Shown piece by piece: positions 1 to 64,000 of a stretch of DNA of 64,000 nucleotides; position 1 is the first letter of the stretch, and each line of letters begins with the position of its first letter. The notes below the pieces were generated by a model, which searched no databases, was not told the DNA's origin, and saw only the letters and a list, made by a program, of their open reading frames with translations. The stretch comes from Alphaproteobacteria bacterium (GTDB lineage: Bacteria; Pseudomonadota; Alphaproteobacteria; UBA828): the NCBI GenBank assembly GCA_963667785.2, contig CAXXMU010000002.1, positions 736,001-800,000 of the forward strand, given 5' to 3'. A program made the translations under genes and the position numbers.

Positions 1-165
1 ATGGGGGCAGACTTTCACGAGCGCGTGCGGGAGGGCTTTCTCGCCCGCGCCCAGGCCGAGCCGGAGCGCTTCGCGGTGGTGGATGCGGCAGCAGACCCGG
101 AGACGGTCGGCCGGGCGATCTTCGAGGTCGTGGCGGCGCGCCTCCCGGTTCCCTCCGATGGCTGA
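1..165 (+). CDS. tmk: Thymidylate kinase, 3' end (partial)
   Basis: Frame 1 reads MGADFHERVREGFLARAQAEPERFAVVDA...SDG*, a typical Tmk C-terminus. It overlaps the holB start as in the conserved tmk-holB-metG-tatD order. Confidence 0.85.
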   Translation: MGADFHERVREGFLARAQAEPERFAVVDAAADPETVGRAIFEVVAARLPVPSDG

Positions 166-1240
166 AAGCGAGACCCCCGCCTTCGCCTGGCCGGCGCCGC
201 GCGAGAACCCGCACCTCGTCGGCCACGAGGCCGCCGCCGACACCCTCGCCGCGGCGTGGCGAAGCGGGCGGCTCGCCCACGCCTGGCTGATCGCGGGCCC
301 GCGCGGCATCGGCAAGGCGACGCTGGCGTACCGCTTCGCCCGCTTTGCGCTGAGCGGCGGCGAGGGCGGCGCCGACGACCTGGCGATGCCGCCCGACCAT
401 CCCGTCTTCCGGCGGGTCGCGGCCGGCGGCCACAGCGATCTCGCCGTCATCGAGCGCGGTCTGGGCGAGCGCGGCCGGCTGCGCGCCGAGATCGTGGTCG
501 ACGACGTGCGCGCGGCCAGCGCCTTTCTCTCGCTCACCGCGGGCGAGGGCGGCTGGCGGGTCGTGGTGGTCGATGCGGCGGAGGAGATGAACCGCAACGC
601 CGCCAACGCGCTCCTCAAGCGCCTGGAGGAGCCTCCCGGCCGGGTGCTCTTCCTCCTCGTGAGTCACGCGCCGAGCCGCCTGCCGGCGACGCTGCGCTCA
701 CGCTGCCGCGTCCTCACCCTGGCGCCGCTCCCGGCGCCGGCGCTGGAGGGGCTGCTCGCGGAAGCGATGCCCGGCCTTGCGGCTGACGAGCGCCGCGTGC
801 TGGGGCTGCTCGCCGAAGGTAGTCCGGGGCGCGCCGCGGCACTGGCGGAGCAGGGCGGGGCTGCACTCTACCGGCGCGTGATCGGGCTCGTCGGCACGCT
901 TCCCGCGCTCGACGCCAAGCCGCTGCACCAGCTTGCCGACGGGCTCGCGGGACGGGACGGGGTGGATCGCCTGCGCACGCTCGCCGAGCTGATCCTCTGG
1001 TGGCTCGGCCGCTCGATTCGCGCCGCAGCACGGGGCGAGCTCGGCACGATGGACGAGGTGGTGCCCGGCGAGAGGGCGAGCGCGGCCATGCTGGACGGAG
1101 CGGCGCTTGATCGCTGGGTCGGCGTGTGGGAAAACCTGCGCCGCTCGTTCGCCGACGCGGACGGGCTCAATCTCGAGCCCAGGCAGGTCCTGATCGGCGC
1201 CTTTACGACGCTGCAGGAGGCCGCGCGGGCGCGGGCCTGA
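158..1240 (+). CDS. holB: DNA polymerase III delta' subunit
   Basis: HAWLIAGPRGIGKAT Walker-A-like, NAANALLKRLEEPP and LPATLRSRC motifs; synteny. ATG at 158 chosen. Confidence 0.93.
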   Translation: MAESETPAFAWPAPRENPHLVGHEAAADTLAAAWRSGRLAHAWLIAGPRGIGKATLAYRFARFALSGGEGGADDLAMPPDHPVFRRVAAGGHSDLAVIERGLGERGRLRAEIVVDDVRAASAFLSLTAGEGGWRVVVVDAAEEMNRNAANALLKRLEEPPGRVLFLLVSHAPSRLPATLRSRCRVLTLAPLPAPALEGLLAEAMPGLAADERRVLGLLAEGSPGRAAALAEQGGAALYRRVIGLVGTLPALDAKPLHQLADGLAGRDGVDRLRTLAELILWWLGRSIRAAARGELGTMDEVVPGERASAAMLDGAALDRWVGVWENLRRSFADADGLNLEPRQVLIGAFTTLQEAARARA

Positions 1241-1263
1241 GCGGCAGGACCGGAGGCGAGCCC

Positions 1264-2823
1264 ATGGCGCCCAGAGCGGCGTACTACCTGAGCACCCCGA
1301 TCTACTACGTGAACGATTCGCCTCATATCGGGCATGCCTACACCTCGCTCGCCTGCGACGTGCTGGCCCGCTTCATGCGGCTCGACGGCCGCGACGTGCT
1401 GTTCCTCACGGGCACCGACGAGCACGGCCAGAAGGTGCAAAAGTCGGCCTCGGCCGCCGGCATGGAGCCGCAGGCGTTCGTCGACGGGGTCTCGGAGCGC
1501 TTCCGCGCCCTCGGCGACGTGATGGGCTACAGCAACGACGATTTCATCCGCACCACCGAGGATCGTCACACGCGCTCCTGCGAGGAGCTGTGGCGCCGCA
1601 TCGCGGCCAACGGCCACATCTATCTCGGCAAGTACGCCGGCTGGTACTCGGTGCGGGAGGAGGCGTTCTACGCCGATTCGGAGGTCACGACGGCGGCCGA
1701 CGGCAGCAAGGTGACGGCGGGCGACGGCTCGCCGGTCGAATGGGTCGAGGAGCCGAGCTACTTCTTCCGCCTCTCCGCCTGGCAGGAGCCGCTGCTCGAG
1801 TTCTACGAAAAGAACCCGGATGCGATCGCGCCGGAGAGCCGGCGCAACGAGGTCATCAGCTTCGTCACGAGCGGGCTGAACGACCTCTCCGTCTCGCGCG
1901 CGAGCCTGACGTGGGGCATCCCCGTGCCGGGCGATCCCGACCACACCATGTATGTGTGGCTCGATGCGCTGACCAACTACATCAGCGGCGCCGGCTTCCC
2001 CGACACTGACTGCGAGACCTGGCGCACCTACTGGCCAGCCGATCTGCACATGGTGGGCAAGGATATCCTGCGCTTCCACGCGGTCTACTGGCCGGCCTTC
2101 CTGATGGCCGCCGGAGTCGAGCCGCCCACGCGCGTCTTCGCCCACGGCTGGTGGACGAACGAGGGCGAGAAGATGTCGAAGTCCCTCGGCAACGTGATCG
2201 ACCCTCACCAGATCGTGGCGCGCTACGGGCTCGACGCCGTCCGCTACTTCCTGCTGCGGGCGCTGCCCTTCGGCAGCGACGGCGACTTCTCGCACCGGGC
2301 GATCGTCGGCCGCATGAACGACGACCTGGCGAACGACTACGGCAACCTGGCGCAGCGGGTGTTGACCATGATCCACCGCAACTGCGACGCCGCCGTGCCG
2401 GAGCCGGGCGCCTTCGAGGCGGCGGACGAGGCCCTGCTCGGCGCCGCCGAGGGGCTGGTGGAGACGGTGAGGGCGGACCTCGGCGCGCAGTCCTTTCATC
2501 GGGCCCTGATCCACGTCTGGGAGGTGGTCGGCCAGGCCAACCGCTACGTCGACGAGCAGGCGCCCTGGGTGCTGCGCAAGTCTGACCCGGCACGGATGGC
2601 GACGGTGCTCTACGTGGTGGCCGAGACGCTGCGGCACCTCGCCGTGCTGACGCTCGCGTTCATGCCGGCCTCGAGCGGGCGCATGCTCGATCAGCTCGGC
2701 GTGCCGGCGGAGGCGCGCACGCTCGCGGCGCTCGGGCCGGAGGGGCGACTCGCGCCCGGAACACCGATCCCGAAGCCCGCGCCGATCTTCCCGCGATACG
2801 AAGAGGATACGGCGGAAACCTGA
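1264..2823 (+). CDS. metG: Methionyl-tRNA synthetase
   Basis: TPIYYVNDSPHIGHAY (HIGH), GTDEHGQK, YVWLDAL, GKDILRFH, KMSKSLGN. Confidence 0.97.
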   Translation: MAPRAAYYLSTPIYYVNDSPHIGHAYTSLACDVLARFMRLDGRDVLFLTGTDEHGQKVQKSASAAGMEPQAFVDGVSERFRALGDVMGYSNDDFIRTTEDRHTRSCEELWRRIAANGHIYLGKYAGWYSVREEAFYADSEVTTAADGSKVTAGDGSPVEWVEEPSYFFRLSAWQEPLLEFYEKNPDAIAPESRRNEVISFVTSGLNDLSVSRASLTWGIPVPGDPDHTMYVWLDALTNYISGAGFPDTDCETWRTYWPADLHMVGKDILRFHAVYWPAFLMAAGVEPPTRVFAHGWWTNEGEKMSKSLGNVIDPHQIVARYGLDAVRYFLLRALPFGSDGDFSHRAIVGRMNDDLANDYGNLAQRVLTMIHRNCDAAVPEPGAFEAADEALLGAAEGLVETVRADLGAQSFHRALIHVWEVVGQANRYVDEQAPWVLRKSDPARMATVLYVVAETLRHLAVLTLAFMPASSGRMLDQLGVPAEARTLAALGPEGRLAPGTPIPKPAPIFPRYEEDTAET

Positions 2824-2841
2824 GGGGAAATATTGCTGCGG

Positions 2842-3636
2842 ATGCTGGTCGACAGCCACTGCCATCTCGACTTCCCCGACTTCGCCGCCGACATCGACGG
2901 CGTGCTCGCGCGCGCGGCCGAAGCCGGGGTCGGCGCCCTGCAGACCATCTGCACGCGGGTGACGCGGTTCGATGCGGTGCGCGGCCTGGCAGAGGCCCAC
3001 CCCCAGGTCTGGTGCTCGGTCGGCATCCATCCGCACCACGTCGCCGAGGAGCCGCCGATCACCGCCGAGCACCTGGTCCGCATGGCCGCCCATCCCAAGG
3101 TGATCGGGATCGGCGAGACCGGGCTGGACTTCCACTACGACAACAGCCCGAGACCCGCGCAGGAAGCCAGTTTCCGCTGCCATATCGCGGCTGCGCGGGA
3201 GACCGGGCTGCCGCTCATCGTGCACACGCGCTCCGCCGATGCGGAGACCTGCCGAATCCTGCGCGAGGAAGCGGGGCAGGGGACCTTCCCCGGCGTCATC
3301 CACTGCTTCAGCGCTGGCCGCGCGGTCGCCGAGACCGCGCTCGAGATCGGCCACTCCATCTCGTTTTCGGGCATCCTCACCTTCAAGAACGCGGACGAGG
3401 TGCGGGCCGTCGCCCGGGACGTGCCGGCAGACCGGCTCCTGGTTGAGACCGACGCGCCCTACCTCGCGCCGGTGCCGCACCGGGGCCGGCGCAACGAGCC
3501 CGCCCATGTGCGCCACACCGCCGCGCGACTCGCCGAGCTGAAGGGCCTGGACGAGGCCGCGCTGGCCTGCGCGACGACCGACAACTTCTTTAGACTCTTC
3601 TCGAAGGCGCACCCAGACAGAACTGTCATGCAATGA
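2842..3636 (+). CDS. tatD: TatD family hydrolase/DNase
   Basis: DSHCHLD, GIHPH, IGETGLDF, IVHTR, VIHCFS, LVETDAPYLAP. Confidence 0.95.
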   Translation: MLVDSHCHLDFPDFAADIDGVLARAAEAGVGALQTICTRVTRFDAVRGLAEAHPQVWCSVGIHPHHVAEEPPITAEHLVRMAAHPKVIGIGETGLDFHYDNSPRPAQEASFRCHIAAARETGLPLIVHTRSADAETCRILREEAGQGTFPGVIHCFSAGRAVAETALEIGHSISFSGILTFKNADEVRAVARDVPADRLLVETDAPYLAPVPHRGRRNEPAHVRHTAARLAELKGLDEAALACATTDNFFRLFSKAHPDRTVMQ

Positions 3637-4415
3637 AAATAACGATCCTCGGCTGTGGCACGTCGAGCGGCGTTCCGATGATCGGCTGCGACTGCGCGGT
3701 GTGCCGCTCGCCCGACCCGCGCAACCGCCGCCGGCGGGTCTCGGCGCTGGTCGAAACGGGTTCGACGCGGCTCCTGATCGACACGCCGCCGGACCTGCAT
3801 GCGCAGCTCGTGGACGCGGGCATCGCGCACCTCGACGCCGTGCTCTACACCCACGGCCATGCCGATCACGTGCACGGAATCGATGACCTGCGCTCGATCA
3901 ATTTCCACACGGGACGGGCGCTCGATGCCTTTGGCTCCGCCGCGACGCTGACGGCCATCCAAAAGCGCTTCGCCTATGTGTTCGAGCCCATGGGCACCAA
4001 GGGATGGGCCAAGCCCAGCCTCAACCCGGTGGTCATCGACGGCCCGTTCGCCGCGGGCGGCGTGGGCGTGACGCCGTTTCCGCAGACCCACGGGCGCGGC
4101 ATCACCACCGGCTACCGGATCGGCGACATGGCGTACTCGACCGACGTGAAGGTGTTGCCGGGAGAGGCGTTCGCGGCGCTCGAGGGGGTCGGGCTCTGGA
4201 TCGTCGACTGTCTCGGCTACCGCGAGCATCCGACGCACGCGCATCTGGACCTGACGCTCGAATGGATCGCACGGGTGCGGCCCAGGCTCGCGGTACTCAC
4301 GCACATGTCCCACCAGTTCGACTACGAGACGCTGCGCGCCAGCTTGCCGGCGGGCGTGGTGCCGGGCCACGACGGGCTCGTCATCGAGATGGAAGATCTC
4401 CAATGCGCCCCGTAA
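3633..4415 (+). CDS. MBL-fold metallohydrolase (PhnP/YycJ-like)
   Basis: LGCGTSSGVP, CxCxxC, THGHADHVHGIDD (HxHxDH), THMSH; ATGA overlap with tatD. Confidence 0.9.
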   Translation: MKITILGCGTSSGVPMIGCDCAVCRSPDPRNRRRRVSALVETGSTRLLIDTPPDLHAQLVDAGIAHLDAVLYTHGHADHVHGIDDLRSINFHTGRALDAFGSAATLTAIQKRFAYVFEPMGTKGWAKPSLNPVVIDGPFAAGGVGVTPFPQTHGRGITTGYRIGDMAYSTDVKVLPGEAFAALEGVGLWIVDCLGYREHPTHAHLDLTLEWIARVRPRLAVLTHMSHQFDYETLRASLPAGVVPGHDGLVIEMEDLQCAP

Positions 4416-4452
4416 GCCGTTGCACCGGTGGGATCTTCTGGGACCACCTAAT

Positions 4453-4480
4453 ATTACCCATAATATATCTTATGCGATTT
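4453..4480 (-). other. dif: dif site (XerC/XerD chromosome dimer resolution site)
   Basis: Minus strand AAATCGCATAA-GATATA-TTATGGGTAAT has 11-6-11 architecture with the CATAA...TTATG inner palindrome of E. coli dif (GGTGCGCATAA-TGTATA-TTATGTTAAAT). It is an isolated AT-rich intergenic patch. Confidence 0.82.
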
Positions 4481-4569
4481 CTCTCACGGACGGTCCCGGC
4501 ATCTCGGGCGGCTCGCGCCTGTTTCCGAACAGCCCCTTCTCGTCCCTCCCGCGCGGCGGCGGTCGAGCC

Positions 4570-5436
4570 ATGAGCGGCGGACCGGCCGCCGGCATCGCAC
4601 GGCTGCTCGAGGTGATGGCGCGGCTGCGCGATCCGGCGGGCGGCTGCCCGTGGGACCTGGAGCAGAGCTTCGAGACCATCGCGCCCTACACCATCGAGGA
4701 AGCCTATGAGGTGGCCGAGGCGATCCGGCTCGGTGACAGGGCCGCGCTCCGCGACGAGCTCGGCGATCTGTTGCTGCAGGTCGTCTTTCACGCGCAGATG
4801 GCGCGCGAGGACGGCAGCTTCGACTTCGACGAGGTAGCAGACGGCATCGCCGAGAAGATGATCCGCCGCCATCCGCATGTCTTCGCCGGCGAGGAAACGG
4901 ACGCCAGGGCCTCGTCCCCCGGGCAGACCCGGGCCTGGGAGGCCCAAAAGGCCGCCGAGCGGGACGCACGCGCGCAGGCCGAAGGCCGGACGCCCAGCGC
5001 GCTCGACGGCGTGGCGCTCGCCCTCCCTGCCCTGCTGCGCGCGGAAAAGCTGCAGAAGCGGGCGGCACGCGTGGGCTTCGACTGGCCGGAGGCCGCGCCG
5101 GTCTTCGACAAGGTGCTTGAGGAAGTGGCGGAGCTCAGGGAAGCAGCGGCTGAGCGAGAACCGGCGGCCATGACCGCCGAACTCGGCGATCTGCTCTTCG
5201 CCTGCGTCAACCTCGCGCGCCATCTGGGCGTTGATCCCGAAGCCGCGCTGCGCGGCGCCAACGCCACATTCACCGCGCGCTTCCGCCATATCGAGGCGGC
5301 GCTGGCGGCATCGGGCCGCACCGCCGACGAGGCTGGTCTCGCCGAGCTGGACCGGCTGTGGGAGGACGCCAAGCGCGCCGAGCGCGGCCCTGCCGGCAAG
5401 ACCCCTCTCGACCCGGCGCAGGGGCAGGGCGACTAG
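4570..5436 (+). CDS. mazG: Nucleoside triphosphate pyrophosphohydrolase
   Basis: RLRDPAGGCPWD, IEEAYEV, ELGDLLLQVVFHAQMA, RRHPHVF, KRAARVGFDW, second ELGDLLF. Confidence 0.95.
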   Translation: MSGGPAAGIARLLEVMARLRDPAGGCPWDLEQSFETIAPYTIEEAYEVAEAIRLGDRAALRDELGDLLLQVVFHAQMAREDGSFDFDEVADGIAEKMIRRHPHVFAGEETDARASSPGQTRAWEAQKAAERDARAQAEGRTPSALDGVALALPALLRAEKLQKRAARVGFDWPEAAPVFDKVLEEVAELREAAAEREPAAMTAELGDLLFACVNLARHLGVDPEAALRGANATFTARFRHIEAALAASGRTADEAGLAELDRLWEDAKRAERGPAGKTPLDPAQGQGD

Positions 5437-5475
5437 CTACCGAGCCGTTCCCTCCCCTGCCGCCGGCGCCGACAC

Positions 5476-8400
5476 TCAGAACCGGGCGCTGACACCGACG
5501 TGAATCCTGTGCTCGGGCGCCGCCCCGAGCCGATGCTCGCCGTAGAGGTCGAGGCTCATGGCGCCGATGTCGTGGCGGATGCCTTCGCGCAGACGCCGCT
5601 CGTCTCCGTCGAGCTGCATCGTGCCGTAAGGCGTCCAGCGGCCCTGCCCCAGGCCCGATGCCAGGACGTAGCCCGCCTGCAGGCGCAGGCCCGAGGAGCC
5701 GCCCGAGGCCTCGTCGCTGCTCCACACCGGCGCATCCGGCACCGGACCCGCCAGCGCATCCACCGACACCGCAAGGCCCCGGCCGTCCGCCGCCTCCCCG
5801 TAGTGCGCCGTCAGCCGCGTCCCCGGGTCCTGCGTCCTCGGGCCGTCCACGCCGGCGCCCGCCTCGCCCGAGCCGCCGGGCCAGAGATGCGTCATCCCGT
5901 CGATCCGGAAGCGGTCGCGCGCATAGCCGAAGCCCGCCATCACCTCGCTGCGCATCGCCACGCCTCGCTCGTCGTCCTCATGGCGTACGCCGAACCCGAT
6001 CCTGGGCGTCCAGCCCCCGCCTTCGAGAGAACGCTCGAACAGCACGCCCGTGCGCAGCCGGCTCGCGTCGCCGGCAAGCGGGCCGAGCCCCGCGCGGCCC
6101 TCCGCCTCGAGCCGCACCAGGAAGCCGTCGGCCGACACCGTCGGCGCAAGGCCCGCCACGAGCGGCGCGAGTCCGTGGCGGCTGCCGAAGGCGAACATCT
6201 GCATCGAGAGGTCGGTCGCGACCGTGCCGACATCGTCGCTCAGCAGGAGCTCCCCCTCGCCCGCGCCCACCAGGCTCCACAGCTCGGTCGCTGCGCCCGG
6301 CGAGAGGTGCAGGTACTGGTATGCGCTCGCGAGCGACGCCTCGAGCGACTCCGACTCCGCGAGGCCGAAGCTGCCCTCGTTCACCGTATCCGAGAACGCC
6401 ACCCCGGCCACGAGCCCGCGGCCGAAGTCCCGCTCGAAGCCGAGGAAGCGGCTCTCGTCGATGCCCTCGGTGCCGCGGGCCTCGCCCCAGGCGCGCATCT
6501 CCTCGCCCACGGCGACATCGAAGCGGCTGCCGTGCAGGAACTCGCGCCAGCTGCCCGCGCGCTCCGGCCCCTCGAGGCCCGCCGGCTCCGGGCCAGCCCC
6601 GGCGAAGGAGAGCTCGCCAAGCGGGGATGCCGCCGTATCGGCCACGCCGGTCGCGAACGAGACCGGCTGGCCCGCGAGCGTCAGCGACGAGCCGCCCAGC
6701 GACCGACCCCGGCTGCTCATCGCCGCCACGGCGGACATGCCGAGGGACCGCGCCGCCTGCGACAGCGCCTGGGAGCCGGCCTCAAAGCGCGATGTCTCCG
6801 TGCTCTGGCTGGACGAGCTCCCGGTGAACGTGAAGTCGGTCACGTGTCGTCTTATTCCGCGATCGGTCGGATCGAGCTGGCCGCTGTGGGTTCCGGTGAG
6901 CCGAGTCCCGCGGAAGATCCTGACGGTGTAGCCGGCAGGAACGACTCCACGGAAGTAATTGACTCGGACGGTATAGCGCCCGGACGGCGCTCCGTTCGGC
7001 CACGCGATGTTCTCCGCGTTCGGGCTGTTCGGCGGGGTTCCGTTCCCCCTGTCGTCGATGTCCCACTCGCCCGTAAAGCCCCGGCAGGTGTTCCTGTCGC
7101 CCTCCCTGTAGCCCAGTGTCTGGCCACATGGATTCGTGACGTAGAGGTCGAGGTCGACGTCGGCGGTCCACGTAATGTTGACCCGCACGTCACCGCTCAT
7201 GCCGACGATGATCTCTTCGAGAAGGCGCAGGTGCAGGGTGTAGGGCCCGGTACGGCCGCCGGCGCCCGTCACCCGGACGCAGTAGGTGCCGCCGGAGACG
7301 CTCTGCTCGATGAGGAAGTTGCTGCCGCTGCCCCCGTTGTCGTCGCTGGCGAGCGTCGTACCGCCGGTGCTTTCCACGCGGCCGACGGTATCGGTGGTGC
7401 CGCTGGTGAAGGCCCGCAGCCTGCCGGCGCCGACGGTGACCCGGTAATAGTCCGTATCGCCCGCCGTCAGCTCGCCGTCTCGCTGCAGTTCGATGGACGT
7501 GGTCGAGCCCAGGTCGACGGCGGTGCCGCCAGTGCACGTGTCGCCATGATCGTCGCCGCCGCTCGGGGTCGCGTTGAAGCGCACGTGCAGGGTGTAAGGC
7601 CCGGCCGTACTCGCACTGATGCGGCCTCGAACATCGACGTAGTACGTCCCTGCGGAAACGTCATGCTCGATCCGGAAGTTGTTGCCGCTGCCTTCATCGT
7701 TGCTTTGGGCCAGCAGCGTTTGGCGGCTGTCCCTCAGGCGGCCGACGGTATCGGTGCTGCCGCTGCTGTAGACCGTCAGTCTGCCGGGCCGATCCACGAC
7801 GATCCGGAACCAGTCCTCGTCGCCGGCGGTCAGCTCGCCGGACGTGTCCGACGTCGTGGTGACGATCGTGGCGTCCGACGGTCTTTCGCCGTGGTCATCG
7901 ACCGTCGGGGCGGGCGTGAAGCGCACGTGCAGGGTGTAGGACCCGACCGTGCTGGCACCGTAACGGCCCAGCACCTCGACGTAATAGGTGCCGGCAAAGA
8001 CGTCGTACTCGATCCGGAAGTTGCTGCCGGTGCCCCCATCGTTGTCATAGGCAAGCTGATTGCCGCGAGCGTTCTCCAGGCGACCGACGGTATCGGTGCT
8101 GCCGCTGGTGTAGACCGTCAGTCTGCCCGGCTGATCCACGGCGACCCGGAACCAGTCCCTGTCGCCGATCGTCACCTCTCCGGGCGTGTCCGACGTCGTG
8201 GTGATGACCGTGGCGTCCGACGGCCTGTCGCCGTGGTCGGTGCCCGTCGAGGCGGGTGCAAAGCGCACGTGCAGGGTGAAGGACCCGAAACTGGTGCTGA
8301 ACCGGGGGCCCGACGTCACCCGCACGTAATACGTGCCGGCCGCGACGTCGCGCACGATTCGGAAGTTGTTGCCGCTGCCCCCGTTGTCGTCGCTGGCCAG

Positions 8401-9414
8401 CGCGGAGCCGCCGGAATCCTCCAGGCGACCGACGGTATCGGTGCCGCCGCTGGTATAGACAGTCAGTTCGCCGGGACGATCCAAGACGACCCGGAAATAG
8501 TCCACATCGCCGCTCGTCAACAGGCTGTCCGTGTCCGACCCCGTCTCGACGAGCGAAGCGGATTGCCGCGAGTCGCCGTGGTCGGCGCCTCCCGGCGTGA
8601 AGTTCACGTTGAGGGTGTAGTCGGGCGTCCTGCCTGCGAAATCCGCGGTCACCCGGATATAGTAGGTGCCGGCGGTGATGTCGCGAATCATCCGGAAGTT
8701 GCGGTTGGAACCCCCACAGCAGTAGTCGTCCAACAGCCCGCCGTTGGCGTCATACAGGCGGCCAGAGGTATCGTGGCTGCCGCTGGTGTGGGCATCCAGC
8801 CTGCCGGCCACGTCCACCGTGAACCGGAACCAGTCCTCGTCGCCTCGCGTCAAATTGCCCGCCGTGACCGATCCCGGCGCGATGGGCGTGGCGGTTTGCC
8901 GCGTGTCCCCATGGATGTCGCCCGGTGTGGAGGTGGAGGTAAAGCGCACGTGCAGGGTGTAGGGCCCGCTCGCGCGGCCGCCGTGGCCCCGCACCCGGAC
9001 GTAATGGGTGAGGTCCCTGACGCTCGTCTCGATCCGGAAGTTGAGGCCTGAGCCTCCATCGCCGTCTTCGCTTACAACTCTTTGGAATTCGTCATACAGT
9101 TGACCCTGGGTATCCGTGCCGCCGGTTGTGTAGACCAAGAGCGTGCCTTCCCGGTTCAGGGGGATCTCGAACCAATCCTCGTCGCCAGACGTCAACACGC
9201 CGGATGTGCTCGAGTCCGGCGCAACGCGCGTGGCGGTTCTCAACCCGTCGCCATGGTCGTCGCGAACGGTCGGCCCTCCGCCGGAGCCGTCTCCGCCGCC
9301 CCCGCCGCCGCAGGCGGTCAGGCCGAGGCTGAGCGCGATCACCATGGCTGCCAAGGCCGCACAGGTCGAACGGCTGAACGGTATCGGAGGCGAACATTTC
9401 GGGAGGAAGGGCAT
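5476..9414 (-). CDS. Large surface lipoprotein/autotransporter-like protein: six PPC-like repeats, YfaP/DUF2135-like domain, C-terminal beta-barrel-like region
   Basis: Lipobox LGLTAC plus Gly linker; six repeats starting (D/x)DHG(D/E) and ending YTL(H/N)(V/L)xF/L; DVRVNITW..DVDLDLYVTNP...ENIAW...GRYTVRVNYF domain; amphipathic strands ending ...HVGVSARF. Confidence 0.8.
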   Translation of the reverse strand: MPFLPKCSPPIPFSRSTCAALAAMVIALSLGLTACGGGGGGDGSGGGPTVRDDHGDGLRTATRVAPDSSTSGVLTSGDEDWFEIPLNREGTLLVYTTGGTDTQGQLYDEFQRVVSEDGDGGSGLNFRIETSVRDLTHYVRVRGHGGRASGPYTLHVRFTSTSTPGDIHGDTRQTATPIAPGSVTAGNLTRGDEDWFRFTVDVAGRLDAHTSGSHDTSGRLYDANGGLLDDYCCGGSNRNFRMIRDITAGTYYIRVTADFAGRTPDYTLNVNFTPGGADHGDSRQSASLVETGSDTDSLLTSGDVDYFRVVLDRPGELTVYTSGGTDTVGRLEDSGGSALASDDNGGSGNNFRIVRDVAAGTYYVRVTSGPRFSTSFGSFTLHVRFAPASTGTDHGDRPSDATVITTTSDTPGEVTIGDRDWFRVAVDQPGRLTVYTSGSTDTVGRLENARGNQLAYDNDGGTGSNFRIEYDVFAGTYYVEVLGRYGASTVGSYTLHVRFTPAPTVDDHGERPSDATIVTTTSDTSGELTAGDEDWFRIVVDRPGRLTVYSSGSTDTVGRLRDSRQTLLAQSNDEGSGNNFRIEHDVSAGTYYVDVRGRISASTAGPYTLHVRFNATPSGGDDHGDTCTGGTAVDLGSTTSIELQRDGELTAGDTDYYRVTVGAGRLRAFTSGTTDTVGRVESTGGTTLASDDNGGSGSNFLIEQSVSGGTYCVRVTGAGGRTGPYTLHLRLLEEIIVGMSGDVRVNITWTADVDLDLYVTNPCGQTLGYREGDRNTCRGFTGEWDIDDRGNGTPPNSPNAENIAWPNGAPSGRYTVRVNYFRGVVPAGYTVRIFRGTRLTGTHSGQLDPTDRGIRRHVTDFTFTGSSSSQSTETSRFEAGSQALSQAARSLGMSAVAAMSSRGRSLGGSSLTLAGQPVSFATGVADTAASPLGELSFAGAGPEPAGLEGPERAGSWREFLHGSRFDVAVGEEMRAWGEARGTEGIDESRFLGFERDFGRGLVAGVAFSDTVNEGSFGLAESESLEASLASAYQYLHLSPGAATELWSLVGAGEGELLLSDDVGTVATDLSMQMFAFGSRHGLAPLVAGLAPTVSADGFLVRLEAEGRAGLGPLAGDASRLRTGVLFERSLEGGGWTPRIGFGVRHEDDERGVAMRSEVMAGFGYARDRFRIDGMTHLWPGGSGEAGAGVDGPRTQDPGTRLTAHYGEAADGRGLAVSVDALAGPVPDAPVWSSDEASGGSSGLRLQAGYVLASGLGQGRWTPYGTMQLDGDERRLREGIRHDIGAMSLDLYGEHRLGAAPEHRIHVGVSARF
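7220..9265 (-). repeat. Six intragenic tandem domain repeats (~340-350 bp period)
   Basis: Recurrent DNA blocks such as gcgcacgtgcagggtgta, ccggaagttg and gacggtatcggtgc recur at regular spacing. Confidence 0.8.
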
Positions 9415-9439
9415 GGTGCTTGCCTCGATATGGCTAACT

Positions 9440-9509
9440 TGATCTGTCAGATCACAGGGTCATGAAGCGCGCGTCTGCCGATATCGAGCGGAAATCTTCC
9501 GATTTCCGC
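9440..9509. promoter_or_regulatory. Two perfect inverted repeats upstream of the surface protein gene (candidate operators)
   Basis: TGATCTG-T-CAGATCA (9440-9454) and GCGGAAATC-TTCC-GATTTCCGC (9488-9509) in an AT-richer intergenic region. Confidence 0.45.
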
Positions 9510-9722
9510 AAAAGACGTCGCAGCATACATAAGTAGAGGGAATGTGCTTTGCGATCTAACATTGGACTTTTTTGATATAGCATGAAAGCGCAGCCGCTGC
9601 CAACGCGGCTGCCCGAGCGCGTGGCGACCCCTCTATGGCCGGGGACGCGGCGGTGGATTAACCCAGCGATTTCGGTGGAGTCGGGCCGGCGTACGAGCCC
9701 CCGCCCGGCAGCCGCGGGCCGC

Positions 9723-9766
9723 CACCCTTCTCGCCCCGCCCCTTCTCCCGAGGGGGAAGAGGGTGA
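9723..9766. repeat. REP-like hairpin/terminator downstream of E1 gene
   Basis: cacccttctcgccccgccccttctcccgagggggaagagggtga resembles the CCCTCTCCC...GGGAGAGGG REP-type hairpins of Alphaproteobacteria. Confidence 0.45.
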
Positions 9767-9772
9767 GTTGGG

Positions 9773-11968
9773 CTACTCGGCGGCGTCGGGCAGCGGCGCG
9801 GCTTCGGTGACGGCGCGGAGGCCCGCGATCACGTCCTCCTGCTGGGCGAGCGCCGCCGTCTCCAGCACCTTGGAGACCACGGGCGCGGCCTGCGAGCCCG
9901 AGACCCTGAGGATCTCGTGGTCGAGCCAGTCGAAGAGCCGCTCCTGCGCCTCCTGGGCGATGCGCGCGCCGAGCGAGGGGCCGCGCGCGGTCTGCTCCAC
10001 GATCAGCAGACGGTTGGTGCGCCTGACGCTCGCGCCGATGGTCTCCCAGTCCATGCCGAGCGGGTCGAGGGTGCGCAGGTCGATCACCTCGGCGTCGATA
10101 CCGGCGGCATCCGCGGCCGCCGTGCTCACCGGCACCATGTTGGCGCAGGTCACCAGGGTGCAGGCGCTGCCAGGGCGCACGATGCGCGCCTTGCCGAAGG
10201 GGATGCAGTAGTCGAGGTCGTCGGGCACCGGGCCCGTCTCCTGATAGAGCGCCTGGCACTCGATGATCGCCACCGGATCGTTGCAGCGGACGGCGCTGTT
10301 GAAGAGTCCGACATAGTCGAAGGGCGTGGTCGGCGCGACGATGCGCCAGCCCGGCCAGAGCGCGAAGACGCCCGACGGGTCCATCGAGTGCTGCGAGCCG
10401 TAGCCACCGCCGGCGGCGACGCGGGCGCGCAGGATGAGCGGGGCCGTATGGTCGCCGCCGAACATGTGGCGCACCTTGGCGGCCTGGTTGAAGAGCTGGT
10501 CCGCCGCCACCAGGCAGAAGTCGGCGTACATGATCTCGACGATCGGCCTGAGCCCGTTGACCGCCGCCCCCAGCCCCATGCCGCAAAAACCGTTCTCGGC
10601 GATGGGCGTGCCGATGAGGCGCTCGGGAAAGGCCTCGGCGATCCCCTTGGTGGCGCCGACCGTGCCGCCCTTCAGCCGGTGCACGTCTTCGCCCAGCACG
10701 ATCACGCTCTCGTCCCGCTCCATCGCGTGGAACTGGGCGGCGGCGATGGATTCGATGTAGGTCATCTCGCGAGCAGCGGCGGGATCGACCTCCTCCGGCG
10801 CCATGGCGCGCACGCCGTCGAGCTCCGAGAGATCGCCGCGGATGCCGTGGTCGACCGCCGCAGCGTCGGGCCAGAGCGCCGGCACCACGCGCAGCCGGTT
10901 GGAGCCGGGCTCGGTCTCGGTCAATGCCTGCGCGGCCTTCTCCACGGCCTCGCCCGCCCGCCCCTCCAGCCGGGCGACGGCGGCCTCGCCCAGGATGCCG
11001 AGTTCCACCAGGCGCTTCGGCATGGTCGTCACCGGGTCGCGGGCGTGCCAGGCTTCCTCCTCGTCCTTCTCGCGGTAGCCGAAGGCGCTGCCCTTCATCG
11101 GCCCGTGCTGGTGGAAGTAGCGGTAGGTGAGGGACTCGATCAGCACCGGCCCGTTGCCCGCCTCGATCTCGGACCTCGCCCACTGCATCGCCTTGCGCAC
11201 CGCCATCACGTCCATGCCGTCGACCTCGACCGAGGGCACCGCGACCCCTTGCCCCCGCGCGCTGAGCCGCGTCTCGCGCGTGGTCTCGGAGACGTGGGTG
11301 GAGACGCCGTAGAGGTTGTTCTCGACGAAGAAGACGATGGGCAGGTCGTAGAGAGCGGCCATGTTGAGGGATTCGTAGGCCGCGCCGTTCTGCATCGCGC
11401 CGTCGCCGAAGAAGGTGACGGTGAGGTTGCCGCTCTTCCTCAGCTTCTCTGCAAGCGCGTAGCCCACCGCCTGCGGCGGGTTGCCGCCGACGATGGCGTT
11501 GGTGCCGAGCACGCCGGCCTCGTCCCAGCGCATGTGCATGGAGCCGCCGCGCCCGCCGCAGTAGCCCGGCGTGAGCCCCATGATCTCGGCCATCGAGCGG
11601 TGCACCACCTCCTGCATCGGCTCGGGCCAGTCGCTGCTGAGCGGGTCGTAGCCGAGCGGCACCGCGTGGTTGAGGAACTTGGCGAGGAACTGGTGGTGGG
11701 CGCGGTGGGTGGCGTTGATCTTGTCGTCATCGGTCAGCGTCGACATGGCGCCGACCGCGCCGCCCTCCTGGCCGATGCTGGCGTGCGCCGGCCCGTGCAC
11801 GCAGCCCGCCTTGAAGAGCGCGAGGATGCGCTCCTCGAAGCGGCGGACGAGGAGGAGCTGCTCGAGCAGATAGGCCAGGATGCGCGGATCCTCGTCCCGC
11901 CAGTCGGCCTCGTCGGCCACCAGCCGGTGCCACGGAGTCTCCGAGGTCAGCGGTTCCATCGTCGGCAT
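9773..11968 (-). CDS. TPP-dependent 2-oxoacid/acetoin dehydrogenase-like E1, fused alpha+beta
   Basis: HGPAHASIGQEG, GGRGGSMH, TPP motif GDGA...ENN (alpha); GEDV, TPIAENGF, DQLFNQAAK, GSQHS, EVIDLRTLDP (beta). Start MPTMEP at 11968 after a GGAGGG RBS. Confidence 0.88.
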   Translation of the reverse strand: MPTMEPLTSETPWHRLVADEADWRDEDPRILAYLLEQLLLVRRFEERILALFKAGCVHGPAHASIGQEGGAVGAMSTLTDDDKINATHRAHHQFLAKFLNHAVPLGYDPLSSDWPEPMQEVVHRSMAEIMGLTPGYCGGRGGSMHMRWDEAGVLGTNAIVGGNPPQAVGYALAEKLRKSGNLTVTFFGDGAMQNGAAYESLNMAALYDLPIVFFVENNLYGVSTHVSETTRETRLSARGQGVAVPSVEVDGMDVMAVRKAMQWARSEIEAGNGPVLIESLTYRYFHQHGPMKGSAFGYREKDEEEAWHARDPVTTMPKRLVELGILGEAAVARLEGRAGEAVEKAAQALTETEPGSNRLRVVPALWPDAAAVDHGIRGDLSELDGVRAMAPEEVDPAAAREMTYIESIAAAQFHAMERDESVIVLGEDVHRLKGGTVGATKGIAEAFPERLIGTPIAENGFCGMGLGAAVNGLRPIVEIMYADFCLVAADQLFNQAAKVRHMFGGDHTAPLILRARVAAGGGYGSQHSMDPSGVFALWPGWRIVAPTTPFDYVGLFNSAVRCNDPVAIIECQALYQETGPVPDDLDYCIPFGKARIVRPGSACTLVTCANMVPVSTAAADAAGIDAEVIDLRTLDPLGMDWETIGASVRRTNRLLIVEQTARGPSLGARIAQEAQERLFDWLDHEILRVSGSQAAPVVSKVLETAALAQQEDVIAGLRAVTEAAPLPDAAE

Positions 11969-12232
11969 GGCGCCCTCCCCTGCCCGCTCCGGCACGCGTC
12001 CGCTCGGCGGCGCCGGAAGCGCCCGGTTCTTATAGCAGAGATGGCATGGCCGGCGCGCCTCGGCAGCCGCAGCTAGGCTTCGGCCCTCCAGCGCGCGTTC
12101 CGCGTGACTCTTCTCTGCGCGTCCCGCGCGACGCGGGCCGTGACAGCGGTCGGACATCCGGGCTAGAACCGCGCGCACGCACCGGCGGCTTCGCCGGACG
12201 GGATGATGCGGCGGAGAGGCCGACGGCACGCG

Positions 12233-13102
12233 ATGATCTACGACGAGCCGCGTTTCAGGCCGGGCGGCGACCGCTTCATCGAGATGGAGCTCGGCGACGA
12301 GCTCAATTTCGATCTCAACTTCCTGGTGCATGCGCTGACCGCGCGGGTACGCGAGGCCCGGCTCGACGGCATCATCGAGCTGTTGCCCAACATGGCCTCC
12401 ATCGTCATCAGCTACGCGCCCGAGCGGATCGGCTACGACGACGTCGTGCGCGAGATCGGCGCGCTCTTCGCCTCCCTCGGCTCGCTTGAGGACGTGGAGC
12501 TGCCGAGCCCGCTCTACACCTTCCCCGTGCTCTACTTCGACCACCTCACCCGTGCCTGCTGGGAGGACTACTGCGCCCGCATCGGCGAGAAGGAGTACGA
12601 CCCCGACCTCATGGTGAGGCTCAATGCGCTGGAGAGCCGCGCGCAGCTCGCGCGCATCCATTCCGGCACGGAGTACTGGGTCGCGGCACTGGGCTTCTAC
12701 CCCGGCCTCGCCTCGCTGATCGCGCTGGATCCGCGCTGCCGCCTCACGGCGCCGAAGTACAACCCGCCGCGCACCTGGACGCCGAAGGGAACGCTCGGCT
12801 ACGGCGGCTCCGTCACCTGCCTCTATCCGGCCCGCACCCCCGGCGGCTACCAGATCATCGGCCACTCGCCGGTGCCGGTGTTCGACCTGGAGCAGCGGCT
12901 GCGCGCCTTCCGCGATCGCCTCGCCCTGCTCCGGCCGGGCGACCGCGTGCGCTTCGTGCCCGTGGGCCGGGAGGAATACGACCACGTGACGGCAGAGGTG
13001 GAGAGCGGCGCCTACGAGCACCAGGTCGCGGCCTACGCGAAGTTCTCGATCCGCGCCTACCACGAGTGGCTCGCGACCCTCGACATGAGCGTCAGGTTCT
13101 GA
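12233..13102 (+). CDS. Carboxyltransferase subdomain C/D protein (PxpB/allophanate hydrolase subunit 1, urea-carboxylase-like), copy 1
   Basis: RPGGDRFIEMELGD, YWVAALGFYPG, KYNPPRTWTP, PGGYQIIG, LLRPGDRVRF. Confidence 0.85.
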   Translation: MIYDEPRFRPGGDRFIEMELGDELNFDLNFLVHALTARVREARLDGIIELLPNMASIVISYAPERIGYDDVVREIGALFASLGSLEDVELPSPLYTFPVLYFDHLTRACWEDYCARIGEKEYDPDLMVRLNALESRAQLARIHSGTEYWVAALGFYPGLASLIALDPRCRLTAPKYNPPRTWTPKGTLGYGGSVTCLYPARTPGGYQIIGHSPVPVFDLEQRLRAFRDRLALLRPGDRVRFVPVGREEYDHVTAEVESGAYEHQVAAYAKFSIRAYHEWLATLDMSVRF

Positions 13103-14085
13103 TGATCGAAGTGGTCAAGGCCGGGCTCGAGACCGGCGTGCAGGATTTTCCCGGCCGCTACGGCTTCTGGGAGCAGGGCTTCCCGCCGTCGGGCCCCTTC
13201 GACATGTGGTCCTTCCGCCTTGCCAACCTGCTGGTGGGCAACGCGGACGACGCTGCGGGGCTGGAGATCCAGTTCCTCGGGCCGACGCTCCGCTTCGAGA
13301 GCGAGATGCTGATCGCGCTGACCGGTGCCACGATGGCGCCGACCCTCGACGGCGCGCCCATGCCCCAGTGGGAGAGCGTCGCCGTGCCCGCCGGAGCGGT
13401 GCTGGAGACCGGCTTCGCAAGCACCGGCGCCCGCGCCTACCTCGCCGTCGCCGGCGGCATCGACACGACCCCGGTGCTGGGCTCGCGCTCGACCTTTCAC
13501 ATGGCCGGAGTCGGCGGCATGGAGGGCCATGCGCTCAAGGACGGCCAGCGCCTGCCGCTGGGCGACGGGGCCGGGGCCGGCAGGCCGGGCCGGCGGGTCA
13601 GGGCCGACTGCCGGCCGCCGATCTCTGCGGGCAAGGAGTGGCGGATCGAGGTCGTCGCCGGCCCCAACGACGACTGGATCGACGAGGCGGGCCAGCGCAT
13701 GTTCCTGGAGAGCGCGTGGACGCTGCAGGCCCGCAGCAACCGCACCGGCTATCGCCTCTCCGGCCCGGAGTGGACCTTCGCCGCCCGCGCCACCGACAAG
13801 GGACCGGAGCACGGCGAGCATCCCTCCAACATCCTCGACCACGGCTATCCGGTGGGCGCGGTGAACCTCTGCGGCCAGACGCCGATCATCCTGGTCAACG
13901 ACGGGCCGTCGGCCGGCGGCTTCATCAACCCCTTCACGGTGCCGTCCGCCGCGTTCTGGAAGCTCGCCCAGTCCAAGCCCAACGACGTCTACCGCTTCGA
14001 TCTCGTCTCGGTCGCCGACGCGCAGGCCGAGCGGCGGCGGATCGACGCGCTCTGCAGCGAGACCAGCCTGGAGAACGCCGGGTGA
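13102..14085 (+). CDS. Carboxyltransferase subdomain A/B protein (PxpC/allophanate hydrolase subunit 2), copy 1
   Basis: VQDFPGRYG, PPSGPFD, ANLLVGN, GARAYLAVAGG, GSRST, SNRTGYRL; TGATG coupling. Confidence 0.87.
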   Translation: MIEVVKAGLETGVQDFPGRYGFWEQGFPPSGPFDMWSFRLANLLVGNADDAAGLEIQFLGPTLRFESEMLIALTGATMAPTLDGAPMPQWESVAVPAGAVLETGFASTGARAYLAVAGGIDTTPVLGSRSTFHMAGVGGMEGHALKDGQRLPLGDGAGAGRPGRRVRADCRPPISAGKEWRIEVVAGPNDDWIDEAGQRMFLESAWTLQARSNRTGYRLSGPEWTFAARATDKGPEHGEHPSNILDHGYPVGAVNLCGQTPIILVNDGPSAGGFINPFTVPSAAFWKLAQSKPNDVYRFDLVSVADAQAERRRIDALCSETSLENAG

Positions 14086-14951
14086 TCTTCGACGAGCCGC
14101 GCTTCCTGCCCGGCGGCGATACCTTCGTGCTGGTGCAGTTCGGCGACGATGCGCGCATCGACCTCAACTTCATGGCGCTGGGGCTGACGGCGGCACTGCG
14201 CGAGGACCGCACGAAGGGCGTGATCGATACCAACCCCTCCTACAATTCGGTGGTGGTGGAGTACGACCCGGACCTGATCGGCGCGGACGACCTGGAGCGG
14301 GAGCTCCGTCGTCTCATCGAGGGGCTCGGCCCGGTCGAGGACCTGGAGCTGGAGAGCCGCCTCGCCTACCTCCCCGTCATGTACCGCGACCCGTGGACGA
14401 AGGCCTGTGTCGAGGACTACGCCGAGCGCATCGCGCCGCGCGAAGACGACCCGGAATTCGTGGCCCGAATCAACGGGCTGGAGGACGCGGCTCAGCTCGT
14501 GCGCGTGCATTCGGGAACCGAGCACTGGGTCGTCGCGGTGTGCTCCACGCCGGGGCTGCCGCTGATGGTGGCGCTCGATCCGCGCTGCGCCATCACCTCG
14601 CCCAAGTACAACCCGCCGCGCACCTGGACGACGCTCGGCGCCATCGGCGTCGGTGGTCTCTCCACCTCGATCTACACGACGCCCGGGCCGGGCGGCTACA
14701 ACCTGATCGGCCGCACGCCGGTGCCGCTCTGGGACACGCAGGCGAGGCTGCCGGCCTACCGCGACCGGGTGGTGCTGCTGGATGCCGCCGACAGGGTCAA
14801 GTTCGTGCCCGTCGAGCGCGAAGAGTTCGACTACATCGAGAGCCGCGTGGCCGCCGGCACCTACACCTTCAACGTGACCGGCTACCAGCGTTTCTCCGTC
14901 CGTGCCTACAAGGCATGGGCCGCCTCCCTCGATGCGAGCGAGCGGTTCTGA
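14082..14951 (+). CDS. PxpB-like carboxyltransferase C/D protein, copy 2
   Basis: GTG start overlapping the previous stop; VIFDEPRFLPGGD, KYNPPRTWT, PGGYNLIGRTP; paralogue of 12233..13102. Confidence 0.85.
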   Translation: MIFDEPRFLPGGDTFVLVQFGDDARIDLNFMALGLTAALREDRTKGVIDTNPSYNSVVVEYDPDLIGADDLERELRRLIEGLGPVEDLELESRLAYLPVMYRDPWTKACVEDYAERIAPREDDPEFVARINGLEDAAQLVRVHSGTEHWVVAVCSTPGLPLMVALDPRCAITSPKYNPPRTWTTLGAIGVGGLSTSIYTTPGPGGYNLIGRTPVPLWDTQARLPAYRDRVVLLDAADRVKFVPVEREEFDYIESRVAAGTYTFNVTGYQRFSVRAYKAWAASLDASERF

Positions 14952-14954
14952 GAC

Positions 14955-15956
14955 ATGGGATTCACGGTCGTCAAGGGCGGTCTCGAGACTACGGTGCAGG
15001 ACTATCCGGGCCGAAAGGGCGCCTTCGGCATGGGCTTCCCACCGTCCGGGCCCATCGACCACTGGTCCTTCCGCCTCGCCAACGTCCTGGTCGGCAATTC
15101 GCCGGGCGCGGCGGCGCTGGAATGTGCCTTCATCGGGCCGGTGCTGCGCGCAGACCGGGACGCGGTAATCGCGCTCACCGGCGCCGACATGAAGGCCACC
15201 CTCGACGGCGCGCCCGTGCCGCTCTGGGAGAGTGTCGCCGTGCATGCCGGGCAGACGCTGGCGCTGGGCTCCGCCGTCACCGGCGCGCGCACCTACATCG
15301 CCTTCGCCGGCGGCATCGAGGTGGCTCCCTTCCTCGGCTCGCGCGCGACCTTCGTCATCGGCGCCTGCGGCGGCCTCGAAGGCGCCGCGCTGAAGGAGGG
15401 ACAGTCCATCCCTCTGGAGCCCACCGGCGCAGCAACGCCCGGCCGCAGGCTGAGGGAGGGTGCCCGCCCGCCCGCGCCCGCCGGCGGCGCCTGGGAGATC
15501 GAGGTCGTCGCCGGTCCCAACGACGACTGGATCGACGAGGCCGGCAAGCGGCGCTTCCTGACGAGCGACTGGCGGCTTTCGTCCAAGAGCAATCGCGTCG
15601 GCTTCCGCCTCGACGGGCCGGACTGGACCTTCACCGCGAAGGCGACCGACAAGGCACCGGCGAACGGCGAGCACCCCTCCAACGTGATCGACCACGGCTA
15701 CCCCATCGGCGCCATCAACCTCTGCGGCCAGACCCCCATCATCCTGATGGTGGACACCCTCACCCTCGGCGGCTTCATCAACCCCTACACGGTGCCGACC
15801 TGCGCCTGGTGGAAGCTCGGCCAGTCGCGACCCAACGAGATATACCGCTTCCGCGAGGTCACGGTGGCGGCCGCGCAGGCCGAGCGCCGCCGCATCGCCA
15901 CGCTGTGCACCGAGGACTCCCTGGCACCCGGGGAGCAGGACGGCGGCCGGGCATGA
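14955..15956 (+). CDS. PxpC-like carboxyltransferase A/B protein, copy 2
   Basis: TTVQDYPGR, PPSGPID, GARTYIAFAGG, SNRVGFRL; paralogue of 13102..14085. Confidence 0.87.
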   Translation: MGFTVVKGGLETTVQDYPGRKGAFGMGFPPSGPIDHWSFRLANVLVGNSPGAAALECAFIGPVLRADRDAVIALTGADMKATLDGAPVPLWESVAVHAGQTLALGSAVTGARTYIAFAGGIEVAPFLGSRATFVIGACGGLEGAALKEGQSIPLEPTGAATPGRRLREGARPPAPAGGAWEIEVVAGPNDDWIDEAGKRRFLTSDWRLSSKSNRVGFRLDGPDWTFTAKATDKAPANGEHPSNVIDHGYPIGAINLCGQTPIILMVDTLTLGGFINPYTVPTCAWWKLGQSRPNEIYRFREVTVAAAQAERRRIATLCTEDSLAPGEQDGGRA

Positions 15957-17116
15957 GGATCGTCGAGATCCGCGATGTTGCTGTGCCCATGGGCGCGCCG
16001 ATGCGGAACGCCGTGATCGACTTCAGCCGGATGACCGTGAGCGCGGTCGCCGTGATCACGGACGTGGTGCGCGGCGGCCGGCCCGTGGTGGGCTTCGGCT
16101 TCAACGCCAACGGCCGTTACGCCCAGAGCGCGCTCATCCGCGAGCGGCTCGCCCCGCGCGTGCTGGAGGCGCCGGAGGAGCACGCGAGCGCGGACGGCTC
16201 CACCCTCGATGCGCGCACCATTCGCCGCCTGATGATGCGGAACGAGAAGCCCGGCGGCCACGGCGAGCGCGCGGTCGCGGTAGCGGCGCTCGACATCGCG
16301 GTCTGGGATGCCGCCGCCAAGATCGCCGACATGCCGCTCTGGGCGATGATCGCGGACGCGGCCGGCACGCGCGCGCCGGAGCGGCGCATCCCCGTCTACG
16401 CCGCCGGCGGCTACTACGACCCCGACAAGGGCACGAAAGGCCTCGTCGCCGAGATGCGGCGCTATCTCGATCAGGGCTACACCCAGGTGAAGATGAAGAT
16501 CGGCGGCGCCACCCTCGACGAAGACCGCGCCAGGATCGAGGCGGTGCTGGCGCTGCTGGGCGGCGACGGCGCCCGGCTCGCGGTGGACGCGAACGGTCGC
16601 TTCGACGCCGAGACCGCGCTCCGCTACGCCGACGCGCTCGTTCCCTACCGCCTCGCCTGGTACGAGGAGCCCGGCGATCCCCTCGACTTCTCCCTCAACG
16701 CGGCGGTGGCGGCGGCCTATCCCGGCGCGATCGCGACCGGCGAGAACCTGCTCTCGCTGCAGGACGCGCGCAACCTGCTCCGCTTCGGCGGAATGCGGCC
16801 GGAAACTGACTTCGTGCAGTTCGACCCGGCGCTCGCCTACGGCGTGGGCGAGACCATCGACATCGTCGCCATGATGGCGGCAGAGGGCTGGTCGCCCCGC
16901 CGCTTCCTCCCCCACGGTGGCAACCTGCTGGCGCTCGCCGCCGCCGGCGGCCTTGTACTCGGCGGCTGCGAATCCTATCCGGGCGTCTTCCAGCCCTTCG
17001 GCGGCTTCGCCGACGACACCCCGGTGGAGGATGGCCGGGTCAGCCTCGGCGATGCGCCCGGTGCCGGCTTCGAGCGCAAGGCCGCGCTCGCCGCACTGCT
17101 CGAGACCCTGCTCTGA
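15953..17116 (+). CDS. tarD: Mandelate racemase/MLE family enolase, D-tartrate dehydratase-like
   Basis: RNAVIDFS.MT, GFNANGRY, NEKPGGHGER, KMKIGG (KxK), VDANG, WYEE, TGEN, PHGG and ESYP match the TarD subgroup as I recall it; substrate is unverified. Confidence 0.75.
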   Translation: MRIVEIRDVAVPMGAPMRNAVIDFSRMTVSAVAVITDVVRGGRPVVGFGFNANGRYAQSALIRERLAPRVLEAPEEHASADGSTLDARTIRRLMMRNEKPGGHGERAVAVAALDIAVWDAAAKIADMPLWAMIADAAGTRAPERRIPVYAAGGYYDPDKGTKGLVAEMRRYLDQGYTQVKMKIGGATLDEDRARIEAVLALLGGDGARLAVDANGRFDAETALRYADALVPYRLAWYEEPGDPLDFSLNAAVAAAYPGAIATGENLLSLQDARNLLRFGGMRPETDFVQFDPALAYGVGETIDIVAMMAAEGWSPRRFLPHGGNLLALAAAGGLVLGGCESYPGVFQPFGGFADDTPVEDGRVSLGDAPGAGFERKAALAALLETLL

Positions 17117-17169
17117 ATTCCGGTCGGCACGCGGTCCCGGCGGCAGCCGGAGAGACGACGGGGCGGCCC

Positions 17170-18369
17170 ATGCCGAGCGCCGCCGAGTTCGTCCCGCTCG
17201 TCGCCCTGCTGATGGCGCTCGTCGCCCTCTCGATCGACGCCATGCTGCCGGCGCTGCCGGCCATCGGGCATGATCTCGGCGCGGCAGAGCGCAACGACGT
17301 GCAGCTCGTCGTGACCGCCCTCTTCCTCGGGCTCGGCTTCGGGCAGCTCCTCTTCGGCCCGCTTTCCGACGTCATCGGCCGCAAGCCCGCCATCTTCGCC
17401 GGCCTTGCGCTCTTCATGGCCGGCTGCGTCGTCTCGATCCTCGCACCCACCTTCGAATCCATGCTCGCCGGCCGCGTGCTCCAGGGCATCGGCGTCGCGG
17501 CGCCGCGCATCGTCTCGGTGGCGCTGGTGCGCGACCAGTACGAGGGCCGCCGGATGGCCCGCATCATGTCGTTCGCGATGGCGGTGTTCATCCTCGTGCC
17601 CACGCTCGCGCCAGCCATCGGCCAGGGTATCCAGGCGATCGCGGGCTGGCGCGCCATCTTCCTCACGCTCTTCGCCGCCGCCGCCATCGCCGGCATCTGG
17701 CTCATGCTGCGCCAGCCCGAGACGCTGCCGGCCGAGAGGCGCACGCGCCTCTCCCTCAGCGCGCTCGGACGATCGGCGATGGAGGTGCTGCGGGTCCGGC
17801 AGTCGATGGGATACACGCTTGCGCTCGGCTTCGCCTTTTCCCCCTTCGTCGCCTACCTGAGCACGGCCCAGCAGATCTTCCAGGACGCCTACGGCGTGGG
17901 CTCTCTCTTCCCCGCCTATTTCGGCGGGCTGGCGCTGGCGTTCGGCGTCACCGCGCTGGTGAACGGCCATCTCGTCATGCGCTACGGCATGGTCCGCCTC
18001 TCGAGTGTCGCGGCGGTCGGCGCCACCCTCGTCTCGCTGGCGTCGTGGGCGGGAACCTTCGCTTTCGACGGGCTGCTGCCGCTCTGGCTGTTCGTGGTCT
18101 CCCTGATGCTCGTCTTCGCGGCGGTCGGCCTTCTCTTCGGCAACCTGAACGCACTCGCGATGCAGCCTCTCGGCCACGTCGCGGGCGTGGGCGCGGCGCT
18201 CGTCTCGCTGCTGTCCACCCTCATCTCGGTGCCGCTCGGCGGGCTGATCGGCTACGCCTTCGACGGCACGCTCTACGTGCTGCTGGGCTCGTTCGCGCTC
18301 TTCGGCGCGGGGACCTTCGCCGCCATCCGCTGGGCAGCACGCGGCCGGGAGCCGGCGGGACACGCCTGA
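17170..18369 (+). CDS. Bcr/CflA family MFS efflux transporter
   Basis: ALSIDAMLPALP, GPLSDVIGRKP, RDQYEG, PETL; about 12 hydrophobic segments. Confidence 0.9.
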   Translation: MPSAAEFVPLVALLMALVALSIDAMLPALPAIGHDLGAAERNDVQLVVTALFLGLGFGQLLFGPLSDVIGRKPAIFAGLALFMAGCVVSILAPTFESMLAGRVLQGIGVAAPRIVSVALVRDQYEGRRMARIMSFAMAVFILVPTLAPAIGQGIQAIAGWRAIFLTLFAAAAIAGIWLMLRQPETLPAERRTRLSLSALGRSAMEVLRVRQSMGYTLALGFAFSPFVAYLSTAQQIFQDAYGVGSLFPAYFGGLALAFGVTALVNGHLVMRYGMVRLSSVAAVGATLVSLASWAGTFAFDGLLPLWLFVVSLMLVFAAVGLLFGNLNALAMQPLGHVAGVGAALVSLLSTLISVPLGGLIGYAFDGTLYVLLGSFALFGAGTFAAIRWAARGREPAGHA

Positions 18370-18472
18370 TTCGTCCATGCCGGCGCGCTTGTCGGAGCGG
18401 GCGGCGGGCGGGTAGAACCCTCGCAGCCGCCGGCACGGCGCGTGCCGGACGAGAGCGGGAGGTCACGGGCCA

Positions 18473-19399
18473 ATGAGCAAAGTCATCATCACCTGCGCGG
18501 TCACGGGGTCGATCCACACCCCCACCATGTCGCCGCACCTGCCGCTAACGCCAGACGAGATCGCGGCCGACGGCGTGGCCGCGGCTGAGGCCGGCGCCTC
18601 CATCCTCCACCTGCACGCGCGCGACCCCGAGGACGGGCGGCCGACACCGGACCCAGACGTCTTCATGGCCTTCCTGCCGCGCATCAAGCAGCAGTCCGAC
18701 GCGGTCATCAACATCACCACCGGCGGCGGGCTCGGCATGACGCTGGACGAGCGCCTCGCCGCGCCGCGCCGCGCGAGCCCGGAGATGACCTCGCTCAACA
18801 TGGGCTCCATGAACTTCGGCATCTACCCGATGCTGAACCGCTACAAGGAGTTCAAGTACGACTGGGAGAGGCCCCACCTGGAGGGCACGAAGGACTTTAT
18901 TTTCCGCAATACATTCAAGGATATCGAATACATTATGAAGGATCTAGGTGAAGGTCACGGCGTACGCTTCGAGTTCGAGTGCTACGACGTCGGCCACCTC
19001 TACAACCTGGCTCATTTCGTCGACAGGGGCCTGGTGAAGCCGCCGCTCTTCGTGCAGACCATCTTCGGTATCCTGGGCGGCATCGGCGCCGACCACGAGA
19101 ACCTGATGCACATGCGCCGCATCGCCAACAAGCTCTTCGGCGACGACTACCGCTGGTCGATCCTGGCCGCCGGCCGCCACCAGATGAGCTTCGTCACCAT
19201 GGGCGCGATGATGGGGGGCAACATCCGCGTCGGCCTGGAGGACAGCCTCTTCATCGGCAAGGGCGAGCTGGCGCCCTCCAATGCCGCCCAGGTCGCCAAG
19301 GCCAGGCGCATCGTCGAGGAGCTCTCCCTCGAGGTCGCGACGCCGACGGAGGCGCGCGAGATGCTGGGCCTCAAGGGCGGCGATCAGGTGAGTTTCTGA
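18473..19399 (+). CDS. Beta-keto acid cleavage enzyme (BKACE/Kce, DUF849) family
   Basis: IITCAVTG, ILHLHARD, NITTGG, SLNMGS, FECYD, NIRVGLEDSL. Confidence 0.92.
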   Translation: MSKVIITCAVTGSIHTPTMSPHLPLTPDEIAADGVAAAEAGASILHLHARDPEDGRPTPDPDVFMAFLPRIKQQSDAVINITTGGGLGMTLDERLAAPRRASPEMTSLNMGSMNFGIYPMLNRYKEFKYDWERPHLEGTKDFIFRNTFKDIEYIMKDLGEGHGVRFEFECYDVGHLYNLAHFVDRGLVKPPLFVQTIFGILGGIGADHENLMHMRRIANKLFGDDYRWSILAAGRHQMSFVTMGAMMGGNIRVGLEDSLFIGKGELAPSNAAQVAKARRIVEELSLEVATPTEAREMLGLKGGDQVSF

Positions 19400-19619
19400 G
19401 GGAGCACATCCCCCCCTTAGACGCCAGATGTTCTCATCATGGTGGCCAACGCGAGATGACTGTCGTCAAGAGAACCGGGCCGCCAGGCGGCCCGGACGGC
19501 GCGACCGCACGTCGCACGTCCACGTGCGCAGGCGCACGATGCGCCGAAGGCGCGTAGCGTCGCGCGTCCACGCGCGCATGAGCGCGCGATGCGCCTGAGG
19601 GTTCTTGGTAGAGTCCCTC

Positions 19620-20105
19620 TCAGAACCTCTCGGCGCGGAACGGTCGGTGGCAGCCGCCGCAGGCGGCGCCGACCGCGCCGAAGGCGCCCTGCAGGCTGGC
19701 GAGATCGGTGCCTGCCGCCGCCACCAGACCCTCCAGCGCCTTGGTCATCGCATCGGCCTTCTCGACGACCGCCGGGAAGGTGGTCCAGATCTCCGCCTTG
19801 GCCCGGGTCTTGCCGGGAAGCGCACCGTTGTCGGAGCCGGGCGGCCACATTGCGCCCACGTCCATCGTGGACAGCGCGAGCAGATTGTTGGCGATCCCGC
19901 TCGCCTGCGCCCCGTCGTAGGGAACCTGGCCCTTGGCGATGCCCGCGAGCTGGCCCATGAAGAAGCCGTTGAGCTGCATGTAGGCCAGGCGGGCCTTGAT
20001 TGCGCCCGAGTGGTCCTCCTGGGCGCTCGCCGTGCCGGTGCCGGCGAACGCCGCCAGCGCGAACACCAGTGCCGCCGCAGCCGAAATCAGTGCGCGTCTC
20101 GTCAT
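19620..20105 (-). CDS. Class II cytochrome c (c'/c556-like)
   Basis: Signal peptide, RxxxM near the mature N-terminus, WPPGS, AEIW, C-terminal CGGCHRPFR (CxxCH). Confidence 0.88.
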   Translation of the reverse strand: MTRRALISAAAALVFALAAFAGTGTASAQEDHSGAIKARLAYMQLNGFFMGQLAGIAKGQVPYDGAQASGIANNLLALSTMDVGAMWPPGSDNGALPGKTRAKAEIWTTFPAVVEKADAMTKALEGLVAAAGTDLASLQGAFGAVGAACGGCHRPFRAERF

Positions 20106-20278
20106 CGTCTGCCCCCCTGCCCGTGCCGTCCGGGCTTCTTTCCCTGCGCGAATCCTACTCTCCCAAGCCGCCTCCCGCCATCGCCGATTGCCGTCCGCCG
20201 TTCCGACCCGCGCGCTGCGCCGGCTTGCGTTCGCCCCCGCCGGCGGCAATATGGCCGGCGACGGACGAAGGGCACGGC

Positions 20279-22399
20279 ATGAGCGAGAGGAACGGCGCCC
20301 GCTACGTGGTCGCGACCGACGTCGGCGGCACCTGCACCGATGCGGTGCTCTTCGCCGCCGGCGAGCCGGTGCGCCTGGGCAAGGCGCTCTCCACCCCGCC
20401 CGACTTCGCGGACGGCGTGCTCGCCGCCGTCGCCGCCGCGGCGGAAGGCATGGGCATCGCCACGGATGCCTTGCTGGCCGAGACGGGGCTCTTCGTGCAC
20501 GGATCTACGGTGGTCGACAACACGCTGCTCACCCGCACCGGCGCCAGCACCGGGCTCATCACCACGGAGGGCTTCGAGGACACGCTGACCATCACCCGCG
20601 GCGCCTACGGCCGCTGGGCCGGCCTCACCGAGGACGGAATCAAGCACCCCGTGGCGACCGACCGGGCGCCCGCGCTGGTGGCGGGGACGCGCACCAGGGG
20701 CGTGCCGGAGCGGGTGGACTACAAGGGCGCCGTCCTGCGCCCGCTGGACGAGGACGCGGTGCGCGCGGCGATCTGCGCGCTGGTCGAGGATGCGGGCGTG
20801 GACGCGCTGGCCGTCTCCTTCCTCTGGTCCTTCTACAACGACGCCCACGAGCGCCGGGTCGGCGACCTGATCCGCGAGATCGCGCCATCCGTCTACGTCA
20901 CGCTCTCGAGCGAGATCGCGCCGGTGCCGGGCGAGTACGAGCGCGCGTCGACGACGGTCATCAACGCCTATGCCGGGCGCATCGCCCGCGACTACGTGAC
21001 CACCCTGCAGGGGCTGCTCAAGGCGCGCGGCTATGACGGGCCGCTGCTGGTGATGCAGGGCTATGGCGGTCTGCTGCCGGCCGAGGAGGCGGCCGGACGC
21101 GCCGTCGGCATGCTCGAATGCGGCCCCGCCGCCGGCGTCATCGGCAGCCGCCATCTCGGCCAGCTCATGGAGGACGACGACATCATCGCCTGCGACATGG
21201 GCGGCACCACCTTCAAGGTCGGCGTCATCCAGGGTGGGGCGATCGAGTATGCCCGCGAGCCGATGGTCGACCGCTACCACTACGTGGCGCCGAAGATCGA
21301 GGTGGTCTCCATCGGCGCCGGCGGCGGCAGCATCGTGGCGCTGGACCCCGTCACGGGCGTGCCCGGCGTCGGCCCCGCAAGCGCCGGCGCGAGGCCCGGG
21401 CCGGTCTGCTACGGGCTCGGCGGGACCGAGCCGACGCTGACGGACGTCATGCTGCTGGTCGGCTACATGGACCCCGGCACCTTCCTCGGCGGCACCATCA
21501 CGCTCGATGCGCAAGCCGCCCGGCACGCATTCGAGGAGAAGGTGGCCAGGCCGCTCGCCATGAGCGTGGAAGAGGCGGCCATCGGCATCTACCGCATCGC
21601 CGCGGCACAGATCACCGACCTCATCCACGAGATCACGGTGGAGCGCGGCCTCGACTCGCGCGATTTCGTGCTGCACGCCTTCGGCGGAAGCTGCGGGCTG
21701 CTCTGCGGCGTGTTCGGCGCGGAGCTCGGCGTAAAGCGCATCGTGGTGCCCCACACCGCCGCGGTAAACGCCGCCTTCGGCCTGCTGGCCGCCGACATCG
21801 TCCACGAATACAGCGTCACCAGGACGCTGCCGGCGGACAGCCCGGCCGAGGAGATCAACGCGATCTACGCGCCGATGGTGGAGCGCGCCCGCGCCCAGCT
21901 CGCCGCCGAGGGATTCACGGGCGACGTGATCGCGCTGGACTGGTCGGTCGACCTGCGCTACAGCCGCCAGGTGCACGAGGTGACGACACCGGTGGCGGAC
22001 GGCGGGCCGATGGAGGATGCCGCCGTCGCCCGGCTCGCGGCCGATTTCGAGGCGCTCTACGAGCGCAAGTTCGGCAAGGGCTCCGCCTATCGCGCCGCCG
22101 GCATGGAGATGACCATGTTCCGGCTGTCCGCGCGCGGCCTGGTGGAGCGCCCTCCCATCGAGCGCACCCCGCCCGGCGACGGCGATCCGGCGCCCGCGCT
22201 GATCGGCCGGCGCGACATCTTCGTCGAGGCCGCGGGCGCGCTTGCGCCGGCGGACATCTACGACTTCGAGCGGCTCGCGCCCGGCAACGTCGTCGCCGGG
22301 CCTGCAGTGATCCACACGCCGATCACCACCATCGTCCTGCAGGCCGGCCAGGCCGGCCGCATGGACGCATACCGCAACATCGTCATCGAGCTCGGCTGA
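20279..22399 (+). CDS. Hydantoinase/oxoprolinase family subunit A (HyuA/AcxA-like, ATP-binding)
   Basis: DVGGTCTD, HGSTVVDN, TTEGFED, EYERASTT, CGPAAG, DMGGTT, IGAGGGS, SAGARPGPVCY. Confidence 0.92.
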   Translation: MSERNGARYVVATDVGGTCTDAVLFAAGEPVRLGKALSTPPDFADGVLAAVAAAAEGMGIATDALLAETGLFVHGSTVVDNTLLTRTGASTGLITTEGFEDTLTITRGAYGRWAGLTEDGIKHPVATDRAPALVAGTRTRGVPERVDYKGAVLRPLDEDAVRAAICALVEDAGVDALAVSFLWSFYNDAHERRVGDLIREIAPSVYVTLSSEIAPVPGEYERASTTVINAYAGRIARDYVTTLQGLLKARGYDGPLLVMQGYGGLLPAEEAAGRAVGMLECGPAAGVIGSRHLGQLMEDDDIIACDMGGTTFKVGVIQGGAIEYAREPMVDRYHYVAPKIEVVSIGAGGGSIVALDPVTGVPGVGPASAGARPGPVCYGLGGTEPTLTDVMLLVGYMDPGTFLGGTITLDAQAARHAFEEKVARPLAMSVEEAAIGIYRIAAAQITDLIHEITVERGLDSRDFVLHAFGGSCGLLCGVFGAELGVKRIVVPHTAAVNAAFGLLAADIVHEYSVTRTLPADSPAEEINAIYAPMVERARAQLAAEGFTGDVIALDWSVDLRYSRQVHEVTTPVADGGPMEDAAVARLAADFEALYERKFGKGSAYRAAGMEMTMFRLSARGLVERPPIERTPPGDGDPAPALIGRRDIFVEAAGALAPADIYDFERLAPGNVVAGPAVIHTPITTIVLQAGQAGRMDAYRNIVIELG

Positions 22400-22407
22400 G
22401 GCCCGCC

Positions 22408-24237
22408 ATGGACCCGATCACCTTCTCGATCATCCGCCACCGGCTGTTCCGCGTCATCGACGAGGCCGTGATCACGCTGAAGCACGTCTCCGGCAGCGCG
22501 ATCACCAACGAGGGCCACGATCTCATGGTCTCGCTCTACCGCGCCGATGGCTCCCTGCTCATGGGCGGCGTGGGCTTCCTACACCATCTCACCAGCGCGG
22601 CGGAGGCCTGCAAGGCGGTCATCCGCCGCTTCGAGGGCGACATCGGCGAGGGCGACGTGTTCCTCACCAACTGCCCCTACACCGCCGCGCTGCACACCTC
22701 CGACATCTACCTGGTGGCGCCGATCCACTACGACGGCCGGCTGGTCGCGTGGAGCGCCTGCTTCGTCCACGTCTACGACATCGGCGCCATGGTGCCCGGC
22801 GGCTTCAGCCCGGATTCGCGCGACATCTTCACCGAGGGCTTCTCATCGCCCGGCATCAAGCTGGTGGAAGGCGGCACCATGCGCCGCGACGTGATGGACA
22901 CGCTGCTCAACATGGTGCGCGCGCCGGAGATGGTGGCGCTCGACCTCTCCTCGATGATCGCGGCCAACAACGTGGCGCGGGAGCGGATGGTGGCGCTAAT
23001 CGAGAAGTACGGCGCAGACCCCGTGGACGAGGCCTGCGCGGCGCTGGTCGACCAGTCGGAGACGCTCTTCCGCAAGCGGCTGCGGGAGCTGCCGGATGGC
23101 CGCTGGGAGGCACGGCAGTACTTCGACATCGAGGACGAGACCTGCCGGGTGCTGCTCGCCATGACCAAGGAGGGCGACGAGCTCACCTTCGATTTCACCG
23201 GCTCCAGCCCGCAGTCGCACTACGGCATCAACTGCACCTACTGGGCCTCGTGGGGCGGCTTCTTCGCCCCCCTCTTCCCGCTGCTCTGCTACGACATCAC
23301 CTGGAACGACGGCGTGCTCAGGCCGATCAGGATGATCGCGCCGGAGGGCTCGGTAGTGAACTGCACGCGGCCTGCGCCGGTCTCGCTCGCCACCGTGGGC
23401 GCGATCCAGTCGGTCAACAACGCCGCCTGCACCTGCATCGCCAAGATGCTGTCCGCGAGTGAGACCTACGCGAAGGAGGCCACGGCCGTCTGGCACGGCA
23501 GCCACTTCGCCATCTTCATGTTCGGCCTCAACCAGCGCCGCCAGGAGGCCATCGGCATCCTGACCGAGACCTTCGGCGGTGCGGGCGGGGCCCGCACCTG
23601 GGCCGACGGCATCGACGTCGGCGGCGAGATCCCGAACCCCATCGGCCGCATGGCCAATGTCGAGACCACCGAGGCGACCTTCCCGGTGCGCTACCTCTTC
23701 CGCCGGGCGCGCCCGGACACCGGCGGGCCGGGGCGCTGGCGCGGCGGCAACGGGATCGAGTTCGCCCTGGTGCAGCACGATTCACCCGAGGGCGGCATCA
23801 ACTACGTGGTCTCGGGCAAGGGCACCGAGTTCTCGATGAGCGAAGGACTGGGCGGCGGCTATGCCGGCGCGCCCTGCGCCTACCGCTGGGTGCACAACAA
23901 CCGCGCCAAAGAGGCCGGGCGCAACGTCAACCCCTTCCCCACCTCCCTCGACGAGATGACCGGCGAGGCGGAGACGATCTCCTGGGGCGTGTTCCCGCTC
24001 AAGGGCGACGACGCGCTCTACGTCCGCTCCGACGGCGGCGGCGGCTTCGGCGACCCGCTGGAGCGGGAGCCCGCGCGGGTGCAGGCCGACGTCCAGGCCG
24101 GCGCGGTCTCGGCGGAAGTGGCGGCCCGGGTCTACGGCGTGGTGACGGCGGCCGGCGGGGTGGACGAGGACGCGACACAGGCCCGCCGCGAGGCGCTCCG
24201 CCAAGCCCGGCTCGCGACGCCTGTGGCAGCCGAATGA
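22408..24237 (+). CDS. Hydantoinase B/oxoprolinase family subunit (HyuB/AcxB-like)
   Basis: MDPITFSII, NCPY...HTSD, HVYDIG, DFTGSSPQ, GGAGGA, NVETTE, GGPGRWRGG, GGGGFGDPLER. Confidence 0.92.
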   Translation: MDPITFSIIRHRLFRVIDEAVITLKHVSGSAITNEGHDLMVSLYRADGSLLMGGVGFLHHLTSAAEACKAVIRRFEGDIGEGDVFLTNCPYTAALHTSDIYLVAPIHYDGRLVAWSACFVHVYDIGAMVPGGFSPDSRDIFTEGFSSPGIKLVEGGTMRRDVMDTLLNMVRAPEMVALDLSSMIAANNVARERMVALIEKYGADPVDEACAALVDQSETLFRKRLRELPDGRWEARQYFDIEDETCRVLLAMTKEGDELTFDFTGSSPQSHYGINCTYWASWGGFFAPLFPLLCYDITWNDGVLRPIRMIAPEGSVVNCTRPAPVSLATVGAIQSVNNAACTCIAKMLSASETYAKEATAVWHGSHFAIFMFGLNQRRQEAIGILTETFGGAGGARTWADGIDVGGEIPNPIGRMANVETTEATFPVRYLFRRARPDTGGPGRWRGGNGIEFALVQHDSPEGGINYVVSGKGTEFSMSEGLGGGYAGAPCAYRWVHNNRAKEAGRNVNPFPTSLDEMTGEAETISWGVFPLKGDDALYVRSDGGGGFGDPLEREPARVQADVQAGAVSAEVAARVYGVVTAAGGVDEDATQARREALRQARLATPVAAE

Positions 24238-24509
24238 GCGCGACCCGCATCTCGGCCACCCTCGCGGTGAACGAGGACCGCACCATCGCATGCCTGGCGT
24301 GCGGCCATGCGCTGGGCCCTGCCGGCGCGCCCTGGAAGGAACACGCCCGGCTCGACGAGCAGCCCATGCAGGGCGCCGGCGGCGCGCCCTACAGCAACGC
24401 CGAGCGGGTCCTGCTGCGGCGCTTCTACTGCCCCGGCTGCAGCGCCCTGCTGGATACCGAATCGGCGCTCGCGGGCGATCCCTTCCTCACCGACATCGTG
24501 CGGGTGTAG
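24234..24509 (+). CDS. Acetone carboxylase gamma subunit-like small zinc protein
   Basis: CLACGH...WK...RRFYCPGCSALLDTE, the AcxC-type two-CxxC pattern; ATGA coupled to the HyuB-like gene. Confidence 0.8.
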   Translation: MSATRISATLAVNEDRTIACLACGHALGPAGAPWKEHARLDEQPMQGAGGAPYSNAERVLLRRFYCPGCSALLDTESALAGDPFLTDIVRV

Positions 24510-24520
24510 AGGGCCATCCC

Positions 24521-25210
24521 GTGCACGATATCGCCATCCGCCCGGAGATCGTCGAGCGGGTCGTGAAGCGGCGCGGGCGGATGCGCCTCTTCGAGCGGCT
24601 CGATCCGGCGCGTTGCGCGGCAGTCTACATCGACATGCAGGTGACCTTCCTCGCGCCGGGCGCGCCGGTGGAGGTGCCGATGGCACGCGCCGTCGTGCCC
24701 CGGATCAACGCTCTCAACGCGCGGCTCAGGGCGCTCGGCGTGGCCGTCTTCTGGGTCGCCCACGCCAACGCGTGCCGCGACGACGGCGCCTCCGACTGGC
24801 CCGGCTTCTTCGACCATTTCGTCGCCGACGAGGCGCGCGCCCGCACTATTGCGGGTCTTGCGCCGGGTGCCGACGGCCAGAAACTCTGGCCCGCGCTGGA
24901 GGTCGCGGACGAGGACACCCTCCTCTTCAAGAACCGCTACAGCGCGCTGATCGCCGGGTCCTCGCCGCTCGAGGGGATGTTGCGCGAGCGCGGCATAGAC
25001 ACGCTGCTCATCGGCGGCACCAAGACCGACGTCTGCTGCGAATCGACGGCGCGGGACGCGATGATGCTCGACTTCAAGACCGTGATGATCGCCGACTGCT
25101 GCGCAGCGCTTACCGACGAGGAGCACCGCGACGCGCTGGAGACCGTCATCCAGCAGTTCGGCGACGTGATGAGCGCCGACGAGGCCCTCGCGGCGCTGGG
25201 GGGCGGCTAG
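24521..25210 (+). CDS. Isochorismatase-family cysteine amidohydrolase
   Basis: Asp-Lys-Cys triad: YIDMQ, FKNRYSA, TDVCCESTARDA; GTG start after GAGGG. Confidence 0.88.
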   Translation: MHDIAIRPEIVERVVKRRGRMRLFERLDPARCAAVYIDMQVTFLAPGAPVEVPMARAVVPRINALNARLRALGVAVFWVAHANACRDDGASDWPGFFDHFVADEARARTIAGLAPGADGQKLWPALEVADEDTLLFKNRYSALIAGSSPLEGMLRERGIDTLLIGGTKTDVCCESTARDAMMLDFKTVMIADCCAALTDEEHRDALETVIQQFGDVMSADEALAALGGG

Positions 25211-25252
25211 GCTTCCCTCCCCGCTTTCGCCCTTTGGCCGCGCCGCCCTTCC

Positions 25253-26110
25253 CTACGACGCAGGCACCTGGCGCCTGAGGACGGCGATGAAGATCAGCGC
25301 GGTCCCGAACATGAGGATGCTGTAGGTCGCCGCCGGCACGGTGGCGAGGCCGCCGCCGAAGACGAGCGTCGCCACGGCGATGGCCAGCGTACCGTTCTGG
25401 ATGCCGCATTCGATGGCGATGGTGACACGCTGGCGGGGGCCGGAGGCGAAGAGACGCGCCAGGAGATAAGCGATTGCCATCATCACGACGTTGAGCACCA
25501 CCGTCACCGGTCCCGCCTGGTCCAGGTAGTCCAACGCGTTCTCGTGCTCCTGGTAGATGGCGCCCGCGAGCACCAGGGCGAAGAGCAGCGCGGAGAGACG
25601 GTGCGCCGTCGCCAGGAAGCGCGTGGCGAAGCCCTCGGCCCAGCGTCGCACCGCGAGCCCGATCAGCGCCGGCAGGGTGACGATCAGGAAGACGCTCAGC
25701 GCCGTCTCGAGAACAGAGACCTCGCCCGCATCGCCGCCCATGAAGCGCTCGTGCGCGAACACCACGATGAGCGGGATGGTGATGACGGAGAGCAGGCTGA
25801 TGACGGCCGTCAGCGAGATGGACAGCGCCACGTCGCCGCGCCCGAAGGCGGCCAGCAGGTTCGAGGTCACCCCGCCGGGCGCCGCGGCGATGATCATGAC
25901 GCCGAGCGCGAGCTCCGGCGGAAGCGACCACAGGCTGACCAGGCCGTAGGCCACGGCCGGCAGCAGCACCACTTGCGACACGGCGCCCACGAGGAAGTCG
26001 CGCGGCCGCTTCGCGACCCGGACGAAGTCGCTGACGGTGAGTCCCAGCCCGAGCGAGAACATGATGATCGCAAGGGCGATCGGGAGGACGATGTCTGTCA
26101 CGATTCCCAT
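25253..26110 (-). CDS. Bile acid:sodium symporter family transporter
   Basis: IMFSLGLGL, APGGVTSN, GDVALS, IECGIQN. Confidence 0.92.
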   Translation of the reverse strand: MGIVTDIVLPIALAIIMFSLGLGLTVSDFVRVAKRPRDFLVGAVSQVVLLPAVAYGLVSLWSLPPELALGVMIIAAAPGGVTSNLLAAFGRGDVALSISLTAVISLLSVITIPLIVVFAHERFMGGDAGEVSVLETALSVFLIVTLPALIGLAVRRWAEGFATRFLATAHRLSALLFALVLAGAIYQEHENALDYLDQAGPVTVVLNVVMMAIAYLLARLFASGPRQRVTIAIECGIQNGTLAIAVATLVFGGGLATVPAATYSILMFGTALIFIAVLRRQVPAS

Positions 26111-26356
26111 GGCCGCTTCCCTGTCACTGGCGGCATCGAATCGGTATCGCGGAATCGTGCATCAGCCGATGACGCGCTTCAAGAACTCCTTCCGCGTCCC
26201 TGGCCGCGCCTGCCCCCCTTGCCGCAGCGAGCGAGAGCGCGCCGCCCCTCTGCATGCCCGATTGGGCGGCCTGCCCGTTGCTGCTAACATGCGGCGCGGA
26301 CTGGCGAAATCGATCATCGGCGGTCCCTTTGCGCGGGGGCAAGCGGGAGGTCTCGG

Positions 26357-27148
26357 GTGGCGCTGACCACGCTGAAGGAGATGGCGGCGACGCGGCGGGC
26401 CAAGTTCGGCACCGTCCTGATCGAGCTCGCCTCCCCCGGCATCGGCCACATCCTCAAGGCCGCCGGCGCTCAATTCGTGTTCCTCGACATGGAGCACTCC
26501 GGCTTCGGCTTCGACACGGTGAAGCAGCTCCTGCGCTACATGGAGGCGGCCGAGCTGCCGGCGTTCGTGCGCGTGCCCTCGCGTCACTACCACCACATCG
26601 CCCGTGCGCTCGACATGGGGGCCGAAGGGATCATGACGCCGATGGCGGGCACGGCGGAGGAAGCCCGGCGAATCGCGGCGCACGCCAAGTATCCGCCGCT
26701 GGGCAATCGCGGCGTCGCCCTCGGCATCGCCCACGACCGCTACGCGCCGGGCGCGCCGGTCACCAAGATGCGCGCCGCCAATCGCCATGTCGCGGTGTTC
26801 CTCCTGATCGAGACCCGCCAGGGCCTCGAGAATGTGGAGGAGATCGCCGACACGGACGGGATCGACGGTCTCTGGATCGGCCACTTCGACCTCAGCACCT
26901 CCCTCGGCATCCCCGGCCGCTTCGATCATCCCGATTTCCTGGCCGCTGTGGACCGGGTCGCGCGCGCCTGCGTCAGGCACAAGAAATCCTTCGGCTGTCT
27001 CGTGCTCGATGTCGAGGGCGGCATCGCCGCCTATCACCAGGGCTTCGACATGATCTGCTACTCCGCCGACGTCTGGCTCCTGCGGGAGACGCTCAGCCGC
27101 GGCATCGGCGACCTGAAGGCTGCGCTCGCCGGCCGCCAGCGGCGTTAG
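26357..27148 (+). CDS. HpcH/HpaI aldolase/citrate lyase family, copy 1
   Basis: LDMEHS, FVRVP, ALDMGA, YPPLGNRG, IET, IGHFDLS. Confidence 0.9.
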   Translation: MALTTLKEMAATRRAKFGTVLIELASPGIGHILKAAGAQFVFLDMEHSGFGFDTVKQLLRYMEAAELPAFVRVPSRHYHHIARALDMGAEGIMTPMAGTAEEARRIAAHAKYPPLGNRGVALGIAHDRYAPGAPVTKMRAANRHVAVFLLIETRQGLENVEEIADTDGIDGLWIGHFDLSTSLGIPGRFDHPDFLAAVDRVARACVRHKKSFGCLVLDVEGGIAAYHQGFDMICYSADVWLLRETLSRGIGDLKAALAGRQRR

Positions 27149-27157
27149 GGGCAGGCG

Positions 27158-27964
27158 ATGCCGAGCACCGCTCTGCGCGCGATGATGGGCACGAAGAAGC
27201 CCAAGTTCGGCTCCTTCGTGATCGAGTTCGACAGCCCCGGCATGGGTCAGACGCTCAAGGCCGCCGGCTGCCAGTACGCGCTGCTCGACATGGAGCATTC
27301 CGGCTTCGGCTACGACCAGCTCAAGCGCATGCTGCGCTTCTACCAGGCGGCCGACCTGCCGGTGATCGTCTCCACCGTCGGCGGCGACTACGACATGGTG
27401 GCGCGCGCGCTGGACATGGGGGCGGACGGCATCCAGCCGGCCAAGGTCGGCAGCGCCGAGGAGGCGCGCGCCATTCTCGATCACGTCCGCTATGCGCCGA
27501 AGGGCGCGCGCGGCGTCGCCGTCGGCATCGCCCACGACCGCTACGTTCCCGGTCCGCCGGCGCCGAAGCTCCGCGCCGCCAACCGCGACGTGGTGTTCTT
27601 CCCCAAGATCGAGACGCCCGAGGGCATCGAGGAGGTCGAGGCCATCGCCGCGCTCGACGGCGTGGACGGCATCTGGATCGGCCATTTCGACCTCTCGGTC
27701 GCCATGGGGATCCCGGCCCGCTTCGACCACCCGCGATTCCAGGCGGCGATGGAGCGGGCGAGCGCCGCCTGCAGGCGGCACGGAAAGTCACTCGGCCGCA
27801 TCTGCGACGACACCGAAACCGGGGTGGCGCTGCATGACATGGGCTTCGACTTCCTATGCTATTCTGGGGACAGTTGGCTGGTGCAGCGGGGCCTCGCGGA
27901 GAGCATCGCCGCGCTGCGCAAGGCCTGCCGCGGCCCGCGCTCAGGCGCGGCGGCGAACAACTGA
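27158..27964 (+). CDS. HpcH/HpaI aldolase family, copy 2 (divergent active site)
   Basis: LDMEHS, ALDMGA, YAPKGARG, KIET, IGHFDLS; the usual VR is VS. Confidence 0.88.
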   Translation: MPSTALRAMMGTKKPKFGSFVIEFDSPGMGQTLKAAGCQYALLDMEHSGFGYDQLKRMLRFYQAADLPVIVSTVGGDYDMVARALDMGADGIQPAKVGSAEEARAILDHVRYAPKGARGVAVGIAHDRYVPGPPAPKLRAANRDVVFFPKIETPEGIEEVEAIAALDGVDGIWIGHFDLSVAMGIPARFDHPRFQAAMERASAACRRHGKSLGRICDDTETGVALHDMGFDFLCYSGDSWLVQRGLAESIAALRKACRGPRSGAAANN

Positions 27965-28012
27965 CTGGAGGAGGGCGCGGCGCCCGCCGCGCCGAATAAC
28001 GGGAGGCCATCC

Positions 28013-29428
28013 ATGGCAATCAGGTCGATGCGGTCAATGATCGGCGGGCTCGCCGCTCTTGCGGTGCTCGCTGGCGGGTCATCTGCCGCCTGGGCGGAGA
28101 GCGCCGCCGAGATCGCGGTGCGCGAGGCCAAGCAGTATGCCGGCACCGAGATCAACGTGTTCTGGGAAGCGGGGCTGCAGGCGCTGGGCCCGCAGAACTT
28201 CTCGGGACCGATGTGGGAGGAGCTCACCGGGATCAAGGTGAACATCATCGAAGCCCAGCATGACGAGATGTTCCCCAAGATGTTGCAGGAGCATCGGGGC
28301 GGCACCGGCGCCTATGACGTCCTGAACGTCGTTCCCGCCTGGATGGGCGACATGGTGCGCGCCGGCGCGGTCGAGCCGCTCGACGCCTACGTCGACAAGT
28401 ACGGCTATCGCGAGGAACTCGAGGACATCGGCGACGTCTACCGCGAGAACCAGATGCGGATCGGCGACACCATCTACGGCTTCCCGGATGATGGCGACGT
28501 GTTCATCCTTTACTACCGCAAGGACGTGTTCGAGGAGATGGGCCTCTCGGTGCCGACCACGTGGGACGAGTTCTACGAGGTCAGCAAGGCCATCACCGAC
28601 GCGATGGCGCCCGAGGTCTACGGTGCCGGCTTCATGCGCGCGCGCGGCCTCCTGCAGTACTTCTATCAGGAGCGGGCGCGGGTCGAGGGCTGCAAGTTCT
28701 TCGACGCCGAGAGCATGAAGGCGACGATCAACGGTCCCGGCTGCGTCAAGGCGCTCGCCGGCATGGTGAAGGACAACACGACCATGCCGCCCGGTATCGA
28801 AGCGTGGGGCTTCGTCGAGACCCTGGCCGCCTTCAACGCGGGCCAGACCGCCATGCTCCAGTCTTGGCCGCCGGTCGGCCGCTGGTCGGCGGGCTACGGC
28901 ACCGACGACATCGCCATGCAGTGGGTGCCGCCGTCGGTGGTCTCCGGCAAGGTGGGCTACGCGCTGCCGCCGGGTGGCCACCCGCAGCTCGCCGCCGGAT
29001 TCGCCATGGCGGTCTCGTCCAGCAGCAAGAACAAGGACGCGGCCTACCTCTACATCCAGTGGATCAACAGCATCGACATCAGCCACCAGCGGGTGCAGCT
29101 GCCCTACGCGCTGCGCGATCCCTTCCGCAAGTCGCACTTCTCGTCGCCGGAGTACCAGTCGCGCTGGCCGGACGCGAAGTACTATCTCGAAGCGGCTGAG
29201 AAGGGCGCGGTCTCGGGCCTGCTCGATCTCTCGATCATCAACACGTTCGCCTACATCGACGCGCTCGCGGCCGGGTTGCAGGCGGTGATGGGCGGCGGCG
29301 ATCCGCAAGAGGAGCTCGACGGCGTTGCCGCCAAGTGGGACGCGCTCACCGAGAAGGTGGGCGTCGATGCGCAGCGCGAGGCCTACATGGAATGGGCCTC
29401 TAAGCCCGCTGCCTATCCGGGCGACTGA
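28013..29428 (+). CDS. ABC transporter extracellular solute-binding protein (sugar-type), copy 1
   Basis: Signal peptide, WEELTGIKVN, YDVL, YYRKD, PTTWDEF, SKNKDAAYLYIQW. Confidence 0.88.
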   Translation: MAIRSMRSMIGGLAALAVLAGGSSAAWAESAAEIAVREAKQYAGTEINVFWEAGLQALGPQNFSGPMWEELTGIKVNIIEAQHDEMFPKMLQEHRGGTGAYDVLNVVPAWMGDMVRAGAVEPLDAYVDKYGYREELEDIGDVYRENQMRIGDTIYGFPDDGDVFILYYRKDVFEEMGLSVPTTWDEFYEVSKAITDAMAPEVYGAGFMRARGLLQYFYQERARVEGCKFFDAESMKATINGPGCVKALAGMVKDNTTMPPGIEAWGFVETLAAFNAGQTAMLQSWPPVGRWSAGYGTDDIAMQWVPPSVVSGKVGYALPPGGHPQLAAGFAMAVSSSSKNKDAAYLYIQWINSIDISHQRVQLPYALRDPFRKSHFSSPEYQSRWPDAKYYLEAAEKGAVSGLLDLSIINTFAYIDALAAGLQAVMGGGDPQEELDGVAAKWDALTEKVGVDAQREAYMEWASKPAAYPGD

Positions 29429-29439
29429 GCCCGGCTCTT

Positions 29440-29465
29440 GGGGGAGGGGCGTCGTCCCCTCCCCC
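29440..29465. terminator. GC hairpin between the two SBP genes
   Basis: gggggaggggc-gtc-gtcccctccccc inverted repeat just after the stop codon. Confidence 0.5.
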
Positions 29466-29507
29466 GTCGCTTTCCGGCGCCGTTGCGCCGAACGAGGGAG
29501 GTAATCA

Positions 29508-30923
29508 ATGACAATGAGATCGATGAAATCCACGATCGGCGGGCTCGCCGCGCTCGCGCTGCTCGGCGCGGGGTCAAGCGCCGCCTGGGCGGAGAGTGCC
29601 GCCGAGATCGCGGTGCGCGAGGCCAAGCAGTATGCCGGCACCGAGATCAACGTGATCTGGGAGGCCGGGCTGCAGTCGCTCGGCCCGCAGAACTTCTCCG
29701 GCCCGAAGTGGGAGGAGCTCACCGGGATCAAGGTCAACGTGATCGAATCCCAGGTCAACGAGATGTTCCCGAAGATGCTTCAGGAGCACCGGGCCGGGAC
29801 CGGCGCCTATGACGTGCTGAGCGTGGTGCCCGCCTGGATGGGCGACATGGTGCGCGCCGGCGCGGTCGAGCCGCTCGACGCCTACGTCGACAAGTACGGC
29901 TACCGTGACGAGCTCGAGGACATCGGTGACGTCTACCGCGAGAATCAGATGCGGATCGGCGACACCATCTACGGCTTCCCGGATGATGGCGACGTGCTGA
30001 TTCTCTACTACCGCAAGGACATCTTCGAGGAGATGGGCCTCTCGGTGCCGACCACGTGGGACGAGTTCTACGAGGTCAGCAAGGCCATCACCGACGCGAT
30101 GGCGCCCGAGGTCTACGGTGCCGGCTTCATGCGGGTGCGCGGTCTGCTGCACTACTTCTATCAGGAGCGGGCGCGCAACGAGGGCTGCAAGTTCTTCGAC
30201 GCCGAGACGATGAAGGCGACGGTCAACGGCCCGGGCTGCGTCGCGGCGCTCGCCGGCATGCTCAAGGACAACACGACCATGCCGCCCGGCGTGGAGCAGT
30301 GGGGCGCGATCGAATCGCTCGCCGCCTTCAACGCCGGTCAGATCGCCATGACCCAATGGTGGCCACCGGTGGGCCGCTGGTCGGCGGGCTACGGCACCGA
30401 CGACATCGCCATGCAGTGGGTGCCGCCGTCTGTTGTTGCCGGCAAGGTGGGCTATGCGCTGCCGCCGGGCGGCCATCCCCAGCTCGCCGCCGGGTTCTCC
30501 ATGGCGGTCTCGTCCGACAGCAAGAACAAGGACGCGGCCTACCTCTACATCCAGTGGATCAACAGCATCGACATCAGCCTGCAGCGGGTGCAGCTGCCCT
30601 ACACGCTGCGCGATCCCTTCCGCAAGTCGCACTTCTCGTCTCCGGAGTACCAGTCGCTCTGGCCGGATGCGAAGGAGTATCTCGATGCGCTGCAGGCGGG
30701 CGGGGTCTCGGGCCTGCTCGATCTCTCGATCATCAACACCTTCGCCTACGAGGATGCGTTGGCGATCGGGCTGCAGGCGGCGATGGGCGGTGCCGACCCG
30801 CAAGAGGAGCTCGACGGCGTAGCATCTGCCTGGGACGAGCTCACCGAGAAGGTGGGCGTCGACGCGCAGCGCGAGGCCTACATGCAGTGGTCCTCGAAGC
30901 CCGCTGCCTATCCGTTCGACTGA
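29508..30923 (+). CDS. ABC transporter extracellular solute-binding protein, copy 2
   Basis: Same 471-aa length, collinear with copy 1 at offset 1495 bp. Confidence 0.88.
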   Translation: MTMRSMKSTIGGLAALALLGAGSSAAWAESAAEIAVREAKQYAGTEINVIWEAGLQSLGPQNFSGPKWEELTGIKVNVIESQVNEMFPKMLQEHRAGTGAYDVLSVVPAWMGDMVRAGAVEPLDAYVDKYGYRDELEDIGDVYRENQMRIGDTIYGFPDDGDVLILYYRKDIFEEMGLSVPTTWDEFYEVSKAITDAMAPEVYGAGFMRVRGLLHYFYQERARNEGCKFFDAETMKATVNGPGCVAALAGMLKDNTTMPPGVEQWGAIESLAAFNAGQIAMTQWWPPVGRWSAGYGTDDIAMQWVPPSVVAGKVGYALPPGGHPQLAAGFSMAVSSDSKNKDAAYLYIQWINSIDISLQRVQLPYTLRDPFRKSHFSSPEYQSLWPDAKEYLDALQAGGVSGLLDLSIINTFAYEDALAIGLQAAMGGADPQEELDGVASAWDELTEKVGVDAQREAYMQWSSKPAAYPFD

Positions 30924-30983
30924 TCCGGTACTCGGAGGGGGCGCGTCCCGCGTCCCCTCCCCCTCTTCCCTCTGTCGTCGGCC

Positions 30984-31346
30984 TCAGCCGACCGGCGTGC
31001 GCTTCTTCAGCTCGACCGGCTGGCCGTGCGGCGTCTGGATGGTCGCCTCGGTCCAGTCGCGCCTGAGGCCGGCGAGCGCGGCCTCCGAACCCAGCCCCTT
31101 GTCGATCACGAGCTTCTCCAGCGCCCGCAGCCAGTGCTCGTAGTAGCGATCGCCCAGGTCGGGATCGCCGCTCCGCTTCGCCGCCGCTATCTCCGCTGAG
31201 AGGTAGTCCACCCACTCCGACCAGGTGAACACGCCCGACTCCGACAGCGTGACCGCCATGGCGAAGGCGGTCGCCTGCCACGGCTCCTTGAAGACCGGCC
31301 CGTCCTCGGCTTCCCAGGGAAGCTTCGGCAGGTCCTCAGCGCTCAT
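30984..31346 (-). CDS. Nitrile hydratase accessory/activator protein
   Basis: PVFKEPWQATAFAMAV, FTWSEW, YYEHWLRALE, TPHGQPVEL; ATGA coupled to the beta C-half. Confidence 0.88.
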   Translation of the reverse strand: MSAEDLPKLPWEAEDGPVFKEPWQATAFAMAVTLSESGVFTWSEWVDYLSAEIAAAKRSGDPDLGDRYYEHWLRALEKLVIDKGLGSEAALAGLRRDWTEATIQTPHGQPVELKKRTPVG

Positions 31347-31696
31347 GCACTGTCAAGATAGTCGTCGAAGAGATCGATGTAGACGCAGGCGTTCGCATTG
31401 GCATCGGCGCCCCAGAGCTCGCTCCCCTCGAAGCGCACGCTGTAGACGTGCTGGGGGTCGCTGTGGGTGCCCGATACGGCGGAGGTGTCCGGGAACGAGA
31501 AGACGCCGTGATCGCGCGTGATCCGTCCGGTCCTGCCGCGGATGTAGCGCGGCAGCCGCGTATGGGACACGGGGTTGATGTCGCGGGCCGTGACCGTGTC
31601 GCCGACCTTGAACCTCGGAGCGACGTCCGCGTCCATGCGGCACGACGCGCCGCCGGCCACCAGGCCCGGGACCATCTCAGGCGTCAGAGTTGGCAT
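31343..31696 (-). CDS. nthB: Nitrile hydratase beta subunit, C-terminal (SH3-like) half
   Basis: RFKVGDTV, HTRLPRYIRGRTG, FPD, VYSVRF..SELWG, IDLFDDYL; own ATG in a TGATG overlap preceded by AGGAG. Confidence 0.85.
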   Translation of the reverse strand: MPTLTPEMVPGLVAGGASCRMDADVAPRFKVGDTVTARDINPVSHTRLPRYIRGRTGRITRDHGVFSFPDTSAVSGTHSDPQHVYSVRFEGSELWGADANANACVYIDLFDDYLDSA

Positions 31697-32010
31697 CACG
31701 ACTCTCCTGCTTCGCGAAGGCTCGCGATCTTTTCCTCGATCTCGGCCCTGGTCAGAATGCCCCTCTCCACCAGCACGGTCTCGTAGACGTGCAGCCAGTG
31801 CTCGTAATACGAGGTCTCCAGATATTCGGCCGGCCCCATCCGCTCGATGGCGTGGCGGAACATGTCCACGTTGAAGTGGCCTTCGGCGAAGTTCGTGAAG
31901 AACATGCCGAAGACCCGCCCCTCCCACTGCTCGTGGAACCGGGGCTCGTTTTCCTCGCGGACGATCGGGCCCATGCACTGCATGCCGCCCATGTCGTGGA
32001 TTCCGTTCAT
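31696..32010 (-). CDS. nthB: Nitrile hydratase beta subunit, N-terminal half
   Basis: MNGIHDMGG, FHEQWEGR, FRHAIERM, YLETSYYEHW, then a stop after 104 aa. Confidence 0.87.
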   Translation of the reverse strand: MNGIHDMGGMQCMGPIVREENEPRFHEQWEGRVFGMFFTNFAEGHFNVDMFRHAIERMGPAEYLETSYYEHWLHVYETVLVERGILTRAEIEEKIASLREAGES

Positions 32011-32033
32011 CGCTGTGCTCCCTCGGGAACCGG

Positions 32034-32642
32034 CTAGTCGGCGGGCGCTTCGACCAGCGCCGTGCCGATCATGGAATCGCGGGTCACCAGCGCAGCCAGC
32101 GCGTCCTCGCTCATCCCCTCCGTGCCGGTCGGCTGTTGCGGCAGCACCAGGTAGCGGAGCTCCGCGTTGCTGTCCCACACCCGCACCTCGACGTCGTCGG
32201 ACAGCTCGACGCCGAATTCCTCGAGCACGCCGCGCGGATCGATGACCGAGCGGGCGCGGAAGGGGGCGCTCTTGTACCAGATGGGGGGCAGGCCGAGCGT
32301 GGGCCACGGGTAGCAGGAGCAGAGCGTGCAGGTGACCAGGTTGTGCACCTCGTCGGTGTTCTCGACGACGATCATGTCCTCGCCCTGCACGCCGCTGAAG
32401 CCGAGCTCGGCGATCGCCGCGCTCCCGTCGTCCAGCAGCCTCTTCTTGTAGTCCGGGTCCGTCCACGCCCGGGCCACCACCTTGGCCCCGTTGCGCGGGC
32501 CGATTCGGGTCTCGTAGGTCTCCACCAGGGCGTCGATGGCGGCCGAATCGAGAAGGCCCTTCTCGGCAAGCAGCGTCTCCAGGGCCTTCACCCGCATCGC
32601 CGTATCGGACGGAGGAGCGTTATGGGCATGGTCGTGTGCCAT
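32034..32642 (-). CDS. nthA: Nitrile hydratase alpha subunit, cobalt type
   Basis: [21 protein letters not shown] (Co-type Thr/Tyr signature), LGLPP.WYKS, RYLVLP. Confidence 0.95.
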
Positions 32643-32794
32643 GATCGAGGGTCCCTCGTTCGCTTCCCTGAGCCGATGCTATCCCCTAGCCGAGTCCCGT
32701 TCAATCGCCTCCGCATCGCCGCACGCTCGACGCTGGTAAAGGCAGGGGCGAGCGCCTATTCTCCCGCCCGCTCGAAGTGGGGGAAAGTGCGCCC

Positions 32795-33784
32795 ATGCGC
32801 ATCGTTCGGCACTGGCACTCGACGCCCGCGGACGCGCGGGGCGCGGTGGTCGCCGTCGGCAATTTCGACGGCGTCCATCTGGGCCATCGCGCGGTCATCG
32901 AGGAGGGCCGGCGCGTCGCCGGCAGCCTCGGTGCGCCGCTCGCCGTGCTCACCTTCGAGCCGCACCCGCGCCAGGTGCTCGCCCCGCCGGACGAGCCCTT
33001 CAGGCTGACGCCCTTCCGCCTCAAGGCCCGCCACCTCGCCGCCCTCGGCGTGGACATCCTCTACGTCGCCCGCTTCGACCGCGCCTTCGCGGCGCGCGAA
33101 CCCGCCTCCTTCGTCACGGACGTGGTGGCCGCCGGCATCGGCGCGCGCCATGTCGTCGTCGGCCGCGACTTCGCCTTCGGCCGGGGCCGCACGGGCACCG
33201 TCGCGCTGCTTGCGGAGGTGGGTGCCGCGTGCGGAGTCGGCGTCACCCGCATCGAGGCCGCCGGGAGCGGCCAGGAGATCTACTCGGCCAGCCGGGCGCG
33301 CCGCCTGCTGGCGGCCGGCGATGTCGCCGCCGTCGCGCCGGTGCTGGGGCGCTTCTGGGAGATCGACGGCCACGTGATCGCGGGCGACCGGCGCGGCCGC
33401 ACCATCGGCTTCCCCACCGCCAACCTGCGCACCAGCGGCATCCTGCATCCGGCGCGCGGGGTCTACGCGCTCTGGGCGCAGCCCGGCGGCGAGGACGCGC
33501 GCTGGCTGCCGGCGGTCGCCAATCTCGGCCGCCGGCCGACCTTCCACAAGACCGAGGACCTGCTCGAAGTGCACATCTTCGACTATGACGGCGATCTGTA
33601 CGGCAAGCGGCTGCGCGCCGCCTTCGCAGACCGCGTGCGGCCCGAGCGCCGCTTCGACGGGATCGAGAGCCTGAAGGCCCAGATCGCCCGCGACTGCGAC
33701 TCGGCCCGCGCGATGCTCGCCCGCGCTCCGGCGCCCGACGCCGACGAGGCCTCTACCCCGCCCCTGCGCCAGGCACGGTCATGA
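32795..33784 (+). CDS. ribF: Bifunctional riboflavin kinase/FAD synthetase
   Basis: GNFDGVHLGH, TFEPHP, GRTIGFPTAN, EVHIFD, RPERRF. Confidence 0.96.
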   Translation: MRIVRHWHSTPADARGAVVAVGNFDGVHLGHRAVIEEGRRVAGSLGAPLAVLTFEPHPRQVLAPPDEPFRLTPFRLKARHLAALGVDILYVARFDRAFAAREPASFVTDVVAAGIGARHVVVGRDFAFGRGRTGTVALLAEVGAACGVGVTRIEAAGSGQEIYSASRARRLLAAGDVAAVAPVLGRFWEIDGHVIAGDRRGRTIGFPTANLRTSGILHPARGVYALWAQPGGEDARWLPAVANLGRRPTFHKTEDLLEVHIFDYDGDLYGKRLRAAFADRVRPERRFDGIESLKAQIARDCDSARAMLARAPAPDADEASTPPLRQARS

Positions 33785-36642
33785 GCGCCGACTACCGCGA
33801 TACCGTCCTCATGCCGCGCACCGGCTTTCCCATGAAGGCCAAGCTGCCGGAGCGCGAGCCGGCGATGGCCGCACGCTGGGAGGAGATCGGCCTCTACCGG
33901 CGCCTGCGCGAGCAGGCTGCCGGACGGCCCAAGTTCGTCCTCCACGACGGGCCGCCCTACGCCAACGGCCACCTGCACCTCGGCACCGCGCTGAACAAGA
34001 TCCTCAAGGACGTCGTCGTGCGCTCGCAGCAGATGCTGGGCAAGGATTCGGTCTACGTGCCCGGCTGGGATTGCCACGGCCTGCCGATCGAGTGGCAGGT
34101 CGAGCAGGCCTACCGCAAGGAGAAGCGCGACAAGGACTCCGTGCCGGTCAGCGAGTTCCGGGCGGACTGCCGCGCTTTCGCCGACCACTGGATCGGGGTG
34201 CAGAAGAGCGAGTTCAAGCGCCTCGGCGTCGTCGGCGACTGGGACGAGCCCTACACCACCATGAGCTTCGCGGCGGAAGCGCAGATCGTGCGCGAGCTCG
34301 GCCGCTTCCTGCTCGACGGCAGCCTCTACCGGGGGGCCCGGCCGGTGATGTGGTCGCCGGTCGAGAAGACCGCGCTGGCCGAGGCGGAGATCGAGTATCA
34401 CGACCACACCTCGGTGGTCATCACCGTCGCCTTCCCGGTCGTGCAGAGCCCGCTGGAGGCCCTCGACGGCGCCGCCGTCGTGATCTGGACGACGACGCCG
34501 TGGACCATCCCCGGCAACCGCTGCATCGCCTATGGCGAGGCGGTGCGCTACCTCGTGCTGGAGGTGACGGAGGTTGCCGATGGCGCGGCGGTCGCACCCG
34601 GCACGCGGATCGCCGCCGCCGAGGAGCTCGTGCCCTCGCTCTGCGCCGATACGGGCATCACCGGACACCGGGTGATCGCCTCGGACCTCCCTGGCACCGC
34701 CTTCGCCGGCACCGTCTGCGCCCACCCGCTGCGGGGCCGCGGCTACGACTTCCCGGTCCCGCTGATCCCGGCGGATCACGTGACCACTGAGCAGGGCACC
34801 GGCTTCGTCCATATCGCGCCCGGCCACGGTGCCGAGGACTTCGAGGCGGTGGCGCGCTACAACGCCGGCCTGACGGCCGATCAAAGGATGATTGAGACGC
34901 CGGCGACGGTGGACGACGACGGCCGCTTCTACGATCACGTGCCGGGCTTCGCCGGCGGGCACGTCTACGAGGTGAACGGCGATGTCGCCGACGCGCTGGC
35001 CGACGCCGGCCGCCTGCTCGCGCGCGGCACGCTAGTGCATTCCTACCCCCACTCCTGGCGCTCCAAGGCGCCGCTGATCTTCCGCAACACGCAGCAGTGG
35101 TTCATCAGCATGGAGACGACCGGGCTCAGGCAGACCGCGCTCGACGCCATCGACCGGGTGCGCTGGGTGCCGCCGGCAGGCCGGGCGCGGATCCGCTCGA
35201 TGATCGAGACCCGGCCGGACTGGGTGCTCTCGCGCCAGCGCGTCTGGGGCGTGCCGATCACGGTGTTCGTCTCGCGCGAGGATGGCGCCCCGCTGCGGGA
35301 CGAGCGGGTGGTGGAGCGCATCGCCGCCGCGGTGGAGGAGGAAGGGGCCGACGCCTGGTTCACCAGCGACAAGGCGCGCTTCCTCGCGCCGGAGCACGAC
35401 CCGGACGCCTACGACAAGGTCACGGACATTCTCGACGTCTGGTTCGAGAGCGGCACCACGCACAGCTTCGTCCTGGAGCAGCGGCCGGAGCTGATGTGGC
35501 CGGCCTCGCTCTATCTCGAGGGCTCGGACCAGCACCGCGGCTGGTTCCACAGCTCGCTTCTCGAATCCTGCGGCACGCGCGGGCGCGCGCCCTACGACGC
35601 CGTGCTCACCCACGGCTTCGTGGTCGATGGCGAGGGCCGCAAGATGTCGAAGTCGCTCGGCAACGTGATCGCCCCGCAGCAGGTGAACGAGCGCTACGGC
35701 GCCGACATCCTGCGTCTCTGGGTGGTGAGTGCCGACTACGCCGAGGACCTCAGGATCAGCGAGGAGATCCTGCGTTACCAGGCCGATTCCTACCGCCGGC
35801 TGCGCAACACGCTGCGCTTCCTGCTGGGTAACCTGGCCGACTTCCACCCCGGCGAGCGCCTGGCCCCGGAGGAGCTGCCCGCGCTCGAGCGCTGGGTGCT
35901 GCACCGGCTCGAGGGCCTCGGCCGCGAGGTGCGGCAATGGTGCGAGGACTTCGCCTTCCACGAGATGTTCGTGGCGCTGCATCACTTCTGCGCCGTCGAT
36001 CTCTCGGCCTTCTACTTCGACATCCGCAAGGACGCGCTCTATTGCGAGCCCGCCGGGTCGAGCCGCCGGCGCGCCGCGCGCACCGTGCTCAACAGCCTGT
36101 TCGACTGTCTCACCGCGTGGCTTGCGCCCTTCATCTGCTTCACCGCCGAGGAGGCCTGGCTCGCTCGCCACGCGGACGATACGAGCGTGCACCTGCGCAC
36201 CTTCCCGGCGCTGCCGGCGGCGTGGCGGGACGACGCGCTGGCCGAGCGGACCGAGCGCATGCGGGCGGTGCGCCGCGTCGTCACCAAGGCGCTGGAGCAG
36301 GCGCGCGCCGCGAAGGTCATCGGCTCCTCGCTGGAGGCCGCGCCCACGGTCTTCGTGCACGAGCGCTACCGCGACGCGCTGGCCTATGACGACGACGATT
36401 GCGCGACCCTCTTCATCACCTCGGACGCGCTCGTCGCGGCATGGGAGGACGCGCCGGCGAACGCCGATCTCGTCACCCTGCCCGAGGTGCCGGAGGTCGG
36501 CGTGCTGTTCGCACCGGCCGAGGCCGAGAAATGCGCGCGCTGCTGGCGGCTCCTGCCCGAGGTCGGCACCGTCGAGCGCTATCCCGATCTCTGCGGGCGC
36601 TGCGCGAGCGCCGTGGACGCGGCCCGCCCGGCTGCCGCCTGA
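33781..36642 (+). CDS. ileS: Isoleucyl-tRNA synthetase
   Basis: LHDGPPYANG, GWDCHGLPIE, WTTTPWT, SRQRVWG, EGSDQHRGWF, KMSKSLGN, C-terminal CARC...CGRC. Confidence 0.97.
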   Translation: MSADYRDTVLMPRTGFPMKAKLPEREPAMAARWEEIGLYRRLREQAAGRPKFVLHDGPPYANGHLHLGTALNKILKDVVVRSQQMLGKDSVYVPGWDCHGLPIEWQVEQAYRKEKRDKDSVPVSEFRADCRAFADHWIGVQKSEFKRLGVVGDWDEPYTTMSFAAEAQIVRELGRFLLDGSLYRGARPVMWSPVEKTALAEAEIEYHDHTSVVITVAFPVVQSPLEALDGAAVVIWTTTPWTIPGNRCIAYGEAVRYLVLEVTEVADGAAVAPGTRIAAAEELVPSLCADTGITGHRVIASDLPGTAFAGTVCAHPLRGRGYDFPVPLIPADHVTTEQGTGFVHIAPGHGAEDFEAVARYNAGLTADQRMIETPATVDDDGRFYDHVPGFAGGHVYEVNGDVADALADAGRLLARGTLVHSYPHSWRSKAPLIFRNTQQWFISMETTGLRQTALDAIDRVRWVPPAGRARIRSMIETRPDWVLSRQRVWGVPITVFVSREDGAPLRDERVVERIAAAVEEEGADAWFTSDKARFLAPEHDPDAYDKVTDILDVWFESGTTHSFVLEQRPELMWPASLYLEGSDQHRGWFHSSLLESCGTRGRAPYDAVLTHGFVVDGEGRKMSKSLGNVIAPQQVNERYGADILRLWVVSADYAEDLRISEEILRYQADSYRRLRNTLRFLLGNLADFHPGERLAPEELPALERWVLHRLEGLGREVRQWCEDFAFHEMFVALHHFCAVDLSAFYFDIRKDALYCEPAGSSRRRAARTVLNSLFDCLTAWLAPFICFTAEEAWLARHADDTSVHLRTFPALPAAWRDDALAERTERMRAVRRVVTKALEQARAAKVIGSSLEAAPTVFVHERYRDALAYDDDDCATLFITSDALVAAWEDAPANADLVTLPEVPEVGVLFAPAEAEKCARCWRLLPEVGTVERYPDLCGRCASAVDAARPAAA

Positions 36643-36677
36643 TCGGCCGGGCCTCCCCGGGGCCGGGAAGAGCGCTC

Positions 36678-37148
36678 TTGCTCCGTATCGGACTGCCGGT
36701 CGCCGCCGCCGTCGTCGTCGCCGACCAGGCCAGCAAGTATGTCGTGCGCGACGCGCTGTGGGACCCGCTCCGCTACATCGAGGTGACCTCCTTCTTCAAC
36801 CTCGTGCCGGTCCAGAACCGGGGCATCAGCTTCGGCCTCTTTCAGAGCGAGGGCGCCGGCACCTGGCTGATCGTCGGCCTCGCGCTCGCGATCTCCGCCG
36901 GCCTCGTGGTCTGGCTGAGCCGGACCCGCCTGCGCTGGCCGGCCTGGGCGCTCGGCCTCGTCATCGGCGGCGCCATCGGCAACGTGATCGACAGGGTACG
37001 CCTCGGCTGGGTCATCGATTTTCTCGATTTCCACGGCGGCGGCTACCACTGGCCGGCCTTCAACATTGCCGATGCGGCCATCAGCGTCGGCGTCGTCATG
37101 CTGATCCTGCACGGCTTCTTGATGAAGCCGCGGAAAGCGCCTAGATAG
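36678..37148 (+). CDS. lspA: Lipoprotein signal peptidase II
   Basis: DQASK, NRGISFG, GGAIGNVIDR, VIDF, FNIAD; start approximate (TTG). Confidence 0.92.
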   Translation: MLRIGLPVAAAVVVADQASKYVVRDALWDPLRYIEVTSFFNLVPVQNRGISFGLFQSEGAGTWLIVGLALAISAGLVVWLSRTRLRWPAWALGLVIGGAIGNVIDRVRLGWVIDFLDFHGGGYHWPAFNIADAAISVGVVMLILHGFLMKPRKAPR

Positions 37149-37154
37149 GGTCCC

Positions 37155-37760
37155 ATGGGCAAGGCGGTGCAGCGGGCGGCCTGGCACCGGGGAGCCGGCC
37201 GTATTGTCGCGGCGGGTCTCGGCGCCGTAGGCTTGGCGCTGGCGCTCGGCGCCTGCGGCAATGTCAGCCAGTCCCTCGGCCTCGGCAAGAACACGCCGGA
37301 CGAATTCGCGGTGGTCCGGAACCCGCCGCTTTCGCTCCCGCCCGACCTGACGCTCAGGCCGCCCCGTCCCGGCGAACGACCCACCAACGAGGTCTCGGCG
37401 CGCGATCAGGCGGAGACCCTCCTGCTGAGCGAAGCCGGCGGCGACCGAGCAGCCGACGCGGCGCAGGCGACCGAGACGCCGGGCGAAGCCGCGCTGATCG
37501 CGCATGCCGGCGCCGCCGACGTGGACCCCAACATCCGCGACATCATCCAGCGCGAGTATTCGGGCTACGCGTACAGGGACGAGAGCTTCGTCGAAGCGCT
37601 CATGTTCTGGCGCTCCGAGGACCCGCCTGGCGAGGTGGTCGACCCCGAGGCCGAAGCCGAGCGGCTGCGAGAGAACATCGAGGCCGGGAAGCCCGTCACG
37701 GAGGGCGAGACGCCGACGATCGAGCGGCGCGAAAGGGCTCTTCTCGAAGGGATATTCTGA
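37155..37760 (+). CDS. DUF3035-like lipoprotein
   Basis: Lipobox LGAC, PDEFAVV..PPL..PPD.LRPPRPG, DPNIR, VVDP.AE..RL; usual position after lspA. Confidence 0.8.
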   Translation: MGKAVQRAAWHRGAGRIVAAGLGAVGLALALGACGNVSQSLGLGKNTPDEFAVVRNPPLSLPPDLTLRPPRPGERPTNEVSARDQAETLLLSEAGGDRAADAAQATETPGEAALIAHAGAADVDPNIRDIIQREYSGYAYRDESFVEALMFWRSEDPPGEVVDPEAEAERLRENIEAGKPVTEGETPTIERRERALLEGIF

Positions 37761-37826
37761 GTTGACGCGATGGCGGCGCGCGGGCCCGCCGCCCATCGCC
37801 GCTCGCCGCTTCCTGGAGGTCGCCCC

Positions 37827-39665
37827 ATGACCATCCGTCTCCTGCCGGAGAGCGTGATCAACCGGATCGCGGCCGGCGAGGTCATCGAGCGGCCGGCGTC
37901 GGTGGTCAAGGAGCTGGTCGAGAACGCCATCGACGCCGGCGCGCGCAGCATCGAGGTGACGCTGGAGGAGAGCGGCCGCCGGCTCATCCGGGTCGCCGAC
38001 GACGGTCGCGGCATGACGCGCGAGGAGCTGCCGCTGGCGCTGGCCCGCCACGCCACCTCCAAGCTCACGGGCGACGGCGACCTCTGGTCGATCGCGACTC
38101 TGGGCTTTCGCGGCGAGGCGCTGCCCTCCATCGCCTCGGTCGGCAGGCTCACGATCGCGAGCCGTGCCGCCGGCGCCGGGAACGCGTGGACGATCGACGC
38201 GGCCGGCGGGGCGCCGGGTGCATGCACGCCCACCGCACGGCCGCAGGGGACCACCGTGACGGTGGCGGATCTCTTCTACGCGACGCCGGCACGGCTCAAG
38301 TTCCTCAAGGCGCCGCGCACCGAATCGGGCCATGTCGCGGATGCCGTCGGCCGCCTCGCCATGTGCCACCCGGCCATCGCCTTCGCGCTCACGGACGATG
38401 GCCGCAGCGCGCTGCAGGACGGGCCGCATGACGACGGGCCGACGGGGCGGCTCGCGCGGCTTGCGTTGGTCATGGGCCGGGCCTTCGCCGAGAACGCCCT
38501 GCCCATCGATGCCGAGCGCGAGGACGTGCGGCTCACAGGCTACGCGGCGCTGCCCACGCTGAATCGCGCCAGCGCGCAACACCAATACCTCTTCGTGAAC
38601 GGCCGGCCGGTGCGCGACCGCCTGTTGATGGGCGCGGTGCGCGCGGCCTACGCCGACTTCCTCCACCGCGGGCGCCATCCCATGGCGGCGCTCTTCCTCG
38701 AGCTTCCGCCGGACCGGGTGGACGTGAACGTCCACCCCACCAAGGCCGAGGTGCGCTTCCGCGACGGCGCGCTGGTGCGCGGGCTCATTGTTGGCGCGCT
38801 CAAGCGGGCGCTTGCCGCCACCGGGCACCATGCGGCGACCACGGTCGCCGAGGATGCGCTCGCCGCACTGCGGCCGCACAGCGGCGGCGACCGCGCCAGC
38901 GCCGGCGCCGATGGGGACTACGGCCCCGCACCGCCCTCCAGGGCGCCGCATCTGGCCGAGGCCCAGGCGCGCTACCACGCACCGCTCGATGCGCCGCTCC
39001 ACGCGCCGTCGGCCCGGGTCGACGCCGCGCCGCCGGCGGCGCAGGACGGTGCGTCGGCGGAGTCAGGCGACGCGACCGGCCCGGCCTATCCCCTCGGCGT
39101 CGCCCGCGGGCAGGTGCACGGCACCTATGTCGTGGCGCAGACCGAGGACGGCATCGTGATCGTCGATCAGCACGCCGCCCACGAGCGGATCGTCTACGAG
39201 CGGATGAAGGCCGCACTGGCGGACGCCGGCATCCGGCGCCAGATCCTGCTGATCCCCGAGGTGGTCGAGCTCGACGATAAGGCCGTCGCCAAGCTGGAGG
39301 CGCGGGCCGCCGAGCTGGCCGATCTCGGCCTGGTGCTGGAGCGCTTCGGCGCGGGCGCGGTGGTGGTGCGCGAGGTGCCGGCGCTCATCGGCAACGGCGA
39401 CACGCAGGGCCTGGTGCGCGACCTCGCCGACGAACTCGCCGAATGGGACGAGTCCTCGCCCCTGCGCCAGCGGCTCGCGGACGTGTGCAGCACGCTGGCC
39501 TGCCACGGCAGCGTCCGCGCCGGGCGCCGGCTCAACGCCGACGAGATGAACGCGCTGCTGCGGCAGATGGAGGCGACCCCCCACGCCGGCCAGTGCAACC
39601 ACGGCCGGCCGACCTACGTCGAGCTCAAGCTCGCCGACATCGAGCGCCTGTTCGGCCGGCGCTAG
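37827..39665 (+). CDS. mutL: DNA mismatch repair endonuclease MutL
   Basis: [56 protein letters not shown]. Confidence 0.97.
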
Positions 39666-39811
39666 AGCGTGTCCGCTTTACACGGAAACGCTCTGGCCTC
39701 TTTTTCGCTCACGGCAGCCGACCTGCGGTCGGCGCCTGCGCGGGCGCGCCGCATAAGCGGCGGGCCGCAGTCGCGGCCTGTCGCGTATCCGTCAACGACG
39801 GATACGCTCTA
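39663..39811. mobile_element. RIME/CIR-like miniature palindromic element (MITE-like)
   Basis: Ends TAGAGCGT...ACGCTCTA are inverted; each end forms its own hairpin (agagcgt...acgctct; gcgtatccgtc-aac-gacggatacgc); the left end includes the mutL TAG stop. Confidence 0.55.
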
Positions 39812-39859
39812 ACCCGAACGTCTGAAGACACCACTGGAACGGGAGGAAGGACGAAGCCA

Positions 39860-40450
39860 ATGGAGAGAGACGCGCGATACCCGGACTACATCGGCATCTC
39901 GGACGTGAGCACGAAGTCCTTCGAGCAGATGCGCGTCGAAGGCAACTTCGAAGGCCAGCCGTCAATCATGTTCGACGAGCCGGAAGGGTTCGATATCGGC
40001 GATCCGCCCGATCTGCAGGGGCGCTCACGGGGCTGGACCCCGGTCCACGCCCAGCTCTGCGCCCTCGCCTCCTGCACCTCCATCACCGTCACCGTGGTGG
40101 CGCGCGATCAGGGGTTCAGGTATCGGGGCCTGAGGACCGACATCCGTTCTCTCATCGACATCCGCGGCTTCTTCTTCGATCTGCACCTGCAGCCCAAGTA
40201 CGAGCAGATCAACTTCGACCTCCACGTGGACACGCGGGAGAAGACGGACCGGGTCAAGGAGCTCGCCCGGGAAACGGACCGCCGCTGCCCCCAGATCGGC
40301 CTGTTCAGGATGGCCGGCATTCCCATGGTGATGAGCTGGTACAGGGAAGGCTCGAAGAGGCCGCTGTTCGTCGACCGCTTTCACATCGGCCGGGGCAGGA
40401 CGCCGGAGGAGAAGCTGATCGAGCGGCAGAAGAAGATCGACGGAACCTAG
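39860..40450 (+). CDS. OsmC/Ohr-like family protein
   Basis: DEP...G..P..LCALASC...RRCP two-cysteine pattern; GGAGG RBS upstream. Confidence 0.65.
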   Translation: MERDARYPDYIGISDVSTKSFEQMRVEGNFEGQPSIMFDEPEGFDIGDPPDLQGRSRGWTPVHAQLCALASCTSITVTVVARDQGFRYRGLRTDIRSLIDIRGFFFDLHLQPKYEQINFDLHVDTREKTDRVKELARETDRRCPQIGLFRMAGIPMVMSWYREGSKRPLFVDRFHIGRGRTPEEKLIERQKKIDGT

Positions 40451-40474
40451 GCCCTTCCTCGCCCTGCCCCCGCC

Positions 40475-41179
40475 TCAGTCGCCGAAGTAGGCCGCCGCGA
40501 TCTCGGGGGATTCGCGCAGCTCCTCGGGCGTCCTCGGCTCGCCGATGCGGCCGGTCTCTAGCAGGTAGACCTCCCGCGCGAGGCTCATGGCGAAGTTCAC
40601 GTTCTGCTCGGTGATCACGATGGTGAGCCCGAGCCGCTCGTTCAGGTCCTTGAGCACGGCGGCGATCTCGAGGCATACGCGGGGCGCGAGGCCGAGCGTC
40701 GGCTCGTCCACCATGAGCAGAGTCGGGCTCGACATCAGTGCGCGGCCGAGCGATGCCATCTGACGCTCGCCGCCGGACTGGGTCGCGGTCTCCTGCTTCT
40801 GCCGCTCCTCGAGCCGGGGGAAGAGGTCGAACACGGTGCGCAGGTTGGCCTCGATCGCGTCCCGCTTGCGATAGGCGCCGACGAGCAGGTTCTCCTTCAC
40901 CCCCATGAAGGGGAAGAGGTTGCCACGCTCCGTCGCGTAGCCGATGCCGAGCCGGATGATCCGCGCCGGCGACATGCGGGTGATGTCCGTGTCGGCGAAG
41001 GTGATCTGCCCGCGCCGCCTCGTCAGGCCCACGATGGAATCGAGCAGGGTCGACTTGCCGGCGCCGTTGGGGCCGACGACGGCGACGATGCTGCCCGCCT
41101 CCACCTCCAGCGAGACGCCGTGCAGCGCCTGGGCCCGGCCGTAGAAGACATCGAGATCGCCGATGCTCAGGAGCGCCAC
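40475..41179 (-). CDS. livF: Liv-type ABC transporter ATPase
   Basis: GPNGAGKST, SGGERQM, DEPTLGLAP, EQN. Confidence 0.88.
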   Translation of the reverse strand: MALLSIGDLDVFYGRAQALHGVSLEVEAGSIVAVVGPNGAGKSTLLDSIVGLTRRRGQITFADTDITRMSPARIIRLGIGYATERGNLFPFMGVKENLLVGAYRKRDAIEANLRTVFDLFPRLEERQKQETATQSGGERQMASLGRALMSSPTLLMVDEPTLGLAPRVCLEIAAVLKDLNERLGLTIVITEQNVNFAMSLAREVYLLETGRIGEPRTPEELRESPEIAAAYFGD

Positions 41180-41200
41180 GATCCCCTCCCCTTCCCGCTC

Positions 41201-41938
41201 CTACTGCCCGAGATAGGCATCGCGGACCGCCTCGTCCTTCACCACCTCGTCGAACGTGCCTTCCGCAATGATGGCGCCGAAGGACATGACGATGACCCGG
41301 TCGACGAGCGGCGCCAGCGCGCGCAGATCGTGGCTGACGATGATGTAGGTGAGCCCGTCCCTGCGCTTCTTCTCCACCAGTAGCTCGGAGATCTGCGCGA
41401 TCTCCTTCAGGGTCAACCCCGCGAAGACCTCGTCGAGCAGCAGCAGCCTGGGCGAAACGGCGACGTTGCGCGCCATCTCAAGCCGGCGCAGGTCGCCCAT
41501 GGCGAGCTCGCTCGGCAGCCTCTCGATCTGCTCGTCGGAGAAGCCGACGCTGCGGCCGATCTCCGCCTCGGCCGCCTGGTCCGCTCCCTCGGCGACAAGC
41601 TTCCAGAGGTTGTCCGGCGCCATGCCGACACGGATGTTGGCGCCCACCGACATTTCGCCGAAGGGCTGGGGGACCTGATAGGTGCGCGCGATGCCGCGCT
41701 TGACCCGCTCGTGGGTGGGCACGCGGGTGACGTTCTCGCCCTTGAACCAGATTTCGCCCTTGGTGGGCTTGAGCTCCGCCATGATCATGTTGAAGACGGT
41801 CGTCTTGCCGGCGCCGTTCGGGCCGATCAGGCCGAGCGTCTCGCCCTCCGCCACCTGGAAGGAGATTCCCTGCACGGCGCGGATGCCGCCGAAGGTCATG
41901 TGCAGGTCGCGCACCTCCAGCAGCGGGCCTTCGGTCAT
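41201..41938 (-). CDS. livG: Liv-type ABC transporter ATPase
   Basis: FGGIRAV, GPNGAGKTT, RTYQ, LLDEVFAGL, AYLG. Confidence 0.88.
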   Translation of the reverse strand: MTEGPLLEVRDLHMTFGGIRAVQGISFQVAEGETLGLIGPNGAGKTTVFNMIMAELKPTKGEIWFKGENVTRVPTHERVKRGIARTYQVPQPFGEMSVGANIRVGMAPDNLWKLVAEGADQAAEAEIGRSVGFSDEQIERLPSELAMGDLRRLEMARNVAVSPRLLLLDEVFAGLTLKEIAQISELLVEKKRRDGLTYIIVSHDLRALAPLVDRVIVMSFGAIIAEGTFDEVVKDEAVRDAYLGQ

Positions 41939-42888
41939 CGCCGCCACTCCTGCACCTTGCGGCCGGCGTCGGCGATGATGGCGTAGATGCCTTCGGGCTT
42001 GACGACGTAGAGCACCAGCGCGATGCCGCCGTAGAGGAGATAGCGCTCCATGCCCGGCATCACCGGCCGGAGATACTCGAGCAGGACGGTCAGGAAGTAG
42101 GCGCCCATGATCGGGCCGATGATCGTCTCGGCCCCGCCGAGCAGCGCCGCGACCAGGATGGTGAAGAGGAAGCTGATCTCGAACATGCCGCGCGGCGCGA
42201 TCGAGCCGATGTAATGGACGTAGAAGGCGCCGCCGATGCCGGAGACGGCGGCGCTCACCGTGAAGGCGAAGAGCTTGAGCTTGGTGGTGTTGTGGCCGGT
42301 GCTGCGGACCGCCTCCTCGTTCATCCTGATGGCGCTCAGCGCGATCCCGAGGCGGGTGCGGATGAGGAGCCAGAGCACCACCCCGATCACGAACATGATG
42401 CCGAAGCTGAGGTAGTAGTTGTTCACGGCGCCGGAGACGATGCTCTCGAGGCCCGAGATGCCCCTGGTGCCGCCCGTGATCTTGGGCGCCACGACCTTGG
42501 TGAGCTGGTAGAGGATCTCCATGAAGGCGAGCGTCACCAGCGCGAAGTAGGTGCCGCGGATGCGCAGCGCCGGCAGGAAGAAGAGCGTGCCGCCCACCAT
42601 GGTCGCCGCCACCGCCGCCGGGATGCTGTAGTAGATCGGGACGTCGAAGCGGAAGCTCAGGATCGCCGTGGTGTAGCCGGCGATGCCGATGAGAAACGGG
42701 TGGCCGAAGCTGATGTAGCCGGTCCTGCCGGAGAGGAAGTCCCAGCTCATGGCGAACATCGCCAGGAAGTGGGCGAAGATCAGGATGCGCAGCGTGCCGG
42801 TGCCTACCACCAGCGGCAGCAGGCACATGAGCACGCCGAAGGCGAGCCACCAGCCGAGATAGCGCAGCGTCTCGCGGTCAACGGCCAT
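41935..42888 (-). CDS. livM: Liv-type ABC permease
   Basis: GYISFGH, RGTYFALVTLA, TGG..G, GPIMGA. Confidence 0.87.
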   Translation of the reverse strand: MAVDRETLRYLGWWLAFGVLMCLLPLVVGTGTLRILIFAHFLAMFAMSWDFLSGRTGYISFGHPFLIGIAGYTTAILSFRFDVPIYYSIPAAVAATMVGGTLFFLPALRIRGTYFALVTLAFMEILYQLTKVVAPKITGGTRGISGLESIVSGAVNNYYLSFGIMFVIGVVLWLLIRTRLGIALSAIRMNEEAVRSTGHNTTKLKLFAFTVSAAVSGIGGAFYVHYIGSIAPRGMFEISFLFTILVAALLGGAETIIGPIMGAYFLTVLLEYLRPVMPGMERYLLYGGIALVLYVVKPEGIYAIIADAGRKVQEWRR

Positions 42889-42891
42889 GGC

Positions 42892-43746
42892 TCAGAGCTC
42901 CGCCTTGCCGAAGAGGCCCTTGGGCCGCACCAGCAGCACCAGGATGATGAGCAGCATGGTGGAGACGCCGCGCAGCTCGGCCGCGATCAGGGTGGTCGTG
43001 ATCGTCTCGACGAATCCGATGATGTGGGCCGCGATCAGGCTGCCGACGATGCTGCCGATGCCGCCGACGATCACGACCGCCACCGAGATGATGAGCGGGA
43101 ACACCCACATGTGGGAATCGAGCTGGGTGAAGGTCGCGAAGAAGACACCGGCGATGGCGCCGAAGGCGCCGCTGAGCGCCCAGGTCACCATGCTGATGAC
43201 GCTGGGCTCAATGCCCGAGATCACCGCGCCCTTGCGGTCCATGGAGACCGCGCGGATGGCGCGGCCGAGATGGGTGTAGCGGACGAAGGCCATGAGGCTG
43301 CCGAGCACCACCCAGCTCACGCCGGTCGCCAGCAGGATGTTCATGGTGACCGAGACGCCCTCGTAGCGGAGCACGCCGCGAATCACCGGCCACATGGTCT
43401 TGGGTGCGGCGCCGAAGATCACCACGATCAACGCCTGCATGACGACGGCGAGGATCAGCGTCGATATCTCGACCGCGATCGGGTTGTCCTCCAGCCGGCG
43501 GACCAGGAACAGATAAGTGAGCAGGCCGAAGGTCACGCCCGCCAGGATCGCCAGGATGAAGCTTGCGAAGACCGGCAGCCCCGCCTCCTGGAGGGCCGCG
43601 TAGTAGATGTAGCCGCCGAGCATGATGTAGACGCCGTAGGCCAGGTTCAGCACCCGGCCGACGCTGAAGATCATGGTGAAGCCGACGGCGATCAGCGCGT
43701 AGAGGCCGCTGAGCACGAACCCCTGGATCAGGATCTGGAGCGCCAT
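42892..43746 (-). CDS. livH: Liv-type ABC permease
   Basis: YALIAVGFTMIF, LNLAYG, GRAIRAV, VGGIGS, RPKGLFG. Confidence 0.88.
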   Translation of the reverse strand: MALQILIQGFVLSGLYALIAVGFTMIFSVGRVLNLAYGVYIMLGGYIYYAALQEAGLPVFASFILAILAGVTFGLLTYLFLVRRLEDNPIAVEISTLILAVVMQALIVVIFGAAPKTMWPVIRGVLRYEGVSVTMNILLATGVSWVVLGSLMAFVRYTHLGRAIRAVSMDRKGAVISGIEPSVISMVTWALSGAFGAIAGVFFATFTQLDSHMWVFPLIISVAVVIVGGIGSIVGSLIAAHIIGFVETITTTLIAAELRGVSTMLLIILVLLVRPKGLFGKAEL

Positions 43747-43884
43747 CAGAGCTCGCTCGCGGGCCGTCGGGTCAGCGTTCGCACGGAGGCCGGGACGCTC
43801 CGATCACGGGCGACCCCGGCGCACTTCCAGCAAGGCAAACCGGGCGCGACCCGTATAGCCGCGCCCGGTGAGTGACTAGCCGAC

Positions 43885-45189
43885 CTACTTCAGCCAGTCC
43901 GGCACCTCGAACTCGCCGTTGGCGTACTTCGGCGGGTAGACGACCTTGGTGGAGCCATCCGAGTACCACTGGATGACCACCATCGACGGCGCCCCTTCAT
44001 CGTAGGGCGGGTTGATGTCGAACTTGATGTTGTGGGTGTATTCCCGCTGGGTGCGGGGCTCGATCTCGCCCGGCTTCCAGAAGGCGTAGCGGAGCCAGAT
44101 CTCGCCGTCCTTCTCGACGACGATATCGTCGTTCTCCATCTCGCGGACCCAGTCGTCGAGCGGCTCGAAGCCGCCGGCGCGCTCCGCCGCGGCGAAGGCG
44201 TTGAGCATCCCGTAGTAGGCGTTGAAGCCGTTGAAGTGCGGGAAGACCGGCCGCGAATCGCCGTACTTGGCAGCGTACCTGTCGAGGAAGTCCTGCGTGC
44301 GCGGGTCGATTTCCGAGCCGATGGAGGGCACCGGGCTCAGCGTCGAGATGCCGCCGCCGAGGCCGCCGGTATCGTCCCAGAACTCCCGGGCGAAGGCCGA
44401 GACGTTGATCCCGGTCATCGGCAACGGCACCTCGAGCTTCACGTACTGCGAGGCCGGCACCTGGCTGCGCACCGCCGCGATCGAGTAGATGAAGTCGGGC
44501 TCCGCCGCCACCGCTTTGTTGTAGATGGGGCCGAAGTCGACCGTGTTGGTGTCGTAGACGGTGTGACCGATGATCTCGATGCCGGCCTCCGGCGCGAGCA
44601 CCTGCTCGATCAGCTCGTAGACGCCGCCGCCGAACGCGGTGTCCTCCTGCAGAACGTACACCGTCTTCCAGCCCATCTTCTTGGAGAGCACGTCCTTGCC
44701 GAAGTCGACGTAGAGGATGGCCAGCGCGTAGTCGTTGGAGACGTTCATGAAGTACATCTTGTACTTCTCGTACTCCTCGACGACCTTGTCGATGATGCCG
44801 ACATAGGAGGTCCAGGTGTCGAGGGTCGGCGTCCGGTACTCCGCCATGCGCTCGAGCCAGCCCAGCGACACGTCGTCGATGCAGCCCGAGATGATGAAGT
44901 CGACGTTCTCGACCTCGTTCAGGTATTCGTAGGCCTTGATGCCCTCCTGCACGTCCTCGCGTGTGTCGGCCTTGACCAGCTCGATCATGCGCCCGCCGAG
45001 CACCCCGCCGGCCGCATTGATTTCCTCGATGGCGATCTCGGTGCCCCGGATCGTGCTCTTGCCCGTGTCGGTGTCGAACGAGCCGATATAGCCGACCTTG
45101 ATCGGGTCGGCGGCAGGTGCGGCGGTCGTAAGCGACCAGACGGCCGCCGTGGCGACTGCGGCGCCTATCAGCAGATGACGGACTTTCAT
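43885..45189 (-). CDS. Liv-type ABC substrate-binding protein
   Basis: Signal peptide, IKVG, EEINAAGGVLGGR.IEL, EDTAFG; first gene of the liv-type operon. Confidence 0.88.
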   Translation of the reverse strand: MKVRHLLIGAAVATAAVWSLTTAAPAADPIKVGYIGSFDTDTGKSTIRGTEIAIEEINAAGGVLGGRMIELVKADTREDVQEGIKAYEYLNEVENVDFIISGCIDDVSLGWLERMAEYRTPTLDTWTSYVGIIDKVVEEYEKYKMYFMNVSNDYALAILYVDFGKDVLSKKMGWKTVYVLQEDTAFGGGVYELIEQVLAPEAGIEIIGHTVYDTNTVDFGPIYNKAVAAEPDFIYSIAAVRSQVPASQYVKLEVPLPMTGINVSAFAREFWDDTGGLGGGISTLSPVPSIGSEIDPRTQDFLDRYAAKYGDSRPVFPHFNGFNAYYGMLNAFAAAERAGGFEPLDDWVREMENDDIVVEKDGEIWLRYAFWKPGEIEPRTQREYTHNIKFDINPPYDEGAPSMVVIQWYSDGSTKVVYPPKYANGEFEVPDWLK

Positions 45190-45721
45190 GACCCCAACCT
45201 CTCTTCGTCGTTAGCTATCTCCCGGATCGCACTACTGTAGCCCGGAACTCTCACAACTGTCATGGTCTGCGCGACGCGCCCCGCCCGGCGGGTGGGCAGG
45301 GTGCGGTGGTGGCTCCGACGAGCGCGCCGCTGCCTCACCTCGGCGAGACGAGGGGACGGAATCGCCGGAATCGGCGGGCGGGCTCGGGATCACACCTCGT
45401 GCTTCGCGGACTTGACCGCCGCGCGCCCGGACCCGACATGCATACATGTTCGGTGAACGACGACGGCAATCCGAGACCCCGCATGCGCCTGTTCGTGACG
45501 AGACGCACTGGCCGCACAACTCGCAGACCGAAACGCGGCATTGGGGCCCCGTTCTCAATTCGCTTTCTTGTATCGTCCGGTCGTGGCAGTCTTTTCATTT
45601 CGACCATCCTTGAGGTAGTCAATCCCGCACTGCTCACCGATCATGTGCGTCCCTTCGAATTGCGCGGCAGTTCCGGCGCTCGTACTGTGTCACGACTTCA
45701 GGTCCAAGGAGGCCACGGCTG

Positions 45722-47749
45722 ATGGCTGATTCGACCGAGGGTCTGGCATCCCAATCCCTGACGCTGCCCGAGGAGCTCATCCTGATGCTCCTCAACGACG
45801 AGACAGGCTACTTTCACCAGGTCCAGGGCTGGGAACTGAACTGCGCCGTCGTCGGCGCGGTACTGGCGGAACTGTCCCTCCTCGAGCGCATCGACACGGA
45901 CATGGAGTCGCTGCTCCTGGTGGACCGGACGGAAACGGGAAACCCGGCGCTTGATCCCATTCTGAAGGAAATCGCGGACGAGCCGGTTCGGCACAACGCC
46001 CAGTACTGGATCGAGCGACTCGCTGCCCATGCGGATTCGGTCATCGACCTGACTCTCGACCGCCTGGTCGATCTCAAGATCCTGAAGCACCACGACGGCG
46101 ATTTCTGGACCCTGGCCCCTACCAGCCGCTACTCCGACCAGTACGGCCACCTCGACGATGACACCCCGGATCAGTTCATCAAGACGCGCATCAGCGTCTA
46201 CATCTTCACCGAGGCGATCCCCGATCCGAGAGACATCATCATCATCTGCCTCGTCAATACCTGCGATGTGTTTCGCTTCATTTTCGACCTCGACGACGAG
46301 GCGGAGGAGCGCATCAAGTTCATCTGCAGAATGGACCTGATCGGCCGCTCCATCGCCGATGCGGTCGAAGCGAACATTGCCAGCCCGCTGCTTCGACACG
46401 CCGCCTTCACCAAGAAGATTCCGGTCGTTCCATGGCACAAGCTGCTGCTCAATCGACACATGCGCGATCGCAACATCCCCGGAATCTGCGCCGGGCTCGC
46501 GCAAGAGTACGGGCCGGTGTTTCAGATCCGTCCGCCGTTCGGCGAGACCGTGACCTTCCTGGCCGGGGCCGCCACCAACCGCTGGCTCCACCGCAACGGG
46601 CGGATGTACCTGAGATCCAAGGACTACTTCACCGATGTCGAGAAAGTCTACGGCGCCTCCGGGCTGATCCCCTCCCTCGACGGCGCCGATCACTTCCGGC
46701 AGCGCAAGGCCATGCAGCCGGGCTATTCTCGCGAGAGGCTGGAGGGAGAGCTGGACGCCCTCTACGGTCACATTCGCGCATTCATGGCGGATTGGAAGGT
46801 GGGCTCGACCCTGCCGGGCACCGCCACCTGCCGCCTCATGGTCAACGCTCAGATAGCGCCCGTCATTCTCAGCATCGAGGCACAGGACATCGTGGAGGAC
46901 CTGATCAAGTTCAAGGAGCGGGCGCTCACCACGCACGTCGCGAGGGTCCTGCCCAAATTCATGCTGCACACCCCGGGCATGAAGAAGCCTGCCAGGGCCA
47001 TCGAAGTGGCGGTGCAACGGATCCTGAACGTCCACACGCCCGCGCAGAGGTCCGGCTGCCCGCGCACCCTCGCGGACGACATGCTCAGCCTCCATGCCAG
47101 CGACCCGCAGTTCCTCCCCGAGTCGAACATGGCGTTCTATCTGTCGGCGCCCATGCTCGCCAGCATGTACCTCGGCGATGCGCTGGGCTTCGGCCTCTAC
47201 GCCATGGCGTCGCAGCCCGAACTCTACCGCCGGATTCGGGGCGAGGCCGATGCCCTGTTCGCCGACGGCGACCCGGACGGGGCGGCCTACACCAAGTCGG
47301 CCCTCGACGTCACGAACCGCTTCATCATGGAGTGCATGCGCATGTACCCCGTGGTGCCCGCGTCGATTCGCAACGTGATGAACTCGTGCGTCATCGAGGG
47401 CTACCAGCTTCCGGTGGGGGCACGCATCGTCATCGCCCAGACGGCCCCGCACTACATGAGCGACGTCTTCCCGGAGCCTTACAAGTTCGACATCGACCGC
47501 TACCTGCCGCCGCGCAACGAACACCGCAGCCCCGGATACGCGCCTTACGGGCTCGGCACTCACATGTGTCTCGGCTTCCGCTGGATGGAAATGCAGCTCA
47601 CCGTCAATCTGCTGATGATCGCGCGCTACTTCACGCTCGAGGTGTCGCCGAAGAACTACAAGCTCCGGATCAACCCGTTTCCGTCGATGTCTCCGAACAG
47701 GAAGCTGAAATTCCGCGTCGCCGAGCAGGCGCGCGAGCTGCCCGTCTAG
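45722..47749 (+). CDS. Fusion: N-terminal GPP34 (GOLPH3-like) domain + cytochrome P450
   Basis: N-terminal LTLPEELILMLLNDETG...GAVLAELSL..RI...LDRLV is GPP34-like; C-terminal YGPVF, LDGADH...RK, ECMR (ExxR), FDIDRY, YGLGTHMCLG (heme Cys). AAGGAGG RBS; single uninterrupted ORF. Confidence 0.82.
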   Translation: MADSTEGLASQSLTLPEELILMLLNDETGYFHQVQGWELNCAVVGAVLAELSLLERIDTDMESLLLVDRTETGNPALDPILKEIADEPVRHNAQYWIERLAAHADSVIDLTLDRLVDLKILKHHDGDFWTLAPTSRYSDQYGHLDDDTPDQFIKTRISVYIFTEAIPDPRDIIIICLVNTCDVFRFIFDLDDEAEERIKFICRMDLIGRSIADAVEANIASPLLRHAAFTKKIPVVPWHKLLLNRHMRDRNIPGICAGLAQEYGPVFQIRPPFGETVTFLAGAATNRWLHRNGRMYLRSKDYFTDVEKVYGASGLIPSLDGADHFRQRKAMQPGYSRERLEGELDALYGHIRAFMADWKVGSTLPGTATCRLMVNAQIAPVILSIEAQDIVEDLIKFKERALTTHVARVLPKFMLHTPGMKKPARAIEVAVQRILNVHTPAQRSGCPRTLADDMLSLHASDPQFLPESNMAFYLSAPMLASMYLGDALGFGLYAMASQPELYRRIRGEADALFADGDPDGAAYTKSALDVTNRFIMECMRMYPVVPASIRNVMNSCVIEGYQLPVGARIVIAQTAPHYMSDVFPEPYKFDIDRYLPPRNEHRSPGYAPYGLGTHMCLGFRWMEMQLTVNLLMIARYFTLEVSPKNYKLRINPFPSMSPNRKLKFRVAEQARELPV

Positions 47750-47768
47750 CCCGGATTTCTCGCCAGGC

Positions 47769-49127
47769 TCACGCCTTCCTGAAGCGCCGGCCGTACATCG
47801 TGCGGCCATAGAAGTTGAACCACTTGCGCGCCTCGGAATCCTCGAACGGATAGTCCGCCCCGAGCTGCCTCGCGGTGACGAGGCCGGTGACGAAGCAGGT
47901 CTCCTGGCTGTTGACCAGAGTGTGGGCGCCGCAGTGCCACGTCCGCCGCTTGCCCTGAACGAAGCGGAACAGGTGGATCAGGATGGCCACGTGGGGCACG
48001 TCGTGCACGATGTGCTGAAACCACCACCTCTTGATGATCTTGCCTTCGTCGATACGGCTGATCGGGTTGTAGGTCACCAGGCACGGCTTGTCCGACCGGT
48101 GCACCCAGGGCTGCTGATTGTGCATGATGTAGGTGATCTCGTAATTGTCGGGTCTCGCCCCGTACTGCTCGATGTGATTGCTCCGCGTCGCGAGCGGCTC
48201 GACCTCGTTGTCGGGAAGAACCGACGCGTCGGAATGGACGACCGTGTGGTTGTGCAGCTCGCTCTCGTAGCGGATCGAAGAGAGAAGGCTGCTCTCCATG
48301 AAGGTCGGCTTGTCCAGCATCATCAGCGTCTGATTGGCGTTGCAGGCGAAGACGACATCGTCGAACGTCTCGGTCCCTCCGTTCTCGTCCTCCACGACGA
48401 CTTCGCCTGCGCGCCGATACACTTTCCGCACCGGTCGCTCGAGGTAGATCCTGTCCCGAAAGGCGGCCGACAGCGCCTCGTAGATGCGCCGCGTGCCCCG
48501 GTCCCAGGTCTGCATCGGCGTTGCGGTCTCGATATCGAAGAACTCAAGATAGCGGGAGAACAGGGACGCAGGCATGTCGAACACGTTCGTCGCCATCAGG
48601 AAATTGACGAACATCGGCTTCAGTATCTTGTACCTGAAGTCTCCGGAGTACCTGCCCAGATTGAGGATCGCGCCCATGCTGACGTAGTTGTACGGGTTGA
48701 AGGCGTTGAGCAATCTGGACTTGCTCCGATTGAGGCGGCCGAACCAGCGCAGGCGCCGCAGCAGCCGCTGGAACTTCTCGATCTCCGGCTGCAATTGCCT
48801 CCTGATGTCGGAGTCGAAGTCGTGCGCGTAGACGCCGCCGCGATACTTCACGCTGTAGCTGAACCTGGTGTCGATCAGGTCGATACCGAGCTGCTGCATG
48901 AGCAGGACGATGTGGTGGTACACCGAGGGAATGCACGCGGTGACGGAAATATCGAACGGAATCGAGGTGCCGTCGTCCTGCGGCATGTCGGCCGTGATGG
49001 CATTGCCGCCGACCTGAGCCTGCGCCTCGTACAGGCGAAAGTCGAATCGATCGGGGTGGCGATCGAGCGCCCAGGCCACCCCCAGCCCGGAGACCCCTGC
49101 GCCGACTATGGCAACCCGTCTCGGCAT
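47769..49127 (-). CDS. FAD-dependent oxidoreductase (COG2907-like, amine oxidase fold)
   Basis: VAIVGAGVSG, YEAQAQVGG, FDDVVFAC, VVHSDASVLP, TY.M, QGKRRTWHCGA...ARQLG. Confidence 0.8.
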   Translation of the reverse strand: MPRRVAIVGAGVSGLGVAWALDRHPDRFDFRLYEAQAQVGGNAITADMPQDDGTSIPFDISVTACIPSVYHHIVLLMQQLGIDLIDTRFSYSVKYRGGVYAHDFDSDIRRQLQPEIEKFQRLLRRLRWFGRLNRSKSRLLNAFNPYNYVSMGAILNLGRYSGDFRYKILKPMFVNFLMATNVFDMPASLFSRYLEFFDIETATPMQTWDRGTRRIYEALSAAFRDRIYLERPVRKVYRRAGEVVVEDENGGTETFDDVVFACNANQTLMMLDKPTFMESSLLSSIRYESELHNHTVVHSDASVLPDNEVEPLATRSNHIEQYGARPDNYEITYIMHNQQPWVHRSDKPCLVTYNPISRIDEGKIIKRWWFQHIVHDVPHVAILIHLFRFVQGKRRTWHCGAHTLVNSQETCFVTGLVTARQLGADYPFEDSEARKWFNFYGRTMYGRRFRKA

Positions 49128-49197
49128 CGCCGCGGGGCTTCGGTCGGTGACCCGCCGGCCGGGAAGGCGGACCGGAGCGACTCGAAGCGGACCTGCC

Positions 49198-50019
49198 CTA
49201 GCGGATGCGCTTCAGGGCGGTCTTGGTGAAGTCGCCCACGTCGAGGTCGGTGCCGAACTCGTAGTCCAGCCAGTGCAGCTCGGTGCTCTTTCCCGTGAGA
49301 TGGTTCGTCATCGTGATCTTGCTGGCCCGCCAAAAGCGATCGAGATACTTCTGGTAGCCCTCCACGGCCATCGTCTTGAGGTGCGCGTCCCTGCGATCGT
49401 GGAACTGGATCTGCTGGACGCGAAGCTCCTCCTGGTCGAACCAGACGATCTGACGGGAGTAGCCCGACTTCCGGTCGAGCGGGACACGCTCCACCACGAC
49501 GCATTCGAGCTCGCCGCAGGGCTCGTCGCGCAGGTACGTGTACGCGTACTTCTCGATCTCGGAGGCGCCCAGGTCCTCGTAAGCGAACTCGCTGCCCATG
49601 AAGGAGCCGGACTGGTTCGAGGAACTGATGCGCTTGACCCGTTTCAGGGCGGGAAGATAGAGCCACTGCTCGTCCGGCTCGTCCTTGTGGGCATGGACGA
49701 GAAACGCCGTTCCCTTGACGTCGCGCGGCCGGTCGAACACGAACATGGTGCGATCGCCGTCCCCCTCGACCTCGATGACCTGCAGGCGAAGCTCGCGCCG
49801 GCTTTCCTGCCCGCGCTTGTTGCGCAGGACCATGTTGAGACTCGCGGTGAAATTGCCGAAACCCTTCTCGCGCTCGCGGGCGTCGGTCGCGATCCTGAGC
49901 CCGGCTTCCTCGGCGCTTTCGGCCGCCCGAGAGACCGGCGGCTCGACCGCCCAGGCCAGGACGGCGACGAAGAGCCCGAAGAGCGCAAGCAACAGGTAGG
50001 GGGAAGAGACGCGGATCAC
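49198..50019 (-). CDS. Outer-membrane lipoprotein-sorting (LolA-like) periplasmic protein
   Basis: Signal peptide; FDRPRDVKGTAFL, QWLYLPALKRVKRI, FMGSEFAYED, SGYSR. Confidence 0.87.
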   Translation of the reverse strand: MIRVSSPYLLLALFGLFVAVLAWAVEPPVSRAAESAEEAGLRIATDAREREKGFGNFTASLNMVLRNKRGQESRRELRLQVIEVEGDGDRTMFVFDRPRDVKGTAFLVHAHKDEPDEQWLYLPALKRVKRISSSNQSGSFMGSEFAYEDLGASEIEKYAYTYLRDEPCGELECVVVERVPLDRKSGYSRQIVWFDQEELRVQQIQFHDRRDAHLKTMAVEGYQKYLDRFWRASKITMTNHLTGKSTELHWLDYEFGTDLDVGDFTKTALKRIR

Positions 50020-50185
50020 CGTTTCCTCCTGTCGGTGGCCATCAGCGGAGCGGAAAAGGCGGAAAACCGGCGGCGGTATCCGGGCAGCGACTGGGCCGTG
50101 TCATCTCGTTCACCTTCGCCGGAACCTGCGGGCTCATGGTAGCACGATTCCCGCCCGGCGCATGGAGGGCCGGCGCCGGCCCGGA

Positions 50186-51451
50186 TCAGAAGTTGTAGTC
50201 CAGGTTCACCCCGATGTAGCTGTCCCGCCGCGCGACATAGGCGGCGTCTTCCTCGTCGATCCCCACATAGGCGGCGGCTTCCACGTGCAGGGACAGGCTG
50301 TCCGACAGGCGGCGCTTGAACTCGGCGCCAAGAACGCGGCTGCTGTTCTCGAGGGAGTTCAGCACGCTGCCGACGAACTCGGTGCTCTGCTCGTCGTTCA
50401 GCCCGAGACGCGCGACGAGGAGCAGGTCGTTCTCGAACGCGTTGGTCGCCCAGCGGCCTCTCCCGTCGTGGGTCCATTCGGCGATCAGGGTCAGTTCGGC
50501 GTCGAGTTCCCACGGGGAATAGATCGCGTACTCGCCGCCGAGCACGAAGGCCGCGTAGTCCTCTTCCTCGTAGTTGAGGGTCCGATCGAGTCGGGCGTTC
50601 TGCGCGCCGGCGCGGTGAATGGCTTCCAGCTTGAGAAGCCAGGGGCCGGTGGTGAGCTGGGTATCCAGGCCGAACTGCTGGATCTGCTCGTAGTACGGCG
50701 CCAGAACGAGCTCGCGGCCGACCAGCATCGGCAGCAGGGTGGGCTCGCGGCTGGTGCCGTCGAACGCGCTGAGCCCGACATCGAGCGGGCCGACGCTGCC
50801 GGTGTAACGGCCGGCGAGATCGACGTGCCACTCTTCATGCACTGATTCGTACGCGGTCAGAGAGTGGTCTACGACCAGCGCGGGACGCAGGCGGCCGTGG
50901 CGGCCCGGGTAGGTGCGCTTGCGGTGCCCGGTCAGCGCGAACAGCTCCAGCGCCCCCCAGTCTCCCGACAGGGTGACGTGGGCCATCGGCTGGCCCAGCT
51001 TGGTCTTCTCGTCCGGGTGCTCCACCAGGTCGGTCTGGTTGACGATATCGACCAGGGAACGCGATTCGACGACGCCCCAGAACACGCGATCGACGCCGAG
51101 CCGCAGCTCCCATTCGCCCTCGCCGATATCGCCGTAGAGGAGGAGGAAGGCCTCGCGGAGGTCGGCGTGGGTGCGCTCCGGATCCCCGGCGTCGAAGCGG
51201 TAGAAGGGCGTGACCGTGATGCTCCGGCCTTCGTCGTCCTCCATGTAGGCGGTGATCTCCGCGGCGAAGCCGCTCGAATGGGAGCGCTGGTCGGCGAACG
51301 CGGGAGTCTCGGGGTAGAGCCGGGTCTCCGGCGAATAGCGCCCGGAAAGCTCGAAGTAATCGATGAACCCGTCGTCGGCGTGTGCGCCGGTCGCGAGCAG
51401 CGGGACCAGCATGCCGAGCGCCGGGAGGAGGACGGGGAGGCGCGCGATCAT
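50186..51451 (-). CDS. Predicted outer-membrane beta-barrel protein
   Basis: Signal peptide; DLREA, G.DRVFWG, DIVNQTD, KLGQPM; C-terminal beta-signal YIGVNLDYNF; lies between the RND and LolA-like genes. Confidence 0.75.
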   Translation of the reverse strand: MIARLPVLLPALGMLVPLLATGAHADDGFIDYFELSGRYSPETRLYPETPAFADQRSHSSGFAAEITAYMEDDEGRSITVTPFYRFDAGDPERTHADLREAFLLLYGDIGEGEWELRLGVDRVFWGVVESRSLVDIVNQTDLVEHPDEKTKLGQPMAHVTLSGDWGALELFALTGHRKRTYPGRHGRLRPALVVDHSLTAYESVHEEWHVDLAGRYTGSVGPLDVGLSAFDGTSREPTLLPMLVGRELVLAPYYEQIQQFGLDTQLTTGPWLLKLEAIHRAGAQNARLDRTLNYEEEDYAAFVLGGEYAIYSPWELDAELTLIAEWTHDGRGRWATNAFENDLLLVARLGLNDEQSTEFVGSVLNSLENSSRVLGAEFKRRLSDSLSLHVEAAAYVGIDEEDAAYVARRDSYIGVNLDYNF

Positions 51452-51506
51452 CCCGCCCTCCTCACCTCCGGCACGGATGGAGAACCGGGGCACGCGCCCG
51501 CGTTGT

Positions 51507-53867
51507 TCAACTGCTCCCCTCGCTCGCCACCTTGGTCGCTCCGCCCGTCCCCTTTCTTCTATCGAGAATCATGAGCAACGGCGGGAGGAACAGGAAGTCC
51601 GCCAGGAGAGCGATGATGACCGTCGTTCCCGCCAGCAGACCGAGCGCCTGGTTGTTCGCCATCCCCGATGCGCCGAACACCATGAAACCCAGCGCGAACA
51701 CGACGGTCGTCGCCAGCAGCGCCTTGCCGACCGTGCCGAAGGCGGACTGGACGGACTCCTCCGGCGACTGCCCGCTCTTCCGGCCTCTCAGATACTTGGT
51801 CATGAAGTGAATCGTGTCGTCCACGATGATGCCGAACGCGATGGCGGTGACGACCGACGCCGAGACTCCGACCTGTCCCACCGCATACCCCCACAGCCCC
51901 ATCGCCATGGCGGCCGGAACGAAATTGGGTATCAGGCTGATCAGGCCGAAGCGCACGCTCCTGAAGATGAAGATCAGCAGCAACGAGACGATACCCATCG
52001 CCGTGATGGTGCCAATCAACATCTTCTCGATGTTTCTGTTGATCGAGTGCGCCCCGACGATCGTCATCCCGGCGGCGCCGGTTTCCAGACCGGGAGCATT
52101 CTGGCGCAGCCAGTCGCGCGCGCGCTCGTCGAGCTCCAGCTTCTGGTTGACGGAGAGCGCCTTCAGGACGACCGTCAGGCGGGTCGCCGACCGTTCGACG
52201 TCGATCAGGTTGTTGAGGTCCAGGCCCACCGGCAGAGAGAATTCGTAAAGCAGCAGGTATTGGGCGGCGAGCTCGGTGTCGTCCGGAATGCGGTAGAACT
52301 CCGGATCGTCGCCATTCAGATTCTTGTTCAGGCGCTTCACGATGTCGGTGACGCCGAAGACATGAGCGACTTCGGGCTGCGCCCGGTACCACTCCGCGAA
52401 CGCGTCGACCTGCTTCAGATAGCCGACATCCGTGATGCCGCCCTCTTGCCCGGACTCGAGCGAGTACTCGAACGGCTCCAGGCCGGAGAAATTGTCGCTC
52501 ACGAAATCCGTGGCTCGCCGGAACTCGTAGCTTTCGCTGAGAAGCTCGAGGTGATTGTCGTCGAGTTCGATGCGCGAGATGCCGGCAACCAGCGCCACGA
52601 CGAGGACGCCGAAGGCAGCCAGCATGACAATGCGGCGGGACACGACGAAGCGCCCGAAACGCTCGAAGAAGCGGTCGAAATAATCGGTCTTCCCGGCCTT
52701 GGCGGGCCGGACGCGCAGGGGCATGAGAGACAGGAAAGCCGGCAGGAGCGTCACCGAAAAGACGAAGGCGGACAGCGAGCCGAAGGCGACGATATTGCCC
52801 ATGACCCGAAACGGCGGCATCTCGGAGAAGTTCAGGCTGAGGAATCCGATTGCCGTCGTGATCGACGTCAGGAATACGGGCCACACGTTGAGCTTCAGAG
52901 AGTGGATCGCCGCCTGTCTGCGGTCCATTCCCTGGCGCAGGCCCGCCAGCATTCCCTCTATGATGTGCACGCAATGTGCGACCGTGATCGCCATCAGGAC
53001 GAACAGCGCCGCCCCGCTCTCGCCGTAGAACTTCATGCCGGCCCAGCCGCCGAAGCCCAACGCGGATATGACGATCGCAATGATCATCAGGATGATCGCG
53101 ACGATTCCCCAGACCGTGCGCAGCATGAGCAGGGCGACGAGCAGCATGACCCCGAGCGCGATGGGGCCGAGCAGGCCCATGTCCTCGTTGAGCGCGTCGC
53201 GAACCGCGCGATTGAGCAGGACTTCGCCGGTCAGGTAATACCCGTGGGTCGGATGCTTCGTTCGCGCCTCGGCGGTGGCGGCGTTGAGGTAGTCGACGAC
53301 GTCCAGCTTGGCCTGCTCCCGCTCCTCGTCGGGGATCGCCGCGCTGACGATCAGCCCGGCAACGCGACCGTCCCGGGAAATCAGACGCCCGGCAATTTCC
53401 TCGGTACCGAGCGCGATACTCTCGATCCGCTCTATGTCGTCGTCAGTCAGCGCAGCGGCGTCGTCGATAAGCGGATCGACGATCAGCTCGTCCTCGAGGC
53501 CTTCGCTATGCGAGTAATTCGTCAGTGAATCGACGCGGATGACGTAAGGCGTGCGCCACAGCGCCTCGGTCAACTCTTCTATGGCAGCAAGCGATTCCTG
53601 CGTGAAGACGGTACCGCTCTTCGGCGCTACGGCAACCAGCATGGTGTCGGAGATGGCGTAGGTGCCTTCCAGTTGCTCGAGCGCGACAAGATTCGGGTCG
53701 TCTTTACTGAAATGATTGCGAGAATCGACGTCGACGTTGACGAGGTTCTGGGCACCTGCGGCGAGCAACAGCACGACGATCACGGAGAGCAAAATGGTCA
53801 GCCACCGGCGACGCATAATGTGCGCTATGGAGGAGTCCAAATCGATGCCGGAGGGGAGGTACTTCAT
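51507..53867 (-). CDS. MMPL/RND superfamily lipid transporter
   Basis: Two repeats of periplasmic loop plus TM bundle; LTSITTAIGFLSL, PNFVP, GIIVDDTIHF, ALLATT, FLPPLL. Confidence 0.9.
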   Translation of the reverse strand: MKYLPSGIDLDSSIAHIMRRRWLTILLSVIVVLLLAAGAQNLVNVDVDSRNHFSKDDPNLVALEQLEGTYAISDTMLVAVAPKSGTVFTQESLAAIEELTEALWRTPYVIRVDSLTNYSHSEGLEDELIVDPLIDDAAALTDDDIERIESIALGTEEIAGRLISRDGRVAGLIVSAAIPDEEREQAKLDVVDYLNAATAEARTKHPTHGYYLTGEVLLNRAVRDALNEDMGLLGPIALGVMLLVALLMLRTVWGIVAIILMIIAIVISALGFGGWAGMKFYGESGAALFVLMAITVAHCVHIIEGMLAGLRQGMDRRQAAIHSLKLNVWPVFLTSITTAIGFLSLNFSEMPPFRVMGNIVAFGSLSAFVFSVTLLPAFLSLMPLRVRPAKAGKTDYFDRFFERFGRFVVSRRIVMLAAFGVLVVALVAGISRIELDDNHLELLSESYEFRRATDFVSDNFSGLEPFEYSLESGQEGGITDVGYLKQVDAFAEWYRAQPEVAHVFGVTDIVKRLNKNLNGDDPEFYRIPDDTELAAQYLLLYEFSLPVGLDLNNLIDVERSATRLTVVLKALSVNQKLELDERARDWLRQNAPGLETGAAGMTIVGAHSINRNIEKMLIGTITAMGIVSLLLIFIFRSVRFGLISLIPNFVPAAMAMGLWGYAVGQVGVSASVVTAIAFGIIVDDTIHFMTKYLRGRKSGQSPEESVQSAFGTVGKALLATTVVFALGFMVFGASGMANNQALGLLAGTTVIIALLADFLFLPPLLMILDRRKGTGGATKVASEGSS

Positions 53868-54194
53868 GAATGGTGCGTCGTCAGATGTCAGTCGGGGAGT
53901 GGCTCTGACACGGTTCCCGCTCGCCGCTCAATGCAGCCGGAAGCCGTGTGGCGACGTCCAGAATCGGGAGCATTTCCATGGCAGTATCACAGCCTCCCGA
54001 TCCCTTGTCCATCGCTCTCTCGGGCGAACCCGCCCGCCTTGCGGCGGCTGCGCGGGCGCGCGACCGCGATCCACGCACGCTCGCCGCGGTTGGCGACGTG
54101 TTGCGCGCTCACTACATAATCCGGTATGGCGTGGACGGGGTTCGATGCCCCGCGACCATATGCCGCCCTGCACTCCGGGCCGACGGTCCTTGCC

Positions 54195-55280
54195 ATGCAG
54201 ATGCATCTTCATCGACAGAGTGTCCCGCAAGACGTGGAAGAGAATCTGATCGCGGGCGGTGACGATCCCTCCCTCTTCCCGTTTCCCGAAGGGTGGTACT
54301 TCGTTGCCGACCGCCGCTCGTTAGCGAAGGGCGAACTGATCGAAAAGCAGTGGATGGGGCAGGACATCGTCGTCTGGTGCAACGACGAGGGAGCCGTCTG
54401 CGTCGCCCGGTCGCTCTGCCCTCACCTGGGATCCTCCCTGGGCCCCGCCGCCGGCGGGCGCGTGCGCGACGGCCGACTGGTCTGTCCCTTTCACGGCTTC
54501 ACCTACGACGCGACCGGCGCCTGCGTCGCGACTCCCTATGCGCCGCCCCCCAAGGGCACGAGACTGAGCGTCTTCCCCACGCGGGAGATTCTCGGCCTCG
54601 TCTTCGCCTGGTGGGGCATCGACGGACGCCCGCCGCAATGGGACCTGCCCGAAGAGCCGGCGGCAGGAGACGAGTGGAGCGACCTTGAAATCGAGACCCT
54701 CCGGTTTCCTGGCCACCCTCAGGAGACGACGGAGAACTCGGTGGACCTGGCCCACCTGCGCTACGTGCACGGCTACGACAACGTGAAACCCGTCGGATCG
54801 GCGACGGTGGAGGGCGCACGTCTCGTGAGCTGCTTCGACTTCAGGCGTCGCACGCGCATCGCCGGAGTCATCGACCTCGTCTTCGACGTGTCGGCCGCCA
54901 CCTACGTCCACGGGCTGGGCTACTCGTTCGTCGACATCCGTGAGCACACCGTCGGCATGGAGACCCGCCTGTGGGTTCTGACCACGCCGGTCGACGGCAC
55001 GCTCGTCGACCTCGTTCTGGTCTCGCAGGCTCGCATGCTGCGAAAGCCCAAGCGTTTCGTCGCCGGCCTCGGATTCCTGCCGGTGAAGGTGCGCACCGGG
55101 ATCATGAACAGGTTTCTGCTTTCCATACAGAAGCAGGACGTTCTCCAGGACGTCGTGATCTGGGGGAAGAAGAGCTACCGGCCCCATCCAAGCCTCTGCG
55201 GCTCCGACGGTCCCATCGGCAGGTACCGGCGCTACTGCAGGCAGTTCTATCCGCGTGGCGACGATGGCGGACGCAGCTAG
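54195..55280 (+). CDS. Rieske non-heme iron oxygenase/desaturase alpha subunit (KshA/Neverland-like)
   Basis: FPEGWY, CPHLG...CPFHG (Rieske), ENSVDLAHLRYVH (Fe site), QDVVIWGKK, GPI.RYRRY..QFY; start approximate. Confidence 0.85.
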   Translation: MQMHLHRQSVPQDVEENLIAGGDDPSLFPFPEGWYFVADRRSLAKGELIEKQWMGQDIVVWCNDEGAVCVARSLCPHLGSSLGPAAGGRVRDGRLVCPFHGFTYDATGACVATPYAPPPKGTRLSVFPTREILGLVFAWWGIDGRPPQWDLPEEPAAGDEWSDLEIETLRFPGHPQETTENSVDLAHLRYVHGYDNVKPVGSATVEGARLVSCFDFRRRTRIAGVIDLVFDVSAATYVHGLGYSFVDIREHTVGMETRLWVLTTPVDGTLVDLVLVSQARMLRKPKRFVAGLGFLPVKVRTGIMNRFLLSIQKQDVLQDVVIWGKKSYRPHPSLCGSDGPIGRYRRYCRQFYPRGDDGGRS

Positions 55281-55342
55281 GGTCGAGGCCCGCGAGGCCG
55301 CGGCGCTCGATGCGTCGCCCGCGTGCCTGCGGTGAGCGCTCC

Positions 55343-56221
55343 ATGAACGTTTCGACCGGCATCCCGATCCTCCCCCGCCTCGCCCCGCTGATGGCGGACT
55401 ACGACGGCTGCATCCTCGACGTATGGGGGGTGATGCATCAGGGAGGGCCGGCCTATCCCGAGGCGCTCGATTGCCTCCGCCATCTGCGCGCGGCGGGCAA
55501 GCGGGTGGTGTTCGTCTCCAACGCGCCCAGGCTCGCGGCCCAGGTCGAGTCCGTTCTCGGCGGGAAGGGGATCGAAGCGGCGCTGTACGATGCCGTCGTC
55601 GCCTCCGGCGACGCCGCGCGTCAGGCTCTCGCCGACCGCACACGCCCTCCGTTCGACGGACTCGGGCGCCGCTACCGTCTGCTCGGGCCGCCCGGCTCCG
55701 ACGACGTGCTCGACGGTCTCGGCTACGCTGCCGCCGACATCGACGGGGCGGACTTCCTGCTCGGCATCGGTCTCGACGATGGGCGCGAGACGGTCGAGGA
55801 TCACGAGCCGATCCTGCAGGCGGCCGTTGCCCGCGATCTCCCCATGATCTGCGTCAATCCCGACCTGCTGGTGATCCGGCTGGGCGTTCAGGAGCCCTGC
55901 GCCGGCGCGCTCGCCGCCCGCTACGAGGCGCTCGGCGGCAGCGTGCGCTATTTCGGCAAGCCTCATCCCGAAGTCTACGACCTGGCGCTGGCGGCGCTCG
56001 GTCTCGCGCCCCGGCGCGTGCTCGCCGTCGGCGACGGGCTCGCCACCGATATCGCCGGCGCCGCCGCTGCGGGCCTCGCTTCGCTCCTGGTCACCGGCGG
56101 CCTGCTCGCCGACTCGCTCGGCCTCGCCCCCGGCGAGCCGCCGGGCGCCCAGGCCCTGGAGGATGCCTGCCGGGCTGCCGGCGTCAGGCCTAGCGCCGCC
56201 CTCGCGGCTTTCGTCTGGTAA
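55343..56221 (+). CDS. HAD-superfamily hydrolase, subfamily IIA (TIGR01459-like)
   Basis: LDVWGVMH, VSNAPR, CVNPD, CAGALA, GKPH, VGD..TDI.GA. Confidence 0.88.
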   Translation: MNVSTGIPILPRLAPLMADYDGCILDVWGVMHQGGPAYPEALDCLRHLRAAGKRVVFVSNAPRLAAQVESVLGGKGIEAALYDAVVASGDAARQALADRTRPPFDGLGRRYRLLGPPGSDDVLDGLGYAAADIDGADFLLGIGLDDGRETVEDHEPILQAAVARDLPMICVNPDLLVIRLGVQEPCAGALAARYEALGGSVRYFGKPHPEVYDLALAALGLAPRRVLAVGDGLATDIAGAAAAGLASLLVTGGLLADSLGLAPGEPPGAQALEDACRAAGVRPSAALAAFVW

Positions 56222-56280
56222 TGGCACCCTCAAGATAAAGTTATTGGCGCGTGTGCGGCGCGCCCCCAATAGTCCTTCAT

Positions 56281-57516
56281 ATGAGCACGGCCACGACAGC
56301 GGCAGCCAGCCTTCCGCGCGCGCGCCCGCAAGCTGCGGTCGCAGTTGGCGCCGGCGTGCTGGTCCTCGCCTGCACGCTCGCGCTCGGCATCGCGGTGGAC
56401 GGCAGGCTCGCCGCGCTGCTCGTCGTCGGCGGGCTCGCGGGGCTCGCCCTGCACCACGCGCTGTTCGGCTTTGCGTCCTCGACCCGGCGGTTTCTGGTCG
56501 AGCGGCGCGGCGTCGGAATCCGCGCGCAGCTCCTGATGCTGGCCGCGGCCAGCATCGCCTTCGCCCCGCTGCTGGCGGGCGGCAGCGCCTTCGGCCAGGG
56601 GCTCTCGGGCGCGCTCGCGCCGGTGGGAGTCTCGGTTGCCATCGGCGCCTTCCTCTTCGGCGTCGGCATGCAGCTCGGCGGCGGCTGCGCCTCCGGGACG
56701 CTCACGGGCGCAGGTGCGGGCAGCCTCCGCATGGCGATCACGCTGGGTGCCTTCATCGCCGGCTCCGTGCTGGCCACGGCGCACATGCCCTGGTGGCTCG
56801 ACCAACCCGCGCTTGCCGCCCTCTCGATCCCGCAGACCCTGGGCTGGCCGGCCGGCCTCGCGGTCCAGCTCGCCGCCATCGGCCTGCTGGCGCTCGGCGC
56901 CATCACCCTGGAGCGCCGCCGCCACGGCGGCCACGAGCCGCTCGTGTGGGGTGCCGGCACGGACTGGCGGATACACCTCCTGCACGGCGGCTGGCCGCTG
57001 GCCTGGGGCGCGCTGGCGCTCGCGCTGCTCAATCTCGCGACGCTGCTCATCGCCGGCCACCCGTGGAGCGTCACCTGGGGCTTCACACTGTGGGGCGCCG
57101 CGCTGGCCGATGCGCTCGGCTTCGCCATCGCCGACTGGGCCTTCTGGCAGTGGCCACGGCCGGCGCGCGCGCTCGAGGCCGGCGTCGCGCAGGACACGGT
57201 GTCGGTGATGAACGTGGGCCTGATCCTCGGCGCGCTGCTGGGCGCCGCGCTGGCCGGGCGCTTCGCGACCCGGCGCCGGCTCGGCGCAGGCGCGGTGGCG
57301 AGCGCCGTGATCGGCGGCCTCCTGCTCGGCTACGGCGCCAGGCTCGCCTTCGGCTGCAACATCGGCGCCCTCTTCAGCGGCATCGCATCGGGCAGCGTGC
57401 ACGGCTGGCTCTGGCTGCTGGCCGTGCTCCCCGGCGCGGCACTCGGAGCGCGGCTGCGCCCCCTCTTCGGCCTCGACAGCGGCGCGGCGCGTGTCGCCGC
57501 AGGAACCAACCCTTGA
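56281..57516 (+). CDS. YeeE/YedE family (sulfur compound transport) membrane protein
   Basis: FGFAS, FGVGMQLGGGCASG, GGLLLGYGARLAFGCNIG. Confidence 0.88.
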   Translation: MSTATTAAASLPRARPQAAVAVGAGVLVLACTLALGIAVDGRLAALLVVGGLAGLALHHALFGFASSTRRFLVERRGVGIRAQLLMLAAASIAFAPLLAGGSAFGQGLSGALAPVGVSVAIGAFLFGVGMQLGGGCASGTLTGAGAGSLRMAITLGAFIAGSVLATAHMPWWLDQPALAALSIPQTLGWPAGLAVQLAAIGLLALGAITLERRRHGGHEPLVWGAGTDWRIHLLHGGWPLAWGALALALLNLATLLIAGHPWSVTWGFTLWGAALADALGFAIADWAFWQWPRPARALEAGVAQDTVSVMNVGLILGALLGAALAGRFATRRRLGAGAVASAVIGGLLLGYGARLAFGCNIGALFSGIASGSVHGWLWLLAVLPGAALGARLRPLFGLDSGAARVAAGTNP

Positions 57517-57571
57517 GCATGACCACGGGCACGACCATGAATACGACCATGAGCACGACCATGAGCACGAC
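57515..57571. repeat. Degenerate 12-bp tandem repeat (about 5 units, consensus GAGCACGACCAT)
   Basis: gagcatgaccac gggcacgaccat gaatacgaccat gagcacgaccat gagcacgac. Confidence 0.8.
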
Positions 57572-58316
57572 TCCCTCTCCCTCCCGCCTGCAGCGCCTGC
57601 GCAAGGCGCTGCCGCGCCTCCTGCTGCTCGCCGCGGTCGTGGCGGGCATCGTCGTCGCGGTGCTGAACAGCGCGAGCCTCGATTCGGCGGCGCTCGAGGC
57701 CTGGATCACCCAGTTCGGCCCGTGGGCGCCGATCGTCTTCTTCTTCGCCTACGTGCTGGCCACGGTGCTCTTCCTGCCGGGCCTGCTCTTCACGCTTGCG
57801 GCTGGCGCGCTCTTCGGCCCCTACGTCGGCACGCTCATCGCACTGATCGGGGCGACGGTGGGCGCGACCATCGCCTTCGTCATCGCCCGCTACGTGCTGG
57901 CCGACTGGATCGCCGCGCGCACGCCGGCCAGGGTGCAGCGGGTGATCGAGGGCGTCGAGGCCGAGGGCTGGCGCTTCGTCGCCATGACCCGGCTGATCCC
58001 CTTCATCCCCTTCAACGCGCTGAACTACGCGCTGGGGCTGACGCGCATCCGGCTCGTGTCCTACGCCCTCGCCTCGGTGGTCTTCATGGCGCCGGGCGCC
58101 GCGGCCTACGCCTATCTCGGTCATGCCGGGCGCTCGCTCGCGACCGGCGAGGGCGACATGGTTCAGAACGCCCTTCTCGGCCTCGCCGTGCTCGGCCTGA
58201 TCGGCTTCCTGCCGCGCCTCATCAAGCGCTTCGTGAAGGGACGGGCGACGACGCAGCAGCAGGCGGAGCCACCCGCGCCGGATGGAGCAGGCGAAGCGCC
58301 GCCACGCTCGCCGTGA
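57519..58316 (+). CDS. TVP38/TMEM64 (DedA/VTT) family membrane protein
   Basis: LPG...AAGALFG, GAT.AF..ARY, RLIPFIPFNALNYALGLT; start uncertain because the repeat holds several ATGs. Confidence 0.87.
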   Translation: MTTGTTMNTTMSTTMSTTPSPSRLQRLRKALPRLLLLAAVVAGIVVAVLNSASLDSAALEAWITQFGPWAPIVFFFAYVLATVLFLPGLLFTLAAGALFGPYVGTLIALIGATVGATIAFVIARYVLADWIAARTPARVQRVIEGVEAEGWRFVAMTRLIPFIPFNALNYALGLTRIRLVSYALASVVFMAPGAAAYAYLGHAGRSLATGEGDMVQNALLGLAVLGLIGFLPRLIKRFVKGRATTQQQAEPPAPDGAGEAPPRSP

Positions 58317-59352
58317 ACACCGCCATCGCGCCGATCTGATGCGCGGCTCCCAGCGGCACCGGCACGAAGGCGAGCAGCGTCGCGATGCCGAGGCCGAACT
58401 GACACAGCACCGCGGCGGCCGCCGCGTGGAGCACGCCACGCAGCGTGCGGGTCGACGGCCAGCGTAGCGCGGCGGCCCAGATCACGAGCACGACGAGGGT
58501 GGTCAGCATCGCCAGCAGGCGGTGGTCGAGCTGAACCAGCGGCACGTTCTCGAAGAAGTTCCGCCACAGCGGCTCGATCAGGAAGATGTCAGGCGGAACG
58601 ATGGCGCCCGCCATCAGGGGAAAGGTGTTGTAGGCGAGACCCGCGTCGTTGCCGGCGACGAAGGCGCCGGAGAGGATGGTGAGGAAGAGCAGCGCCGTCG
58701 CCGTCCAGAGGGCGCCGCGCCAACGGCCCGGCCGTCGCAGGCTCCCGGTCGCGCCGCCCTGCGTCAACAAGCCGAGCGCCACCCAGAGCAGGCAGCCGTA
58801 GATCAGCACCGCGAGGCCGAGATGCGCGGCGAGGCGGTAGGGGCTCACGTCGGGGCGGTCCACCAGCCCGCTCTGCACCATGTACCAGCCGAGCAGCCCC
58901 TGGAGCCCGCCGAGGACGCCGATGGTGAACAGCTTGACGGCGAGGACGCGGTCGAAGGCGCGGCGGACCAGGAACCAGACGAAGGGCACCGCGAAGGCGA
59001 GGCCTACGATCCGGCCGAGCAGGCGATGCGCGTACTCGAGCCAGAAGATCTCCTTGAACCCCTCCAGGGTCATGCCCCGGTTGATCGCCTGGTACTCGGG
59101 GAAGCGCTTGTAGTCGGCGAAGAGCGCCTCCCACGCGTCCGTGCCGAAGGGCGGCACGATGCCGACCAGCGGGCGCCAGTCCACCATCGAGAGGCCGGCG
59201 TGATGGAGGCGGGTGATGCCGCCGAGCACCACCATCGCCAGCACCAGCCCGGCGAGCGCGAGCAGCCAGCAAGCGACGGCGCGGCGCTGCCGGACGACGG
59301 CATCGGACGCGGCGCCGTCGCGACGGACGGGCCGGAGGGCCGCGGCGTCCAC
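58222..59352 (-). CDS. ctaA: Heme A synthase (COX15/CtaA)
   Basis: GGITRL..AGLSMVDW, FWLEYAHR, QG..GWYMV.SGL, RLAAH, AGLAYNTFP, HR, HQ; GTG start approximate. Confidence 0.92.
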   Translation of the reverse strand: MDAAALRPVRRDGAASDAVVRQRRAVACWLLALAGLVLAMVVLGGITRLHHAGLSMVDWRPLVGIVPPFGTDAWEALFADYKRFPEYQAINRGMTLEGFKEIFWLEYAHRLLGRIVGLAFAVPFVWFLVRRAFDRVLAVKLFTIGVLGGLQGLLGWYMVQSGLVDRPDVSPYRLAAHLGLAVLIYGCLLWVALGLLTQGGATGSLRRPGRWRGALWTATALLFLTILSGAFVAGNDAGLAYNTFPLMAGAIVPPDIFLIEPLWRNFFENVPLVQLDHRLLAMLTTLVVLVIWAAALRWPSTRTLRGVLHAAAAAVLCQFGLGIATLLAFVPVPLGAAHQIGAMAVFTASVAALRLLHPARVAPPAAASSPVPSRSA

Positions 59353-59393
59353 GGGTGCTTCGGAAGAGGCCGGGGGCAGCGGCTGCGGGCGCG

Positions 59394-60689
59394 TCAGCCG
59401 CCTCGGCGCGCGGCGGTCCGGGCGTCGTCCCCCCGCCCGTCCGCGCTTCCAGCCCCGGCGCGGCGCGGGTAGCGGCTCGCCACGTAGTCGGCGACGATCT
59501 CCTGGAACTCCTCGGCGATGGTGGGGCCGCGCAGGGTCATCGCCTTCCTTCCGTCGATGAAGACCGGCGCCGCCGGCGCCTCGCCGGTGCCCGGCAGGCT
59601 GATGCCGATATCGGCGTGCTTGCTCTCGCCCGGGCCGTTGACGATGCAACCCATGACCGCGAGCTGCATGGTCTCGACCCCCTCGTAGGTCTCGCGCCAG
59701 ACGGGCATCTGCTGCCTGACATAGTCCTGGATCCGCTCGGCGAGCTCCTGGAACACGGTGCTCGTCGTGCGCCCGCAGCCGGGGCACGCGGCAACGAGGG
59801 GCACGAAGGAACGGAAGCCCATGGTCTGGAGGATCTCCTGGGCGACCACCACCTCCTGGGTGCGATCGCCGCCGGGCTCCGGCGTGAGCGAGATGCGGAT
59901 GGTGTCGCCGATGCCCCGCTGCAGCAGCACCGCGAGCGCCGCGGTGGACGCCACGATGCCCTTCGATCCCATTCCCGCCTCGGTGAGGCCGAGATGGAGC
60001 GCGTAGTCGCTGCGCCTGCCGAGCTCGCGGTAGACGGCGATCAGGTCCTGCACCTGGGAGACCTTGGCCGAGATCACGATCCTGTCGCGCGCGAGCCCGA
60101 TCTGTTCCGCGAGCGCGGCGCTACGAAGTCCCGATTCGACCAGCGCCTCGCGCATGACTCCCGCCGCATCCTTCGGCTCGGGCCGGGCCGCATTGGCGTC
60201 CATCAACTCCGCCAGCAGGTCCTGGTCGAGGCTGCCCCAGTTCACCCCGATGCGCACCGGCCGGTCGTACCGGATGGCGGCCTCGATCATGGTCTGGAAC
60301 TGGCGGTCGCGCTTCTCGCGAAAGCCCACGTTGCCCGGATTGATCCGGTACTTGGCGAGCGCCTCGGCGCAGGCCGGATGCTCGGTGAGGAGGCGATGGC
60401 CGTTGTAGTGGAAGTCGCCGACGAGCGGCACGGGGCAGCCTTCCGCCTCCAGCCGCTCGCGGATCCGGGGCACCGCGGCCGCCGCCTCCGGCGTGTTGAC
60501 GGTGATGCGGACGATCTCCGAGCCCGCGTCGGCGAGCGCTCTGACCTGCTCCGCCGTGGCGCGGGCGTCCTCGGTATCGGTATTGGTCATCGACTGGACG
60601 ACGACCGGCGCGCCGCCGCCGATCATGACGCCGCCGACCCTGACACCGACGCTCTCGCGCCGCCCCTCACCGGAGCCGTTCGCAGTCAT
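59394..60689 (-). CDS. ispG: HMBPP synthase
   Basis: [55 protein letters not shown]. Confidence 0.97.
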
Positions 60690-60789
60690 CGTCGCTCCCT
60701 CAGCCGGCCGGGGACTCCATGGGCCGCTGTCTACCACAGCCCGCGCGGGCCAGCCACCGCCGCGGCATACGATTTGCGGCCCGCCGCCC

Positions 60790-61620
60790 CTACCCCAGCA
60801 CCTGCTCCTTCGCGCGGTGGAGGAAGGCGGTGGCGGACGCGATGGTCTTGTCCGGGCACTCGACCAGGTCGGCATGGCCGATGTCCTCGTAGACGATGGC
60901 CTCGCAGCCCGGCACGTTGTCCACGACCCACTGCGCGCCGGCGCCGTCCGGCCCCGTCACCATCGGGGTCAGCATGTCCTTGGCGGCGGTGATGACCAGC
61001 GTCGGGTTCCTGATCTTCCTGCAGTCCTCGCGCAGGTCCATCTCCTCCATGGCGATGCAGGCCTGGACCACGGTCTCCACCGCGTTCAGCCCGACGATGG
61101 TGCGCACCATCTCGATCAGCGGCGGGCCGTCGGGGCTGTCGAGATAGTCGGCGCCCACGGCCTGCGTCACCACGTGATCGGCGAACTCGGGACCGCAGCC
61201 CCAGGTCTGGGCCATGTGGCGCCAGGTGCGGAACATGATCCGGCGCATGCGATCGCACTTCGCAAACGCGCAGTCGCTCACCACGCCGATGCAGCGGTCG
61301 GGATGCTTGGCCGCGAACTTGAGCGCGATCATGCCGCCGGCCGAGGTGCCCATCACGTGGGCGCGGTCGATGCCGAGGGTATCGAGCAGCGCCGCCAGGT
61401 CGTCCGCCCAGATGTCGAGGTCGTACTTCATAAGCGGACGGTCGCTCTTGCCGTAGCCGCGCTGGTCGTAGCTGATGAGCTGGAAGGATTCCGCGAGCCC
61501 CTCCCACACCATCGCGAAGTTCTGGCGGCCGAAGAGCGAGCCGCCGATCAGCGCGAGCGGGTCGCCTTGTCCCATCAGCTCGTAGTAGATATTGATCCCG
61601 TTGGCTTCGACCTTCGGCAT
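60790..61620 (-). CDS. Alpha/beta hydrolase (enol-lactonase-like)
   Basis: [15 protein letters not shown] nucleophile elbow, D (AKDML), GH. Confidence 0.85.
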
Positions 61621-61709
61621 GACAATTTCCTCCCCATCACCTGTCCCCGCCCCTCCGGGCGACGTGTGCGCGCGCGGGCGCCCGGCCGCATGATGGACCG
61701 AGAGCGCCG

Positions 61710-64000
61710 ATGAACCTAGCGCCGGAATGGGCGGAGGCTGCGGCGCGGCCGCCGCTGCCTGCGGATGCCGAGGCGCTGACGCTCTGCTGGGAGCGCTGGC
61801 GCGAGAACGCCGCCGGCGGCGGCGACGAGGGCCTTGCCGCCTTCGCCGAGGCCTGCCACGCGGACCCTCGGGCAAAGGCGCTGCTCGAAGCGGTCTTCGG
61901 CAACAGCCGCTATCTCAGCCACTGCCTCATCGCCGACCAGGGCTTCGCCCGCCTGCTGATCGAGCAGGGGCCCGAGGCCGCCTACGCCGCCGCCCGCGAG
62001 ATGGCAGGCGACGTCAGCGCGCTCGGCGACGAATCGCGCCAGCAGGTGATGAAGCGGCTCAGGGTGGCGAAACGCCGCGCAAGCCTCGCCATCGGCATGG
62101 CCGACATCGCCTCCGTCTGGCCGCTGGAACGGGTGACGGGCGCGCTCTCCGACATCGCCTCGGCCACCCTCAGCGCGGTCTGCACCCACCTGCTGCGCGC
62201 GCTGCACGAGCGCGGCAAGCTCGCCCTGCCCGATCCGGAGGCGCCCGAGCGGGGCTCCGGCCTCATCATCCTCGGCATGGGCAAGCTCGGCGCCGGCGAG
62301 CTCAACTATTCGAGCGACGTGGACATCATCGTCCTCTTCGACGAGGAGATCGCGTCCGACCCGAGCGGCGACGGGTTGCAGCAGACCTTCGCGCGGCTGG
62401 CCCGCAACCTGGTCACCATCATGGACGAGCGCACGGCGGACGGATACGTCTTCCGCACCGATCTCAGGCTCCGGCCCGATCCCGGCTCGACCGCAGCCGC
62501 GCTCTCGGTCCGGGCCGCCGAGGCCTATTACGCGACGACCGGGGAGAACTGGGAACGGGCCGCGATGATCAAGGCGAAGCCCGTCGCCGGCGACATCGAG
62601 GCCGGCGAGGGATTCCTCGAGCGGCTGCAGCCCTTCATCTGGCGCCGCCACCTCGACTTCGCCGCCATCCAGAACATTCGCGCGATCAAGCGCCAGATCG
62701 ACGCCCACCGCGGCCTCGGCCAGGTCGCCGTCGCCGGGCACAACATCAAGCTCGGGCGCGGCGGCATCCGCGAGATCGAGTTCCTGGCGCAGACCCAGCA
62801 GCTCATCTGGGGCGGGCGGGATGCGGCGCTGCGCGTGCGCGGCACCCGCGAGGCCTTCGACCTCCTGGTGACCGCCGGCCACATGCGCCGCCAGGCGGTC
62901 GACGAGCTGATGGAGGCCTACGTCTTCCACCGCACCGTCGAGCACCGGCTGCAGATGGCGGACGACCGGCAGACCCACAGCCTGCCCGACGACGACGAGG
63001 GTGTCGCCCAGGTGGCGACCTTCCTCGGATACGACTCGGTGGAGGCGTTCACGGAGGCGCTGCTCGCCCGGCTGCGGACGGTGGAGCGCCACTACACGAC
63101 GCTCTTCGAAGACGAGCCCGCGCTCACGACGGAAGGCACGCTCGACTTCAGCGCCGCGGCCGACGGCGATGCGACCCTGGAGACCCTGGCGGCCATGGGC
63201 TACGCCCATCCCGAGCGCGCGTTCGAGACCCTGCGCGCCTGGCACGAAGGCCGCTATCGGGCCGTGCGCAGCGAGGAAGCTCGGGAGCGGCTGGCCGAGC
63301 TGCTGCCGACCGTCCTGGACGTCTTCGCCGCCTGGCCGGATCCCGACTCGGCGCTTTCGCTCTTCGACGGGTTCCTGGCCCGCCTCCCCGCCGGCTCGCA
63401 TCTCTTCTCCATGTTCGCGGCCCATCCGGAGCTGTTCGACCTGATCACGGAGATCATGGGGTCCGCGCCGCGCCTCGCCGGCTGGCTGGAACACCGGCCG
63501 ATGCTGCTCGACAGCGTGCTAAGCCGCGAGTTCTCGGACCTGGACGTGCCGGACGCCGACGAGCTGGGGCCCGAGCTCGCGACCATCGCGCGCCGCGGCC
63601 TCGTGCGCGTGTTCTACGAACGCGAGTTCGGCGTGGCGGAGATGAGGGCGGAGCTTGCCGACGTGGCGCTGCGCGCGCGCGACGTGCAGGACTTCCTCGA
63701 TGCCGAGAGACGCTGGGCGAACGACAAGATCTTCCACATCGGCGTGCACATGCTGCGCGGGCTCCTCTTCCCGGTGGAGGCGGCCACCCCGCTCTCCGAT
63801 ATCGCGGACGCCTGCCTGAGTGCCACCCTGCCCGTCGTCGCGGACGCGTTTGCGGCCACGCACGGACGGATTCCCGGCGGCCGCTTCGCCGTGGTCGCGC
63901 TCGGCCGCCTCGGCAGCCGGCAAATGACCGTGACCGCGCCGCTCGACCTCATGCTCGTCTACGATCACCCGCCCGGCGCCGAGGAATCCGACGGACGCAA
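61710..64000 (+). CDS. glnE: Glutamine synthetase adenylyltransferase/removase (partial, runs off the window)
   Basis: Translated by hand from ATG 61710: GMGKLGAGELNYSSDVDII, FRTDLRLRPDP, WERAAMIKA, NIKLGRGGIREIEF, EHRLQM. Absent from the ORF track because it has no stop in the window. Confidence 0.92.
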   Translation, partial: MNLAPEWAEAAARPPLPADAEALTLCWERWRENAAGGGDEGLAAFAEACHADPRAKALLEAVFGNSRYLSHCLIADQGFARLLIEQGPEAAYAAAREMAGDVSALGDESRQQVMKRLRVAKRRASLAIGMADIASVWPLERVTGALSDIASATLSAVCTHLLRALHERGKLALPDPEAPERGSGLIILGMGKLGAGELNYSSDVDIIVLFDEEIASDPSGDGLQQTFARLARNLVTIMDERTADGYVFRTDLRLRPDPGSTAAALSVRAAEAYYATTGENWERAAMIKAKPVAGDIEAGEGFLERLQPFIWRRHLDFAAIQNIRAIKRQIDAHRGLGQVAVAGHNIKLGRGGIREIEFLAQTQQLIWGGRDAALRVRGTREAFDLLVTAGHMRRQAVDELMEAYVFHRTVEHRLQMADDRQTHSLPDDDEGVAQVATFLGYDSVEAFTEALLARLRTVERHYTTLFEDEPALTTEGTLDFSAAADGDATLETLAAMGYAHPERAFETLRAWHEGRYRAVRSEEARERLAELLPTVLDVFAAWPDPDSALSLFDGFLARLPAGSHLFSMFAAHPELFDLITEIMGSAPRLAGWLEHRPMLLDSVLSREFSDLDVPDADELGPELATIARRGLVRVFYEREFGVAEMRAELADVALRARDVQDFLDAERRWANDKIFHIGVHMLRGLLFPVEAATPLSDIADACLSATLPVVADAFAATHGRIPGGRFAVVALGRLGSRQMTVTAPLDLMLVYDHPPGAEESDGR

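What the first reader, a model, noticed from the sequence alone, without database searches (positions are those of the whole stretch)
45722..55280. Candidate undescribed lipid/sterol-modifying and trans-envelope transport system
Seen: six contiguous genes that look less GC-rich than the flanks (by eye): GPP34-P450 fusion (+), then on the minus strand in transcription order MMPL/RND, OM barrel, LolA-like protein and FAD oxidoreductase, then a divergent Rieske oxygenase. Established: MMPL/RND pumps move lipids such as hopanoids and sterols; KshA and Neverland/DAF-36 Rieske enzymes act on steroids; COG2907-type flavoproteins occur in fatty-acid modification loci. Inference: three unrelated oxidative chemistries plus a complete inner-membrane/periplasm/outer-membrane hydrophobic shuttle suggest import or export and tailoring of a sterol- or fatty-acid-like molecule, possibly host-derived. 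No scaffold synthase, ferredoxin/reductase or regulator is in the locus.
Basis: partly seen in the sequence, partly recalled or inferred. Interest (0 to 1): 0.85.

Follow-up and report, generated by a model that had tools for sequence, protein, structure and literature searches.

The report
Sponge-symbiont sterol tailoring and transport island
This 10-kb gene island pairs a P450 enzyme known only from sponge symbionts with two other oxidases and a pump that spans the cell envelope, and its neighbours in other genomes point to sterols, possibly the host's, as what it modifies and moves.

Summary
The six genes are real and lie at the stated coordinates. They form a discrete 10.1-kb island (45206-55335) that is missing from the same site in the closest named relative.

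The GPP34-P450 fusion recurs at 44-76% identity in 78 loci from more than 10 phyla. Many record titles name sponge-symbiont MAGs. Within 10 kb of it lie:
- an RND pump of one of three types (51 of 77 genomes)
- a sterol methyltransferase (42 of 78 loci)
- the KshA-like Rieske oxygenase (35)
- the FAD oxidase (32)
- an ERG4/ERG24 sterol reductase (15)
- the LolA-like protein and outer-membrane barrel (18 and 19, diderms only)

The window's flanking genes never co-occur. The window's genome also has a complete sterol core cluster about 420 kb away. Yet 59 of 77 fusion-bearing genomes gave no oxidosqualene cyclase hit, so many must act on outside sterol.

My reading is a horizontally spread sterol tailoring and trafficking module. 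The transport direction and the exact chemistry are unresolved.

The fusion itself was published in 2025 as a proposed PI4P-binding anti-phagocytosis effector. I found no paper linking it to sterol genes or pumps. The PI4P pocket residues are not conserved here.

The parts
45206..45721 (.). Left edge of the island and the non-coding stretch upstream of the fusion gene
   Evidence: Nucleotide alignment with the closest named relative (G001) ends at 45205. ORF 45306-45722 is Arg-rich with GC3 0.63 and is probably not a gene.
45722..47749 (+). GPP34-P450 fusion, the 'GPP34_L' of Ferreira 2025. GPP34 domain about residues 15-217, P450 about 247-656. No signal peptide.
   Evidence: Pfam. ExxR (E537, R540) and heme Cys (C616) are invariant in 27 sequences. 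Model pLDDT 77, pTM 0.72. 78 related loci.
47769..49127 (-). FAD-dependent amine-oxidase-family oxidoreductase. GxGxxG at residues 9-14. Last gene of the minus-strand operon.
   Evidence: Pfam. Nearest solved relative is LkcE, E 2e-23. 70-89% identical copies in 35 of 78 loci by tblastn, including 3 partial matches of 10-24% coverage. The 120 best of 1871 homologue clusters are all 84-99% identical.
49198..50019 (-). Periplasmic LolA-like carrier (DUF1329-related). Signal peptide without a lipobox cysteine.
   Evidence: PF17131 202 bits, DUF1329 32 bits. PDB 3bk5, E 1e-81. Sequence. Predicted to dock on the barrel.
50186..51493 (-). Outer-membrane beta-barrel, a distant DUF1302 relative. The likely start is the ATG at 51454.
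   Evidence: Signal peptide and C-terminal ...YNF. The model has about 18 strands, pLDDT 67, with porin-like matches of TM 0.37-0.56. 14 of 20 family members hit DUF1302 at E<=0.01; the window's copy does not.
51507..53867 (-). Inner-membrane RND transporter of the MMPL/HAE3 type with a weak sterol-sensing-domain match. First gene of the minus-strand operon.
   Evidence: PF03176 128 bits, PF12349 25 bits. TIGR00921 HAE3 160 bits, below its cut-off of 352.
53868..54125 (.). Divergent intergenic region between the pump operon and the Rieske gene
   Evidence: Gene coordinates. It shares no word of 11 or more bases with the region upstream of the fusion.
54126..55280 (+). KshA-like Rieske non-heme-iron oxygenase. 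The true start may lie a few tens of codons downstream.
   Evidence: Rieske 65 bits and KshA_C 88 bits. CPH...CPFH and D-x2-H-x4-H motifs are visible in the sequence. KshA, E 8.5e-26. Relatives cover 84-97% of the query.
55281..55335 (.). Right edge of the island
   Evidence: Alignment with G001 resumes at 55336.

Best explanation
The island is a horizontally spread module for tailoring and trafficking sterols. It is typical of sponge-associated bacteria.

Shown:
- The gene content, and its recurrence around the GPP34-P450 fusion in many phyla.
- The island's absence from the same site in the nearest relative.
- A full sterol core cluster elsewhere in this genome.

Inferred mechanism:
- Three cytoplasmic or membrane-face oxidoreductases (the P450, the Rieske oxygenase and the FAD oxidase) hydroxylate or desaturate a sterol held in the inner membrane.
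- The GPP34 domain acts as a peripheral membrane-docking module for the otherwise soluble P450. It is not a phosphoinositide reader.
- The proton-driven MMPL pump moves sterol between the inner membrane and the periplasm.
- The soluble LolA-like protein carries it across the periplasm and docks on the outer-membrane barrel.

The direction of transport is open. In this genome the substrate may be self-made sterol sent outward. In the many relatives without a cyclase it must be outside sterol, probably the host's, brought inward, alkylated or desaturated, and perhaps returned.

A side-chain role for the P450 (for example C-22 desaturation beside C-24 methylation) is my guess only.
For: Recurrence:
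- The fusion is present full-length in 78 loci from Alpha- and Gammaproteobacteria, Nitrospirota, Chloroflexota, Acidimicrobiia, Gemmatimonadota, Latescibacterota, Dadabacteria/Thermodesulfobacteriota and others.
- ORF clustering within +/-10 kb of the fusion gives, of 78 loci: SMT 42, Rieske 35, FAD oxidase 32, ERG4/ERG24 15, window-type MMPL 14, a second MMPL/SSD type 28 (monoderms), AcrB type 9 (Gemmatimonadota, Latescibacterota), LolA-like 18, barrel 19.
- Some RND pump is present in 51 of 77 genomes.
- The window's specific flank genes occur in 0 of 78 loci.

Sterol link in the window's own genome:
- SdmB-like, SdmA-like (398 bits), ERG24, a true CYP51 (E 7e-106 to solved CYP51), a squalene-epoxidase/oxidosqualene-cyclase fusion (TIGR03463, 747 bits) and an SMT lie at C2:356-366 kb.

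Outside substrate:
- Only 18 of 77 fusion-bearing genomes have an OSC-type hit (at least 537 bits).
- 42 have no cyclase hit at all, 29 of them chromosome-level records.
- This includes all 15 Dadabacteria/Thermodesulfobacteriota genomes, which still carry SMT, ERG4/24, fusion, FAD oxidase and the transport trio.

Transport chain:
- LolA-like plus barrel complex: ipSAE 0.75, 0.74 and 0.76. The best of 3 controls scored 0.00. In the tool's calibration the mark was reached by 116 of 157 solved complexes and 2 of 215 mismatched pairs.
- Partner pLDDT was 87, and the runs agree in at least 85% of contacts. My own alignments were used, so the counts hold only roughly.
- The trio matches the DUF1302/DUF1329/RND cassette known from AmeABCD (PMC6394551) and from cofitness data (bioRxiv 10.1101/072470).

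Horizontal spread:
- The fusion tree mixes phyla.
- The window's fusion is 72% identical to a Nitrospira copy, where RpoB is 46-72% by segment. It is only 62% identical to a Rhodospirillaceae copy, where RpoB is 48-77% by segment.
- In G001 (RpoB 93%) the flanks align at 93% and 82% nucleotide identity, but the site holds an MttB-family gene instead. G001's own island lies about 1.8 Mb away, with proteins 68-89% identical.
- Within the order, full-length or nearly full-length fusions occur in 12 of 20 other genomes of the window's genus and 0 of 28 genomes of other genera.

Other:
- GPP34-Rieske fusions exist in two genomes (PMC11706023, section read). This ties GPP34 to the second oxygenase class of this island.
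Against: - No biochemical datum exists for any of the six proteins.
- None reaches any NCBIfam equivalog cut-off: SdmA 37.5 of 600, BstA 36 of 1400, HpnN 52 of 1100.
- P450 homology does not point to sterols. The best solved relatives are CYP184A1 (solved with oleic acid), CYP120, P450 BM3 and CYP97C1. It is only 25% identical over 155 residues to the genome's own CYP51.
- The window's island itself holds no SMT or ERG4/24 gene.
- SMT is missing from 36 of 78 loci, the Rieske gene from 43 and the FAD oxidase from 46. Several loci are cut short by contig ends, so these are upper bounds on absence.
- Absence of a cyclase in MAGs can be an assembly gap. Completeness was not given for those genomes.
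- Bacterial RND pumps are known as exporters, which fits import poorly.
- No ferredoxin or reductase partner lies in the locus.
- No RNA data were found.
Confidence: 0.6

Rival explanations
1. The module tailors and moves a non-sterol lipid: long-chain or branched fatty acids, hopanoids, carotenoids or host terpenoids. The sterol genes nearby are only loosely linked.
For: - The nearest solved P450s bind fatty acids or carotenoids: CYP184A1 with oleic acid, BM3, CYP97C1.
- The FAD oxidase's only solved relative is LkcE, of polyketide chemistry.
- The known DUF1302/DUF1329/RND cassettes are tied to monoterpenes and fatty esters.
- 17 fusion-bearing genomes have only a hopene-cyclase-type hit.
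- The window's island has no SMT.
Against: - The methyltransferase beside the fusion carries the sterol-specific C-terminal domain (55-66 bits in the Dadabacteria copies).
- ERG4/ERG24 is a sterol-reductase family.
- The pumps hit the sterol-sensing domain (25-54 bits).
- 42 genomes have no triterpene cyclase hit at all, which excludes self-made hopanoids there.
Confidence: 0.13
2. This is the published proposal of Ferreira et al. 2025. The GPP34 protein is a secreted effector that binds host PI4P and blocks phagosome maturation. The neighbouring genes are unrelated to that role.
For: - The GPP34 fold is related to GOLPH3/Vps74: Pfam 104 bits, profile against 3kn1 E 1.3e-6.
- The paper reports the fusion only in sponge symbionts, and reports expression of GPP34 genes in 45 of 107 genomes (passages read).
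Against: - There is no signal peptide; the GPP34 domain starts at residue 15.
- A P450 needs heme and an electron donor.
- The four GOLPH3 pocket residues W81, R90, R171 and R174 (PMC2806290) align to P, V, E/D and I in the profile. The second half of that alignment is of low confidence.
- The conserved neighbours are lipid enzymes and pumps.
- In the paper, 'signal peptide' and 'binding pocket' occur 0 times and 'sterol' 0 times.
Confidence: 0.08
3. The module takes up host steroids to degrade them as food. The KshA-like enzyme opens ring B, the P450 attacks the side chain, and the FAD enzyme dehydrogenates.
For: - KshA is the best solved relative of the Rieske protein, E 8.5e-26.
- Acyl-CoA dehydrogenase genes lie in 15 of 78 loci.
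- Known cassette mutants grow poorly on hydrophobic carbon sources.
Against: - No other steroid-catabolic family (ring-cleavage or side-chain beta-oxidation sets, or an Mce-type importer) appeared among the 45 largest neighbour clusters. I gave Pfam only the 18 that looked like genes.
- SMT and ERG4/24 build sterols rather than break them.
- The acyl-CoA dehydrogenase is mostly a Dadabacteria synteny feature: 9 of its 15 loci.
Confidence: 0.07
4. This is a detoxification unit. The oxidases and the pump remove toxic hydrophobic host or neighbour metabolites, as proposed for AmeABCD with monoterpenes.
For: AmeABCD deletion lowers monoterpene tolerance and raises Nile Red uptake. Sponges are rich in hydrophobic natural products; this last point is recalled, not from a call.
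Against: - The FAD oxidase is extremely conserved (84-99% in the 120 best clusters).
- The tie to SMT and ERG4/24 suggests one defined substrate class, not broad xenobiotics.
Confidence: 0.05

Closest known systems
GPP34_L (GPP34 + cytochrome P450) proteins of sponge symbionts, Ferreira et al. 2025, Microbiome (PMC11706023)
   Same: Same two-domain architecture. The relatives found here include the MAG series the paper names (APA_bin, SB06xx_bin).
   Different: The paper proposes a secreted PI4P-binding effector and analysed flanks only for the short GPP34 form. It does not mention sterol, MMPL or LolA. Here the fusion is read as one enzyme of a lipid operon. The paper's PDF supplement (Fig. 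S11) was not held, so I could not see its flank drawings.
AmeABCD of Castellaniella defragrans, and the DUF1302/DUF1329/BNR/RND(COG1033) cofit cassette (PMC6394551; bioRxiv 10.1101/072470)
   Same: An RND pump of about 787 aa of the HAE3 type, plus a LolA-like DUF1329 periplasmic protein, plus a DUF1302 outer-membrane protein, encoded together.
   Different: There is no AmeC/BNR (COG4447) gene. The carrier (273 aa against 451) and the barrel (435 aa against 605) are much shorter. The window's barrel does not itself reach DUF1302. The system is tied to sterol genes rather than monoterpene or fatty-ester use.
BstABC sterol transport of Methylococcus capsulatus (recalled; only the NCBIfam BstA model was used here)
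   Same: The same logic: an RND pump, a periplasmic carrier and an outer-membrane component moving sterol across a diderm envelope.
   Different: It is not orthologous. BstA scores 36 bits against a cut-off of 1400, and no NCBIfam family matched the carrier or the barrel.
Clusters of steroid genes in sponge symbionts (Kelly et al. 2022, PMC9531527) and symbiont sterol methyltransferases (Brown et al. 2023, PMC10070321)
   Same: The same organisms and the same horizontal spread over about 10 phyla. The window's genome carries such a core cluster (ERG24-CYP51-cyclase with SMT on the opposite strand).
   Different: Those clusters make the sterol nucleus. This island holds none of their genes and adds three other oxidoreductases and a transport chain. 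In the passages I searched, neither paper mentions the GPP34 fusion, Rieske enzymes or transporters.
KshA, the 3-ketosteroid 9-alpha-hydroxylase oxygenase
   Same: Rieske plus KshA_C domains, with metal ligands present.
   Different: The similarity covers mainly the N-terminal 185 residues. There is no KshB reductase nearby and no catabolic context. It is also distinct from the genome's own SdmA-like gene (39 against 398 bits).
NPC1/NPC2 of eukaryotic lysosomes (recalled, not tested)
   Same: An RND-fold membrane protein with a sterol-sensing domain that receives sterol from a small soluble carrier. This is a precedent for inward transfer by this protein class.
   Different: It is a eukaryotic system. 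The carrier fold is unrelated to LolA, and there is no outer-membrane partner.

Membership tests
GPP34_L (GPP34-P450 fusion of sponge symbionts) | GPP34 and P450 domains in one polypeptide | tested here: met
   PF05719 104 bits at residues 15-217 and PF00067 115 bits at residues 247-656. One continuous model.
GPP34_L (GPP34-P450 fusion of sponge symbionts) | Occurs in sponge-associated bacteria only | tested here: inconclusive
   At least 20 of 78 related record titles carry sponge-related names or bin series; the rest name no habitat. The exclusivity claim is the paper's. The origin of the window's genome was not sought.
GOLPH3/Vps74 PI4P effectors | Basic pocket W81, R90, R171, R174 (GOLPH3 numbering; PMC2806290) | tested here: not met
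   A profile of 27 fusion GPP34 domains aligned to 3kn1 places P, V, E/D and I at these positions. The C-terminal half of the alignment has low posterior probability.
CYP51 sterol 14-alpha-demethylase | Close sequence kinship to solved CYP51 enzymes | tested here: not met
   E 2e-18 to CYP51, behind CYP184A1 and CYP120. 25% identity over 155 residues to the genome's own CYP51, which itself scores E 7e-106.
KshA-type Rieske oxygenase | Rieske [2Fe-2S] domain plus KshA_C catalytic domain with Fe ligands | tested here: met
   PF00355 65 bits and PF19298 88 bits. CPH/CPFH and D-x2-H-x4-H are visible in the sequence.
KshA-type Rieske oxygenase | Works with a KshB reductase in a steroid-catabolic cluster | tested here: not met
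   There is no reductase or catabolic gene in the island or among the conserved neighbours annotated.
SdmA (bacterial 4-methylsterol oxidase) | NCBIfam NF052579 at or above its cut-off of 600 bits | tested here: not met
   37.5 bits. A different gene of the same genome scores 398 bits, inside the sterol core cluster.
BstA / HpnN lipid RND transporters | NCBIfam equivalog scores (BstA 1400 bits, HpnN 1100 bits) | tested here: not met
   BstA 36.4 bits, HpnN 51.8 bits.
HAE3-type RND with DUF1302/DUF1329 partners (AmeABCD-like cassette) | RND permease of the HAE3 subfamily | tested here: inconclusive
   TIGR00921 is the best NCBIfam hit, but its 160 bits lie under the cut-off of 352. Pfam MMPL is met.
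HAE3-type RND with DUF1302/DUF1329 partners (AmeABCD-like cassette) | LolA-like DUF1329 periplasmic protein encoded alongside | tested here: met
   PF17131 202 bits. PF07044 32 bits against a cut-off of 23.
HAE3-type RND with DUF1302/DUF1329 partners (AmeABCD-like cassette) | DUF1302 outer-membrane protein encoded alongside | tested here: inconclusive
   The window's copy has no hit. 14 of 20 family members hit at E<=0.01. The genome's paralogue scores 26.3 bits against a cut-off of 23.2.
HAE3-type RND with DUF1302/DUF1329 partners (AmeABCD-like cassette) | BNR/Ycf48-like fourth component (AmeC, COG4447) | tested here: not met
   No such gene lies in the island or beside the genome's second trio.
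   No COG model was at hand. Pfam gives only Amino_oxidase/NAD_binding_8, and the only solved relative is LkcE.

The most novel reading that the evidence does not exclude
Many sponge symbionts that cannot make sterols use this module to take sterol from the host. They alkylate and desaturate its side chain with the adjacent SMT, the P450 fusion, the FAD oxidase and the ERG4-type reductase, and then hand it back. On this reading the unusual sponge sterols, including the 24-isopropyl type used as the oldest animal biomarker, are joint host-symbiont products. The GPP34 domain would be a bacterial membrane-docking device for lipid enzymes, not a phosphoinositide-binding effector.
Probability: 0.25. 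Interest if true: 0.9.

Novelty: new variant of a known kind. Interest (0 to 1): 0.78.

Why it matters
Two separate lines of work meet in this locus. One is the GPP34-P450 protein, the clearest known gene marker of sponge symbiosis, whose function is still open. The other is bacterial sterol genes in sponges, which bear on whether 24-isopropylcholestane is a reliable animal biomarker.

If the fusion is a sterol enzyme wired to a pump, three things follow:
- The published effector model needs revision.
- There is a concrete, clonable gene set for testing whether symbionts remodel host sterols.
- The short DUF1302/DUF1329/RND cassette gains a defined candidate cargo.

Tried and rejected
- **RNA evidence:** no RNA holder was listed for the island. 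I did not lay reads.
- **ESM Atlas:** closed for both queries.
- **Earlier notes of this scan:** nothing for this place.
- **Fold search of the barrel:** only generic porin matches, TM 0.37-0.56 on a pLDDT-67 model. This confirms a barrel and nothing more.
- **Fold search of the fusion:** a long list of P450 BM3 entries, with no help on substrate.
- **Island ends:** no terminal repeats, integrase or tRNA. The one 16-nt inverted pair has an arm outside the island.
- **Promoter regions:** no word of 11 or more bases is shared between the two.
- **GC as a mark of recent transfer:** rejected. The drop is mostly in codon positions 1 and 2 and extends into neighbouring housekeeping genes.
- **The Rieske gene as the pathway's C-4 demethylase:** rejected.
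- **The fusion as a second CYP51:** rejected.
- **ORFs treated as shadow frames:** 50016-50831, 45306-45722 and 55277-56269. ORF clusters 'unk194' and 'unk399' overlap SMT and MMPL2 on the opposite strand and were dropped as shadows.

Full report
**Observation.**
- 45722-47749(+) encodes a 675-aa protein with a GPP34 domain (residues 15-217) and a P450 domain (247-656).
- On the minus strand, in transcription order, lie four genes: an MMPL-type RND pump (51507-53867), a 435-aa protein with no Pfam hit (50186-51493), a LolA_like protein (49198-50019) and an FAD amine-oxidase-family protein (47769-49127).
- 54126-55280(+), divergent from the pump, encodes a Rieske plus KshA_C oxygenase.

The unassigned protein has a signal peptide and ends in ...YNF. 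It folds as a barrel of about 18 strands (pLDDT 67) with generic porin matches. The LolA-like protein has a signal peptide without a lipobox cysteine. The P450 keeps ExxR and the heme cysteine. The Rieske protein keeps both metal sites.

Three overlapping ORFs are Arg-rich shadow frames.

GC is lower than in the far flanks. However, the dip begins in the neighbouring Liv-type ABC genes and lies mostly in codon positions 1 and 2. It is therefore not a mark of recent transfer.

**Island limits.** RpoB places the genome 93% identical to a named alphaproteobacterial MAG, here G001. Against that genome, window 42396-45205 aligns at 93% nucleotide identity and 55336-58759 at 82%. Between these two stretches G001 has 1.8 kb with an MttB-family gene, where the window has 10.1 kb.

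G001 does have the same six genes in the same order, but about 1.8 Mb away. Its proteins are only 68-89% identical, which is less alike than the flanks.

I found no repeats, integrase or tRNA at the ends. The rest of the window is housekeeping: MetRS, IleRS, MutL, RibF, IspG and GlnE.

**Recurrence.** A scan of one genome per species found 91 stretches encoding relatives of the fusion. 78 distinct loci were kept, at 44-76% identity and nearly all full length, from more than ten phyla. Many titles carry sponge-related names (Poriferihabitaceae, Poriferisodalis) or bin series. A published paper ties two of these series (APA_bin, SB06xx_bin) to sponge MAG sets.

I clustered all ORFs within 10 kb of the fusion. 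The conserved neighbours, of 78 loci, are:

| Neighbour | Loci |
|---|---|
| Sterol methyltransferase (with Sterol_MT_C domain) | 42 |
| KshA-like Rieske | 35 |
| FAD oxidase | 32 |
| Second MMPL/sterol-sensing pump (monoderm phyla) | 28 |
| Barrel | 19 |
| LolA-like | 18 |
| ERG4/ERG24 sterol reductase | 15 |
| Window-type MMPL | 14 |
| AcrB-type pump, directly downstream (Gemmatimonadota, Latescibacterota) | 9 |

So 51 of 77 genomes put some RND pump beside the fusion. The window's specific flank genes appear in 0 of 78 loci. Several loci are cut short by contig ends, so these counts are lower bounds.

**Horizontal spread.**
- The fusion tree (FastTree, 84 rows, rows under 600 aa dropped) mixes phyla. 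The window groups with an alpha- and a gammaproteobacterial copy. That trio lies in a starred clade with Nitrospirota and Poriferihabitaceae copies. A Latescibacterota and a Gemmatimonadota copy are near-identical and nest among Chloroflexota.
- The window's fusion is 72% identical to a Nitrospira copy but 62% to a Rhodospirillaceae copy. RpoB runs the other way: 46-72% against 48-77% by segment.
- In the window's order, 12 of 20 other genomes of its genus have a full-length or nearly full-length fusion. None of 28 genomes of other genera has one.
- The FAD oxidase is extraordinarily conserved. The 120 best of 1871 homologue clusters are 84-99% identical, with source names from four phyla.

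**Why sterol.** None of the six proteins reaches a curated equivalog, and P450 homology points nowhere in particular. The argument is one of context.

First, the neighbours listed above are sterol families.

Second, the window's own genome has a textbook bacterial sterol core about 420 kb upstream on the same contig. It comprises SdmB-like, SdmA-like, ERG24, a true CYP51, a squalene-epoxidase/oxidosqualene-cyclase fusion and an SMT. This matches the 'cluster of steroid genes' of Kelly et al. 2022 (passages read). It also shows that the island's Rieske and P450 are not the C-4 and C-14 demethylases.

Third, and unexpectedly, only 18 of 77 fusion-bearing genomes have an oxidosqualene-cyclase-type hit. 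17 have only a hopene-cyclase-type hit and 42 have none, 29 of them chromosome-level records. All 15 Dadabacteria/Thermodesulfobacteriota genomes (1.5-2.4 Mb) lack a cyclase hit. Most of them still carry SMT, ERG4/24, fusion, FAD oxidase and the pump, carrier and barrel in one 12-kb stretch. These organisms can only be acting on sterol made by something else.

Brown et al. 2023 raise host-sterol methylation for Chlamydiae only (passages read).

**Transport chain.** The trio corresponds to the DUF1302/DUF1329/RND cassette. Known examples are AmeABCD in Castellaniella (passages read) and a cofit four-gene set in several Gammaproteobacteria. The window's version is shorter and lacks the BNR component.

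14 of 20 barrel relatives weakly hit DUF1302. The carrier matches PDB 3bk5 at E 1e-81.

A complex prediction of carrier plus barrel scored 0.75, 0.74 and 0.76, and the best of three controls scored 0.00. In the tool's calibration the mark was reached by 116 of 157 solved complexes and 2 of 215 mismatched pairs. Partner pLDDT was 87, and the runs agree in at least 85% of their contacts. Because my own alignments were used, those counts hold only roughly. The contacts come from strands all round the barrel, so the carrier is modelled as capping or plugging it. This supports binding but does not show it.

The direction of transport is open. Bacterial RND pumps export. Yet the cassette's known mutants grow poorly on hydrophobic carbon sources, which also fits uptake. 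The cyclase-less genomes need uptake.

The genome has a second trio on contig 6, 40-56% identical to the island's, 14 kb from a second SMT.

**The GPP34 domain.** Ferreira et al. 2025 described the fusion as exclusive to sponge symbionts and proposed a secreted PI4P-binding effector (abstract and sections 9, 18 and 25 read, plus searched passages). They analysed flanks only for the short GPP34 form. The text holds no 'sterol', 'MMPL', 'LolA' or 'signal peptide', and the held spreadsheet holds no 'sterol' or 'MMPL'. Their PDF figures were not available to me.

Three points argue against the effector reading here:
- There is no signal peptide.
- A P450 depends on heme and an electron donor.
- In a profile alignment to GOLPH3 (E 1.3e-6), the four pocket residues defined by Wood et al. 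2009 (passages read) are replaced by P, V, E/D and I. The second half of that alignment is weak.

I propose instead that GPP34 docks the soluble P450 on the membrane that holds its substrate. The GPP34-Rieske fusions reported in the paper fit this.

**Literature.** These searches found no paper linking the fusion to sterol genes or pumps: 'GPP34'+'sponge', 'GPP34'+'sterol'+'symbiont', 'GPP34'+'P450', and 'sponge'+'symbiont'+'sterol methyltransferase'+'transporter'+'P450'. The library lacks most subscription journals.

**Verdict.** The parts belong to known families, and the fusion is published. The assembled system, its sterol context and the cyclase-less carriers appear to be new. All functional statements are inferences from sequence and context.

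Noticed in passing
G000 contig C2:361003-364473 (L084:9004-12474): Squalene epoxidase and oxidosqualene cyclase are fused in one 1156-aa frame. Cyclase hits in many other fusion-bearing genomes also sit in open frames of 1137-1184 aa, so the fusion looks widespread in these symbionts.
   Followed up: partly
G000 contig C6:328262-338710 (L086): A second MMPL, LolA-like and DUF1302-like barrel set, 40%, 56% and 51% identical to the island's. It lies 14 kb from a second sterol methyltransferase and next to a tryptophan-halogenase-family gene and a PEP mutase gene.
   Followed up: partly
G000 contigs C2:343812, C2:544548, C2:869107, C5:353322, C6:477010: Five stand-alone GPP34 genes (33-42% identical to the fusion's domain by the two searches), plus a stand-alone P450 at C5:178415 that is 33% identical to the fusion's P450 half.
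   Followed up: no
L005, L014, L048, L051, L056, L065, L076: Seven related loci hold two copies of the fusion gene within 10 kb.
   Followed up: no
Genomes G049, G043, G034 (same genus as the window): Full-length GPP34-P450 proteins only 33-35% identical to the window's. This suggests a second, older lineage of the fusion in the genus.
   Followed up: no
L097:3461-5302 (genome G001): At the site where the window has the island, the closest relative has an MttB-family (trimethylamine methyltransferase-like) gene. The site is a variable spot between a Liv-type binding protein and a HAD hydrolase.
   Followed up: partly
window 25253-26110 (-): A sodium/bile-acid symporter family (SBF) gene lies 20 kb from the island. 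The family is broad, and no link to the island was tested.
   Followed up: no
window 30984-32642 (-): Nitrile hydratase alpha and beta subunit genes lie among solute-binding-protein genes.
   Followed up: no
window 5476-9414 (-): A 1312-aa protein whose only Pfam hit is one pre-peptidase C-terminal (PPC) domain. It may be a large secreted protein.
   Followed up: no

Follow-up and report, generated by a model that had tools for sequence, protein, structure and literature searches.

The closest described relatives of the gene reported here are long GPP34 proteins of sponge-associated bacteria, in which an N-terminal GPP34 domain is followed by a C-terminal cytochrome P450 in a polypeptide of about 675 residues. 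Researchers designated this architecture GPP34_L (Ferreira et al. 2025, Microbiome 13:4, PMC11706023) and reported the GPP34-P450 combination for 656 of 663 long GPP34 proteins, occurring only in sponge symbionts. Table 1 of that study records the family from 16 of the 20 bacterial phyla and from none of 85 free-living genomes; expression was reported in 45 of 107 MAGs, short GPP34 genes have a P450 gene no more than five genes away in 8/13 and 17/19 genomes, and fusions of GPP34 to Rieske and ABC-ATPase domains also exist. The sole published interpretation in the literature covered is host manipulation through PI4P: the protein is proposed to be secreted and to bind host PI4P on the phagosome, blocking maturation and thereby allowing bacterial persistence inside sponge cells (Ferreira et al. 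2025). The main text of that article does not mention sterols, and no biochemical characterization of any GPP34-P450 member was found in the literature covered.

Among sponge sterols, those with unusual side chains are used as the oldest molecular fossils of animals, and there is dispute over whether bacterial symbionts contribute to them (Brown et al. 2023, PMC10070321). Steroid gene clusters and clusters with sterol methyltransferases (SMTs) have been described from sponge symbionts (Kelly et al. 2022, PMC9531527, Brown et al. 2023), that is, from the same communities as GPP34_L and with the same evidence of horizontal spread. The term GPP34 does not occur in the main texts of these two papers, whose figures or supplements may label this P450 otherwise. 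We found no published link between the GPP34-P450 fusion and sterols, with the qualification that the supplements of Brown et al. (2023), Kelly et al. (2022), and Ferreira et al. (2025) may show the gene.

A GPP34-P450 gene is carried by an alphaproteobacterial genome, in a stretch of 64,000 nucleotides that was analysed as a whole and is termed the window (Table 1). The fusion is a member of GPP34_L by domain order and length, and it shares with that group the spread among symbionts of many phyla and the presence of several short GPP34 paralogs per genome, the latter seen here as five free-standing short genes among the six GPP34 genes of the genome. An earlier note, made from the sequence alone, had described one reading frame joining a GPP34-like region to a complete P450, and both profiles matched well over their cut-offs, GPP34 (PF05719) with 104.2 bits against 29.1 (E 1.3e-29, model positions 1–200 of 201) and p450 (PF00067) with 115.5 bits against 22.8 (E 3.6e-33). 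Its remark that no such fusion was characterized holds for biochemistry, in the literature covered, but not for the architecture, which had already been published as GPP34_L. Searches of the protein against NCBIfam gave only far sub-threshold matches, the best reaching 70.5 bits where 800 are required.

Table 1. Features of the GPP34-P450 gene and its neighbors; positions are those of the window.
Feature	Position	Strand	Remarks
Shine-Dalgarno AAGGAGG	45706-45712	+	9 nt 5' of the fusion ATG, read directly
GPP34-P450 fusion gene (P0001)	45722-47749	+	675 aa, ATG start
GPP34 (GOLPH3/Vps74-fold) domain, residues 15-217	45764-46372	+	Pfam, profile, fold
Linker and P450 N-terminal lead-in, residues 218-246	46373-46459	+	pLDDT <50 only at 225-227
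Cytochrome P450 domain, residues 247-656	46460-47689	+	Pfam, PDB sequence and fold matches
Atypical I-helix center, A480-S481-M-Y483-L-G485	47159-47176	+	in place of AGx(D/E)T acid-alcohol motif
ExxR motif, E537-R540	47330-47341	+	E537, R540 invariant in 30/30 aligned members
Heme-thiolate loop G605-G618 (GYAPYGLGTHMCLG), Cys616	47534-47575	+	family alignment
FAD amine-oxidase-family oxidoreductase	47769-49127	-	convergent with fusion gene
LolA_like / DUF1329-type lipoprotein-carrier-like protein	49198-50019	-	domain match
435-aa protein, no Pfam match	50186-51493	-	Atlas lead to DUF1302-type clusters only
MMPL/HAE3-type RND transporter with sterol-sensing-domain match	51507-53867	-	
KshA-like Rieske oxygenase (Rieske + KshA_C)	54126-55280	+	

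The reading frame has a GC3 of 0.87, as is usual for real genes in this window of 69% GC. It is overlapped by an antisense ORF of 703 aa (45698-47809), which is read as a high-GC shadow because both Pfam matches sit in the + frame; another ORF on the + strand (45306-45722) has no Pfam match and a low GC3 and was rejected as a gene. A promoter and terminator scan of the + strand returned none for the fusion gene. The earlier note had named an assembly chimera at the domain junction as one thing that would refute the fusion, but contigs from all four runs examined, belonging to four studies, cross the junction (nt 46382-46457), covering 46299-46927, 45775-46699, 46338-46624, and 46353-46700. The fusion is therefore real, and the chimera was rejected also on the ground that both Pfam domains are present in all 120 of the best database clusters listed (query included; 654–697 aa). 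The fusion is conserved with both of its domains intact and has diversified deeply. Among the best 150 representatives of the P450 domain at 50% identity, GPP34 is present in 52, and in 42 of the 48 that are at least 600 aa long; Pfam scans of 10 long representatives returned GPP34 plus p450 in 8 (all 8 with an N-terminal extension) and P450 plus cNMP_binding in the other 2.

The N-terminal region is a GPP34 domain by profile and by fold, as had been proposed from the sequence. A profile search reached GOLPH3 (3kn1, E 7.5e-14) and Vps74 (2zii, E 2e-9), the former being out of reach of a PDB search with the single sequence, and with an AF2 model of the domain (pLDDT 84.7, pTM 0.84) all 8 Foldseek matches in the PDB at E ≤ 0.001 were GOLPH3/Vps74 (3kn1, 9qpq, 2zih, 2zii; TM 0.60–0.71), the first match after them standing at E 0.42. 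A β-hairpin is likewise present in the model (E121-124, E128-131). The domain is about 19% identical to these proteins, strongly acidic, joined to an enzyme, and removed from any Golgi, COPI, or glycosyltransferase context. GOLPH3 binds PI4P through W81, R90, R171, and R174 (PMC3596250); these align respectively to Q35, V44, a deleted 10-residue segment, and I108, with lower alignment confidence at the W81 column, where the family consensus has P, than at the R90 column. Residues 1–225 carry a net charge of -25 (pI 4.31), and the GPP34 domain ranges from -11 to -25 across 26 fused members, a charge that argues against electrostatic binding to an anionic lipid. With the pocket residues absent, the domain probably does not bind PI4P by the eukaryotic route, and the PI4P-type membrane targeting entertained in the earlier note finds no support, leaving a scaffolding role, its other suggestion, or an adaptor role as the reading that we prefer.

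These features also bear on the effector model of Ferreira et al. (2025), whose PI4P-binding step they do not support. The model can draw on a fold that is that of a eukaryotic PI4P effector, on the expression data, and on a family restricted to symbiont MAGs of sponges and corals and missing from free-living genomes. Our survey agrees with such a restriction: the stretch is contained in sponge metagenome-labelled runs, with near-identical contigs from two of them that belong to different studies (45775-46699 and 46353-46700), and a fused orthologue is present in 9 of 20 same-genus genomes, while 20 genomes from other genera yielded no fused match. None of the runs listed for the stretch is an RNA run. 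Against this, the fused form lacks a signal peptide, although signal-less secretion could still occur, and a P450 requires heme, a reductant, and a redox chain. Neither a signal peptide nor a transmembrane segment was found in the protein (maximum 19-residue Kyte-Doolittle score 1.9, in a buried helix; N-terminus acidic), which is probably cytoplasmic on these grounds, and its gene neighbors encode lipid enzymes and pumps of the cytoplasm or inner membrane. Secretion of the fused form as an effector thus seems very improbable to us.

The P450 domain carries the hallmarks expected from the earlier note, which had pointed to an ExxR and a heme Cys motif. The ExxR glutamate and arginine form, with a PERF-type Arg, the E-R-R triad of P450s, and the heme-thiolate loop is defined as FxxGxxxCxG with the Cys as ligand. 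Besides the two ExxR residues, R593 (FDIDRY; FDxDRY) and G610, L611, H614, and C616 of the heme loop (Y609-G610-L611-G612-T-H614-M-C616-L-G618) are invariant in 30/30 aligned family members. The I-helix departs from the norm: the (A/G)Gx(D/E)T acid-alcohol pair, which serves O2 activation, is missing, there is a one-residue gap relative to relatives retaining AG[LIM][DEH]T, and Y483 and G485 are invariant in the same 30/30 members. Loss of the acid-Thr pair is a known type of variation among P450s and no ground for exclusion from them, yet in this subfamily it means that the reaction may not follow the usual course of O2-activating hydroxylation. The nearest solved P450s are CYP184A1 and CYP51, both by sequence (E 5e-22 to 2e-18, ~17–21% identity) and by fold (TM on target 0.79–0.82), with CYP184A1, solved with oleic acid (7wzl), ahead of CYP51 in both respects. 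CYP51 sterol 14α-demethylases, including the Methylococcus CYP51-ferredoxin fusion (6mcw, 7snm), resemble the fusion as P450s of eukaryote-like class in a sterol context; the fusion differs from CYP51 in lacking the I-helix pair and from the Methylococcus protein in having a partner domain that is not a redox domain.

The opposite charges of the two domains (the P450 has pI 9.2 and net +10) invite another explanation, in which the acidic GPP34 domain binds to the basic P450 domain of its own chain, for example over the surface that meets redox partners, and so controls the entry of electrons or substrate while playing no part at membranes or with partner proteins. A short linker joins the domains, and in the full-length model (high pTM, 0.81) pLDDT falls below 50 at three linker residues only (Table 1). 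Prediction of a complex between residues 1–225 and 235–675 gave scores of 0.00, 0.40, and 0.02, which speak for neither view. The free-standing GPP34 genes of this genome and the fusions of GPP34 to Rieske and ABC-ATPase domains (Ferreira et al. 2025) point instead to a more general adaptor, and a purely intramolecular regulator appears improbable.

Downstream of the fusion gene, the FAD oxidase belongs to the PPO/CrtI/LkcE amine-oxidase superfamily, and the best solved relatives of the Rieske oxygenase are 3-ketosteroid 9α-hydroxylases (4qdc, E 8.5e-26). The LolA-like and 435-aa proteins have no NCBIfam match at E ≤ 1e-5, and the Atlas lead for the latter, to DUF1302, concerns 35% of one cluster. 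The arrangement recalls the BstABC sterol and HpnN hopanoid transport systems (NF045600, NF052374), in which an RND/MMPL-type inner-membrane pump with an SSD-like region likewise adjoins lipid-tailoring genes. The pump in the window matches these only weakly and below threshold (36 bits for BstA, with a cut-off of 1400, and 52 for HpnN, with a cut-off of 1100), and the RND, Rieske, and SMT proteins of the module as a whole fall far below the NCBIfam equivalog cut-offs for BstA, HpnN, and SdmA. SMT, cyclase, and ERG4/24 genes were sought in the window and none was found.

A wider comparison brings such genes to the side of the fusion. In tblastn searches of 79 related loci with flanks of up to ±10 kb, all of them MAG records and many with sponge-type bin or taxon names, an SMT was present in 48, a KshA-like Rieske oxygenase in 35, the FAD oxidase in 29 (median 80% identity), and an SSD-type RND pump in 40 (MMPL830 in 27, MMPL786 in 13). 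At least one strict sterol marker occurs in 50/79 loci and any recurrent module gene in 69/79; the recurrent neighbors are absent from the other 10, one of which is a 2.9-kb contig. Clustering of ORFs placed SMTs in 45/80 loci and ERG4/24 reductases in 14/80, as compared with 2/79 for ERG4/24 when a single Nitrospira sequence served as tblastn query at ≥35% identity; Pfam assigned CMAS plus Sterol_MT_C, ERG4_ERG24, and MMPL plus Sterol-sensing/Patched domains to cluster representatives and confirmed ERG4_ERG24 in 3/3 further members tested. SMTs, steroid-type Rieske oxygenases, FAD oxidases, SSD-type RND pumps, and ERG4/24 reductases are thus repeated neighbors of the fusion. Two further neighbor families, of 183 aa (32 loci) and 399 aa (14 loci), proved to be shadow ORFs on the opposite strand within SMT and MMPL genes, without Pfam matches. 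The 40 ORF clusters shared by the most loci include no ferredoxin or reductase, those of ~100 aa lying inside larger genes. In a Nitrospirales locus (L004) the order is GPP34-P450, FAD oxidase, a 244-aa ORF without Pfam match, a squalene epoxidase-oxidosqualene cyclase (SE-OSC) fusion, a CYP51-like P450, ERG4/24, and Rieske. Taken together, the neighbors suggest that the GPP34-P450 gene sits in a recurrent sterol module and that it serves sterol modification inside the bacterium rather than manipulation of the host.

The genome that harbors the window has sterol genes of its own, at a distance of about 420 kb or on a different contig: ERG4/24, P450, cyclase, and SMT genes are clustered at 358.5–365.4 kb of the same contig, and both of its 2 SMTs carry a Sterol_MT_C domain. 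The ERG24-CYP51-cyclase-SMT genes of the published sponge-symbiont clusters (Kelly et al. 2022, Brown et al. 2023) resemble this set and that of L004. Since a separate CYP51-like P450 adjoins the cyclase in both L004 and this genome, the fusion P450 is not the 14-demethylase. Within the genus, an SMT match is found in 8/9 genomes with the fused orthologue (>50% identity) and in 4/11 without it, counts drawn from kin that are not independent; fusion and SMT are no more than 1 kb apart in 3 same-genus genomes and about 2 kb apart in a fourth. The cyclase family was found, as squalene-hopene-type matches of 426–485 bits, in 3 of 5 other gene-carrying genomes searched and not in the remaining 2; sterol synthesis may therefore be lacking in some carriers of the gene.

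That pattern of cyclases is compatible with steroid catabolism, in which the P450 and the KshA-like oxygenase would open or hydroxylate host sterols as a carbon source imported by the RND/LolA-like system. Such a pathway would also account for a Rieske protein nearest to 3-ketosteroid 9α-hydroxylases and for the acyl-CoA dehydrogenase (ACAD) genes present in 14/80 loci, but the commonest neighbors are biosynthetic or tailoring enzymes (SMT, ERG4/24, SE-OSC), and among the scanned representatives of the 40 most shared flank clusters there is no gene for ring cleavage or side-chain β-oxidation except ACAD. Catabolism is in our view unlikely. The module might alternatively tailor a hopanoid, another triterpenoid, a carotenoid, or a fatty acid, the sterol labels of its genes reflecting family resemblance. 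The sub-threshold equivalog scores of its methyltransferase, pump, and Rieske proteins, the superfamily of the FAD oxidase, the oleic acid bound by the top structural match, and the squalene-hopene-type cyclases all agree with a non-sterol lipid. On the other side stand the Sterol_MT_C domain in the module methyltransferase as well as in both copies of the genome, the sterol genes adjoining the Nitrospirales gene, and the demonstration that sponge-symbiont SMTs methylate sterols in vitro (Brown et al. 2023). A non-sterol substrate is unlikely.

The reading we favor, by a little better than an even chance, is that the fusion is a cytoplasmic sterol-tailoring P450 whose GPP34 domain serves as an accessory adaptor without binding PI4P, the substrate being deduced from the neighbors. 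The enzyme would serve a module for tailoring and transport of sterols, or sterol-like lipids, that is common to sponge-symbiont bacteria of many phyla. Its P450 domain would oxidize, desaturate, or rearrange a sterol, for which the linkage to methyltransferases makes the side chain the most plausible target. The N-terminal GPP34 domain may occupy the place of the membrane anchor in eukaryotic sterol P450s and act in cis, coupling the enzyme to its source of substrate, be it the inner membrane, the RND transporter, or partner enzymes; with the eukaryotic PI4P pocket absent, this coupling would take some other mode. A bolder version, which we hold to be a long shot, is that the P450, without the Thr and with Tyr483, is no monooxygenase but a redox-partner-independent or desaturating enzyme, for example one that would rearrange sterol peroxides or hydroperoxides or make side-chain olefins for the adjacent methyltransferase, and that bacterial GPP34 is a general adaptor by which lipid enzymes (P450, Rieske, ABC ATPase) are anchored at a transport complex of the membrane.

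The architecture itself is known as GPP34_L; what the present analysis adds is the sterol-module context, the missing PI4P residues together with the acidity of the domain, and the atypical I-helix. GPP34-P450 ranks among the most widespread symbiosis-specific gene families of sponge bacteria. Were it part of a horizontally shared module for sterol tailoring and transport, bacterial GPP34 domains would gain a testable metabolic function, the bacterial sterol pathway would gain a new, unassigned enzyme, and the effector model of Ferreira et al. (2025) would have to be revised for the fused form at least. If the bolder version held, some of the unusual sterols attributed to sponges would be made or remodeled by their symbionts, and enzyme retention as carried out by eukaryotic GOLPH3/Vps74 would have a bacterial precedent.

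The fusion gene, with a GC3 of 0.87 in a window of 69% GC, encodes a GPP34 domain and a cytochrome P450 in a single 675-aa frame, as the earlier note had read it: Pfam places a complete GPP34 domain at residues 15–217 (E 1.3e-29, 104.2 bits vs a cut-off of 29.1) and a P450 domain at residues 247–656 (E 3.6e-33, 115.5 bits vs 22.8). The P450 is also complete, as claimed there. Its ExxR motif, PERF-type Arg and Cys616 heme loop do not vary among 30 aligned family members. An assembly chimera at the junction, the artefact of which that note had warned, is contradicted by contigs that bridge the two domains in each of four public runs from four studies, two of the runs labelled sponge metagenome, and by the presence of both domains in 120/120 of the best database clusters listed (query included; 654–697 aa, 66–85% identity). 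Over window 45743–47900, summed contig depth reached hundreds to thousands across conserved gene stretches in all four runs and the same contigs included many 90–95% identical fragments, indicating that related copies belonging to other organisms are numerous in these metagenomes. We take a 703-aa antisense ORF to be a mere shadow cast by the high-GC coding frame.

The architecture is already published. Ferreira et al. (2025, PMC11706023) defined short (GPP34_S) and long (GPP34_L) forms, of which 656/663 long ones are GPP34-P450 proteins, GPP34-Rieske and GPP34-ABC-ATPase fusions being rare, and they reported long forms only in sponge symbionts of many phyla. The words 'sterol', 'steroid' and 'methyltransferase' occur 0 times in the main text of that paper, and no link between GPP34-P450 proteins and sterol genes was found in the main texts of the three relevant papers or through literature searches.

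Both profile and predicted structure establish that the N-terminal domain is truly homologous to GOLPH3/Vps74. A profile built from 31 GPP34 sequences, some fused and some short, matches human GOLPH3 (3kn1, E 7.5e-14) and yeast Vps74 (2zii, E 2e-9), and an AlphaFold2 model of residues 1–230 (pLDDT 84.7, pTM 0.84) yields GOLPH3/Vps74 chains as 8/8 of its matches with E ≤ 0.001 (TM 0.60–0.71). The residues key to PI4P binding in GOLPH3 are R90, W81, R171 and R174 (PMC3596250). In the profile alignment R90 and R174 correspond to V44 and I108 of the fusion protein, R171 falls in a 10-residue segment that is missing, and W81 aligns, at lower confidence than the R90 column, with Q35 (Pro in the family consensus). 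Residues 1–225 carry a net charge of -25 (pI 4.31), within a range of -11 to -25 for the 26 fused members aligned and beside -4 to -14 for five short paralogues. The idea that the domain is a membrane- or lipid-targeting or scaffolding module thus stands only in part: a PI4P-type mode appears to fail for the fused form where the sequence allows a test, and an adaptor role is one we infer. In contrast to this acidic domain, the P450 has a basic pI of 9.2. We think it very unlikely that GPP34 is a purely intramolecular regulatory domain. R56, R156, R197, D58, D60 and W96, which are unchanged across the fused and the short forms alike, mark a putative site of another kind than the PI4P pocket.

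These features bear on the published proposal that GPP34 proteins are secreted PI4P-binding effectors that block phagosome maturation (PMC11706023). Besides the missing residues and the acidic charge, the fusion protein has no signal peptide or transmembrane segment, the P450 has cofactor needs, and its neighbours are cytoplasmic or inner-membrane in nature. Together these points argue that the fused protein probably works inside the bacterium, and we regard a secreted effector as highly improbable.

The neighbours suggest a link to sterols (table). Strict sterol markers (at least one) occur in 50/79 related loci, and at least one recurrent module gene in 69/79; by tblastn up to ±10 kb no such gene was found in the other 10, one of which is a 2.9-kb contig. 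ERG4/ERG24 reductases were recovered by ORF clustering in 14/80 loci and confirmed by Pfam in the representative and 3/3 further members. At locus L004 on a Nitrospirales chromosome the order runs from GPP34-P450 through an FAD oxidase, a 244-aa ORF with no Pfam match, a fused squalene epoxidase-oxidosqualene cyclase, another P450 and ERG4/24 to a Rieske oxygenase. Steroid catabolism is a rather improbable alternative, and tailoring of another lipid class an unlikely one. A Peripla_BP_6 protein different from the window's recurs in 14/80 loci; downstream of the module, Thermodesulfobacteriota/Dadabacteria loci repeatedly carry a response-regulator-SpoIIE phosphatase, a HATPase_c_2 anti-sigma-type kinase and a HAMP histidine kinase (for example in L040 and L062; 13 loci each). 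Housekeeping genes lie farther out in the window.

Genes surrounding the fusion gene, their recurrence in 79 related loci (flank up to ±10 kb; tblastn ≥35% identity, ≥40% coverage), and associated features elsewhere
Feature	Position	Strand	Place	Related loci
Liv-type ABC transporter (two ATPases, two permeases, Peripla_BP_6 binding protein)	40475-45189	-	window, upstream, divergent from fusion gene	
Shine-Dalgarno AAGGAGG, canonical (read in sequence)	9 nt 5' of ATG		fusion gene	
GPP34-P450 fusion gene	45722-47749	+	window	
FAD amine-oxidase-family protein			window, downstream	
LolA_like/DUF1329 protein			window, downstream	17/79 (LolA-like)
435-aa protein, no Pfam match			window, downstream	18/79
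MMPL/HAE3 RND pump with sterol-sensing-domain match			window, downstream	
KshA-like Rieske oxygenase			window, downstream	35/79
Sterol methyltransferase (CMAS + Sterol_MT_C)				48/79
FAD oxidase, median 80% identity				29/79
SSD-type RND pump, MMPL830 type				27/79
SSD-type RND pump, MMPL786 type				13/79
ERG4/24, P450, cyclase, SMT	358.5-365.4 kb		own genome, C2	
1164-aa open frame with cyclase	about 361-364.4 kb		own genome, C2	
Second LolA-like/435-aa/MMPL set	314046-338710		own genome, C6	
Stand-alone P450	178415-179632		own genome, C5	
Squalene epoxidase-cyclase, single 1135-aa protein (SE + FAD_binding_3 + SQHop_cyclase N and C)	14613-18020	-	L004	
Signalling genes, example	14900-16491		L040	
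Signalling genes, example	17673-19898		L062	

The genome holding the window (4.09 Mb, 14 contigs, 98% complete) has a core sterol cluster on the same contig, in which the 1164-aa frame matches the epoxidase-cyclase fusion of L004. The second LolA-like set is 40–59% identical to the window's and lies 13–24 kb from a second, module-type SMT. Five short GPP34 genes occur in this genome in addition to the fusion. Orthologues of the fused protein above 50% identity occur in 9/20 other species of the genus, and an SMT match in 8/9 of those genomes vs 4/11 without one, counts that describe rather than test, because kin are not independent; three same-genus genomes have the SMT no more than 1 kb from the fusion, and a fourth has it about 2 kb away. 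The 20 genomes examined from other genera of the same family, order and class gave no fused match, and one of them has only short GPP34 genes.

By sequence and fold, the closest P450s are CYP184A1, CYP120 and CYP51. A 14-demethylase role was ruled out, because the cyclase has its own CYP51-like companion gene. The I-helix of the window's subfamily reads A-S-M-(gap)-Y-L-G in place of AG[LIM][DEH]T, with Y483 and G485 invariant (30/30), and the canonical motif is kept in most of the subfamilies from the P450-domain scan described below. P450s without the acid-alcohol pair include desaturating, substrate-assisted O2-activating and peroxide-rearranging types. The 40 ORF clusters that related loci share most widely include neither a ferredoxin nor a reductase; short clusters of ~100 aa sit on the opposite strand inside larger genes. 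The stand-alone P450 shares 33% identity with the P450 domain of the fusion, and matches at 31–34% identity occur in 16/20 other same-genus genomes searched.

The fusion is both old and diversified, as a P450-domain scan across 1.84 billion representatives shows: GPP34 is present in 52 of the best 150 50%-identity clusters, including 42/48 of those of at least 600 aa, with P450 identities as low as 25%. Ten long representatives were scanned with Pfam, and 8/10 carry GPP34 and p450, one with two GPP34 domains; the remaining two are P450 plus cNMP_binding. These variants are P0233, P0254 and P0188, with C-terminal cyclic-nucleotide-binding domains or, once, two N-terminal GPP34 domains (872 aa).

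The 79 distinct loci come from species-representative genomes, all MAG records, with labels of at least nine phyla. A quick maximum-likelihood tree built from 85 fused proteins groups its rows mostly according to phylum label (12 changes of label vs a minimum of 8) with short inter-phylum branches, and the window's protein, 72% identical to Nitrospira copies, sits in a well-supported 10-row Pseudomonadota and Nitrospirota clade. The pattern is consistent with transfer among symbiont lineages and subsequent vertical descent, the course that Kelly et al. (2022, PMC9531527) argued for steroid gene clusters of Ircinia symbionts. Tandem fusion copies within about 3 kb occur at six loci (L027, L031, L040, L047, L054 and L078).

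We lean towards a P450 that tailors sterols in the cytoplasm and belongs to a module shared horizontally among sponge symbionts, with the P450's reaction and the GPP34 ligand or partner as matters we infer. The GPP34 domain sits where eukaryotic sterol P450s have their membrane anchor and, without PI4P, may act as an accessory adaptor that links the enzyme to membrane, pump or partner enzymes.
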